NCBI GenBank assembly: GCA_964035545.1
Contig: OZ037773.1
Location: 4,617,751 to 4,681,750 of the forward strand
Origin: Bugula neritina
Taxonomy: Eukaryota > Animalia > Bryozoa
DNA length: 64,000 nucleotides
Direction: 5' to 3'
Shown here one piece after another: positions 1-64,000 of the stretch (its first letter is position 1; every line of letters starts with the position of its first letter). Below the pieces are notes generated by a model. It worked only from the letters and a program-made list of their open reading frames with translations, did not search any database and was not told where the DNA came from. The position numbers were made by a program, and so were the translations under genes.

Positions 1-99
1 TCCCGGTGGGGGCAATGATTTTACCAAGATGTTTCTGTGTAAAATGAAATTTTCCAAAACTCCTACAATGAGTATGCTAAAAGTTAGAGAATGCATGGC

Positions 100-2250
100 A
101 TTTTTGGTGCTGATGTCTTGCACGTCTGGCCATAAGTCTCTTAATATTGTTCTCTGAGTTGAACATCTGTCCGGTATGCATGTTTTGTCTCAATTCAGCA
201 TGATCGTAGGAAAGTGTGGTAAAGCTACTGAGATTTATATAAAAGTCTTTGAGATCTCACTTCAAGACATCTTTAAACCTTAGATATGGTCTTTCAGTTT
301 GACGGACTCCTTCTGACAATACGTCATAAAGCAAGATGTGTGGAATGCGGTGCTTTAGCCTGTAATTTAAATGACCAGCCCAGCAAAGGCAGAGAAATTT
401 CAGCTTTGAAGAAAGAGGACCTGAACCTGTGAGTTAAAAAATATATTCATATGTCATTTTGTTGTTCTAGTTTTTAGCGATAATGTACCTTAGGCGTCTG
501 GTGTGTAAAGCATGAGTTTTGATTCTTGGCTTCGATATGTTGCCCAAGTCTTTGATCAAAAAAGAAGAATGCTGAGAACACACGCTTCATAAACCTTCAC
601 TTTGGTGCGAATGCTAAAATATTTGTTCTTTCATATCTGGTTGTTTAGGCGCCAGTAGCAACCCTTTTTCAACCTGATCAATATTTCTTGATCAGCTGTG
701 GTATTCTCAGTGGGAGTAGAACCAAGATAAGTAAATTTATCCACGTGCTCAAGCTGATTCTGATTGATAGTTAATTTATGGGTCTTTGGACATTGTGAGA
801 GAATCACAGTTTGCTTTAGACTTGTGGTTATTCCAAAAAGATCACACACATCACTGAAACTGTTTAAAATTTGTTTCAAGCTGTTCAGGGGATGATGCAC
901 AAAGTGCAGCATCATCAATATATAATAACTTATGAGCAACAAACTTTGGAACGTTGACTCGGGCTTGAAAACAAGCCAAGTTGAAGAAGTTATCAACATA
1001 TTTCGAGAAAGCAGAGACACACCAGCATCTAAGCATTTAAGCTAGCATGTACTGTTTTGAAAACATTTGAGAAATATATGCCAACAAGTGTAGTGGCCAG
1101 TACACATCCTTGCTTAGCACCTTTTCTGATTAAGAAAACCTCATACAAATGGCTGTCAAACCGAACTTTGGAAAACATGCCATCGCAGAATGACCTTATT
1201 AACCCTTACGCGATCAATGGACCATATATGTCCCTGAAAGCGACACTATCCACAGATCAATGGACCATATATGGTCTTTTAGGTAAACAAACAATAGCGC
1301 TTGCTTTAAACTTCCACTTTTCAAACCGAAAAGCCTAAAACTTTTTGTAATTGAGGTTGATAGAGCAGCTTAGTATTTTTGGAATAGTTAGAGCCATTAA
1401 ATTTGATTAAATTAATAGCTATTAAGCCAGCTAGTTGCTTTTCAATTTAATCCCTAAATTTCAAAATTGTCGGTAAATTTCAACGCTACTTTCAAATGCA
1501 TGAAACTGCTGTCAAATTATAGAGAGCCAGTTTATTTTATTCAGATTACATTTAGAAGAACATCTAAATAAACAGAAATGATAAATTCACTATATTTTGA
1601 ATCAAATTATAAATTAATTTTTATCATTTTGAATTTTCAATTTTAAAATAGCGGTTTTGAGAGGCAAATTAAAATGACTGATTTTAGCTAGAATTGAGGT
1701 CTCCCGTCACTTTAAGAAGCTATTTATAAAAGAAAATACTCTTAAAATTATATTACCCGGTTTAATTAAGGCCAAAATCAAGTGTAACTTTTTACTAATG
1801 AAATTGAAAGTTATGCAAAATTTGTTAGCAAATTTCGCGATAAACTCAAACGAGGCTTGAAATTACGTAACTTCAAAGTTGATCGCCAAAGGGTTAAGGC
1901 AACTAGGGTTGGTGGACAACCAGCCTTGACCGGTACTGTAAACAAAGCTTTTTGATCCACAAGGTCAAATGCTTTTGTGAGGTCTACAAACGCTAAAAAA
2001 ATAATCTGCAATGCTTACGGGACTTCTCTATCAGTTGGAGATCAGCAACAATCATGTCTGTTGTTGATAATTGTGTCTGGAACCCACATTGTGACTTAGG
2101 GTGAGTTGTGTCAGCTGCTTGTTAGAGGAGCTTATTGAGAAGTATTGTTGCAAAAACTTTGCCAGTGACACTCAATGATGAAATGCCACCGTAGTCATTG
2201 CAGTCATCAGTCACCTCGTTTGCCCTTGTTTTTGTATACATGGTAGTGAT
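100..2250 (-). mobile_element. Degraded RTE-clade non-LTR retrotransposon (reverse transcriptase fragments), interrupted by a MITE
   Basis: Minus-strand fragments read FVDLTKAFDLV..KAGCPPTL, KGAKQGCVLA, LLYIDDAAL (YxDD), LEHVDKFTYLGS and PYLRFKDVLK. These are typical RTE/BovB-like RT motifs, with stops and frameshifts. Ends are approximate. Confidence 0.85.
1203..1893. mobile_element. piggyBac-type MITE nested in the RTE LINE
   Basis: TTAA on both sides (1199-1202, 1894-1897). Termini CCCTTACGCGATCAA / TTGATCGCCAAAGGG form a 13/15 inverted match with CCC...GGG ends. The LINE frame (..LVAL|IRSF..) resumes across the insert. Confidence 0.8.
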
Positions 2251-3007
2251 TTAGCTAATTCATCTAAATTATGTATGTGGCGATCAAATTTAAAAGAAAA
2301 ACTTAAAAAAAATAACAATTTTATTTTCGTACTCTCAATCATAATATAAAAATTAATTTAAAACTAAACCCCTTCTATAATTGTGTGTTCTCAATAAGTT
2401 AAAATGTTATCAATATGATGTGAAATAAATATATATAAAATGAAAAGTAAATAAATTGTGAAAGGATAATTATGTCAACTTCATCAATTTTCAACTCAAA
2501 TTAAAACATAAGTTTTTTGTAATTGTTATTTTGAAGTTTAAAAGTAATATAGTTTTATTTATGTTATTTTCTTCAGCTTGTTTTAACATGCTTTTACTTA
2601 TTGAAGCCTGCCATTGGTGTTTTAACTTTGCATATGCTTAAAAATATGGTTTTTGCATTTTTAAAGCAATGCCTGGAAATTTTTTTGTTTAAAAGAGCTT
2701 CAAACTGGTGAAAGTTTTATAGCTACTGCAAATACTCACATTATAAGTATTGTTACAGACCTGACTCATAAAATATTTATAAAAGTTTGAAATTGTGCCA
2801 TAGATTAACTCCAAAGTTGCGTTTTCATTTCATATAATATAACAGAGATCTGAATTTTGCTACTTTTCTTAAAACTTTTTTGTTCAGTCCTTAGCCGTTT
2901 GGTATAAGTAACAAAACAAGTCAATGATAACTTATCTCAATTGGCAACTGCTAACCAATAGCCTGGATGCTACATGCAAAGAGAACTGGTTGTCTATGAG
3001 AAAAGTG

Positions 3008-3078
3008 ATATATAAATGGTTCAGTTAATGTTCTAGTTGTAGATTCTGACAGGTGTTAACAGTGGAGAGTAAATACAG
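3008..3078 (+). promoter_or_regulatory. TATA box and non-coding exon 1 of peptide gene 1
   Basis: TATATAAA at ~3009-3016, then an exon ending CAG|GTGAGA at 3078. A near-identical inverted copy lies at ~29435-29618, upstream of the 28996 paralogue. Confidence 0.65.
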
Positions 3079-3130
3079 GTGAGATAATTTACAAATATGT
3101 TACCTACGCACTCCACTTGCTTTTTGTAAG

Positions 3131-3248
<118 letters not shown>

Positions 3249-3603
3249 GCTTTACAATAAATAACTAGTAGCAAATATTTGTTACTATGTATATATTAGC
3301 ATAATTATATCCTATTATGCAAAGCTGAATTGCAACTGAATGGTCATCTTCAATTAAAAATGTTAAATTAGAACAAAATAATATTTTTTATGTAAACTGT
3401 CATGACCATAAACCAAAATTGATGTTTGAAATCAATTTCTGCAGAATAAATTACAAATAATCAAACACACAAAAAACTGACTTCTTTTTTCAACCTATAT
3501 ATAGATATTTTCTCATTGGGTATATAACATGTTTCACATCTTACCTATATTATATAAGCACACAAATCAATATCTCAATAATATTTGCAGACACTAAATT
3601 AAG

Positions 3604-4660
3604 ATGAGAGTTGTTGCTGTATTTTTGATTTCTATGATAGTCATCAGCACAATGGGTAAGTTGATATTTAGCTGTGACATTAAAAACAACGAAATATGTT
3701 TTATATATTATATGTATAGATACCATAAATATCATACTATATATTGCCCCATTGATTTGTTTTGGAAAACGTTCAGTGAGTTTTCAGTAATGGCTTTGTT
3801 TTCTCAAATATTACTTATAGTTACATAAATTGTTGATCATTATTTTATTAGGTACTAGCACTTTCTCAGTACTTTATATTTCAAAAAGTTAATTTTTAAA
3901 GTACAGAGAATTGCAATTCTAGCTATATAATGTAAGTCTGCCCATTTATACAGGCTTCTCATGTTGTATATAAATTATATAAACTGAGGAACTAAAGCAA
4001 AATCATATAAAGAAATTGCTGCGCCAAATCTTTTTATTACTCCAATGTACTTATAGGATGATAGTGTCTATAAATTCACAAAAAAAAGTTGCAATTAAAA
4101 TTCGGGTCAAAAATCAAGGCTAATTTTATTATTTTGGTACCTAATTTTATAGCAAATAGCTGCAGCTCTTATATGGCAACTAGTTATTTAATCAAATTCA
4201 ATCTTTATATTGATTTTAAAAAAAATAAAGTTATGCTTTGGCCTAAAGTTAAGTGTAACTGGTAACCATTTTATTTGGCATATAAATATTAAAAGCACCA
4301 ATTTATCTACAAATATAGCAACTTGTGCAAACTCAAAGTTATGTAAGAAAAAATATGCATTTAATTTTTTTTTTGCAAATTGTATACAGTAACAACTGTT
4401 ATAGGCTATAGTTATCTAAACTGCTATATTGTCTTATACCTCTTCCATTATTGGTATATATAATTAACGCAGATGAGTTATTTACAATATTATGAAAACT
4501 ATTAAATAAACCTGTTTTATCTCTTTTCACAGCTAAGATAGCAGAGGGTTTTAGTTGGAAAACTGCCGCGTGCAGAGCAACTTGCAAGGCTTCTTGTCTA
4601 GTAATAGGATTCACCAAGTATGGCTGCGACGGCAGCAAATGTAAATGCTACAAAGACTAA
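3604..4660 (+). CDS. Secreted 6-Cys defensin-like (CS-alpha-beta) peptide, gene 1
   Basis: Exons 3604-3655 + 4533-4660 (phase 1, GT-AG): MRVVAVFLISMIVISTMAKIAEG|FSWKTAACRATCKASCLVIGFTKYGCDGSKCKCYKD*. Cys pattern C-x3-C-x3-C-x9-C-x4-C-x-C; cationic. Confidence 0.85.
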
Positions 4661-6680
4661 GATTTGCTATATATTCATGTCAACCTAAATGTAGTTTCAA
4701 CTCTTTACTTTTGAATAATTTTTTTTCCGGTTCATTTCATCACAAAATGTTTTTGAGATGATAGAATGTTTTATGCTGTTAAAGTTTGTTTGCTATTGAT
4801 TATTTGCTGCCTAATTTTTCTATATACGCCGTAATAAAATGATACATGTATACAAAAAGCGAAAGTGTTTTGTTTAAGTTTGAAGTTCTCTTCAGTTGCT
4901 GAAACGGTGAAATTTTTAAACCACTCAAATTGTGTATACAATCTGCACATTATAATAACCTTCAGTATCTTTACCCTACTTAGCCATCTTACAGCTGACC
5001 ACCTGCTTCAATAAGAGCATCTTAATGAGGATTAATCTGCTTAGCATTGCATGGTTATAAAACTAGAACCCTCTAAAGTTTTTCACCAGTAGAACATTGT
5101 AGATTTGTACTTATTTCCATCAAATACAGCTTGCATATTATATTCTTGCTTTAATCATCAAATACTATTTAGGCTATATTTTTCTACAAGCATTATTCGT
5201 TATTGTAATGTAATACCGAATATCATTTTTCACACTTTTTATTACCTGTGTTTCTCGTGAGTGGCAACTCTTTTCTTGATAAAATGTCATTGGCATATTA
5301 TATAGCTTTTCAATGTTGTTTTATATATATTTCCTGTTATAAATATATCATATATATTTTATTTGGAGGAAAACATAGCTTTATAATATTATTTTGCCAG
5401 GGCGTTGCCTACTATAATATACATATATTATATAAATATATTAGCTCCAACATACCACATACTCCTTAAAAACATATTCTGGAATTATAATATAATTTTG
5501 ATATACCTGTCAAAAACAATCCTGCCAATGCTGTTTCTACTATAGTGTCATGTATAGTATGTATAGTGTCATGTAAATTGCAGTTATTTTAAAAACTTAG
5601 CATAGTTGCTTTACATGCAACAATTAATATATAAAAGATCACCATATCCTGCCACCCGATCAGGAACTGCATGCAGGTGAAGAAATTAGGTGGACAAAGA
5701 TCACATTGATCTCTTAGAAAACATGAAAAGTAATAGAGCATTATTTTGAATATAATCATGCAATTTTTAAATCACAAGTTGCATGTCAAGCAATTAACTT
5801 ATTTGTGGACTTATTATTAGTGAACATATTTTTTGCAGTGTTGAAATACTTTCAGTGTTTATTATACCAAAAATTGATCTCATGCAGTCATGTCAGCTTT
5901 TATTTAGAGAACACATCTTTAAACAAATTTTAATGTAGAATATATTATTTCCAATTTATCTGCATCTACAAGTTTTCTTGTTTTTTAAATATTTTTTTTC
6001 AATACAATCAGTTCAAGTAGAAGCATCAAAGTTAATATCGAACAGATTTTTTCTAAATAAATATTGTTGATTCCAAAAAATTGTTTCATCATTTGTCAGT
6101 TTTCAACCAATCAGCTGTAAGGTATGTAATACATGCAGGCTAAAACTGAGACTTCAGGCCATATAGTATGTATACGAGGGCTTCAGGAAGCATTTTCACC
6201 ACACAGGTGTGTTATACATTTTACCAATTACTAACAAATTAAACAGCTACGGGTAAGATACTTATATACTTATAACAATATTCTATATATTATCATTATA
6301 TGCTATAGCCATTGGTTAATCTAAAATAACAAATACGCCATGTCTGTTTTGAATAGTTTACACAACAGCATGGATCAGCCTACAGTCGAACTAAAACGTG
6401 CTGCAAAAAAAATTTTAACTACTAAGCTTCTAAATATAGCCACAAAAGTACACAATTAAAAACATAACTTGTCTGGATGAATTATAACTACTATAGGTAG
6501 CAATTAGCCAAATGTTCTTTTTCAATAAATATTTAAAATGACTAAAATATGCGAATTTTTCTGAGTATTGCATATTTTTATTTTAAATTTTTTTAAGTTT
6601 TTGTATAATGGTGCATAAATCAGCATATTTAACTATAATAATAAACTATAAATTTATAGAAAGTTTAGATATATCAATAT

Positions 6681-7231
6681 ATGAAGGTCCTGGTAATGTT
6701 TCTGATTGCCATGATTATGAGTATTGCATTGGGTAAGTTGATATTTAATTTATATTGTATATGAAGTGTGTGAGTTTTATCTGTATTAACAAACTTACAC
6801 AGTTAGCTGTTGTTTGAAGTAATATATTCAATAAATTTTATCTCAAATCTTTGGTTATGCTTTTAGAGTTATCTACCTCCCTTAATGCATAAATACTTGT
6901 GTAAAATTATTGCTGCCATTGGGAATCGAACCCGAGTCTACTGGCTTGCAAGCAAGTGTGCTACCATTACACCACGGAGGCTACTGGAGAAACAGAACAC
7001 TACAACTTGTAATATATGCATCAACTGCAATGCTTTAATCACGTGACTTAGCATCAAACAAATACATTTCATAATTTTGTCATTACTTTTCATTTCTTAT
7101 TAGGTTTTGGTTCAATCTGTGGCCATGGGTGTGTGGCAAATAAAGTGATATACAAGACGTATTGCAAAGACAGAGGCTTCCTTAAATATAAATGTCCATG
7201 TCCGTGCAAAAAATGTACATGCTTCAACTAA
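6681..7231 (+). CDS. Secreted 8-Cys defensin-like peptide, gene 2
   Basis: Exons 6681-6732 + 7104-7231: MKVLVMFLIAMIMSIALG FGSICGHGCVANKVIYKTYCKDRGFLKYKCPCPCKKCTCFN*. TATA at ~5628, exon-1 donor at ~5676, AATAAA at ~7391. Confidence 0.8.
6913..7003 (-). mobile_element. tRNA-derived repeat (SINE-like) in intron 2 of gene 2
   Basis: Minus strand has an A box TGGTGTAATGG and B box GGTTCGATTCC with an imperfect cloverleaf. A related copy lies at ~54652-54745. Confidence 0.55.
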
Positions 7232-7912
7232 ATCAAGTCGGGAAAGAAATAACTGATTGACTCTGCATATCTGAACATGGTTTTTGCTCTTTAGCCAACA
7301 ACTTCTATGAAATAATATATGTTTACCTTTTGTAATGGTAAATTATTGATTTTTTCAGTTGTTTCTTATGTAACTTTTTTGGTTTTCACAAATAAAAACA
7401 AATGCATGCAAAAACGCTGTTGTTTTATTTTAACTGTTTGAATTTTTTCATATATATATAGAGAAAATATAATGTGATTATAATTTATTTGCTTCTACAT
7501 AATGGTTATAGCTTTAATTTTTAACTTATATGAAGGCAAGTAACAGCTATTCCAGTTATTTTGAGTTGAAGAAAAGGTTTGAGATGAAGAAAAGGCAAAA
7601 CAATTTATTCGTTTTTGAATATCATAATTTCTGACATTTTGCAAATAAACTAAATTATTATTATAAAAAGTATTATACCCACAATTCAACATTCATAAGA
7701 ATATAGAATAAATATTGCCAACTGGAACACAGTATAAGTGAATTAATTGAATATTTTATGCTATTCAATAGAGTCTGAGCAATGGGACTGAATGTATTAT
7801 AACTATTGGCCATATTGAATAGAGTGCTTATATATAAAGTAACGAAGCATTGGCTCCTCACAAACATATTTAGTCTGATAGTCTAAGCACACACGTATTC
7901 ACTATTTCAAGC

Positions 7913-8682
7913 ATGAAGCTACTCTTGCTGTGCACGCTGTTGACATCACAGTTTATAACACTCTTTGCATTGAGAAATGCGACTAAACAAGTTTACTATA
8001 CGAAACAGGTATCTGCAGACAACAGCTTGGAATCTCATTTTCAAGAGTCAAGAAAAGGTAGACAATTTAGTGATGCATTTGTTTGTGATATGACAGCTCT
8101 TTGCCATATTTCTTTGTAAACTGGGGAGTATTTCACTATATATTGACTTGGCAACATGTTTTGCGTTTATATATTACTTCCACTGAAAAAATTAGTTTTA
8201 GTTAACTTCACTGGTAATGTATGTGGACTCTTTTATAATTTTAGTGAAACTCATTAAAATCATGTTGATGTGCAGGGAAGCTCAACTTTTAATGGTAAAA
8301 TATGACTTGCTTGATTGTCACTAAATGCCTTTTTAGAATGTAATGAGTTAGCAAAACCGCGGCATATATATATATATAAGTAACAATTGAGAAAGGTATA
8401 AGCTGATATAACTATAAACAGCTCTTATTTGCATCTCTGAAGCTTTTTAAGTAAGTAAGTCATCTATAGTCGCCATTAAATTAATAATTATAGAATACTG
8501 ATATTCACAAGGAGTCATTTTTTCCATTGATTATTAATATTCTAAAATTTGATATTTCATGGAGCTATAGGTTCTCAAAAACAAGAATTTTGAACAGCAG
8601 GTTTTACGATGCAATGTAGTTCTGCCAAACTGAATTTCTGACAAAAAACTGTATGGTAGAAATAAAAGTGTGTTTATATTTA

Positions 8683-8747
<65 letters not shown>

Positions 8748-8797
8748 CTGTGAGATATAGTGCGCTGCTTAAAAGAGCTCAATGTTTAAAACAGAGC

Positions 8798-8867
<70 letters not shown>

Positions 8868-11800
8868 AGTATATATAAACACACTTTTATTTTTACTATT
8901 TTTGCCTCAATAATACCTTTACAGACTTTAATTGAAAGTCATATTTTGTCTATATTTCTTGTGATTATTGATTGAATAATTGAGAAAAAAAGACATCTAG
9001 AGACTTGGTCTTTATTCAGCTACATTAACAATATAGACAGTCAAAAACATTGGTACGTGCATGCTACTGATCTATAACTTATAGATGCATCAATACAATG
9101 CTGTTATTTAAAGTTTAACATGTTCTAGAACAAACTATGCAACCGGCTGGTCCTTAAACAGCGTAATTTTAAAAGACAACTATGGCTAATAAGTTTTATT
9201 TACTCTTTAGCTACTTTCTTTAAGCCATTAATATGGACATTGACTATGTATAAATCTTATCAAATGCATTGTACATTAAAATGTATTTTATAAATTATTC
9301 GCACTAAAATACCCACTTAAAACTCCCAATTTGTCTAATAATGATTTCACAATTGTTACATTGCCGGGTATAAAATATTGCGAAGTAGTTCCAATGATAG
9401 GATAAATGTATTATTTATAAAATATGATGATAATGTCAAAATACAAACAAGTGAATGCAGTACATTGTACAGTCAAACAACAACTGATGAGCTCGTGATG
9501 GTGATGCACACATATTGGTTAGTCATGGTGCCATACTGAATGACACGTATGAAAACAACATATAATAAAACATACAAAATTAAAAACATATACATTTATA
9601 AATTGGCAATAGGATGAAACTTATATTCTATATTTCAAAATATTATTTTGATAACTGTTCATGTACAAATTAATATATCAGTGTATAAGCAAATAGGTTA
9701 TATTATCGGTTGCTAATTGAAATACAAATTGCATGTTTGGAAAGTGTTATTAGCACTAAAACGCAGTTATTATCTATGGAGTTAAAGTATATTTTTAAAA
9801 CTGAGGTTATTGATTCTATTCAAATAACTTTCAACACATATTTGTAATTTACGAGGAGGGGGAGAATATTTGCCAACCTCTAAAGTGAATGATAAGTCTA
9901 TAAATTGTTTTAATTCCAGTTACTGTAAATATTTGTCGTAATATGCTTTGATCCACAACAAAAGATAGTTTAATAATTGAAAACATATGTTGAAATGAGC
10001 CAAATAAAAACAATTGAATATACAAATATATTCAAAGTTTTAAAATGCAAATCAGAAAAAGGAAACTCTGTTTTGTTCTCCTGGGAAAAAAAATTTGAAA
10101 GTATGTTATGTTGAAAATTTAGTAATCAATATTTGTGTCATAATGTTATTAATTGCAAGTGATATATGTAAAATCAACTGGTATAATCGCAGTTTTTTAC
10201 CGAAACAGGACAATTTTAGTAAATTTATAAATTTAAGTATATTTAACTTTTGCAGTAATGAAATTATAAACTTCAATTCACTATATATATAGTTTTTTGA
10301 AGTTTTCAAAATGTTAACATTCTTTAGTGTCAGTTCATAAAATATTGATTGAACTATATTTCACTTGCCTATAATAGCCTAACTTGTTTTGTGCTATGCT
10401 TTTCATTTTGTACAAGCAGCAAATATTTATTGTGAACTTGATAGCATGAAATTTTAGGATGTTGTATTTGCTAGAAAAGTCTTATATAATTATAGCTAAA
10501 AATATAAATTCTAATCTTTTGCAGCCCGATCGATGGTAGAGTGTATGACTCAGTGCAGTGTTCTCCACAGTCATTGTCAGTCTGGGTTTTTTGAATCAGC
10601 AAACAAAACCTGCCATCTTTTCAATGTGTCTATGGCGCAGGTGGAAGAAGAACTTTCTGGGGAGACAACTCATTTCATGAAAATAAATTCAACTGGTATG
10701 ATATAATTAAACAGCAGAATCAATAAAATTATTGAGGCTAAAAGTGTGCCATCATTATTTTTGTGTGTATGTGTGTGTGTGTGTGTGCGTGTGCGTGTGC
10801 GTGTGCGTGTGCGTGTGCGTGTGCGTGTGCGTGTGCCTGTGTGCCTGTGTGCATTCAGGCATAAATAACACATCATATCTTATTCTTTATATGCATAATG
10901 AAAAACAGCAAAAATAACTCAAGATGAATCAAAATTCGGCATCACAAAAAGAAGTATAACGGCATGCTTTCTCAGTAGCAGACGCAGGCAAATTAAAAGT
11001 TAGCGATCGAAGCTTGAACTGTGTTTGCCGTTTGCGCAATTGCAGCTGAGCAATTAGCAAAGAGACATGCAATATTTGCTTTTTAGCCCTAAATTAATTT
11101 TCCAAGATTGTGATAAGAAGTTCTATAGGTATAGTTCAAAGTAAAGCCAGATATGTTACTTTGGCTTCAGAAATTAAAGAATTGTGATTTTTTCCAATTA
11201 ATGCACAAAGTATTATATATCCTACTTAAGTATAATCTTTAAGCTGGCACCTTTATATTATATTCACAATTAAAATGACAGTTATTCTTAAAAATATCTT
11301 ATTTCTCAAGAGTACAAAGCAAACAGTTAAAGGAAAGCTTAAAATGTATTTTACTAATTGTATTTATTTTATTTTCAGGTGAAGGCGATTTCTTAGATCA
11401 GCTATATTCCGATGTGCCAACATCTTACCACCAACATAAAAGATTTAGCCTTCCATCTTGTTTAGCTCTTTGCTCATTCAATCAGTCATGCGTTGCAGTG
11501 TCATATGACAAAGATAAATTAATCTGTTTTCTTTCTGATGAACTGAAAGTGTTGAACAACTCAGAACAGACCAGTAAACTCTGTTTTGTTAAGAAGATAT
11601 TTGCAGAAGATGTGATAGTTTATGGATTCTCCACAAATCTTGCCAAAGGTGAAAATATTTCGCTGTATATAAGACAATGTTTTATAAGTTAATCACCATT
11701 TTTCAATAACCTTGTTACAGATGCTTTATATATATATGATTTTGCAGAACTGGGAAAAAACAAATTGGTTAAATTATTTAGAAAGTTGGAATATAATATG

Positions 11801-12209
11801 AAGGATTTTAAAATACATTGTTTTAATAATTAGTGACCTATTATTGACCTACAAAGGTTTTATGTTGGTGGAACTGTTTTCTAAATTTTAGATAAACCAG
11901 CAAGCTTAAGCAGTTTCTTTGCGTCACAGCATTCTGCATCTAAAGCTATTGATGGCATATATCTCCCCTCTGAAAATGGATTGAATGATTATTCTAGTTT
12001 AGCACACAGCAATAAAGAGCTATCACCATGGATACAAGTAGATCTGATCCTCAATCACTTTGTTGAAGGTGTCAAAATTTGGGACAGGTCGGAACATGTT
12101 AATCAGGGTAAGTCAAAAAATTAACTCTTTGAATATTGCTTGCTGTCCAGAGAAGAGTTCTACATGACATTTATGCATATAATAAAATGAATGTGCATAA
12201 CGTAACACA

Positions 12210-12245
<36 letters not shown>

Positions 12246-12476
12246 TGTGTATATATATTTATATTGTGCTGTACATACTGTATGTATATATTTATTTACT
12301 AGCTGTCTGTACATATAATGTATATATGTATATATACATATATACATAATATGTATATATGCATATGTATATATGCATATGTATATGTATATGTATATAT
12401 GTATATGTATATATATATATACATAATATGTATATATGTATATGTATATATGTATATGTATGTGTATATGCATATG

Positions 12477-12570
<94 letters not shown>

Positions 12571-12609
12571 CGTGTGCGTGTGCGTGTGCGTGTGCGTGTG
12601 CGTGTGCGT

Positions 12610-12653
<44 letters not shown>

Positions 12654-12667
12654 TATATGTGTGTGTG

Positions 12668-12744
<77 letters not shown>

Positions 12745-12809
12745 GGCCATGGTACTCTGTTCTGTGCTGATGAGGGGACAAATCCCGAAACAGCTGCTGT
12801 CCACAGATT

Positions 12810-12890
<81 letters not shown>

Positions 12891-13215
12891 GTATATCTAT
12901 ATATATATGTAGTTGTTTGTTATTTCTAGCTTAGATTATTCACAATTTGCTTGTGTCTGTTCATTTTATATAGTGAACAATGACCGACTAGCCAATGTTA
13001 GAGTAACAGTTGGTAAAACTGACACCAACTTTGCCAATCCACCAGAAAATGAGATCTGTGACTACCTTCCTGGACGACCACCAGCAGTTATATTTATGGT
13101 TACATGTCATACTAGAATGTATGGTAGATTCGTTAGAGTAACAGCTGTAGAAATAAATGATTTTTTCAACATTTATGAATTAGATATTCATGGACAAGAA
13201 CCCTTTCGTGATTGA
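7913..13215 (+). CDS. Secreted PAN/Apple-PAN/Apple-F-type lectin (fucolectin domain) protein, ~347 aa
   Basis: Exons 7913-8057, 10525-10695, 11379-11648, 11892-12107, 12974-13215, all with phase-1 GT-AG introns. Signal peptide [10 protein letters not shown]; two C-x3-C-x5/6-C...C PAN units; F-type lectin motifs [44 protein letters not shown]. Confidence 0.85.
8655..8900. repeat. Inverted-repeat flanks around two (TA)n arrays
   Basis: GTAGAAATAAAAGTGTGTTTATAT at ~8656 and its reverse complement (one mismatch) at ~8873-8896 enclose (TA)n - 55 bp - (TA)n. Confidence 0.7.
10763..10850. repeat. (TG)n/(GTGTGC)n microsatellite
   Basis: Visible tandem repeat. Confidence 0.95.
12205..12910. repeat. 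Compound (CA)n/(TA)n/(TATG)n/(TGCGTG)n microsatellite block in lectin intron 4
   Basis: Visible repeats. This block is the source of the spurious YI/CV-repeat ORFs. Confidence 0.95.
12761..12807 (+). ncRNA. Type I hammerhead ribozyme (retrozyme fragment 12742-12815)
   Basis: Stem I TCTGTG/CACAGA, core CTGATGA, stem II GGGA-caaa-TCCC, GAAA, stem III CAG-ctg-CTG (contains palindromic CAGCTG), GTC cleavage triplet ending at 12801. Confidence 0.85.
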
Positions 13216-13756
13216 AATTCTGATGATGTTGTACATTATTAAAATGTTTGTGTGTAACATAATATATTTGCGCGTGGGTGTGTGGGTTCGTGGGTGTGTG
13301 GGCACGTGGGTGCGTGGGTGCGTAGGTTCATGTGTGCGTGTCATTCAAGTTTTAATAATATTCACTAAACTATGATCAACAAAATAAATAGATATATCGA
13401 CAATAACCTAATTTTTCTCGTGCAAATGTAACACAAAAATGACTAAATTAGATTTTTAGTTTCTAAAATTGGCCTTTGTCATTGAGTAGTCGCATACATT
13501 CTATCTTATTCAACAGTAGATTTGTAACTGAAGTTTTAGTTGAAGCAAGAGAACAAAGTAGTTATGCAAACGGGTGTTCATTCTTTTCCCAAATTTAGTT
13601 ATAAGACTTGAAATTCTGAAAACTCGTTGCATCTTAATTAGGGACAAAACATGTTCATAATTATGTTAGCTAGGGTTCACCCATCATTTTTTCTATAAAC
13701 CATCATAACTGCTTAAAAAAACCATCTTTACATCTATATATTATAGTAGTTTATTA

Positions 13757-14200
13757 AAAACACATTGACATTATATGTCAACTTGATTGCCATTGAAATA
13801 CCGTCAACTAGAATGATTTGACGAAAAATTTGGTAAAGGCCGCATTAAAGTCTGGTTTATTGTGCATTTTAATATACCGGTATAAAAAATCTTATCACAT
13901 TCCAAATCATTATATGAGAGTAAAAATAAAATTATTTTAATATTATAATAAAAAGTGAATTATTCTTTAAATCATGATATTTAATATTATTTGACCGAAA
14001 ATCCATTATACATCAACCAAAAAGGTGTGAGCAGGTGCGTGGTGCAACTCTATGTTGAAACATTTTCATTGAAGAATTATTAATTAAAATAATTCACACA
14101 TTACTGAATATTGTGGTAAAAAGTTAACTGCTTGTCATAATTGCGGTAATTTCATTGTAGAAAGAACTCGAGTGACACTGCGCAAACAACTGAAACACAT
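13757..14200 (+). repeat. Dispersed ~440-bp repeat (second copy ~22905-23345)
   Basis: Colinear similarity, e.g. GGTGTGAGCAGGTGCGTGGTGCAACTC and GAGTGACACTGCGCAAACAACTGAAACAC in both copies. Confidence 0.75.
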
Positions 14201-15492
14201 ACTATTTATTTCCATCAAATTGCTTGCATATTATATTCTTGCTTTAATCATCAAATACTATTTAAGCTGTGTTTTTCTACAAGCATTATTCGTTATTGTA
14301 ATGTAATACGGAATATCATTTTTCACACTTTTTATTACCTGTGTCTCTTGTGAGTGGCAACTCTTTCCTTGATAAAATGTCATTAGCATATTATATAGCT
14401 TTTCAATGTTGTTTTATATATATTTCCTGTTATAAATATATCATATATATTTTATTTGGAAGAAAACATAGCTTTATAATATTATTTTACCAGGGTGTTG
14501 CCTACTATAATATATATATATTATACAGATATATTAGCTCCAACATACCACATACTCCTTTAAAACATATTCTGGAATTATAATATAATTTGTGATACCT
14601 GTCAAAAACAATCCTGCCAATGCTGTTTCTACTATAGTGTCATGTGATTCAAATACAACACGTCCATCTGCTTTTGTATTGTAGTTATTTTAAAAACTTA
14701 GCATAGTTGCTTTACATGAAACAATTATTATATAAAATATTACCATATCCTGCCACCCGATCAGGAACTGCAGGTGAAGAAATTAGGTGGACAAAGATCA
14801 CATTGATCTCTTAGAAAAAATGAAAAGTAATAATAGAGCATAATTTTGAAAATAATCATGCAATTTTGAAATCACAAGTTGCATGTCAAGCAATTAACTT
14901 ATTTGTGGACTTATTATTAGTGAACATATTTTTTGCAGTGTTGAAATACTTTCAGTGTTTATTATACCAAAAATTGATCTCATGCAGTCATGTCAGCTTT
15001 TATTTAGAGAACACATCTTTAAACAAATTTTAATGCAGAATATATTCTTTCCAATTTATCTGCATCTACAAGTTTTCTTGTTTTTTAAATGTTTTTTTAA
15101 TACAATCAGTTCAAGTAGAAGCACCAAAGTTGATATTGAACAACCTTTTTCTAAATAAATATTGTTGACTCCAAAAAATTGTTTCATCATTTGTCAGTTT
15201 TCAGCCAAATGTGTTCATCTTAGCAAAAAAGTTATAACTAATAAGTTTCTAAATATAGCCACAAAAGTTATACACAAGAACATAACTTGTCTGGATGAAT
15301 TATAACTATTATAGGTAGCAATTAGCCAAATGTTCTTTTTCAATAAATATTTAAAATGATTAAAATATGCGAATTTTTTCGAGTATTGCATATTTTTATT
15401 GAAAGTATTAAGTTTTTGTATAATTGTGCATAAATCAGTATATCAACTATAATAACAAACTATAAATTTATAGAAAGTTTAGATACATCAAT

Positions 15493-16845
<1,353 letters not shown>

Positions 16846-18027
16846 AATTCTGATGATGTTGTACATTATTGAAATGTTTGTGTGTAACATAATATATTTG
16901 CGCGTGGGTGTGTGGGTTCGTGGGTGCGTGGGTGCGTAGGTTCATGTGTGCGCGTCATTCAAGTTTTAATAATATTCACTAAATTATGATCAACAAAATA
17001 AATAGATATCTCGACAATAACCTAATTTTTCTCGTGCAAATGTAACACAGAAGTGACAAAATTAGATTTCTAGTTTCTAAAATTGGCCTTTGTCATTGAG
17101 TAGTCGCATACATTCTACCTTATTTAGCAGTAGATTTGTAACTGAAGTTCTAGTTGAAGCAAGAGAACAAAGTAGTTATGCAAACTGCTGTTCATTCTTT
17201 TCTCAAATTTAGTTATAAGAGTTGAAACTCTGAAAACTTGTTGAATCCTAATTCCGGACAAAACATGTTCGCAATTATGTTAGCTAGGGTTCACCCATCA
17301 TTTTCCATAAATCATCATAACTGCTTAAAAAGCCATCTTTACATCCATATATTATAGTATTTCATGTTAATAATGTTTATAATATATAATATACATGTGC
17401 AATTTAGAAAGTGCTGATAAATATTCATTTGAATAAATTTTTATATATAATTTGAATCATTTTTGTACTGTTTGTTAATTAATTTCTGGGTAAATCTAAT
17501 AAAGGTTTGGCAGTTTACTAAAATAATATATATCCAAAGTTCAAATTTAATGATTTAATCAAAGTTGAGAGAAGTATAACCTTAGGTATGTAGGCTTTTA
17601 TTGGTCAAATGTTAGTTGCAATCTAAATAATAACAAATTGAGGGGTAACATTCATAACACCCATGCAAAGCACAACAATGTAATAGAACTAAGATTAACA
17701 GTTTTTTATTTATTATTATTTATGTTGTGTAAATATAGCAGCTAAAGAAATCTAAACTTGTGGTATTGTATGTTTTTAGCCTATATTATATAACTGTTGG
17801 TTAAAACTTCTTATATATCTGAAATGACACACGTGACTTATTCATATACAAGATTTGATTTGCTTTATTGCATGCTACACAAAATATACTAAAAAACAGA
17901 AAAACTATTTTTCAGAATTTTTTTTTATTAAATAACAACATTGAGAGCAGAGGTCCAGTTTAGGTAAAAATAGGTTAACTATTTTTACAAATTTCCCAAA
18001 TATGTCATCATGTAATTAATACTCATA

Positions 18028-18428
18028 TTATCTTCTTCCTTTGCAAAAATTTTTGCAAATAACTCTGAACTTAGGAAGTCTATAAGCGGCCACTGTCACT
18101 GAACCTGTGAAATGTTGACAAATTGCTTAAATTATTGCAACAGCATTATATATTGAAACTTTGCAAATTTTGTGCTTTTATTCTTGTAGCCAATAACAGA
18201 TATAGCAAATAAATACTTAAGTAGTAATATTTATCATGCATGTTTAGTAAGTGTTTGTACATTATATAAAGCTGTTTGTATTGTTTATGATTGTTTATAT
18301 TTATCCTTCGAAAAGATTTCAAGTTGAAATAAATCTTTCTATTTCTATAAATTTAACATTGGAATTTCCTACTTACCTAATGAAGTTATGGCAATCATCA
18401 TGATGAGAAACAAAGCAACAACTTTCAT
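18028..18428 (-). CDS. Secreted short 2-Cys cationic peptide (truncated defensin-like; possibly a pseudogene)
   Basis: Exons 18428-18377 + 18104-18028: MKVVALFLIMMIAITSLGSVTVAAYRLPKFRVICKNFCKGRR*. Confidence 0.6.
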
Positions 18429-19797
18429 ATCTGATTTGTGTCTAGAAATTTAATATTAAACATACTAAACAATATATATATATATCATTATTTTAAAATA
18501 GACTGAAATATACTATAAATATAAAAAAGGTTGCATGGTTCTTGAGTTGTTAACACTATGTTTCTTTTAGATATTTTTGTGATTGCAATATTATTAGTGA
18601 AAAGAAAAATTACCCGATGAGTAAACATACTTAGTGATCACCAATAGAAAATGTTCAGCATTGTCAAACTTATTAAACTATACCAACTTCAATAAATCAC
18701 ATGTTTTGAATATGCCAATGAGTAAAAGTGAATGTATTTTTATATGTACCTGTTTCTTGTAAAACAATTATAATCAGTTACTACACAGCTGTTATAGTGA
18801 ATATAATATAGATGCATTTGCCTTTATAAAATATGTAGTCTACTTATATATGTTTTTTTACCTAGAATAGTTCTTATAACTTTTAATCAATTGGCTTACT
18901 GCCAATATCAAGGGGTAACATAGTTAATTTAACATTACTTTTAGTATGGTAACTTGATCGCAATAACTGCAGAACAATAATTTACCACTAAAATCTGAAA
19001 AACATGCATATCCGCCTATATTAAGAGAATTTGGTTTTGCATTAGGACAATGCAGCTGATCTATAAAAAGGATAGTTTTATAGAGGTATCTAGTCAGTCA
19101 ATTTAGCATAAGATGAGATTTTAATAAAAAATAACCCAAATATAGCATCAATGTTAGGTATAAGATCCTCGTATTTCTAGGATATAATGTGCCTCTGATA
19201 AATTATATAAATATATGCATGTTTATAACTGTGATCAAAATGTTTCCTCAAGCAATTTCGTGTTAAATCCTTGAGAGCATAGTGCAGTATGCCTTCTCTG
19301 GGTTTTTGATTTTTTCCACAGCATAACTGGGCATGGAGAAGATGCCTGATTTTTTATACTGGATATGATTTTTTTTCTATAGTTGTTTCTATATATACTG
19401 CTGTTTTGTCGTCGATTAGTATTCTTTTCTCTTTAAATTTTGGACCTGCCAAGATCAATTGCATTCATCCTATTTCTGCATATGTGCCTTAAAGATTTTA
19501 TACCTTAATTAGTGCTATGTTCGGGAGAGATACTCTAAAGTATATATTGCTAATTTAACGCTTAAACTGGAAGCAGAAAATCTTCAATTCATAACAGAAT
19601 ATTATAGGACTTCAGAAAAGTTTCAAATTTGTTGTGTTGGTTATTATAGATGACTAAGATAATAAAGCAAAGCAGTTTTTTGGTCGTTATGAAAATTCAT
19701 GCTGTAGAATAAAAGCCACTCTAATTCTACATGCATACATCAATTTGAATAAAGAGGCACTAACATATTCCTAAATCTCTATAGAAGCAACGTCAAA

Positions 19798-20245
19798 ATG
19801 AAAGTTTTTGTTGCAGCTGCGATAGTTATGATGTAACTGCTTGCAGAACATTGGGTGGGTTAAAAATTATTTTACACTAATTCATATAGGGAAACAAATT
19901 CTGATTTTTTTTCTCAGCCATAGATTACAGGTTTTCTGAGAATTGGAATTATATCATTCATATAATACTTAAATTTATAATAACACTTACAAGTTTTTAG
20001 TTGTAACCATGCAAATCTTCAGCACACAAAATATATAATTATATACTATATATAAACTCTGGTTGCAAAAATAGCGTTGCATAGCAACATATACACTAAT
20101 ATTGCTAAAGTTATTAAAATAGTGCAGATTTTAACAGCTTTACAACATCTTATAGCAGAGACTCAGAGTTTAAGAAAATTGTATTTCATGGAGGGATACG
20201 TGCAGAAATTATGTAAATTATAGAATGTATGGAAGGTGTTATTAA
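19798..20245 (+). pseudogene. Decayed copy of the Tyr/Lys-rich peptide gene
   Basis: Signal exon MKVFVAAAIVMM* with remnant CATTGG|GT. The segment after TTTAACAG (~20138) resembles the GCAGAG...AGAAA...GGATAC...TATGGAAG cargo exon but is frameshifted. Confidence 0.55.
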
Positions 20246-21072
20246 GCAAGTTCCTTAATTACAGCAAATATACCAAGTAATTAACATGATATAAAAGATG
20301 CATATACACTTCATTTTAATTATTTTTGTAAAAAATTGGTGTATTTTGCTGAAATTTATTCTTAAAATCTGTTTTCTTATAATAGCTCTTAAACATTTTC
20401 TGCATTTAAATTTTTGTTTTTTCTAAAAAATACAGCTATATATTGTAAATAATGATATTTACTATTTTTAAAAAATATGATGATTTTGTATATGAAAAAA
20501 ATAGCCATGAGTGTGTGAGGTGTTCATATAATCCTTCTCTTTTAAATTATTCTAATGCTACATTGTGAATGTACTTGATGAAGTATACAAGCATTCACAT
20601 TAGATCATTCAAATTAATAGTTTGACTAAATACTTTGTTTGACACATTTTGCGAGCAGATCGGAGTATTTACATGCAGCATGCTTGATTTTGCTTTATAT
20701 TTGATTTTATATATATAGTTGCATAGTAGGCAAATATTAGGTTGCAATATGGGCGTTGCTGGGTTACGCCATTATACAAATTTGTAGAGAAAAGCACATT
20801 TTTACCATCTGACATGCACTGCGAAATGCATGCTGACTTTTATACTTATGTTGCTCTCAATATATTTTTTCTAAGAAATGATATAATGTTTTTCTGTTCT
20901 TTTCATCTGTTTCATTGTAGAGATCATATCAATTACAAGCATATCACAAAATCAGAGCTCAAAAATTTATTTTTTCAAAGATACTTAAATGATAAATAAC
21001 AGTTATCAAAAACGAATTATAATTTAAGTGAAGGTCGTGTCCAGGTCAAGAGTTGGCAGTAAAGAAAGCTGG

Positions 21073-21330
21073 TTAGTAGTATTTGCCATAGTGTTTGTTT
21101 CCATGATACCTGTAGCTCTTTCTATAATATGATTTTCTGTAACCTCCAGCCTCGGCTACAGAAGCTGTTAAAATATGCAATAACTTCGTTATTTACCGAG
21201 TCAGTAAAGCATCGATTATTCATTATTGAAAAAACTGTCAATTGGTAATCCTATAATATAGAACATTTGTCAACTTACCCAATGCACTGAAAGCAATCAT
21301 AGCAATTACAGCTACAGCAAGAACCTTCAT
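21073..21330 (-). CDS. Secreted Tyr/Lys/Arg-rich cysteine-free peptide (copy A)
   Basis: Exons 21330-21279 + 21164-21073: MKVLAVAVIAMIAFSALASVAEA|GGYRKSYYRKSYRYHGNKHYGKYY*. Exon 1 ~22004-22060, TATA at ~22080. Confidence 0.85.
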
Positions 21331-23376
21331 GTTGATTTTGTTTCTGCATAAATTACAAAGCATGATGTAATTTTAAAAATATAAACAAGATTATACTTTT
21401 AAGACACAATGCTACAACTTTTAACAGACAAACTATGATAAAAGGCAATTGCGAAAAAACACTGTGCAAACAAGAGAGTTTGCTAGTACATATTATTATG
21501 TGGCTATTTAAACATTTTTATGAAATAAATTACATTTGATAAGTATAAACAAATATTTACCAATTTAATTCTTAGTCATAAGACTAACATTTATGTAGAA
21601 GATTATATGTGCATCCTTTATTGATTAGCAATGCATGTCTGTTAAATTAATATTATTTTATTCCTATATATAGTTGCTTTGCTGCTAAGTATGGGCTGCG
21701 ATGGCTTGTTAGAGTATTTTAAAAGATAGCTCAAAAACGTCTGTATCCATCAAAGGGTTCATGTCAAAATGTATTTTGTATCGAATTTGCACATAGTCTT
21801 AGAATTTTTGAATGATGTTGTGCAAATAATAAATAATTTGTTAAGTATGCAACTAATATTTATGGTTTTAGTTCATTTAAAAAAGCACTTCATATTATAA
21901 AATATACATTCAGTGGTGGTATAAAAACATATGTGACTAGCAATATATTATAACTGTATAAGCTATATATAGGATATAATATATTAGTTGGTAAAGTAAC
22001 GCACCTGTAAATCTTGATCTGTAGTAAACAGTTGTAAGAGTATGAACACTATTGAAGTAAAAAGATATGCCGCCGCTCTTATATATACTGTTTCAAGTCA
22101 TCTTCTAAACTTGAAGTGTTACATAGCGCTTTGTCTCAATTGTCATTATTTTGAAGTCGATTGAACTGGCTATTAACTTTAATCGCTTTTTAAAAAGATA
22201 CAATAATGGTGGTTTTTTTGTTTCCACTTTTCCCCTAGATATAAAAAGTGTTCAGCACTTCCATCAATGCTGGCTGACACCTAGAGATCAAAATAACAAT
22301 AACACATTATTTAATACAGCTCTCAGGGTATAATGTTTAAATGATACAATCGTTGATGAATTGACATTATATTATCAAGGTCCTTGTTGACCTACAACTT
22401 CCAAGGCCAAGTATTGGTTAGGAAGTTTGAATAGACTCAACAAATTACTTACAGTAGACGATCTTCAAGCAGTGGAATATATAATTTTAATAAAATTGCT
22501 ATATGTATACTTGCAGTATTCATTATTCAAATTAGATCTTTTGTTATTATATGTCTATAATTATTAATTAATTTCAAATTTTGAAACTGCATTTAAATTA
22601 AAACAAAAAAATCTAAATAGCATTTTCTAAAAGTATTGCTATTTTAAGCGGAACTCTTATGCTCATGCTTTTTGAGTTTGCAAATACAACTACAAATCAC
22701 ATGGGAAACAAGTCTTAAGTAATAAAACAAATAAAACTATAGAATGAATTTTGAGAAAATGAAATAAATCTATTGAATTGGATTGCATTTTGTCATATAT
22801 ACATTATGACCTGTAAATACTGTTTACAAGAAAACATTACAGCTGTGCATTGCATTCTTGTTGACATCTTTTGCATAAACAACTGCTTTTGTTATGTGGT
22901 TCATTAAAAACACATTGTCATTATGTCAAGTTGATTGCCATTGCAATTTACCATAAACTAGAATGACTTGACAAAAAATTGGGTGAAGACTGCATTGCCT
23001 GGTCTATTGTGTATTTTAATATACCAATATAGAAAATCCTATTACATTGCAAATAATTATAAGAGAGCAGAGATAAAAAATTTTTAATATTGAAAAAAAA
23101 GTTAATTATTCTTTAAGTCATGATATGTAATATTATTTGGCCAAAAATTCATTATACATCAACCAAAAGGGTGTGAGCAGGTGCGTGGTGCAACTCTTTG
23201 TTGAAACATTTTTATTGAGGAATTATTAATCAAAATAATTCACACATTACTGAATATTGTGGTAAAAAAGTTAACTGCTCGTCATAATTGCGTTAATTTT
23301 ATTGTAAAAAGAGCTCGAGTGACACTGCGCAAACAACTGAAACACGTACTAGCTATAACTAGTTTACACACTTTTA

Positions 23377-23422
<46 letters not shown>

Positions 23423-23572
23423 CAATCTGTGGACAGTTTGTCCCCTTGTCAGCACAGAACAGAGTACCATGGCCCACACCTTCGCAATAGTAGAAACTTA
23501 TGTTTCTACTAAAGCATATTTAAAAGGTGTGTAAACTCCAGCCAGAGTGCTCAAGTGACTCTAGGGGACACC
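23423..23572 (-). mobile_element. Partial, degenerate retrozyme copy next to (TA)n
   Basis: Matches the 271-bp unit. The hammerhead is internally deleted (CTGACAAGGGGACAAACTGTCC). Confidence 0.8.
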
Positions 23573-24744
23573 TATATATATATACAGCACATATATTCCA
23601 GTAAAAAGAATCTGCTCCATGTTCTCATACTGGTATTGAATTTAAAATTAAATTTAAATTAAAATTAAATTTAAGATTATAATATAATTAGCAATAAGCA
23701 AATAAAAATAACACAAACATAAAGTTGCAAAAACATCTAGCATTGCAGAATTTATTTTTAAAAAGTATTAGAGGTCAGTTGCATAACTATTTAATTTTAA
23801 TTTGCAGACTTTAGTTTTTTAGATTTAGATATTCACCAACATATTTTTCTCTAAAAAATAATGAATTTGCTTGAAGTTTTCTGTTAATAAAAAAGAATAC
23901 ATAGAGGCTGCAGAAAGAGTTTAAAAATCACATATACTATAATAGTGACAAAGGTTGCTATATAATAAAGATGACTCATCTTAATTCCCAGGTTGCTACA
24001 AATATGCACTTCCCATGATGCAACTGCAAAAAATAAGTCTGCAACAAGAACAAGAAGTTACATAAGAGCAATATCTTGTGAAAGTAAACTACATTGGTTG
24101 CTTTTTGAGGACATTCCGTATAACCAGGGTATAAAAGTTTTATGCATAATCATGCAGGCACATTATTATTAAAAAATACATAATAATACACCAGGATATT
24201 TATAATTACAATCTCAAGATCAACAGTAAAATCAGTTTTTTTTCTAAGTGCTAAACAATACGTGGAAACACACTATTCTATTGTAATTAACAAAAAATGG
24301 AGATTATTTTTTGCGTTATTTGAAAAAATATAATCTACGCAATGCCTATAATCATTGCATTGCTGCAGCTGTAGAAAAATCATGAGTTTCGAAATGAAAT
24401 ATTCTTTTATAGCATTTTAAATGACTCGAAGATATTGCATAAATGTGTTTATCATATTATTATCATATGACAAACAATCTATAACAGTTTGTTTCCTGTT
24501 ATCTAAAAAATAATTCTCAAAAAAATGTTAGTTAGGCATGCAATTAAAAATTTTTTTGAAAAAGATATACAATTGAAATAACTGCAACATTGAAAAATAA
24601 AACTGTTTTGGTTTCTTATGCTATAGTATAAAAAATTGCAGCTTTAACCAACTTTAAAATTATTTGCTTATATAATTAGACATTTAACAAATCTTTGGTT
24701 TAAATTGTAAATTTTTACTGGAAGCTTTTTAAGCAAAAAGCTAT

Positions 24745-25143
24745 AAATAACGAAATAGATACATTGTTATAGCTGGCAACGAATGCTTAGGTAATCAAAA
24801 CCTGCTGAGTCTGTTTAAACTGTTGAGTCACAGCTCAACCTTGTAAAACAGCTTAAAAAAAAATTTTTACAAAATATAATATTATATGTAAAGTCAATTT
24901 ATCAATAACTGTATCAGTTAAACATCCCTGGGAAGAGTGTTATGAAATAACGAGATAGGTACATTGTTATTGCTGGCCACAAATGCTTAGGTAATCAAAA
25001 CTTGCTGAATCTGTTTAAACTGTTGAGTCACAGCTCAACCTTGCAAAACCTTAAAAAAAGTTCTATACAAGAAATATCATGTAAAGTCAATTTATCAATA
25101 ACTCTGTCAGTTAAACATCCCTGGGAAGAGTGTTATGAAATAA
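24745..25143 (+). repeat. Direct tandem duplication (~195-bp unit x2)
   Basis: ATGCTTAGGTAATCAAAAC...GTTGAGTCACAGCTCAACC...CATCCCTGGGAAGAGTGTTATGAAATAA occurs twice. Confidence 0.85.
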
Positions 25144-26005
25144 TGTGATATGGTTTTAATATATGTAGCTGTCAACACCAATAGAAACTCGGAACATTTT
25201 TATATATATAAAAAATGCAAGCAATAAATCACCATTACTTCATCTTTTAAAAAACAATTAAATGTAAAAGCCAATCAGTTTCAAAATAATGACAATTGAA
25301 ACAAAGTGCTACGTAACACTTCAAGTTTAGAAGATGACTTGAAACAGTATATATAAGAGCAGCAGCATGTCTTTTTACTTCAATAGTGTTCATACTCTTA
25401 CAACTGTTTACTACAGATCAAGATTTACAGGTGCGTTACTTCACCAGCTAATATAATTTAGATATATAGTCTAATTTATAAGCCTTATAATTATGCAAAG
25501 AATATAGCAAGAGTTTCAATAATAATGTTGAAATACATATTTAGTATATTGTAGTATAAAAATTTTAAACAGCGTGTAGAATTTCATTTTCAAGAAGTAT
25601 AGATATTTTGGAATTATATTTCGAAATGTTTTAAAGAGTCAACAGTCTGGAATCAGCATTAATATGATTCTTATATCAATTTAGCAAAGCAACTAATAAT
25701 ATTATTTAACTTTCTAATAATAATAGAATTATACATTTTAATCAATGGAAGTAAAGAAACATATATAAATGCTTTAGTGTTTGTTGCTGAGCTACCTTAA
25801 GTTGAATAGCTGTTTATATGCAACAAGTTTTAGCAAAAGTTTTAATATAGAAATAGTTTAGATAGCCATGCATTTAGCCGTAGAGAAGTGTTTAAAGATT
25901 TATTCATGATTTTTAATATAATATATGCTGTGGTATTTCTACTAGATTCATAATATTTATAAAATGGTGTCATTTCTTATGATTATTCACAGAAACATTA
26001 TCAAC

Positions 26006-26238
26006 ATGAAGGTTCTTGCTGTTGCTGTAATTGCCATGATTGCTTTCAGTGCACTGGGTGAGTGAAAATGTTCTATGATCAACAGTTTAACCACATTTAT
26101 ATTTAGTACTCAGTACATAACGCAGTTATATTGCATATTTTAACAGCTTCTGTAGCAGAGGCTGGAGGTTACAGAAAATCATATTATAGAAAGAGCTACA
26201 GGTATCACGGAAACAAGCACTATGGCAAATACTACTAA
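26006..26238 (+). CDS. Secreted Tyr/Lys/Arg-rich cysteine-free peptide (copy B; protein identical to copy A)
   Basis: Exons 26006-26057 + 26147-26238. TATA at ~25348; exon-1 donor at 25430. Confidence 0.85.
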
Positions 26239-26945
26239 CCAGCTTTCTTCACCACCAACTCTTGACCTGGACACGACTATAACTTCAATTCTGATTTTAT
26301 TTTTTAAAAAAAAATGTTTGTTGTTTAAGTATTGAATAAAAAATAAATTTTTGAGCTCTTGACTAATTAACATACTTGTAATTGATATGTTTACTATACC
26401 ATATAAAAAAACACAAATATATTTTAAAATATATATAGCACTTTTATGTAACAAAGGAAAACAACAAATAATATTACCTGTCTCATTATAAGGGTGTTAA
26501 GCAAATGACTTGATCATATTGGTACATATAGGAAAATTGTGCTATAGTGCAATTTAATCAAGCATATCTAGTTTAATAACAGCTTGAATAGAGTAATTTT
26601 ATTCAATATGCCATGTGTCTATATATAATATCTAATATACCTAATCTTGAATGATGAAAATTTTAGAAGCTTCACTATACTTAGCATTGTTGTAGTTTTT
26701 CGTAATTGACTAGTGATTGTGGGTAATGCGTGTATTCAAAGCTAAAACACACTCTTTGTATCTACCGAAGAGAGAAAATTATGAGTGATTGAATGAGAGA
26801 GTATATACGTGTATTTAATGTAATTCAGAAAAAGAGATAAAAGATAAAAATAAGAAAATCAGAACTGCACATTAGTTATCCTACTAGCCAAGTGTCACTA
26901 GGGGTACTGAGTTTCCTGCTTATGTAAGGGAGCTGTTGTCAAGCA

Positions 26946-27012
<67 letters not shown>

Positions 27013-27016
<4 letters not shown>

Positions 27017-27292
27017 AATCTGTGGACAGCAGCTGTTTCGGGATTTGTCCCCTCATCAGCACAGAACAGAGTACCATGGCCCACGCCTTCGCAATAGTAA
27101 AACTTATAGTTTTACTAAAGCATATTTAAAAGGTGTGTAAACTCAAGCCAGAGTGCTCAAGTGACTCTAGGGGTCACCTAGGAGTCACGAGCATTGCAAA
27201 ATGCTAGCAGCTTGAGTTTGTGACTATGGTGAGAGTGCTCAATCATTTAATGTCATTGCTGAGCATTAAATGAGAGCGTAATATCTCAATCT
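27013..27292 (-). mobile_element. Full-length retrozyme-like monomer with intact type I hammerhead (27019-27065)
   Basis: Unit begins and ends with CAGATTGAGA (terminal redundancy just 3' of the cleavage site). The core CTGATGA...GAAA...GTC is intact, and the unit abuts (TA)n. Confidence 0.85.
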
Positions 27293-27318
27293 GGGGCGAA
27301 AGACTAATTGTGACTGGA

Positions 27319-27461
<143 letters not shown>

Positions 27462-27830
27462 CAGTCACAATTAGTCTTTTGCCCCATCTGAATAAGTGCC
27501 TATATAGTTCCTAGTCTCGTTCCATCAGGGGTTTTCTCACATAAATGGCGACTATGATACTTTTGCATGAGTTTATAGAAGCTGAGCAAAATATTAAATT
27601 ACTTCTATTGTTTTAGCAACCTATTTCAAAAAAGCATTTTAATTTCCTGTAATTATTTGTCCTTTTATTTTGGAGAATAGATGAAAATTACAAAGCAAAT
27701 ATAGCCATCAGCTTAAAACATTGCATCATCTCAAATGTATTATGGTTCTGGTGAAACGAACAAAAAATTGTTTTTTCAAATATTCAAGAGCTAAAACTAA
27801 ATCTAGGTTGACATGAAGGCACAATGATTC

Positions 27831-28996
27831 TTATCCAATTGGAAAATACCCTCTTCTGCTGCATGTACACTTGCTGCCATTGCATACACCCCTGGTGAAG
27901 AATTTTGAAATGCAAACAGGCTTGCAAAACAATCTACATGTAGTAGTGGCCTTCTCACCTTCTGCTACTGCAGCTGTAAGAAGAAATACAAATAGTTTAA
28001 CTAATAGCTGTGCTGATATAGTAACCTAGACTGTCTGTCTTTAAATGCTCTGATTAGAAGAGGTATAACATACTATATAACCATATTATTATATTCCTGG
28101 ATAAATTGGTGAACCTGATAACAATACACAAACTACATTGGATCTTTATAGCTATAAGTCATACTACTATATATATCTGTTAATGTATATAAATATTCTA
28201 TTCAGTTGAGCCATTGACAGATCAATATAAATATTAAACCTAATCGTAACTGATTTAATTATGAACAAAAACTTATGTAACTATACAATTGAAGACCTCA
28301 AAGGAAAAATGGCATATGTCCAATTTTGCGAATTTTCACAAATTGAAAATTAAAATTTGGAAACTTGCAACTGCTATCGATATGAATCAATTCTAACCAA
28401 ATTTGATATTATGGTTTTTGAACATGTTTCAAACAACTATAGACAAAAAGAAATTTGACCAAGTTTACATAAAATACACAATTTGCTAGTCTAAAAATAT
28501 TTCACATGCGCACCGTCATTGGTCAATTGTTATCACATGACTGGACATAAGTTATTTTTCTTTTGTGATGACTGGACATAGGTTATTTTTCTTTTGTGAT
28601 GACTGGACATAGGTCTTTGTTGCTTTGGGGTGGGTTTCAAATCCAGCCTTAAAACCATGGACAAAATTTGTTTTTCTCTTTGATAATTTTATGACTAAAA
28701 CTTTAATACTTGAGCTATCCAAGGGAAGAAAAATCTCATTTTTTTTTAAAATGGACAAATGTCGTTTTTCTTTTGAGGTCTTCAATTATTATTTGAGAAA
28801 ACAAGGTATAATTACTAAAAATCATTAAAACGTTCGCAAAGTTCTTTATAATAACGCAACATGCACTATATTACAGAATTTTGAAGTTGATCATAATCCA
28901 AATAAAAAATAATGTTTTTATCTCACAGGAAAACTTTAACTTACCCATTTGGCTGATGAGTATCATAGCAATCACAATTACAGCAACAAGCCTCAT
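27831..28996 (-). CDS. Secreted 6-Cys defensin-like peptide (paralogue of gene 1)
   Basis: Exons 28996-28945 + 27973-27831: MRLVAVIVIAMILISQMAAVAEG|EKATTTCRLFCKPVCISKFFTRGVCNGSKCTCSRRGYFPIG*. Cys spacing is the same as in gene 1. Confidence 0.85.
28291..28783. mobile_element. MITE with ~35-bp TIRs and internal 31-bp tandem repeat
   Basis: GAAGACCTCAAAGGAAAAATGGCATATGTCCA / TGGACAAATGTCGTTTTTCTTTTGAGGTCTTC, with AATT on both sides (possible AWWT TSD, Sola1-like). Three GACTGGACATA units at 28539-28611. Confidence 0.7.
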
Positions 28997-31900
28997 TTTA
29001 ATTCAGTTATTTCTGTAAATTTATAAATGAATAATAATTATTGAGATGTTGATTTGTGCATGCTTTCAAGTAAAATACCAAATATATGTTATACCAAATA
29101 AGAGAACATTTATTAAACCTATTAGGAAAAAAAAACCTTTTAAAATCAAAATGTTTGTGTTCATATAAAAATCAAAATCAAACCTTAACATTTTTGTGGT
29201 CAGGATTGCAGTAGCTCTTACATGAAAAATATAGGTTTATTGCAATTTCCAAATTTAGATTGAATACTACCATGTTTTAATTATTATTGTTTTTATTCAG
29301 TTGTTTCAGCTTTTCACAATATCATATGTCCCAATACATAGTAAAAAATAGTTACTGCTATTTATATCCTAAAAAACATTATAATATAACATATACAGTT
29401 ATTAGAAATGAGCATGTGAATGTGTAAAGTACAAAAAGCAAGTGGAGTACGCAGGTAACATATTTATAAATTTTCTCACCTGTAGTTACTCTCCACTGTT
29501 AACACCTGTCAGAATCTTCAACTAGAACATTAACTGAACCATTTATATATCACTTTTCTCTTAGACAACCAGTTCTCTTTGCATGTAGCATCCAGCCTAT
29601 TGGTTAGCAGTTGCCAGCTTGACACTAATTCTTGATTATTATTACACATTATACTCTACTATACACCTACAGATATGAATTCTATTGTTTTCTTACTATG
29701 TTGGTATCTTGAGATATTATAACAAATTAAATACTAACTTTACGTTGATTGTGACTTTTCATTCATGCATGGGTTAACAAAAGTTTCTTACAAAGATGTT
29801 TATTGAAAAAAACCTTGGTGAAAAACTGATTCTACATATATATTATGTTTAAAAGAAATAATGACTATATATAATTATGTTTCACAAACTTTTCTTTAAA
29901 TCAATACCAAGTTGAGTAATGAAGAATTTTAAATTTTAAATAAACATTGCAAAAATTTATATCTGTATTATATTATCTAAAATGACAAACAAACTTTTAA
30001 ATTTAATCTATAGGCTAATTTTAAACTTTTATAAATATTTTATCAGCTGCGTGTGTGTGATATTTACAAACATTCTGAACAAAATACTTAACTAAATCTT
30101 ATGCATTAAAATGAAAGTTACATCAGACCTTTTTCACCTATTTGAATTGATGAGGAATCTGAAATAATTTATCTTTTTGCAATCTATTCACTTCTTGACG
30201 ATGTATATAATGTATGTTTATTTCACATAATGTCAGCCAAATTCTAACTTAAATTGAGAAAACAAAATAAAAGTGGTTTGGTTTTGAATTAGTTTTCACA
30301 AATTTCAAAATTGGTAATTCTCAGATTGTTTTTTAAAACTGGATCATCACATATAATGTACATATATACATGTAAAGTTGTTTAACTTTTAATATGCAAA
30401 TTGTGGAATGTTGTAAAATGTTGGTTTACTCAGAAACAGCTATACCCTGTCAAAGTTTGTTTCACTGCCATCATGTAAGCTTATTATGTCATCCTATCTC
30501 ATACAGAACCCGTTCAAAAGTATTTTCAGCTGGATCTTCATAATTGATAAAAATAAAGTCGATATGTACTTCAGCAGTATAAGCGGTATTCTGCATCGTA
30601 TAAGAACATAATTTGCTGATGAACATGTTTAGAATTACTGAGCTATGTTTTGCCTTCTTTTCAACAGTCTTAGATGATCTAGCAGGGGCTTTCTATACTA
30701 TAGAACAATGATTTGCAATAATTATTGCCACAATAGAAACTATAATATTGTTGAAAATAACAGCGCCTTCATTTTGGTTCTGGTCACTCAATTGGTGTTT
30801 AGTTTTCTCAATTATATAATTTTTATTCTAAACAAAGAGTGTTTCTCACAAATAAAATACTTTCTCAATAATTTATCACAATGTCTTTTTATGATTGTGT
30901 ATATAGGAATTGATTGGCTGGAATGCAATTTTATATTAAAATAATGGAAAAGTATATAATATATATATGCTTTTCTAATTTCATTTTTATCAAGCGTATA
31001 ACAAAAAAAAAGAGTTATTTCTGTGCATGTTCTGATCATAGAAATATTAACTATTGTAGAAAGACCTATAAGACTGTTGAAAATATAAAAATTTGTTTTA
31101 GATTATGCAGCTGTAATTTTGAATGATCTTTCAGTGTTATATGGCATATATTATACACAGATTAATCAACAAACTAGTCTTTAATCAAACAGCTGCATTT
31201 CATAACTGATATTTAGTAAGGGCATTGCATGTTTACAGTAGACATCAGCTGGTCATAATAACAAGATTCTCATTATATAATACAATTATAGGAAATCTAC
31301 AACATATAATATGTATACGGATAATAACATTATTTCATCTGTGTTGATTGTAATGACTATATTATTATATGAATTAATATTGTAACTAATGCTCTGTTGC
31401 TTCCTTTCCAATCTATTTCTGAAAATAATTATCATGGAAACCTTATTATATTTTGAATATATTGTCAAAGCTTTAGAGACATACATTTAATATGCTTAAT
31501 ATTGATATAAGCTGCAAACATATTGTTACAGAACTGTTTGAATATATATATATATAATCTATCTATACCATCAAAGCAGATAGTGACATATAGTTGGCAA
31601 TGATAAACAATGAAGGTGGTCTACTTTATACGATGCATGATATATGATTTATTGTTTGAATTTTTACAAAATTACGCGGCAGTAAGCAATTCGGGTCTTT
31701 TTTACAGAACACTTTCTTAATAATGAGCATGACGAATATATAAGTGCTTTTACTCGTGGCAGCTATAATATATATAATATAATATAATATGTAATATGGC
31801 CTAAAGAGACGTATGTACTTGTTGTTTTTACCATCACCTTTTTGTTAAGAGTATAAATTAGTGAACATTGAGTATTCTTAAACTCGATTTACCAGTGAGC

Positions 31901-32659
31901 TGTATTGTAAGTTATATACCTATAAACTAAAAGGGTAATACTCATTAAATAATAACAGTCATTATGCTAAAAAATTCCTAATATATGGAATGTTGTAAAA
32001 TTTTACCATTAAAGATGTCTAAAATGGTTATTATCTTAGTAATTTATACTCAGTTTTGCAGATAATATATATGTACCTACCAATTTGAGCTATAACATGT
32101 TGATGTACTATTAATAAAATTTGTTCTTTAACTTAACAAGCAGTTATATTTGTTATTTTTAGTCATCTCATAAAGTTATTGAATGCTTTGATATAAATTA
32201 TTGTTGCTTATGTCTAAAATGAATAAATCATAGAATTATCAACATTACATACATTATGTACAGTGGCATACGATTATTAAACAAACAGAAGTGCAGGAGT
32301 TTCTAGTTTTGTTTAATTTTTAATTCTTTATTCAAACTTTAGAAAAAAAAATTTATCCTAAAATTTAAAAAAAAGACAAAGTTTGTTTGCTAAAAGAAAT
32401 TCAAAGTCACCCCAAAACCTTTCATCTGACATAAGAAATTGAGATAAATAACAAACCAGATGCATTCTATTTACACTACAAAATTTAAGTTGAAAAAACA
32501 TTAGCTACACAAAGCAAATAGGCAACGGCAAAAATAGAACATTATCTCAAACATATAAACGTAAATGTAACGAAATGGTTTTAAAGACATTAAATAAAAT
32601 GCTAAATCCATGCTCAGATGAAAGGTTAAGGCTGTTTGAAACATAATTTTTTGCTCTTC

Positions 32660-33582
32660 CTATAAAGCATCTTTTTTCCAGCATTTACATATTCCTCCAC
32701 GACTACATTTTGGCTTAGAGTAAACTTTGCCCGGGCACTGGCTCTTAGTGCAGGTCTTGCGACAAAGCCATCTGAAAAGACCAGCATCTGCTGCTGAGGC
32801 TGTAAAAAAATATAATTAGCATTCATAACTCTGTCAACAGATCTTCATGTTTATTTTCCTGGTGTTAAATGAGTCATTTCATGTTGATTGTAAGCAAGCC
32901 AGCATTTTAAAAAAAGAAACCAAAAACTATGCTTCCAAAATTTATGAAAGTTCTAATTGGGGTGCTAATTTCACGGAGTGCTATATAGTTACACCAAAAA
33001 AATATTAAAGCAAATCTCTGCACCCTGAAACGCCTTCGGCTGTTGACAAAAAAATTAAAGCATTAAATTTATTTATTGAACAAGACTGGCTATTTACTTA
33101 TCACAAATTGTAACTCTAAAATTGCTATATTTTGTATTTTGTTTAAAATATCAGAACCTGTAATGTTGCAGTTTTAGAATTATTGCAGAAGAGCTAATTA
33201 AAGTGAAGCCTTTTTTTATTCAACTAACATTCAAATCAGAATTATGTATTGATATATTTTTTGTAATTCATCAAAAAATAATGTTTAATGCAGTCTATAA
33301 GTAAAATGAAGGAATTCAAAAAGTGCTTTAAAATTAGAAATAATATGACACTATTATATATGGAAGTAATATAAACAATGATTAAATATATTATGTAAGG
33401 TTTTTAAAGCTATTATAAGATTTCAGGCTAACATAACTGTATGAAAGGGAGATAATTATCTATTAATGATATGGTTTTATAATGAGGGTTGACAAAACAG
33501 ACAATAATTTTGTTGTCTTTGGTAACTCACCCAATAAGCCGATGACTAGCATTTTAATGGCAAGTAAAACAAGAACCCTCAT
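32660..33582 (-). CDS. Secreted 6-Cys defensin-like peptide
   Basis: Exons 33582-33531 + 32799-32660: MRVLVLLAIKMLVIGLLASAADA|GLFRWLCRKTCTKSQCPGKVYSKPKCSRGGICKCWKKDAL*. Cys pattern C-x3-C-x4-C-x9-C-x5-C-x-C; TATA at ~34120. Confidence 0.85.
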
Positions 33583-34296
33583 AGTTCACTGATTTCTGTA
33601 AAAGTATAGGTATATCTTATATAAGATATGTTGATATATATTTGTATATACCTATAGAATGAAAAATATAACAAATCTCTGAATAAAAATAATTTTTATT
33701 AAAGTTTCTAAAAAAAGCATTTACCAGATCATATTTAGATGATGTCTATTTAAAATTCATACAATAAAACAATATTGCAAAAAGGTGCTTTTTCATATCA
33801 GATGATTACTATCTTTGATTGAAAAAAATGTTCTTTTCTTTCGATTTCAGGTTGTCAAATATAGATTTGCATATGTCATGGTGGAAATGATTTGTGTTTA
33901 GCATGTTTCAACTTACATAATATAATGTGGAAAGATATATTAAACATTTGCAGTTGCCTATAACATGAAATATATGAAATTAAATATATATACTCGCGTA
34001 AATTATGAAATACAAAGAATGTGATGTCTACAGTTAATATGAGTTAGCTCACTTGCAGATATTCTCTGCTTCGAAGACCTCTCAACATATAAAAGTACCT
34101 AAAACTCTAGCTAGAGCGTTTATATATCATTTTTGGTGTCTTATTATCAAGTTACGTTGAGATTACTATATGTGGCTTTCGTTGATTGGTCATAATATGC
34201 AAACTGAAGAAATATTATTGGCCAAATATTTATAGTATGTTATACCTATGATAGCTCAGATGCTCTGATTAGTAATTGTTTTTAATATACATATGT

Positions 34297-34613
34297 GTTC
34301 TGTGCTGATGAGGGGACAAATCCCAAAACAGCTGCTGTCCACAGATTGAGATATTACGCTATCATTCAATGCTCAGCAATGACATTAAATGATTGAGCAC
34401 TCTCACCATGGTCACAAACTCAAGCTGCTAGCATTTAGCAATGCTCATGACTCCTAGGTGACCCCTAGAGTCACTTGAGCACTCTGGCTTGGGTTTACAC
34501 ACCTTTTAAATATGCTTTAGTAAAACTATAAGTTTTACTATTGCGAAGGTGTGGGCCATGGTACTCTGTTCTGTGCTGATAAGGGGACAAATCCCGAAAG
34601 AGCCGCTGTCCAC
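34297..34613 (+). mobile_element. Retrozyme-like unit bounded by two hammerhead copies (period 271 bp)
   Basis: CTGATGAG at 34305 and CTGATAAG at 34576; each core carries point changes. Internal hairpins include GTGACTCCTAGG..CCTAGAGTCAC-type and TAGTAAAACT..AGTTTTACTA. Confidence 0.85.
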
Positions 34614-34874
34614 GTTTGAGTCTCATTAATATAAATAGGATATGGTAAGTGAGCTAATCCATCTATAATGCATGTCGCTCTTAGTGTCTTTGGGGAGGCA
34701 GTGTACATGCAGGTGGCGCATCATAATGAAAAGGTAGCTATGACTGATGCCTTAGTAATGTGTTATATTATGAGATCCTACTTTAAACATATGGTGTGAA
34801 TTATAGTCCTTATTATATGAACAGTATAGTGCTGAATTTATTATGCAATAAAATATGTTAAAAATTAGAACTGT

Positions 34875-35012
34875 ATATGTGTGCGGTTGTATGTGTTTGT
34901 ACATGTGTGCGTACATGTGTGCATACATGTGTGCGTACATGTGCATGTACGTGTGTGTGTGCGTGTGTGTGTGCGTGTGTGCGTGTGTGCCCGTGTGTGC
35001 GCATGTGTGTGT
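34875..35012. repeat. TG-rich micro/minisatellite
   Basis: GTACATGTGTGC-type units followed by (TG)n. Confidence 0.9.
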
Positions 35013-37117
35013 AAAACTAGAAAGATGTGCTATGAAGTATGCAGGGTACCTCATCAACTTTATTATTTCAAACACACTAGCTACCCTGGTTTAGTTTTTA
35101 TTCCTACTGCAGTACAAGAATTTGGTTAAGGTTAAATATTTATATCCCTTCTATTCATTTTCTCATACATTGCAAGTAAACAAAGTGCATTATGCTGGGA
35201 ATATGCTATTATATAGAATATTACCCAAAATCTCAAAATGCATGTAGCCGAGATGTGTGTTAGCCGTAAGGTTTACTTTTTTCGACTTGCAGATGAGACC
35301 CTCAACAAATTTCTTATTGACCAATTTGGTGACCCCATTCACCATATCTCTTTTATTCATACAATAATTGGCACCAGCATTTCCTTGCCATCTCATAATT
35401 TCTGACTTTAGTATTGTAACCAATAATAAAATAAAGTAAAAAACCTACATATCACCGAATGCGTGTGTGTGTGTGCGTGTATAACTGTGTTCATTATCAT
35501 ATATGAGATGCAGCAACTATAATATCATGCTATATAATACAAATAGGCATGTAACTATATGCAAGATTGAAAAATAGCATCTAAACAGTAAAAAAATAAA
35601 CATGGCAATCTTTAATTTAAGCTTGAAAATCACAGCAATTAATTACCAATCGATATAATGTATTATTTTTAGTTTCATGTGTATACATCTGAATAACATG
35701 ACAATAAAGTTTACTATTTATGGTATATATTTGGTAATTTCTTAAAGTTTTCTAAACCAAACATTTAAATTAATAAAACTCTCATTCTAAACTTAAAATA
35801 AGATGTGATACAATAAATTGTAAATATCCTAATAACACTATTTTATTGTGAAGGGTTTATGATTGCTTGTAATAACAGTTCTATGTCATATCAGATATTT
35901 TACCTTCAGAATTTCAAAGAGAACCAATCTGCGTCTATAAGAATAAAATTCTCTACACTATAAAAGCTGATGCATTCTCTGTATATAAAGTAGAAAGAAC
36001 TGGTGTATGCATTGGTATATTGTTTATATTCTGATATATGTCAGGTAATGCTAGGTTTGTAAGGGGTTTAGCATCTTTAAATTTGTTGATACCAAAAATG
36101 GTTTTGGCTGCTCCGTAGTTGGTTAAATGCAACATAAGTGACTATATTGATTTGAATACATTCTATAACATGTCTAAGAGAATTGCAGAAAGAATTTAGG
36201 AGTTATGTTATTCAGGGTACGTAATTTTACCTAAAGACAAAAAACAAATAGAGAGTACAACTCCTTGTAATTGATAGAAATAAATAATGCGAAAACTCCT
36301 TTATAATAATGCTGCCAATTTATGCCAGCTTATTATAATTGAATCATAGAAATTCTGAAAGCAATATATTCTGCATTGTGTCTGGTGTCTTATTGCATAT
36401 TATGCGCTTCCTGTTACATTAGAATGCCTTTTATTTATAAAACAACAATTTTAGGTAATGAAAAAAAGCTGTTTTATTGTGAAAAAAAGAAATTACAGAA
36501 AAAGTTAATCAGCAACTTGAACAAAGTTACTTTTAAAAATTGGTTTAAAAAACAAGCATTTCTTTCAGAGTTTTTTAAAGTAAAGAATGAAGGTCGTTTC
36601 CAAGTCAAAAATAGGCAGCCAAGCAAGTTAGTTAATTACCGGCTTTCCATGTACCGATCTCAGATCGATCTCGGTGAGATCGATCCATGGAAAGACGCCA
36701 AAGATCGATCTCCGTCGTTCTGAGCTGGTCGGTCTGTGGAGCTCGAACTCAGATCGATCTCATGTCAATAAGACCATGGAAAGACGCCAGATCGATCTGA
36801 GAAGTAGAAAAAGACTGCTCGCTACAATGTTGTCTGCTAATAAAAATGATAACTTGTTGATAATTACTAAGCAAAGTATTAAATAGTTATGATAGTCACC
36901 TTTTCAGATACCAAAACTTTGACTTTCAGCACAATGATTAAGAAAACTCAATTATATGCAGTAGAAGGCAAAAAAAATGCGAGAATTTAAATTGAATTTA
37001 AATGACTATTAAAACTTAGTTTCATTAGCTATTTTCTTTGTAATTTTAAGCCTAACAGTCCTGTAAGTTTATTAATAATCTGCAAGACAGCCATTAATTT
37101 TATATAAGCTGTCTATA

Positions 37118-40100
37118 TAGTGGGGGTGCCAACATGCAAAAATGGGCGGGTGGAGCACATCAATACTAACCTTTGTTGCTATATATCACTGAAAAGCCAA
37201 CATTCTACTGATCTCAGATCTGCAAGTACCTTTTTTGTATCTGGGGGGGTTCTCCCGTGAGAGGGGTGGATATACAGGGGTTCAGCATTTTTCAAGGGGG
37301 GACTATGGAACTCTAAATATTAAATTTTTTGAGTAGTTTAGGTTTGAAATTAAAAATATTTTCAAGAAAGGCTGTACACATATGAAACTTTCTCTAACAA
37401 AATTTTTGACCAAAAATAAAAAAGTGGGCGGAGCCTATAATATGACAAACTACTTTTTTGCATATACCTGATATTCTCTAAACTGCTACTTTTCTGTTCT
37501 AGCATTTAGAATGTTGATTTTTGGTATGAAAATACCCTATTGTGTTCTAATAATGTTCTCCAGTTTTCATTACATTCTGAACTATATAACTTCTTTCCCA
37601 ACCATAACAAATAAAAAAAATAAAACGGGAGTTATCTCCTCCGTTATAAATTATTGCATTTCTACCCAATAATATTGCTCTTTGTTGATAGAAACAACAT
37701 CAGCATAATAAAAATGTATTCTTAGTGTATTTATATTAGCTTATTAGCTTAGTGTATTTATGTTAGCTCATTTTGAATAGAAAATTTGAATAATTCCCCT
37801 TTCACCCAAATTTGAGATTTTTCATCTCTTGAAATTGCCTAATACCCTTGACCTTGACATCATGTAAAGGCAGCATGCTTCAGTATTCTCAGTTCAAGAA
37901 AATGTGAATCATCACATATCATGGTAAGTAAAATCTTATTTTTCTAATATAATAAAACATGTGTTTAAAGATGTCTATTTTATAATCCAACTTTTGATTT
38001 AATTTAGTCTGCTATTGGCTAAAAATACTAATGCTAAAATTCCAAGCATCTAAATTCTAATGCATACTAAAACTTTCTGCTTTGTCTTCTGTTATGCTAG
38101 CATGTATTTACAATCTATGGTGATGTAATTACAGAATTTTGCCAGTGCCAAAGAATTCCTGTACCATTACAGACCAAGCAAATGTGTTTATTGCTGTCAA
38201 GTAACTGATGAAAAAGTGGTTAAAGCCAAGAATATAAGTACAGTGCAAGCAACACTAACTGCAAATGAATTAAGTCAGGTTAGTAGTAAATATCCACCTT
38301 TTCATATTTGTTTTAGTAAACTGCAGCATAAATATTTATTATATATTTAACTTTATAATTCCTTCATATATAAGCCTGTTCATAACCACATTCTAGGTAA
38401 AAAAGAATGAAGATGAAATTGTATATCACAAATCTTGCTATACACACCGCAGAAGAAAGGTGTCAACTCCCACAGTGTCTACAGAACAAGCAGATTCAGA
38501 TCACTCATTTTCCCCAGTAAAGAAAACACGGAGTCAGCAGTATTTGTCATTTGATAATAAATTATGTGTGTTCTGTCAGTCACAAACTTGGAGAAAAGGC
38601 AACCTGGTGGCTTTCTCAACAGACAAAGCTAATTTTAAAATAGAAGAAACTATTGAACAATGCAGCAATCAAGTAATCCGAGGGAGACTGCTTAACATTG
38701 ACCTTGTTGCAGCGGAGGTAAAATATCACAAAAAGTGCTATACTAACTTCATCTATGAAGCAAAATTAAATAAATATTGCCCTTCTACCAGTGGCGGTAA
38801 GAAAAGCTGTGTTCAAGATCCAATTGAAGAAATTTTTGAAGAAATTCGAATTGAGCTAGAACAGGGTAGAGCTTTTAGTGAAGAAGAAATTATCAACAGA
38901 TATCGTGTTTTAACAGATGACAATGAAAGAAGGAGCTACAGCATCATGAGATCGTTCAAATCACAATTTAGTGACAGGGTTTCAGTAATTGATCTTGGAA
39001 AAAATGAAAAAATAATTTTGCATAGCAAATTGAAAGTTCATGATATAATCAATTCATCATATTCATCTAAGATTAAACCACCTAAACAGACTACGGAAGC
39101 AGATAGCATAAAAGAAATATCACATATAATTCGCAATGACATAATAAATGCCTGGAAACAAACAGAAACCTTCAACATATGCTTAGAGAGCTTACAGAGT
39201 GTGATCCCAAATAGTCTCAGGTTATTTCTTGATGAACTTGGAACAAAGGAGCCTGGGAAATCAGCTATTGCACATGATATCATTGCATCAGTGACAAACA
39301 AAATCACCCCTAAGCAAGTTTTATTGGGAACAGCAGTAAGACATTTAACTGGAAGCAAGCAGGTTATTGAGCAACTAAATAAACTAGGCCACAGTTGTTC
39401 ATATACGGAATTGTTGAGATTAGAAACAGCGGCAGCGGTTAATGAAATAAACTCGGCAGTTGATCGTGAAGTTGTGATTCCATCAAATATTCGACCAGCA
39501 TCACATGGCTTTATACAAGCAGCAGCAGACAATGATGATTTTTTGGAAGACACGGTTGACGGAAAGAATACAACACATGGCACCACAATGATTTTGATTC
39601 AGGAAGGTTCTATTGGAGCTGAAATGAAGACAATCATTAGAACTAGAGAAAGATCACTGAGCACTGATTCTTACAGACAGCTACAGGAAATCAAATTTAT
39701 TGAACTTAGAAAACCAAAAATCGATCCCCCAGCTTTTCGAGAATCTAGGGCAATCACAAAACTTAGTCAAGAAACATTGCTGAGTATGAAAAAGTCACTT
39801 GAGGATTCATGTAATCTAAACACAGCATGGCTATTGGCAAGACTTGCCCCAATCAAACTATTTCAATTGGATATAAATCCTTCTACACATAACTGCCCCA
39901 GCTGGAGTAGCTTTAATGTAAGAAATTTGGTTGCCACAGAAGATAATAAAAGATCAGTCATTGGGTATTGCCCAATGATTAATGCACCATCAACAGATCC
40001 ATCAACAATTTATACAATTCTTCTGCAGGTAAAGAAAACTATGGAAGTTTTAAAGCAGAAACATTCAGTAATTACATTTGACCAAGCTATCTACAAGATT

Positions 40101-43100
40101 GCCAAAGAGATTCAATGGAACAAACCAACTGAATTTTCAAACACAATAATTCGAATGGGCGGTTTTCATATCCTGATGAATTACATCGCAGCACTTGGCA
40201 CAATGGTAAAATCAAGCGGCCTCGCCCAAGTTCTTGTGCACAGTGATATATATTCTGAAGTTACAGTAAAACAGGTGCTATGTGGTAAGCATTATAACAG
40301 AGGTGTACGGGCACACAAGATTTTGTATGAGGCAATATCAAGGCAGAAACTAAAATCTCTTTCGGAATGGCTTCAAGAAAATGATCAGTTTGACCCATTA
40401 GATTCTCATAATATTTCCACTGATGATGACTTACGTGAATGGACCACTGTTGCAGATAAAGTTGCTACTGCTATAAAAAAGTTTGATTCTGATACTAAAT
40501 TAAAATCTAACCTTTCAATGTTCTGGAATTCCTACCTTCATGCAGTAGAAGCCATGTTGGGATTTATTCGAGCTGAGCGTAGTGGTAACTGGCAATTATA
40601 TTTGGACAGCATGCAGGCAATGCTACCAGTATTTTTTGCGTATGATCGTACAAACTACTCAAGGTGGCTGCCTATATACCTTATTGATATGCTAAATTTG
40701 CCTGAATCTGCTCCAGAAGTTTATGGAATGTTTGCAAAGGGTTCATTCACCGTAAACAGGACAGGAAAAAAATTTGCAGGTATGGCTCCAGATCAAGTCT
40801 TGGAGCAAACTTTAAACCGAGACAGTAAAACATCTGGAGGTATTATTGACATTAGCAACCACGAAGAAGCTCGGACAAAATGGTTCTTAACTAGTCATAT
40901 CAGAGCCCAACTGCTTTCTTTGCAAAAGGATTTTTGCCAAATAACCTCACAGCCATCAACACTACACAAGGAAGACACAATCATTACAACTATGAAGGAT
41001 GAGATTGATATACAAGCAATTCTTTTTACATTACAGCAGTTTGATGTTGAGTTGTTTAGCAATAATTCAACTGAACTTATCAATATTGCTACTGGAGTAA
41101 GTCCCGATGCGGAGACCTCCTTGTCAATAGTGACTGCTATGGCTCAGGGAGCAGAAACGGCTCAAAAGTTTATTCAAGATAGACTTGTGAATGCAATAAA
41201 ACCATTTTACGCTGCTATTCACCGGCTTAAAATCCCTTCCTTTGACTTTGTGGCTAAATCACTTCAACCGGCCATTAAACCAAAAGTTCCTAAAATATCA
41301 TTTGCTAAACTTCTCATAAGTGCCAAAAGCCGAGAAGTAGATTTGCATACAGTTCTAGAGAAAGAAATTGGTCCCATTCCTCTTGCTCTCTTTTCTGAAA
41401 ACGGACAGATGAGAAAAACATGCAAATCGCAACTAATGCATATTTTGGAACAGAAATATCTTGGAAACAGGGTCTCCAATGATGATAGTCAACTGTCCAC
41501 CAACAAATCCATCATTATTGATGGTATGTGCATACTTCACTCGACAAAAACATCAGGCACTTTTTATAACTACGCTCTGAAGATGTTGGAAATATTTCTT
41601 GAATGTGGCAAAGGATATACAAGGGTTGATGTAGTGTTTGACGTGTATTCTGAAACATCAATTAAAGCACAAGAGCGTATTAGACGGGGTGCCCAACAGA
41701 TGTGCTCTATTTCCATTATTCATGACAACGTGCCTGTTCCTAAAAACTGGAGTGCTTTTCTGAGCAATATTCACAACAAAAATGAGTTGGTAGATTACTT
41801 AGTGAAGGTGTGGAGTAGACATATTAAGAAAATTCCAGCTGGTACATTTTTAGTGTGCAGTGCCAAAGAAGTCTGTGTTCTGCAAAACAACTATCGTTAC
41901 AATTGTAACAAATTGAAATCCAATCATGATGAAGCAGACACGAGATTAATCCTTCACGCAGCTGATGCACTGAGTGATTACGATTTGGTAGTAATAAGAT
42001 CAGTAGATACCGATGTTGCTATTATTGCGCTTCACCATCTTAGTAATGTTTTAACTGAGCAGGCTAAAAAAGATGGAGTAATTTTTGTTGGAATGGGGAG
42101 TCACAGAAGATATATATCTCTTTCTGAATTGGCCAAAAACATTCCACAAAAAGTTCTCAAGAATCTGTTATCACTCCATGCACTTACAGGTTGTGACTCA
42201 GTAAGTTCTATCTTCCGAATATCTAAAAAGCGTGCTTTGGAGGTACTTGAAAAGGGAAGCTATAATCTGTCTTTAGGTTCTGATGATTGGTCCCCATTAT
42301 CAGATGAAACATACTTGGAGTGTGAACGATTTGTCTCTAACCTGTACGGCGCCTATGATGATATCACTGAAGCAAGATATAAAATATTGGCTTTAAAAAA
42401 TGTCTCCAGTGAAGCACAGCTACCACCTAGCAGGAATTCCCTAAAATATCACGTGAAACGAGCCAACTATCAAGTTACACTTTGGCAGCTTGCTTTAACA
42501 CCTATTTTACTTCATCAGCCAGTTTTTGACCATGGTTGGGATACTAACTTGACTCCAATAAAATATGATTTTGAGAGCAATGCAGATGTGATTTTAACAG
42601 CATGTAAATGCAAAAAAGCAGGCTGTAAGAGTAAAGCATGCAAATGCAAGCGCCTGATGATGAAATGCTGTGGTTTATGTGAATGTTTCGATTGCAACAA
42701 CAAAAGTGGTCAGTCTTCTTTTTCAAACGAAGAGCCTAATCATGATGATGATGGCAACAAAGACAGTTCTGATGAAGAATTATAATACATTTATTTTGGT
42801 ATATAAACGCTAGAGATAACAAAACTTTGTAATAAAGCTTGATCTATTGTAAATTTAAATTTAAATACTATCTTATTTATAAATAAATACAATTAAAAAT
42901 TTCAACCAATATCTGATATAAAAGAGCATAGTAATTGCTTATGATGCTGAAATCATAATATAACTTTTTTATGAACCATATTTTATGTTACTATACTTAT
43001 GGATAAAAAATCGAATATTAGTGGTCTGTTAATTATTGCTGACACTTAATTTATACAGTAAATATTGAATATTAATAGTATTGATTGTAAGCAATTATTC

Positions 43101-43738
43101 AAAATAAGCCAATAAGCTAATATAAATACACTAAGAATACATTTTTATTATGCTGATGTTGTTTCTATCAACAAAGAGCAATATTATTGGGTAGAAATGC
43201 AATAATTTATAACGGAGGAGATAACTCCCGTTTTATGTTTTTTATTTGTTATGGTTGGGAAAGAAGTTATATAGTTCAGAATGTAATGGAAACTGGAGAG
43301 CATTATCAAAACACAATAGAGTATTTTCATACCAAAAATCAACATTCTAAATGCTAGAACAGAAAAGTAGCAGTTTAGAGAATACCAGGTATATGCAAAA
43401 AAGTAGTTTGTCGTCTTATAGGCTCCGCCCACTTTTTTATTTTTGGTCAAAAATTTTGTTAGAGAAAGTTTTATATGTGTACAGCCTTCCTTGAAAATAT
43501 TTTTAATGTCAAACCTAAACTATTCAGAAAATTAAATATTTAGAGTTCCATAGTCCCCCCTTGAAAAATGCTGAACCCCTGTATATCCACCCCTCTCACG
43601 AGAGAACCCCCCCAGATACAAAAAAGGTACTCGCAGATCTGAGATCAGTAGAATGTTGGCTTTGCAGTGATATATAGCAACAAAGGTTAGTATTGATGTG
43701 CTCTACCCGCCCATTTTTGCATGTTGGCACCCCCACTA
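37118..43738 (+). mobile_element. Academ (AcademX) DNA transposon, apparently full length
   Basis: TIRs of ~630 bp (37118-~37750 / ~43105-43738), 5'-TAG...CTA-3' termini, 3-bp TSD ATA (37115-37117, 43739-43741), one long ORF inside. Confidence 0.85.
37921..42785 (+). CDS. Academ transposase with XPG/FEN1-like nuclease and C-terminal Cys-rich finger, ~1511 aa
   Basis: Exons 37921-37923 (ATG|GTAAGT), 38135-38278 and 38397-42785 join in frame. Two CxxC...YHxxCY units; AADNDD, FDQAIY, GGFH, DQ.LEQ; IIDGM, VVFD, HDEADT, DTDV, HALTGCD; terminal Cys cluster. Confidence 0.85.
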
Positions 43739-44036
43739 ATAGCTAAAAAATTAAAATTAGTTATTTTAAATTGGCCAAATTACCGTACCCTGAAAGCTTT
43801 GCTGCGTATATTTTATAGCTGGGATTAAATTTTAGACTATGACCATCTTTTTTTCAACAGTAGTAGCTTTAATCACTCAAATAGGTAAACAAAATATACT
43901 TTTCAAGTATCCTTCACTTAAGAGGAGGCAACTTCGCGAGGTCGATCTGACACTCTCATGGAAAAACGATCGATCTGAGTACATTTCTCAGATCGATCTC
44001 AGCGAGATCAATCTGAGATCGGTACATGGAAAGCCC

Positions 44037-44588
44037 GTGATGATCTTCCATAATGTTTATTTTCATAGTTGTATCCCTTCCTGTAGTATGACTTTCTATA
44101 ACCATGACCTCTATGACCTCCATGACCTCCGTGACCTCCATAAACTCTGTGACCTCTATGACCTCCATGACCTTTATGACTTCTATGACCTCTATTGCCA
44201 GCTTCTGCTGCTGAAGCTGTAAAAATTCATACATCAATTAGGTATTTTAAAACCTTCATCACATTTTATATAAGTCTATTTTTGTTGCATGCAACTATAA
44301 TAAAAATGCATACTCCTTAACGCATTTCAGTATGAGTCAATTTTCGTAACTCGTTCATTACAACAAATATAATTGAGATTATAGGAGTTTTCTACAGTTA
44401 GTTTCCCAAAATATCAAATATGGGTTAAAACAATAATTTGATGCTATTGTGAGTATACCTATATATAGTTGCGGTTATAATAATGTTTATTGCAAAAACC
44501 AGTCATTTCTTTCTTTATGATACAAATTTATTATACATTGTTTTCAGTTGTCTATGCTATCTAAAGAAAGTGCTAACTCACCCAATGT
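44037..44588 (-). pseudogene. Gly-His/Tyr-rich peptide pseudogene (inverted duplicate of the 48100 gene)
   Basis: Cargo exon from 44216: ASAAEAGNRGHRSHKGHGGHRGHRVYGGHGGHGGHRGHGYRKSYYRKGYNYENKHYGR, cut at the stop codon by the MITE; the 3'UTR resumes below 36638. Only CATTGG|GTGAG of the signal exon survives, fused to upstream sequence homologous to ~46900-47020. Confidence 0.8.
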
Positions 44589-44885
44589 ACATAAAACAAT
44601 GATGATTTATTTGTTAGAGAAATTTCCTGTTGATGACAAAATGCTTCATCATTTCTGTTAATGTTCTTATATAGAATAATGTTATTCTTGATGGACACAT
44701 AGTAGAAAAAATATATAACAGCATATATTTTGGGTGTTATTGATGAATTGATTCAACATTGTGCCAATTGCTTACATATAATATAATATGATGTAACTGT
44801 AATGTTAAAGACTATATAGGATTAGGTATTGGAAATTATTAAAAGAAGTTTAAATATATAAGTCAATAAATCAATGTATGTAAAT

Positions 44886-46045
44886 TCACCAGCTACAAAA
44901 GGATTTAAAGCCAAATGTATCTTTAGTAGTAGGCTTGCAGTCTGGGTTTAAGTAAAAGAAAGCTTTCCATCTGACGCGTATTAAGAATTTCTCAGTCATG
45001 TTAATAATCCGTATTAGATAGTCTTTGTTCGTACTTTTCGGAATATTTTTTAGGGAATATCCAAAGTTTAGACTATTCATTTTTTTGAGAGAGCTCAACT
45101 AAGAAGTATTTGTGCAAAAATAAATTAAAATATAACCCGACACCTAAATTCAACAGCAATAATAAAAATAGAAATAAAAACATATTATGGAACAACCCAC
45201 CTTTTAGTTCAACAGTAAAAACCAAAATAGGAAAGAAATTTCTCCAATACATCGACAAATGCTTTCCACCATCCAACCAACTAAGTAAAATTTCTAATAG
45301 GAAAACCATAAAAATTAGCTATTCATGCATGCCCAACATGAAAAATATCATTGATGGCTCAAACCAACACAAACTCAAAACCGCACACATCCCTACTACC
45401 GCTACTAAACTAAATGACACACAATGTAACTGCAAACTACCTTCCCACTGTCTACTAAATGGTAAATGCTTATACAAAAAACGTAATATACCAAGCAACT
45501 GCATGTGATAAGACAGGACAATAATTCCAGCCATTCATACATAGGACTCTGTTCGACTACCTTCAAAACCAGATTCAACAACCGTAAAGCCTCTTTCCTA
45601 CATGCAGATAAAGCCAACAGCACACAACTCAGCAGACACATCTGGAATTTAAAAGACAACAACACGAAATTCAGCTTAAAATGGAATATTTTAAAAATTA
45701 GCAAATCCTACTCAAACCTAACCAACAGATGTAACCTATGCAGCTATGAGAAATATATAATTTTAAAACAACCGGAATTATCCTCCCTCAACAAACGAAA
45801 AGAGCTCTCCACCACGTGCAGACATAAGCGTAGATTTTTACTTGCGCATTTAACAAACGCTAGTTAAGACATTCCAGCGTAACGATACATAAACAATGCT
45901 AATTTCAAAACAAAATTACTCAACCGTACACACAACGACCTGATGATCGTAGCTTGCACTACGTGAAACAATATTGTAGTCAATAAAATGAAGATCTAAG
46001 TTTATTTTTATATCCAAAATTGTATTAGTACCAAATATAAATACT
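44886..46045 (+). mobile_element. Penelope-like retroelement fragment (GIY-YIG endonuclease) with an inverted N-terminal piece
   Basis: Plus strand: ILWNNPPFS..TKIGKKFL, CNC..C..GKCL, SYIGLCSTTFKTRFNN, CNLCSYEK..LNKRKE..CRH (frameshifted). Minus strand 44886-45090: FGYSLKNIP..RVRWKAFF (ORF N-terminus). The RT core is absent. Confidence 0.85.
45937..45981 (+). ncRNA. Minimal type I hammerhead ribozyme of the Penelope-like element
   Basis: GAC-CTGATGA-tCGTAG(cttgca)CTACGt-GAAA-CAATATTG(palindrome)-TA-GTC. A partial second copy lies at 46193-46282 between (TA)n runs. Confidence 0.8.
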
Positions 46046-46107
46046 CTATTTTTTGAAATATTGAGTTCTTTTGATTCATTTTTTTAATATAGAAACTATA
46101 TATATAT

Positions 46108-46197
<90 letters not shown>

Positions 46198-46280
46198 CGT
46201 AGCTCGCACTACGTGAAACAATATTGTAGTCAATAAAATGAAGATCTAAGTTTATTTTTATATCCAAAATTGTATTAGTA

Positions 46281-46331
<51 letters not shown>

Positions 46332-46353
46332 TATATATTTATATGTATATATT

Positions 46354-46406
<53 letters not shown>

Positions 46407-48099
46407 TATATATACTGAACATTGGTAAGTTTATTATATACTAAAGACTGATAAGTGTAGATACTAAGCATTGGTAAGGGTATTCACTGAAATTTTGAAA
46501 GTATATATATTGAATATTTTATGGTTAGCAGAAAAAAATCTAGAGGCAAGCATATATATGTAACAGAGCACCATAGTTGTTTAGTACTCTCATTGTAAAT
46601 AGTTATAAGAGCAACAGATTGCGCAGTGAAATATTAATTCCAAAGTTTAATACTGTAAAAAGTTCTACGTACAGTTTTCAGTAGTATACATTCATGGTAT
46701 ACACAGAGTTGGCAAGATTTTAAGCAAATCTAATTTATAATTGGCTGTATATATTTTTATTTTTTTTATAACTTTCAATACCTATTTTCATAAAAACTTT
46801 AAAACTACAATATCAAATTATATTATAATTTAAGTATAATTTATTATAGGCTATGTTAAATCACTTTCATCAATGACACCTCACCTATAGTTGTTACATG
46901 TATATTTCTACCATGTGTCCATCAAGAGTAACATATTATTTTATAAAAAAACAGAAATGATGAAGCTTTTTGTCATAAACAGGAGATTTCTTTAACAAAC
47001 AAATCATCGTTATTTTATGTTGTTAGGAAGTAATTGATAGCTATTAACTAATCAAATAAGTTTAATGTGACATTTCCAGCCTGGAAGACTGACTAAGAAT
47101 AGTATATATAAAGACCGTGACTGTATTCTCATTTTATTACTGTTCACATTCTAACAGCAGGTAAGAGAGTTGAAGTTTGTTTCTACTCAAACTTCTTATT
47201 TTTAAACTTATTGCAATATTTTGATATAAAATAGATATAACTGTAGATTAGTTTTAATGTAATAATCTCTTTAAACTAATTTTATTCACAATAAATGAGA
47301 ATAATCATTCACGCATACATTTCTAAATAATTTTTATTGATCTAAATTTAATCAAAACAAACTTACTTCTCCAACAAAACTGTACTTATAGCAATTTTAT
47401 ATTTCAAACTGAACATAAGAACTGCTGTTAATAAAATATTTATTTTTAACTATAAAAGAGCATTATTTTGTTGTTGCAGATTTGTGTTGCCTTAGAATTG
47501 GTTTAAGTTTAATTTAATATAGTTGTTTTAAAACTTGTTATTAAAAGTTCCGTGTTACAAGTTAATATGTTGCCGTTCAAAATTCACTATATGTATTACA
47601 ATATATAAAAATCACAGCTACCTGCAGTTAACAATAAGTTTGTTTCTATGTTTGAACTTAGCAAAGCCATTGGAAATATAAATATTCTTTATATCAAACA
47701 TAATATTGCAATTTTAATTATTAATTTCCTTTGCATTTTAGTTATTTTAAACTTTGTATTACTGAATTGAAATTTTGAATATTGTAAGTATGATCTTAAA
47801 TGTATAGTTATATCAAAACTCACATAATTCTTTATAAAACTCACTCTTGTAAGTTTATAGTCATCATTCTTGTGAGAAAAACCTTGATGAAAAGCTATCA
47901 AAGTTTATGTAATTATTTATAGTGAAGCCTAAATATAATGTATAAATTAGCAAGTTGATACAATATTGAGAGAATAGTATTTTAAAACATATTTCAATAT
48001 AGTTTACCTACATTCATATTATTTAATTCATAATTTACACCCAATTCAATAGCTTTACATGCAAAGACACAATTATTTATTTATAGAAACATTATCAAC

Positions 48100-48463
48100 A
48101 TGAAGGTTCTTGCTGTAGCTGTAATTGCCATGATTGCCCTCAGTGCATTGGGTAAGTTGAACTTATTTTATATTATTAGAAATTAAAATAAAAGAAAAAG
48201 CTATTTACAAGGAAATACTAATTCTAGTTGCATAATATAATTTATCTCAATACTATCATCTAATAATGACTTCATACAAAAAATAGTGTTTTTGTGAAAT
48301 ATTAAACTACTTTATAAATTTTTCAACAGTTTCAGTAGCAGAGGCTGGCCATGGAGGTCATGGAGGTCATGGAGGTCATAAAGGTCATAGAGGTCATGGT
48401 TATAGAAAGTCATACTACAGGAAAGGATACAACTATGGAAATAAACGTTATGGCAGATATTAA
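48100..48463 (+). CDS. Secreted Gly-Gly-His repeat / Tyr-Lys-Arg-rich peptide
   Basis: Exons 48100-48151 + 48330-48463: MKVLAVAVIAMIALSALVSVAEA|GHGGHGGHGGHKGHRGHGYRKSYYRKGYNYGNKRYGRY*. TATA at ~47103; exon-1 donor at 47160; AATAAA at ~48600. Confidence 0.85.
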
Positions 48464-50274
48464 CCAACTTGCTTGGCTGCCAAACTTTGACCTGGACACC
48501 ACCTCCACTCGCTACTTTGAGCTTGCGATTTCATCAAACTTACAATTTTAATTTTTTTCCAGATTCTAAATTTGTCTCTAACTGATATGTATATCTCACA
48601 ATAAAAATGTTTTTTTCAGCAAGTTAAAGAATGGCATTTTGACAAACATGCAGAAACTGAATATAGAGCATGAATTTTATTGAGTCTCAAAGCAGAACAC
48701 CATTTGTAACGTCATAATATCAAAACTCGCACAATTTTATAATCACTATCCTTGTGAGAAACACTTAATGTAAAGGGTTTTTAAAGCAGGCTAAGGACTG
48801 ATTCATATATAGGGCACAGGAGCAACTTTAACTGGATGCTCTTCCTATAAACATCGCCAATGGCCTTTACTGGGGTTCTAACTATAAGGGCTTTAGCCCC
48901 CTGTACCACAGTTGCTCCATCCTTGCAATACATATATAATACATATCATATACTATAAATTGCTATAAATCAAAATAGGCCTATATGCTATTATATACAC
49001 TATATATACTGTATTATATACTATATACTATATATGCTACAATATCTATGGCATTCCTTATATCAGCTAAAGATAAATAACATCGTTTATTCTAATCAAT
49101 TACTTAATTGAAAGCAGAGAATAATTTTATATGTTTATCTAGTTGCTGCTGTAATATAAACTTAATAGTATAGTTTCATGATATTAAACTAAAGGCGGTA
49201 TAACTCTGCAATATTATCAACAATTCAACACATGACTAAATGGATTGAACAATTATTATTGGGCGAAGTAACATAAGCGCTACTCAAGGAATTGTCCCTT
49301 CTTTATTTTGCCAACTGCTCTAAATGAAATACTGTATTATTTTTTGGCTAGATGGAAAATTATCTTTGCTGCTAGAAATATCCCATTTTCTTAAATCAAA
49401 TGGCAAAACCTAGAAACTTCTAACATTAGTTGCAAAGGTCTCTCTATTTAGATTAGCATTCAGAATTACCTGCTCTTTGATTGGCGACTCAGTTATTTAA
49501 TTATAAATATGAAATTTAAAAAGCTTCAAATAAATATTTCACATGCCTTAATTAGAAACTCAAGTACCTAAAAGAACTGCAATGAGTAAATTTCAACCTA
49601 CTAGACTTGAACAAATATAATTGCTATGCTTTGACAGACCAATTACAAAGCAGTCACTTCTTTATGGCAACAATTAGATCTGTAGCTATTTCAAATATTT
49701 ATGCACATGATTGTTTATTCATTCTCAATAATGAATTTAAGAGAAGTGCATGGACTTTTATAAAACTGGTATATACACTAAAATGTTAAAATGCTGAAGC
49801 CTGCACAACCTTAATTTCAGTTTATACAGCACGATTTTGGATTATATTAGCAAGCATTAATTATCATCCCATGATATGCTGGATCCACACACAAACCATT
49901 AAACTAGCCATTAAGTAACCAGTTTTCAGTTAACTTTCAAAGGTGAGTAGCATACAAATAATAAAAAAAGATTGCTACTATGTATTATAGTTTATTTTAT
50001 AAGCTAATATTTGCCCTATAAAGGTCTTTAAACTACATCAACTGTAATTGTCATATAAATAATATAGAAATATTATAGAAATAAAAATGTATTCCTCAAA
50101 TCTAATTATAGCACAATCAAATTTATTTCATCGAGTTTATATCGAAAAATTATCTATTTATATTATGCTGGCACAGCTCAATTGCAATATATAGTACGAA
50201 TAACAATAAGCCAGAGCTTAGGCTAATGAAATGTTAGTATTGAGGGAGGGCTCCTTGTTCTCCAACCATTTTAA

Positions 50275-53200
50275 TTATCTTGGTGTGAAGATTATGCCGT
50301 AAGATTTAGGGGCACTAATCACTGATACCACAGGTTCTGTAGTGACCTTTGACCCTCCTGGCAGATGAATGTTGTACCTTTGAAGAAAGTTGACAAAAAA
50401 TAAAAACAGCTCAACTTTCGCAAGACTTTCCCCAAGGCAAGCTCTTCTACCTGCAAAATCCGAAAACAAACAAGATTAAGACATAAACTATTATATATAC
50501 AAAACTCACACAAATGTTATATAACTGCTATTCTTGTAAAAACCCCTGCTAGAAAGGGTTTTATAAATTGGGCTAAGGACTTTTTCAACTGTAACACAAG
50601 ACCAATTATGACTGAGTTCTTTTTCTAGCATCACCAATGGCCTTTACTGGCGATCGAACGCTGACCTTGGGTTTACTAGGTCGACGCGCTAATTCCCTTA
50701 GACCACAGCTGCTCTTTCAAACTATTATATATGAACGCAAAAATGTTTTATCAATACTTTCTTTCATATGATAAGAAGTAAAACAAGCTTGTGCATCAGT
50801 TGTACTGTAACAGAGAAGTATTTTAAATTGACAAATTGTAACCTTGATCGTGAATGTAATTGCTATTTACCGATGCCAAATGGAATTGTTTTCTTCTTTT
50901 TGAGAGTTATGTCCCCGGTGAGGTAACGCTCAGGTTTAAATTTTTCTGGTTCTTCAAAAACTTCGGGATCATAAAGTACGGAAGCCATATTCATGAGTAG
51001 ATCGGATTCAGCAGGTATCAACTACAAATATCTTAGGATATTAAACACAAAAGAAGAGAGTTCCATAATTTTAATCCAAAGTAGGTTGAGAATACATACA
51101 CTGTGTCAAGAGTTTAAAAGTTAACAATTGCAATGAAATTGTTTTTAGACAAGCAAAGAATAGGCCAGTTTTATTTAATGTCTGCTTCCTCACCATGCCT
51201 CCGACATAGATGTCTTTCTCAGCATTGTGAGGTAGAGAGCTGTTTACAATATTGGACAGTCTTTGAGTCTCAGTCAGTACAGCGTCTGTATATGGCATGT
51301 TAAGATGATCTTTATATGTTGGTGGTCTTTGGCCTACAATCATTGTTGGTAAAATATATATTGAGATTGAGATTGAAATATTATGCTCTCATTTAATGCT
51401 CAGCAATGACATTAAGTGATTCAGCTCTTTCACCATGGTCACAAACTTGAGCTGCTAACATTTTGCAAGGCTCGTGACTCCTAGGTGATTCCTAGAGTCA
51501 CTGGAGCTCTCTGGCCTGGTTTTACACACCTTTTAAATATGCTTCAGTAAAACTATAAGTTTCTACTATTGCGTATTGGCTATGGTACTCTGTTCTGTGC
51601 TGATGAGGGGACAAATCTCAAAACAGCTGCTGCACACAGATTGGTGTGTGTGTGCGTGCATGCGTGCGTGCGTGTGTGTGTGCGCGCACATGTAAAGATA
51701 TGCCAACTGATAATTAGTGCAAATTTCAAGATCTCAAACAACACATAAACACACTCACCAATATTGTCATCAATTTCTTTTTGCACTTTTTCTAGCACAT
51801 CTGTATTTTTGCACAAGTAGAGTAGTGCCCATCTTAGCGTAGTTGATGTCGTTTCTGTTCCAGCTGCATACAACTGAAAGCACAACTGGGCGGCATTCTC
51901 AGCTAAAAGAATTTTTAGTTTATTTTAAAGTCTCAACTTGTATTGAAGCTCTAGAGTTAGGAAGTCTCAAGAGAGAAAATTTTTGACATCCAAAGGAAAA
52001 ACATACAGACGGCACAATACCTAATAGCACAATGCAAGTATGCTTATTACTAAAGTGTCTACATGCAGCTAGAAGGAAATAGCATTGTTCCAGTTTAGTT
52101 AAATCCCAATACCTGTTAAAAACTTCATTTCATCGCTTGATATGAGATACTGATCAACCAGACACTGTGGGTTGTTTGCGTCTAACTGCTGTTTCCTTTC
52201 TTCAATGCACTTCTTGATTATAGGCATAGCAACACCCAGAAAGTTTCTTCTTTGTTTTCTAACTGATGGAAAGATGTTTCCGATTAGCGGTAAGTTTGTT
52301 AACATTCTGAATTTAAGTCCTCCATTTATTACTGAATTCAAGACATCCGTAATAGCGGTGAATGCGTCATCTTCGTAATCAAACCTTTTGGCAAATAAGA
52401 GCTGTGATACAACATTAGCAGTGGCCTTGGGAAGGTTACTGTACATGTCAAGTGGCTTTCCTACTGATGGCTCGATGTAGTGTTCAATGTACTTTTCTAT
52501 TTCTTCAACAATTTCTGGTTCAAAAGCAGCTCTGCCCATTCCTCTGTCTCTCAAAGTTAGCAGAGAGAATGTTCTGATTGCTTTCCAGTCGGATGGGTGG
52601 GCAAAAAAGAGTCCTGTATTCAGAAAGATTAAAATATGGTTACTGCAACTACTTATACAATGAATAAAATAATGACTGTACTTGCTTTGTTGTTTACTTT
52701 GCTTTGTAGTTTGCAAGTAAAGTCTTTAAATTAAAACATGTGAACAATTATAAATTACTTTCGATACAAAACCCTAAACCCCCCCCCCTTAGTCAAAAAC
52801 AGAACACTACAGCACAGCCTTGCACAATGGAAGAAACTTATGTTTTTACCAAATCATATCGAAAACATGTGCATAAGGAGGGGGAACAAATTCAATATAT
52901 CAAAGTGCATATACGCACATATATACCATATATAACAAGTATGTGATACTGAAATATTTTTACACATGTATATGAGAGAACTATATTGTAATTTAAAAGC
53001 AAATATTACAAGTTATATTGTATTTACCCCTTTCAGATCTGCTTTTCATATATTTCGTGAAAGTAATGGCCCGTGAACTTGTATGATCTGCTGAGGCAAT
53101 TAGCAGTTGGTGCATTGCATCATATCCCGAGATGACGACTCTTGGATATCCAGCCATCCTCATGGTGAACACCTCAAGAGACAAAACAAATAATATGTTA

Positions 53201-53622
53201 GTATAGTTGTATCAAATTAGTAACTTTGGCTGCGTACTAAACAGTGGGTTCGTTTGCACTGCTGAAAGCATATTTTGCAAGCACACTATGATATACTATG
53301 TATGTTTCAAACCAGCGTTAAACAAAAACTCTGTTTTATAAGCAATTAAATAGGTAATAAAAAAGGATTATAGGCTTCGTGTTTGTAAACTATGTGTAAC
53401 TCATACATCTCCATATATCTTCTTGTACTTCTGACAGAAGTTCACCACTGAACCAGAAAGTATGATCTGGGGAAGATGGCCAACGATAGGAAAAGCAAAT
53501 GGCCCAGGTGGCAGTTTATCTCCTTTGTTTCTGAGGTAAAGAACTGTGAGTAGAGCTGCTATTCCAGCCATAACCACAGTTGCGTAGTGATTAACATCTA
53601 AACTGAGGTACTCCATCATCAT
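50275..53622 (-). CDS. Cytochrome P450, CYP2 clan
   Basis: Exons 53622-53407, 53172-53028, 52613-52113, 51902-51759, 51333-51194, 51021-50871, 50450-50275. N-terminal TM + PPGP, WxxxR, AGTETT, ETQR, PERY, heme motif PFGIGRRACLG. Confidence 0.93.
50553..50715 (-). mobile_element. tRNA-derived SINE (related copy ~48776-48918)
   Basis: Minus strand has TGGTCTAAGGG (A box) and GTTCGATC (B box). Shares CCAATGGCCTTTACTGG and GGCTAAGGACT with the 48.8-kb copy. Confidence 0.55.
51362..51642 (+). mobile_element. Diverged retrozyme-like monomer in a P450 intron
   Basis: Colinear with the 271-bp unit. Hammerhead core is mutated (CTGATGAGGGGACAAATCTCAAAACAGCTGCTGCAC). Followed by (TG)n. Confidence 0.8.
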
Positions 53623-55703
53623 GTGACTCTGCATGTGTAAACAGCAAACATAGGCAGTGAAGAGGTAATAAGAGCTATAAGATTTCTCTGGTGTTGAGTT
53701 GGTTACTTTAAACATCTTGTTTTCAAAATAAAGTATTATCTGATGCATCTATATAGAGAAAGGAAATTTTTCAATCATGTTGCATTTCAAGATATAACTT
53801 GAAAGTTTTGCTCAAATTTAAAGAAAACCAGAGTTATATAGATGCAAGCTACAGCGTATAAGTTATATGAATTAGTTATTAGATAAACACTATACAGGCT
53901 ACAGCTGTAAGTAACATAGATAATAACAGTTTATTAGCAGTCTATTGTATCAATGTCAACCTTGCGATTTAGTAGATGCAGTGAAGCTTACTATAAAGTA
54001 TATAATATAAGTAATGGATAACTACTTACAGTGCGACCTGCTAACACTCTCTCCATACACCATGTGATGCGCCTAGTGATTATTAAAACTTACTGACCGC
54101 GACGTGTTGTTTGTTGAAATGATTGATAGTTGAGCTCTCAACCAATCACACGCGATTTAGCAGAATATTGCGGTCATTGAATGGAACACTGAAACCGTTC
54201 CATTCTGTCAACTATAAGCTTTCCCGTAGCTTTTTTTAGCAAAGATAATTATCTGCTTGTGGAGATAAACAATAATTTTAGTATAGAAAGTAATATTAAT
54301 TGTTAGGAAGGGTGACATAACCTATAATTTGTATTTTGTATCAACAGTGGCGAACTGAATTTAAATGCTGGTATTCTATAGGTCCATCACATCACTATGT
54401 TGAATATATAATTTGCTTTTCTCACATTACACTAATTAGCCACTAATATGTGTCACGTATGCATTAGTGCTTTTGTCCCTTTACTTTTTTTAAGGACATA
54501 TTTTAGTTTAATTAATTGTGCTTGGTTTCTTATGTATACTTTTTCTACTTCATTTTCAGTTACAAAGTTTTGCTTAACAATCTATAAGCCAAGTATGTTT
54601 ATAGCATAAAACACTTGGACAACCAGAAAGTATGGGTCTTGTAAAATAATTGCCTTCACTGGAAGTTGAACCTGAGACCTCCGGCTTGTGAGCAGGGGCT
54701 CAAATCATTACACCACAGGGACTATTGGGTGATCACAACACTACAGGTATATTATTAAAGGATAAAAGGCCTGTGTTTGATTTTAGTGAGTTAAGGGTAT
54801 TGGGTGTCAGTTAGTAATGGGCTAGATGGCAAATATAACCCTCAAAGAAAAGACTTCAAATTTCAAACATTTCAACTTCTTGCATTTTCTGATGGAAATT
54901 GAAGAAGTACAGCTACAGTACAATGTCACATGTGAGATTAGATGAGACTAAATGTGTGATAACACATTAGGCTGGGCAAAAGTCTAGCTTTGCATGAATT
55001 AACAAAAGTGTACGGATCTACATTAAGTAAAGCGTGTAAATTATTTAGATATTTCCCAACTCAAAGTGCATTTTATCACTAGCATTTATCAAGAACCAAT
55101 GGTGAAGTTGATCATTTGGCAATGAAAGTAGTTTTTTCTAGTTAATTCAAAGGAGAGAAAGAAATAAGTCAGTTTAATGCGACAATGAAAAGGTTAAAAA
55201 TGATGTAATTGGCAACATAATATACATACATAATAATTACTGCAAAACAGAAAATAAAGGAATATTTATGCATTAGCTAGAATAACACATGTCATCAACA
55301 ATAACAATTAACACAGAATACATTTTCTGTTGAGAAAAATAATATAAATATTTCATCAGATAATGTATTTAAATATATTATTAACATTATAAATATATTT
55401 ATGTAACATCACAAACTGATTTTATATTATACTCTACTGTTTTACCTTTCTGCAATTTAATGATGAAAGTTGACGTACAGCCTTTTATCTGTAGTCTCAT
55501 TATACGTACTTAAAGTTAGTGATTATACCATTTAAAAATGAAACGTAGCTCTAATTCATAAGTTATACTTGATTGAAAATGTAATCAACAGAAATGTAAA
55601 TGTTCAATCGTAAACATAATTATTGTATTTCTATTTCTAACCTATTAAAGTGCTATAAACTCATGAAACAAGTTGTGCATGTCTGTTTTCTGTACAAGCA
55701 GCA

Positions 55704-56654
55704 ATGAATTTTTCAAATTTCAACGACAGTTTTTACTACGATTTTTCCATTGCAACAAACATATGTGACAGAAGCAGTATATCAACGGCTCTCCTGACTA
55801 TCAACTGTATTGGTATTCTAATAAACATTCTACATCTCATTGTGCTGAGGACTATCCAATCTATAAGGTCGAGTAAATACTATCAAGTGCTGATGCATGG
55901 TGGAGCTTCAGATGCTGTAGCCGGTATTGGATTTGCTGTTATCGCTACGTTTGCCTTAGAAGATACAATAAACGGACTAAGCCAACGTGTAATCAGCATT
56001 GCCAACTCTGCTGTAGAGGGGATAATACAAGCAGTCTCATTGCTCCGTACTTCGTTGATTGGGATTTCTAGCTATGAAAGATATGTTTCACTTTGCGATC
56101 CTTTCAATTATGAGACAGATAAAGTTATCCAAAACATTGGATGCTTCTTTGTTGGTTGTTGGGTTGGTTGTCTGGCAGTCATAGCAATTTTACAAATTGT
56201 ATTTTTTGGAGGAACTGAAAAATGCTTCACAATTTCCAGATATAAAGTTCGAACAGCAGCTGAAACGGTAATTGTGTTTTTCTTGTATTTTATTCCAACA
56301 GTAGCAACAATGGTATGTCTCGGCAAAGTGGGGTTAGAGTTGAGGCGAATGAGTCACAGAGCGGTTCAGCCAGCTAGAGATGATTTGGTGAAAACAGCTA
56401 GTAAGTACGTACTGTTCACTAGCATCCTGTTCTACTCTTCCTATGCCATAGGCAATATCGCCATTCTAATCAAGCAATACTCCAAACTAACTGTGGAGCA
56501 GAAAGAAACTGGAATTGGTGTATTTTACATCTATCAGTCACTCTACGGCATCTTCAATGTGCTTCTGTTTGCTTACCTACACCCTGTTTATTTGAAACAA
56601 GTGAGAAAAGTTGTATTTTGTCAAAGAACTGCTGTTGTGACCCCTTCAATATAG
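55704..56654 (+). CDS. Single-exon rhodopsin-like (class A) 7TM GPCR, orphan
   Basis: 316 aa; N-terminal N-glycosylation sequons; GILIN (TM1), SD (TM2), SYERYVSLCDPF (E/DRY), FIP (TM5), NVLLFAY (TM7). Confidence 0.85.
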   Translation: MNFSNFNDSFYYDFSIATNICDRSSISTALLTINCIGILINILHLIVLRTIQSIRSSKYYQVLMHGGASDAVAGIGFAVIATFALEDTINGLSQRVISIANSAVEGIIQAVSLLRTSLIGISSYERYVSLCDPFNYETDKVIQNIGCFFVGCWVGCLAVIAILQIVFFGGTEKCFTISRYKVRTAAETVIVFFLYFIPTVATMVCLGKVGLELRRMSHRAVQPARDDLVKTASKYVLFTSILFYSSYAIGNIAILIKQYSKLTVEQKETGIGVFYIYQSLYGIFNVLLFAYLHPVYLKQVRKVVFCQRTAVVTPSI

Positions 56655-57391
56655 GCAGCAACTCTCAAAGGAGACGAAATAGAAAAAAATTTTCAGTAGC
56701 AATGTCGTTCAAATCACTTCAGTAGTAACAATTTGTAATAGTGATGCTTCAAAGCAAATATTTGTTAAATGAAAGATGGCCATTATTATAATTTTTTTTA
56801 TATGTATAGTTTTTGTTTGTGATTGGATTTGCTATATAAACTTCGGTTTTTAATGTGATTTATCATAACATATTCTTTTAGTTTCTGTAGTTGTGAATAT
56901 AAGACTGCATTGAACTATAATCAGACTATGAAAAGGAGAGAATGAATTATGAAACAATAACGTATTATATATGTTAATATGACTTTGATTGTGACGTAAA
57001 AATAAAATCGATGAATAGAGATTATACTAGTAACATTTATTGCACAGATAATAACAAACATCAATTAGATGACTTAAGACACCATTTATAGCATAGAATG
57101 CACAGAATTAAGCTCCCTCAATACGTTTCATAAAAAATAAGTAGGCTATTAATTATAGTTGGACAACCACTACGTGCAGGTTGCATATAATAAATACATG
57201 ATAATAAACTAAATATTTATAACCCCATTTATCACAGCAATTTCAGTTTTTAAGGAACATATCCTTACAGTGAATAAAGAAAAACAAATGAAATATCAAT
57301 ACATGACTACACTGCAGAGTAAGATAACTCATCCACTAGAATGTTCTGGAAGAGAGAGTGTGTGTAGGACAAATGTGAGATAGTGAGATGG

Positions 57392-60300
57392 TTAGAAGCA
57401 GCTTGGTGCAGAAGTTGTCCTGGTTGGACCATGGAAATCAGCAGGAAATGTAAATTGTAAGTACGAAGGAAGCACAGGTTCAGAGTTGGTAGTGGTGAGA
57501 GTAAATGGATACGGAGGTGGTGGATATTTTTCTAAGAGAGGAGATGAGACAGAGATGGTGGTTGGTTTAGGAGGATTGTATGGTAGACTATCAGAGCTGG
57601 TGATTACTTTAACCACAATTTGTTGGTATACTACAGCAAACTGATTGGTTTGATCAAGGAACCACTCGGATCTCTAGAAGAATGTGAAAAGATAGAGTAC
57701 AGGAAATAGAATAGACTAGAATAGGTTGCATCAGTTGGGAGATTAAAATTGAAAAACTTAAAATAAAGGTTTACAGCCAAAATAGGAGCTATAACACAAA
57801 AAGTGATGAGATATAACACTAAGGAAACCAATAATAATAGACATGAAAAAGTTTAGTTGAATCACTAATAAATAATAGACAGCTTCAAAATTTGAGAATA
57901 TAAAAACTTGTTTTGGGTAAAGCATTATTGCAATAATTCAGCAAAACGCTGCTGCGAAATAGAACAGACATGAAATTAAATGTTCATGACATACTTTTCT
58001 CAGTCGCTCCAAACTTTTAGCCATTAGCTTTTCTGCTTCTTCATTATATAGCTTTATGAATTCATTGAATGGCAGAGTAGGCTAAAGACAAATGGTTATG
58101 GTTATAGCAAGGAAGTGCTATGTATACTGTACAGAGATATTACATTACTTGTTATTAGAGCATATGTAATAGTAGTATACCACTGCTATATATTATATTA
58201 CCGCGTTTTATATTATGATATAGTGTGTAATAGATGCAAAAATATATTATGTTTCACTAAGAAATAAAAACGCTGTTAGAGCTATGACAGCTATAAGTCG
58301 ACTGCAATTTTTATAATGTTTACAGGTAAGATTATATAGTTTATGAGAAATATTGTATTACCTTCATAGGTTTAGCATCTCCTCTATCACATCTTGTCAA
58401 TTGGAACATATCATTCTTTACAGACCCTGTCTTTGTCAGATCAGCAAACTGATTCAAATTCTCCAGACCAAACACAGAGGTGAGTGGAAAATAATTCAGC
58501 AAGAGCTCCACTACTTCAACTGCTTTCTTGATCTTACACGGGTCATTATTACTGTTCCTAATAAATTATTTAAATCAATAACCAACTAAAACTTTTCAAA
58601 ACATCAGTCAAACTATTTAGTTTGTCTGTCAACTTAAACACTGTAAGCAGCTAGCTTATGCACTACAATAAATATTGTTATTTGATAAATATAGGTGCAG
58701 CTCTATATAAATGTTTTGAGTATTGTGGCATACAGTATAATTTTATACTCAAATGCATATTCTAGCAGATAAATTTATAAACTATTAATTAAAACTAACT
58801 CCTAGACACACTTTGCCGTACTGTAGGCTGCAGTAGAATGTCCGCAATTTTTTAAGACACCCAGGCTGAATCGTACCACATTGTGATCAAACAATGCTTG
58901 ATTCAACAAATTACGTCTGGCTCCTATTGGGTAGAGAGATGTTCTCACAGTTAGCAATCATTCAAAATCTGTCATGACATTGGACAGCTATGTCCAATGA
59001 GTTATGGCAAAGTGTGTCTAGACTCTAGGGGGTATGAATGTTTTTACATTGACCAAGACAAAGAGGAAAACAATACCTAAACTTAAGAACACTCACCCAA
59101 ACAGGGATCCAGCAATAGATTTAGCTAGACTTTCAAATGGCAGATTTTGACGCTTACATACACAAAAGGCAAGTCCTATCATCAGTGTCAGGAGTTGTCT
59201 GACCGGCTTTGAGAGAGACATGAGAAGTCTGTAGAATGACATGCAAAGAAAGTTTCCATAAGACTTATTTATGGCGTGAATAATACAACATAATCTTCAA
59301 AATAACTTTAAGCAGTTACAACATTAAAATCTAAAGTCTATAATTTTAAAAAGTTAGACTCAGTATGCTATTTTTCATCAAAGTACTTGTATATTTTAAA
59401 AGCCAGATGTGCTAAACTTGTTATAGACATGTGAGTAAATGACATAATTAGTTATAACAGTTTATACTAAGCAATACAGTTTTATTTAATGTGCTATACA
59501 CAAAGTCATGGACTATAATATGCTATGAAACAGAGGGGTTTTAAGTTCAAAAACAGTAAAATGTTAGACAATTGTCTTTATTGTAATAAACTGGTCTACT
59601 CACTTAAGAACCATCTTTTTTCGTTTTCCCAAGTTTTGAGTTTTTATGACACTCAGGAGTTTTTTCTCAGCTTGTTTCCCAAGCAGACCATTTGGTATGG
59701 CAAGCAGAAATTTCTAAAATAGAAAAAGTAAGCAGTGGTAAAAAATTAAGTCCAACATCCTAACTGGTATCACAAAAAATTTAGTTGTATCATAGAACAT
59801 CATCAGTTGCCTAAAGTTTAAAGTTGATATATTGAAAAGGACATAAAGTTTAGGGTAAACGCATATAAAGAAATTTAATTAATAATTTATATTTTTTTTG
59901 TTACGCATATTATGTGTATTTTCTTTAAGTAATCCCCATTTTGTTAAGCGCTTGAAATAAAAAAGCAACCTGAAAAATATAATTTTGTTTTATATAGAGA
60001 TAGTTATTTCTAGCCCTTTACCTTAACCACAGAACATAGTGAGTGGATGCCCACACCTTGCAGGTCAAATTCCTGTCCTGCTGACAGGGAGTCTGAGAGA
60101 CGGCGTACTTCCCCTGCACTACCCGGCTGCCGGAATATTCCTGTTTGTGCAATGCCAGTCAGAGCAATTCGCATGAAGATATTCTACAAAAAAAGCATTG
60201 GAACCTAATTACTATGTAGTAGCTACATACTTATGCTTTACCATTCATATAGTCTTCAAGTAATAATAATGTGTTTAATATAATATTTATTAGCCTATAA

Positions 60301-60895
60301 GAGTTGTTAGTTATAAAGCATTACATACCAGGAGTGTTACTGGAATCTCATTGCTTTTAAAAACTCGTTTCAATGGAACTCCAAACTCTAGTCTAAAACA
60401 TTTCTGACTATTTACTATATAGCTACATTTGATTACAGCCGAAATACGGTTAATGAAAATTACTGCTTAACAAATACCATGAAGAACAGAGCAGTTTTGA
60501 AAATTCAAAATTGTACAATGTGCAATGAACTATTTGCCAAACTTTCCAAGGCGATTTCCACACGTAAAAACAGCATGCAGGTATAGGTCTTGACTCAAAA
60601 CAGGAGGTCCAAGTGTACATATTAATCTTCACTAAATACTTTCATGGCACAGCTGTGCCTCTCATAATGATGACCAATTAGGTTCATGTTAGTGTGAACA
60701 TAAAAACATATTACTGCCACTTTTGAATGAACATAATATAGTCATGACTACTAAGGGTCCTTTACTAAGACAATGCTTTAAAAAATGTTGAAGATGAAAT
60801 TTTCAGACTAACCTCTCAATAGCTGCATTATCAACAACTTTGTCAGCGGAGGCTGCAGAAGCTCGTCTAGTAAATAGTCTGCTAAAGAAGCCCAT
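57392..60895 (-). CDS. RhoGAP-domain protein, ~371 aa
   Basis: Exons 60895-60813, 60392-60329, 60183-60022, 59713-59604, 59228-59097, 58557-58362, 58081-57995, 57673-57392, with consistent phases. Motifs FGVPL, GIFRQPG (arginine finger), IHSLCSVVKKFL, LAKSIAGSLF; Pro/Ser/Thr-rich tail. Confidence 0.85.
58802..59021. mobile_element. Small MITE in a RhoGAP intron
   Basis: CTAGACACACTTTGCC ... GGCAAAGTGTGTCTAG 16-bp perfect inverted termini. Confidence 0.6.
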
Positions 60896-62100
60896 GGCTA
60901 AAAATGAACACGTGACAGTTACCAGCTATTTATGACAAGCCCTTCATGCAAAATCGCAACAAATAATGCTACCATAGACTCCACGCACAAAAAGGGGATC
61001 AATATTTTCTGTTCTAAATTAACTATAGATACATGCAAGCACTATATTATATCCAAAAAACTGCAAATATTTGATATATTGTAAATTGCAACTAGGCAAC
61101 ATTACAGTTTTTTACCAGCTAGTTAAAAAAATATTAGGCTATGTATAGTAAAATGTTGTCCACTAACCTGGCTATCCGAGACAGAAAATATGTAGCAGAA
61201 AAGGAAACGAGTAACTACAATTTCAAGCAGTCCACAAAGACTTGACAATCAAGTTACAGAAATATTGTTTCCACACAAAGTATGACACTGAAAGAAGTAA
61301 ATACTTTTAGCACTGATTCTATATGGTTAGCAGAATAAAAGATAGAAGCATCCGTATTCTGAGGCAGAGCGAATCAAACTATGCAGAGTCATGACATGAT
61401 GTCTTTTCCATTGTCTGATTAATGTCGCATAACTCATGAATTCTTAATTAGTACAATTAGTAAATTACTAGTTATTGTTACTAAAAGATTGATACTGCAT
61501 TGATTTGATTAAAAAATCAAGAATGCAAATTTTTCAACCTTATTTTTTCAAAGTTCATTCTCATAGTTAGTAGTCCGATTTTATTTTGGCAAGTTTAAAA
61601 ATTAAATGTCAAGCCTTTTTTATAAAATAAATTGAAAGTCTATCTAAATACCATTAATAAAAAAGTAATGGTCATCATCTTAATCTGCCTATGCAAGACA
61701 CACTGGTATCCACGATTGTAAAATATGTATTTTTCAAGATTAAAAAATATAGGACACAAAATAAAAATGATTTAGATATGAAAAAACTACTACTTCAAAC
61801 ATGATGTATTGAGTTCTAAACTACCCATTGTCATTTTCCTAAAAGCATAATACTTATTTCTTCATTTAAAAAGTACTACAAAACAGAACAAACTAATGTC
61901 TTTGACCACAATATTTCAGTGTGAGCTCAAAAATTATTGTTTGAGTCCTGATAACCATCAAAGTACATTAAAATTACTAAAAAAAACTAAGAAAATACCT
62001 AAAAAAGAATGCGCTACAACTGTAGCCATAATTACCTAAAAGGAGATGGAATGATTAGGGTGTGGGTTTTACCCCTCCCCCTTCCCGGAAGGAAGTTGAG

Positions 62101-63557
62101 TCATTTACGTAGTGAGCAGATGCCGACAGCTGTCAACATTGCAAACAAACTAATGCCGGATGACACGACAGCGATCTGGAGATAGTTCTGTCGCATCACC
62201 TCAACAAAGGAAGGTTTCAGTTTTTCTTTCAAAAACCAACTAACACCGAAAGCACACCCTGTAGGTTGAGGAATAGATTCATCCAATATAAAGTCGTGCA
62301 GCTGTGAGATTGGCACTTCTACAGTCTCGATATACTCTCCTTCTGCAGGGTTGCCTCCCCCTTTGCTTATCCGCATAGCCTCAGTAACTTTAGCGTAGAA
62401 TATTGTCTGCATTGAGCCGGTGGTACCCACCCCAGTCCTATAACAAATTTTCACAAAATTGCACCTTAATTCATATGAAAATCTTGTAAACAATAAAAAT
62501 AGCAAACAATTTCATTCATCTTCAGATTTTTGGCATACGAAGAACTAGTATAACTTTTATGTATAGGTAACTCAAAAACGGCCCTCTAATGTTCTCCCAT
62601 AAATAAACAGATGTATGCATTTTGCTAATTGCAAGAAGGATAAAAACTCTGTTTTTTTTCAGGTAATCTTACATCATGAACGAAAATATGAGTCAGTCAA
62701 ACAATGCACTCAAGTTCATGAAACATGAGCAAGATTTATGCTGTTCTAAAGTTCTGCAAAATAAATTCAAGTAGCTTACTAGCAACATACTGAAAATAGT
62801 TTCTCAACATTATGTTTAAAAAAACAACAATATGAATGAGAATTGATCTACTATTCGATTTTTCAGCAAAACACAACAAACTGTCTGACCCAAATGGACT
62901 CGTGTTATCCTTTAGGTTCAACAAATACTGTTTGCTTGTCAAAACCACCACAATGTCATAATTATAATTATAATTCATAGCCACAACACCTTGTACATAT
63001 AACAGAAATATGTACCTAAACGTCGATACTCTCTCCAGATCATTCGCTGACACGTTGAATCCGCATTCCTCCTGCACCTCTTCAGCAGCAATGTCAGCTA
63101 ATGGCTTTTCTTTATCCACAATCCCAGCACATAATTCTACTGTCAACCCTAGCCTAGGATCTCCATCGATAGCTGTCCCAACTGGGGGAACCTCCTGTTC
63201 CCCACCCGCATAGACGCGGTTAAAATACACGGCTACAACGAAATATACATTTTTATTAAAATATTGGCCACATCTATTTGGAAAGACATCCATAGCTGAT
63301 GATTTATAGTTCGAAGATATTGTTACTGGACAGTTTTAGCTCTTACAGCAGATCTTCTGTTCTTGATTCCTTAATTCTAATGCTAGACAGATAGAGGAAA
63401 TGACATCAGAAAGTAACCGAGGTTTGAAATGGGACTCCAGTAAGTAAGAACTGATACACAACATATGGCACACATATTACTCTAAAATTTACCTGGCCTA
63501 AACTGTCGAACAAAGAGTAGAGATCTTCTTTCTATATGATGGATTATAATCGCCACA
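62101..63557 (-). CDS. NUDT14: Nudix hydrolase, UDP-sugar diphosphatase (NUDT14); 5' exons probably outside the window
   Basis: Exons 63557-63493, 63232-63016, 62437-62101: VRQFRPAVY, TVELCAGIVDK..IAAEEVQEECGF (Nudix box), GVGTTGS.QT.FY, GGG..EGEYIE, FGVSWFL. Confidence 0.88.
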
Positions 63558-64000
63558 CTAAAAATAAAGGTAGTTTGAGTTGAAACATGTTATAAACCAA
63601 CTTTTACAATTTTGAATGATCATAAATAAAACATATTAAAGCTATTACATAATAGGGTCAAAATTAATTACAAGCGATATTCAAGGAAAGACAGTTGGAT
63701 TCTTTTCAACAACATGACATTATAACATATTATTGAATTTATTATGTGCGAATAAATTTAATATTAATGTGAGATTAGCAACCACACCAATGTGCAGCTG
63801 TCTACATTTAATTGAAAACATGTACTGACAACTGATAAGTGATAAGATAAAGGTATTTAAAATGTTACCATAAAAAATTATGTAATTTTATAAAGACATA
63901 TACATATCATATAGGCACATAGAATAGAATTTTTTAATTTATTAAAATCTTACCAATTACTTGCGACTGCATACAACACATCTAAAAAAAATACTGAGCT

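What the first reader, a model, noticed from the sequence alone, without database searches (positions are those of the whole stretch)
21073..26238. Head-to-head pair encoding an identical 24-aa Tyr/Lys/Arg peptide with only synonymous differences
Seen: both copies encode the same 47-aa precursor with mature GGYRKSYYRKSYRYHGNKHYGKYY (8 Tyr, 7 Lys/Arg, 2 His, no acidic residue). I count six synonymous and no non-synonymous codon differences, while the introns have diverged and differ in length. Inference: purifying selection, so the peptide is real. Established: Tyr next to Lys/Arg in a Gly-rich background is the composition of DOPA-containing mussel foot proteins mfp-3/mfp-5 and of some DOPA-containing ascidian peptides, and His/Tyr/Lys richness recalls histatins. 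It may be an antimicrobial, adhesive or sclerotising peptide.
Basis: partly seen in the sequence, partly recalled or inferred. Interest (0 to 1): 0.75.

Follow-up and report, generated by a model that had tools for sequence, protein, structure and literature searches.

The report
Tyrosine-rich secreted peptide gene pair
Two mirror-image genes in a bryozoan (moss animal) genome encode the same tiny, strongly basic, tyrosine-rich secreted peptide. Selection has kept it unchanged, and it sits in a cluster of defensin-like peptide genes that use the same secretion signal, so it is most likely a new kind of immune peptide, although a mussel-glue-like role is not excluded.

Summary
Copies A (- strand, 21073-21330) and B (+ strand, 26006-26238) each encode the same 47-aa precursor. 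They differ at 6 synonymous and 0 non-synonymous sites (P about 1e-4 to 6e-4), while introns and UTRs are 70-86% identical.

New findings:
- The window is bryozoan: its GPCR is 71% identical to a Bugula neritina protein.
- There is a third intact paralog, C (48100-48463), and a transposon-broken paralog, D.
- Between A/B and C the Tyr-rich core has pN/pS of about 0.11, with synonymous sites nearly saturated.
- The pair lies in a roughly 45-kb cluster of nine genes that share a 17-codon, phase-1 signal-peptide exon (53-94% nt identity).
- All intact products in the cluster are 2.8-4.6 kDa and carry +5 to +10 net charge. Three are six-cysteine peptides whose best sequence and fold matches are scorpion alpha-KTx toxins, termicin and arthropod defensins.

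No relative of the Tyr peptide was found in Pfam, PDB, the word search, two metagenome scans or 1.84 billion protein representatives.

The best reading is a lineage-specific, disordered cationic host-defence peptide (confidence 0.5). Its composition (Tyr 33%, Gly 17%, Lys+Arg 29%) does match mussel Mfp-5, so an adhesive or cross-linking role remains a live rival. No expression data could be reached.

The parts
22005..22088 (-). Copy A: TATA box (about 22079-22088) and non-coding exon 1 (about 22005-22058; donor CAG|GTGCGT)
   Evidence: Read from the sequence. Lies inside inverted-repeat arm 21975-22163, which is 93% complementary to 25272-25460. 96% identical to copy B over 70 nt. The transcription start is inferred, not shown.
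21279..21343 (-). Copy A exon 2: 13 nt of 5'UTR plus ATG (21330) and 17 codons plus 1 nt of signal peptide; donor G|GTAAGT
21073..21164 (-). Copy A exon 3: end of the signal (A-SVAEA), the 24-aa Tyr/Lys/Arg peptide, and stop codon 21073-21075
   Evidence: Translation; acceptor ttttaacag|
20965..21072 (-). Copy A 3'UTR up to the AATAAA signal, about 102 nt after the stop
   Evidence: the 3'UTR motif is shared with B, C and D
25348..25430 (+). Copy B: TATA box (25348-25357) and non-coding exon 1 (about 25378-25430)
25993..26057 (+). Copy B exon 2: 13 nt of 5'UTR plus ATG (26006) and the signal-peptide exon
26147..26238 (+). Copy B exon 3: A-SVAEA, the 24-aa peptide, and stop codon
26239..26345 (+). 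Copy B 3'UTR with AATAAA signals 97 and 104 nt after the stop
48087..48463 (+). Paralog C: exon 2 at 48087-48151 (ATG at 48100), intron, exon 3 at 48330-48463. The 61-aa precursor has a His-Gly tract (9-nt tandem array 48350-48399) followed by the same Tyr/Lys/Arg core
44043..44216 (-). Paralog D exon 3 (His/Arg/Gly tract plus Tyr core). A transposon insertion cuts it just before the stop. Its signal exon (about 44581-44652) is degenerate, so this is a pseudogene
3604..4660 (+). Family member g1: same signal exon (3604-3655) plus exon 4533-4660 encoding a 6-Cys CS-alpha/beta-like peptide
27831..28996 (-). Family member g7: signal exon 28945-28996 plus exon 27831-27973, a 6-Cys CS-alpha/beta-like peptide. 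It lies directly beside copy B
32660..33582 (-). Family member g8: signal exon 33531-33582 plus exon 32660-32799, a 6-Cys peptide
6681..7231 (+). Family member g2: signal exon 6681-6732 plus exon 7104-7231, an 8-Cys cationic peptide
18028..18428 (-). Family member g4: signal exon 18377-18428 plus exon 18028-18104, a 2-Cys cationic peptide. It lies directly beside copy A

Best explanation
A and B are a recent inverted duplication of a three-exon gene in a bryozoan genome. Each makes a 47-aa precursor. Its 18-23-aa signal peptide is removed on secretion, leaving a peptide of about 24 aa and 3.1 kDa with +7 charge, very hydrophilic, with no predicted fold and with every third residue a tyrosine.

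The gene belongs to a lineage-specific multigene family. One conserved signal-peptide exon is joined to very different short cationic products: defensin/alpha-KTx-like six-cysteine peptides, an eight-cysteine peptide, a two-cysteine peptide, and this linear Tyr/His-rich type.

The most likely role is a secreted host-defence (antimicrobial) effector. I infer that it acts without lysing membranes: Lys/Arg would bind anionic microbial surfaces or polymers, and Tyr (and His in paralog C) would supply stacking, hydrogen bonds or metal binding, as in histatin- or shepherin-type peptides.

What is shown: the gene models, the duplication, purifying selection, family membership through the signal exon, the nature of the neighbours, and the absence of known relatives. 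What is inferred: secretion, the cleavage site, expression, and any antimicrobial activity or mechanism.
For: Coding and under constraint:
- 6 synonymous and 0 non-synonymous differences between A and B, P of 1e-4 to 6e-4.
- A/B versus C, mature core: pS 0.85-0.93, pN 0.10, pN/pS 0.11-0.12.
- Canonical splice sites, TATA box and poly(A) signals are conserved in both copies.

Family context:
- Nine signal exons of identical length (17 codons plus 1 nt, then GTRAGT) are 53-94% identical at the nucleotide level. Random 52-mers of the window are 29% +/- 7% identical. A is 71% identical to both g1 and g7.
- The stretch after the intron (xSVAEA, xIAEG, xVAEG, xAADA) is also shared.
- All intact products are 2.8-4.6 kDa with net charge +5 to +10.

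Neighbours are defensin-like:
- g1 matches BmBKTx1 (alpha-KTx 19.1) at E = 0.0017, followed by termicin and defensins.
- A profile of g1, g7 and g8 hits the same set.
- Pfam termicin matches at E = 8e-4, below the curated cut-off.
- The AlphaFold2 model has pLDDT 75, with one helix and a two-strand hairpin.
- The Foldseek top matches are almost all scorpion K+ toxins and defensins, best at rmsd 1.1 A over 26 residues with probability 0.96.

Other points:
- The Tyr peptide has no predicted structure (pLDDT 54, no DSSP elements).
- A precedent exists for a conserved signal with hypervariable linear cationic Tyr-containing antimicrobial peptides and a 5'UTR-only first exon: the myticalins (PMC5577615).
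Against: - No expression data, no peptide data and no activity data could be reached.
- The peptide has no hydrophobic residue other than Tyr (GRAVY -2.2) and no amphipathic fold, so it is not a classical membrane-active antimicrobial peptide.
- Its composition matches adhesive Mfp-5 better than that of most antimicrobial peptides.
- A shared signal exon shows common descent and a common secretory route. It does not show common function.
- No kappaB-like sites lie upstream.
- The defensin-like assignment of the neighbours rests on sub-threshold sequence and fold scores.
Confidence: 0.5

Rival explanations
1. Adhesive, coacervating or sclerotising peptide. After secretion from attachment or cuticle-forming epithelium, tyrosinase converts Tyr to DOPA. 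The DOPA/Lys-Arg peptide then primes surfaces, phase-separates, or cross-links chitin-protein cuticle. The His-Gly tract of paralog C would add metal or quinone cross-linking. This would be a convergent, minimal Mfp-5-like peptide.
For: - Composition: Tyr 33%, Gly 17%, Lys+Arg 29%, His 8%, no acidic residue, pI 10. Mfp-5 has 30 mol% Dopa, 21% Gly, 20% Lys and 27.7% cationic residues. Mfp-3f has 20% Dopa+Tyr, 25% Gly and 26% cationic residues (PMC9526746, PMC5132118).
- A 16-mer taken from Mfp-5 (GK-16) with similar YK/YY motifs forms coacervates and adheres once Tyr is converted to DOPA (PMC9526746).
- The peptide is disordered.
- Tyr positions are strictly conserved between A/B and C despite saturated synonymous sites.
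- The animal is sessile, with a cuticle and rhizoids (general knowledge).
Against: - At 3.1 kDa it is half the size of the smallest known mussel adhesive, Mfp-3 at 5-7 kDa (PMC5132118).
- Every other member of its gene family looks like a small cationic defence or toxin-type peptide, not a structural protein.
- There is no sequence relation to any adhesive protein.
- No tyrosinase or peroxidase gene lies in the window.
- Unmodified GK-16 does not phase-separate (PMC9526746), so this reading depends wholly on an untested modification.
Confidence: 0.27
2. Another secreted bioactive peptide from the same gland or cell type as the alpha-KTx-like paralogs. It could be a deterrent or toxin component, a carrier or packaging partner for them, or a peptide that manages bacterial symbionts, in the way aphid BCR or legume NCR peptides do.
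For: - It shares its signal exon with peptides whose closest solved relatives are K+ channel toxins.
- Bugula-type bryozoans carry vertically transmitted bacterial symbionts (general knowledge).
- Lineage-specific cysteine-rich secreted peptide families serving symbiosis are known (PMC3574423; PMC9515463).
- The sequence-specific constraint would fit a defined molecular target.
Against: - Nothing in the sequence points to a receptor ligand. There is no amidation signal and no KR/RR processing site flanking a conserved core.
- Bryozoans are not known to be venomous.
- There is no evidence on tissue of expression.
Confidence: 0.15
3. Not a functional gene: a chance ORF in a duplicated segment, or a pair of recently silenced pseudogenes.
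For: - No transcript evidence could be reached.
- The family does contain dead members: D, and perhaps g3.
Against: - 6 synonymous and 0 non-synonymous differences, with 5 of the 6 at third codon positions of this frame.
- pN/pS of 0.11 against paralog C.
- Intact splice sites, TATA box and poly(A) signals in both copies.
Confidence: 0.03

Closest known systems
Myticalins (Mytilus linear cationic antimicrobial peptides; PMC5577615)
   Same: - Lophotrochozoan, taxonomically restricted multigene family.
- Conserved signal peptide with a hypervariable short cationic mature region that can be rich in Tyr and Arg.
- Three exons, with a 5'UTR-only exon 1 and an intron just before the ATG.
- A phase-1 coding intron.
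- Pseudogenised members.
   Different: - Myticalins carry the signal and the mature peptide in one exon, followed by a Lys-Arg site and an anionic C-terminal propeptide. Here the intron splits the signal peptide, the peptide ends at the stop codon, and there is no anionic extension.
- Myticalins are Pro/Arg/Tyr-rich. This peptide has no Pro.
- The signal sequences are unrelated (published consensus MKGXXLLLLTIXXALCMIXECEG).
Mussel foot proteins Mfp-5 and Mfp-3f (PMC5132118, PMC9526746)
   Same: - Small, basic, disordered and secreted.
- About 30% Tyr (as DOPA in mussels), about 20% Gly, 26-29% Lys/Arg, almost no acidic residues.
- YK, YY and GKY-type motifs.
- Mfp-3 is also a polymorphic multi-variant family.
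   Different: - 3.1 kDa against 5-9 kDa.
- No detectable sequence homology.
- A different phylum.
- DOPA modification and gland expression are unknown here.
- Its paralogs are defensin-like, not adhesive proteins.
CS-alpha/beta (cis-)defensins and short scorpion alpha-KTx toxins (BmBKTx1, termicin, arthropod defensins)
   Same: The paralogs g1, g7 and g8 share the signal exon with A/B. They have the C...CxxxC...C...CxC pattern, a predicted helix plus hairpin, and these proteins as best sequence and fold matches.
   Different: - The Tyr peptide has no cysteine and no predicted fold.
- Its mature region cannot be aligned to the Cys-rich paralogs (z about 0).
- Even for g1, g7 and g8 the scores are below curated thresholds.
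His/Tyr/Gly-rich non-lytic antimicrobial peptides: histatins, shepherins, nematode NLP/CNC Gly-Tyr peptides (from my own knowledge, not tested against their sequences)
   Same: - Short, hydrophilic, unstructured and cationic, with Tyr and His.
- Paralog C's GHGGHGGHGGH tract recalls the Gly-His repeats of shepherins.
- The nlp/cnc genes also form clusters that expand by duplication.
   Different: - No Pfam family hit.
- Histatins are far richer in His.
- NLP/CNC peptides are Gly-Tyr repeats with few basic residues.
- No homology is claimed.

Membership tests
Mussel foot protein Mfp-3/Mfp-5 type DOPA adhesives | Composition: roughly 20-30 mol% Tyr/DOPA, 20-25% Gly, 26-28% cationic residues, basic pI | tested here: met
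   Tyr 33%, Gly 17%, Lys+Arg 29%, pI 10.0, against the values in PMC5132118 and PMC9526746
Mussel foot protein Mfp-3/Mfp-5 type DOPA adhesives | Sequence homology to Mfp-3 or Mfp-5 | tested here: not met
   No hit at E <= 1e-3 among 1.84 billion representatives with a profile of A, B and C. No hit in the word search, Pfam or PDB. Power is limited by the 29-residue profile.
Mussel foot protein Mfp-3/Mfp-5 type DOPA adhesives | Tyr converted to DOPA; made in an adhesive gland together with tyrosinases | not testable with these tools
   Needs mass spectrometry and expression data. No tyrosinase gene lies in the window.
Mussel foot protein Mfp-3/Mfp-5 type DOPA adhesives | Size 5-9 kDa | tested here: not met
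   3.1 kDa for A/B and 4.3 kDa for paralog C
Myticalin-like linear cationic antimicrobial peptide families | Conserved signal peptide, hypervariable cationic mature peptide, multigene and lineage-restricted | tested here: met
   Signal exons are 53-94% identical. Mature regions cannot be aligned. Net charges are +5 to +10. No relatives were found elsewhere.
Myticalin-like linear cationic antimicrobial peptide families | Dibasic Lys-Arg site followed by an anionic C-terminal propeptide; homologous signal sequence | tested here: not met
   The ORF stops directly after ...GKYY. The signal is unlike the consensus printed in PMC5577615.
CS-alpha/beta defensins and alpha-KTx toxins | Six cysteines in the C...CxxxC...C...CxC pattern, with a helix packed on a beta-hairpin | tested here: not met
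   A/B and C have no Cys and no predicted secondary structure. The feature is met only by paralogs g1, g7 and g8.
Histatin and other curated antimicrobial peptide families in Pfam | A match to the family model | tested here: not met
   0 Pfam families at E <= 0.01 for the exon-3 products of A and C
Generic cationic host-defence peptide (a functional class, not a homology family) | Secretory signal, fewer than 50 residues, net positive charge, gene in a cluster of similar effectors | tested here: met
Generic cationic host-defence peptide (a functional class, not a homology family) | Antimicrobial activity, or induction by infection | not testable with these tools
   No assay and no expression data. 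The promoter scan found no kappaB-like sites, which is weak evidence either way.

The most novel reading that the evidence does not exclude
A bryozoan has reused the secretory cassette of a defensin/alpha-KTx-like gene family to deliver a 24-residue Tyr/Lys/Arg peptide. That peptide is a convergent, minimal counterpart of mussel Mfp-5. Once its tyrosines are oxidised it would act as glue, coacervate former or cuticle cross-linker, perhaps doubling as an antimicrobial coating. It would be the smallest natural DOPA-type adhesive peptide known, and an example of an immune-peptide family giving rise to a biomaterial component.
Probability: 0.2. Interest if true: 0.75.

Novelty: new variant of a known kind. 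Interest (0 to 1): 0.55.

Why it matters
Gene-encoded defence peptides of bryozoans are almost undescribed. A 2025 review of marine-invertebrate antimicrobial peptides does not mention the phylum (PMC12466427), and the one mention I found is of big defensins in Flustra transcriptomes (PMC7203481).

This locus provides a whole family at once: alpha-KTx/defensin-like peptides, other cysteine-rich peptides, and a cysteine-free Tyr/His-rich type, all on one signal exon. It shows how one secretory cassette can be joined to unrelated mature peptides.

The Tyr peptide is short enough to synthesise. Its unusually strict conservation and Mfp-5-like composition make two questions directly testable:
- Can a non-amphipathic peptide made of one-third tyrosine act as an antimicrobial?
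- Has DOPA-type wet adhesion arisen in a third sessile lophotrochozoan lineage?

Tried and rejected
1. Origin of the Tyr peptide from a defensin-like paralog by Cys (TGY) to Tyr (TAY) changes. By eye, Tyr positions can be laid over the Cys positions of g1. Codon-shuffle and residue-shuffle tests gave z of about 0, both at the DNA level and with a matrix that rewards C-Y pairs. The idea is not supported. The test is weak, though, because g7 versus g8 also fails it.
2. Immune-type promoter elements. No kappaB-like site lies within 600 nt upstream of A or B, and the other motif hits are not shared between the copies.
3. Relatives elsewhere:
   - Word search with the 43-aa exon 3 of C: none.
   - Word search with the Cys-rich g7 exon: none.
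   - Pfam and PDB: nothing for the Tyr peptide.
   - Metagenome scan by peptide patterns: 199 pattern matches, none confirmed.
   - Metagenome scan with a family-conserved signal-exon DNA pattern: 0 matches.
   - Profile search of 1.84 billion representatives: 0 hits.
   - Literal motif search in papers: 0 hits.
4. The 29-aa exon-3 product of A/B is below the 40-aa minimum of the word search. I did not pad it.
5. The joined (spliced) 47-aa precursor was not searched or looked up anywhere. All searches were done exon by exon, by reference.
7. Exact look-up of the GPCR and the transposon ORF: neither is in the collection.
8. Literature on bryozoan adhesive proteins: nothing specific was found.

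Full report
**Source of the window**

The window is AT-rich eukaryotic DNA, with 22-38% GC in 2-kb bins. It contains spliced genes, microsatellites and transposon remains. An intronless rhodopsin-type GPCR ORF (55704-56654; Pfam 7tm_1) has as its best named relative a Bugula neritina hypothetical protein, at 71% identity over 80% of the query. Two unnamed JGI proteins are 67-78% identical. I therefore take the contig for a cheilostome bryozoan related to Bugula. It is not human. Flustra is excluded by its 39-40% GC (PMC13326412).

- Copy A lies on the minus strand, with CDS at 21279-21330 plus 21073-21164.
- Copy B lies on the plus strand, with CDS at 26006-26057 plus 26147-26238.
- Both encode the identical 47-aa precursor. 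The C-terminal 24 residues have 8 Tyr, 7 Lys/Arg, 2 His, 4 Gly and no acidic residue.
- The copies differ at six codons, all synonymous. With 30 synonymous and 111 non-synonymous sites, the probability of this under neutrality is 9e-5 to 6e-4, depending on transition bias.
- Synonymous divergence (6/30) is similar to non-coding divergence: the coding intron is 86% identical (114 vs 89 nt), the upstream intron 70%, and the 3'UTR 78%.
- Each gene also has a non-coding first exon behind a TATA box. This stretch is 96% identical between copies and lies within 189-nt inverted-repeat arms that are 93% complementary.
- Canonical splice sites and AATAAA signals are present in both copies.
- The cleavage site after AEA is inferred. 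Cleavage after SALA is also possible.

**Further paralogs strengthen the selection argument**

A third intact gene, C (48100-48151 plus 48330-48463, plus strand), encodes a 61-aa precursor with the same signal. A His-Gly tract follows, and then the core GYRKSYYRKGYNYGNKRYGRY.

Over the shared mature core, A/B versus C gives pS of 0.85-0.93 and pN of 0.10, so pN/pS is about 0.11. The positions of Tyr, Lys and Arg have been held while silent sites were almost fully replaced. The signal exon is much less diverged at silent sites (pS 0.23).

A fourth copy, D (exon 3 at 44043-44216, minus strand), has a longer His/Arg/Gly tract. It is cut just before its stop by a 7.4-kb element with 25-nt terminal inverted repeats (36637-44042) that carries a 1441-aa ORF. 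The rest of D's 3'UTR lies at 36577-36636, and its signal exon is degenerate, so D is a pseudogene.

The His-Gly tracts of C and D are 9-nt tandem arrays. The 16-codon difference between A/B and C is therefore an expansion or contraction of a repeat.

**Genomic context**

Nine exons in the window start with ATG, run for 17 codons plus one base, and end at GTRAGT. They lie at 3604+, 6681+, 15493+, 18428-, 21330- (A), 26006+ (B), 28996-, 33582- and 48100+ (C). They are 53-94% identical at the nucleotide level without gaps. Random 52-mers of the window are 29% +/- 7% identical, with a maximum of 65% in 5000 trials. A is 71% identical to both g1 and g7.

Downstream phase-1 acceptors with good polypyrimidine tracts open short exons that run to a stop codon:
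- g1, g7 and g8 encode C-x3-C-x3/4-C-x9-C-x4/5-C-x-C peptides.
- g2 encodes an 8-Cys peptide.
- g4 encodes a 2-Cys peptide.

The residues just after the intron (ASVAEA, AKIAEG, AAVAEG, ASAADA) are also related. All intact products are 2.8-4.6 kDa with net charge +5 to +10. The A/B pair is thus nested in a cluster of about 45 kb, directly between g4 and g7.

**What the neighbours are**

- The g1 exon product matches scorpion BmBKTx1 (alpha-KTx 19.1) at E = 0.0017, followed by termicin, alpha-KTx 18.1 and defensins.
- g7 matches a scorpion defensin and BmTX2 weakly.
- A three-sequence profile again retrieves alpha-KTx 19.1 and arthropod defensins.
- Pfam gives termicin (E = 8e-4) and gamma-thionin (E = 0.04), both below the gathering scores.
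- An AlphaFold2 model of g1 (pLDDT 75) has one helix and a two-strand hairpin.
- Its Foldseek matches in the PDB are almost all CS-alpha/beta peptides. The best is BmBKTx1, at rmsd 1.1 A over 26 residues, probability 0.96 and E = 0.16.

Each score is individually weak, as expected for 40-residue peptides, but all point the same way.

**The Tyr peptide itself**

- No Pfam family was found, and no PDB relative at E <= 10.
- The word search with C's 43-aa exon product found nothing.
- A profile of A, B and C found nothing at E <= 1e-3 among 1.84 billion representative proteins.
- Two metagenome scans found nothing.
- AlphaFold2 predicts no secondary structure, with pLDDT 54.
- GRAVY is -2.2 and pI is 10.0.
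- The mature region cannot be aligned with the Cys-rich paralogs. The idea that its tyrosines descend from their cysteines is not supported by shuffle tests.

**Limits of the searches**

- The A/B exon-3 product (29 aa) is below the minimum length of the word search.
- The spliced precursor was not joined for any search. Everything was done exon by exon, by reference.
- With a 29-position profile, only close relatives could reach significance. 'No relatives' therefore means no close relatives in those libraries.

**Interpretation**

The evidence shows a real, constrained, secreted-type peptide gene, recently duplicated in inverted orientation. It belongs to a lineage-specific family of small cationic peptides built on one signal exon.

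That pattern, with its defensin-like members, is the signature of host-defence effector loci. The nearest described analogue in architecture is the mussel myticalin family: a 5'UTR-only first exon, a conserved signal, a hypervariable cationic mature peptide sometimes rich in Tyr, and pseudogenes (PMC5577615). Myticalins, however, have a KR site and an anionic propeptide, which are absent here. I put a host-defence role at 0.5.

A 16-mer from Mfp-5 with similar motifs coacervates and adheres only after conversion of Tyr to DOPA. An adhesive, cross-linking or coacervating role therefore stays at about 0.27, and the two roles could coexist. Other secreted bioactivities (toxin partner, symbiont control) get 0.15. 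A non-functional ORF gets 0.03.

**Novelty**

I found no description of this peptide or of bryozoan CS-alpha/beta peptides. It is a new variant of a known kind, namely a taxonomically restricted family of cationic secreted peptides. Its member has an unusual composition, and its function is open but directly testable.

Noticed in passing
window 3604-4660 (+), 27831-28996 (-), 32660-33582 (-): Three genes (g1, g7, g8) encode six-cysteine peptides whose best sequence and fold matches are scorpion K+ channel toxin BmBKTx1, termicin and arthropod defensins. g1 even shares the ...SKCKCYK C-terminus. I found no earlier description of CS-alpha/beta peptides in bryozoans.
   Followed up: partly
window 6681-7231 (+) and 18028-18428 (-): Two more family members on the same signal exon: an 8-Cys cationic peptide (g2) and a 24-residue 2-Cys cationic peptide (g4). 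Neither has a family or PDB match.
   Followed up: partly
window 36637-44042: A 7.4-kb element with 25-nt terminal inverted repeats (GGCTTTCCATGTACCGATCTCAGAT) and a 1441-aa ORF (38460-42785) that has no Pfam hit. It is inserted a few bases before the stop codon of paralog D.
   Followed up: partly
window 15099-17014: Chimeric duplication. 15099-15651 copies the 5' part of g2, including its signal exon (g3 at 15493). 16438-17014 copies a lectin-like exon at 12813-13400, and the g3 signal exon could splice in phase 1 to the copied exon at 16565. A PAN_1 domain ORF lies at 11414-11692.
   Followed up: partly
window 48350-48399 and 44104-44195: The His-Gly tracts of paralogs C and D are 9-nt tandem arrays (5.6 and 10.2 copies). 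Slippage of these arrays sets the length of the histidine-rich part. A and B have no such tract.
   Followed up: yes
window 6911-6981 (-): Rfam reports a tRNA (36.8 bits) inside the intron of g2, but ARAGORN calls no tRNA anywhere in the window. It may be a tRNA-derived repeat.
   Followed up: partly
window 25367 (copy B exon 1) vs 22068 region (copy A): Copy B has an upstream ATG in or near its non-coding first exon, opening a short uORF that ends inside exon 2. Copy A reads ATA at the same place.
   Followed up: no
window about 12780-12830, 23420-23570, 27020-27110, 51600-51650: A dispersed repeat of about 150 nt (translating as ...[13 protein letters not shown].. in one frame) recurs next to long (TA)n/(CA)n microsatellites, including in the spacer between A and B.
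   Followed up: no
window 51071-53748 (-), 55704-56654 (+), 62101-63293 (-): Flanking ordinary genes: cytochrome P450 exons (Pfam p450, E = 3e-19), an intronless rhodopsin-type GPCR (the ORF that identified the bryozoan origin), and exons that look like a Nudix-type hydrolase (no Pfam hit).
   Followed up: partly
window 24750-25130: A direct repeat of about 190 nt, in two tandem copies, lies just upstream of copy B's promoter and has no counterpart upstream of copy A. The AP-1-like TGAGTCA sites found there lie within these two copies.
   Followed up: no
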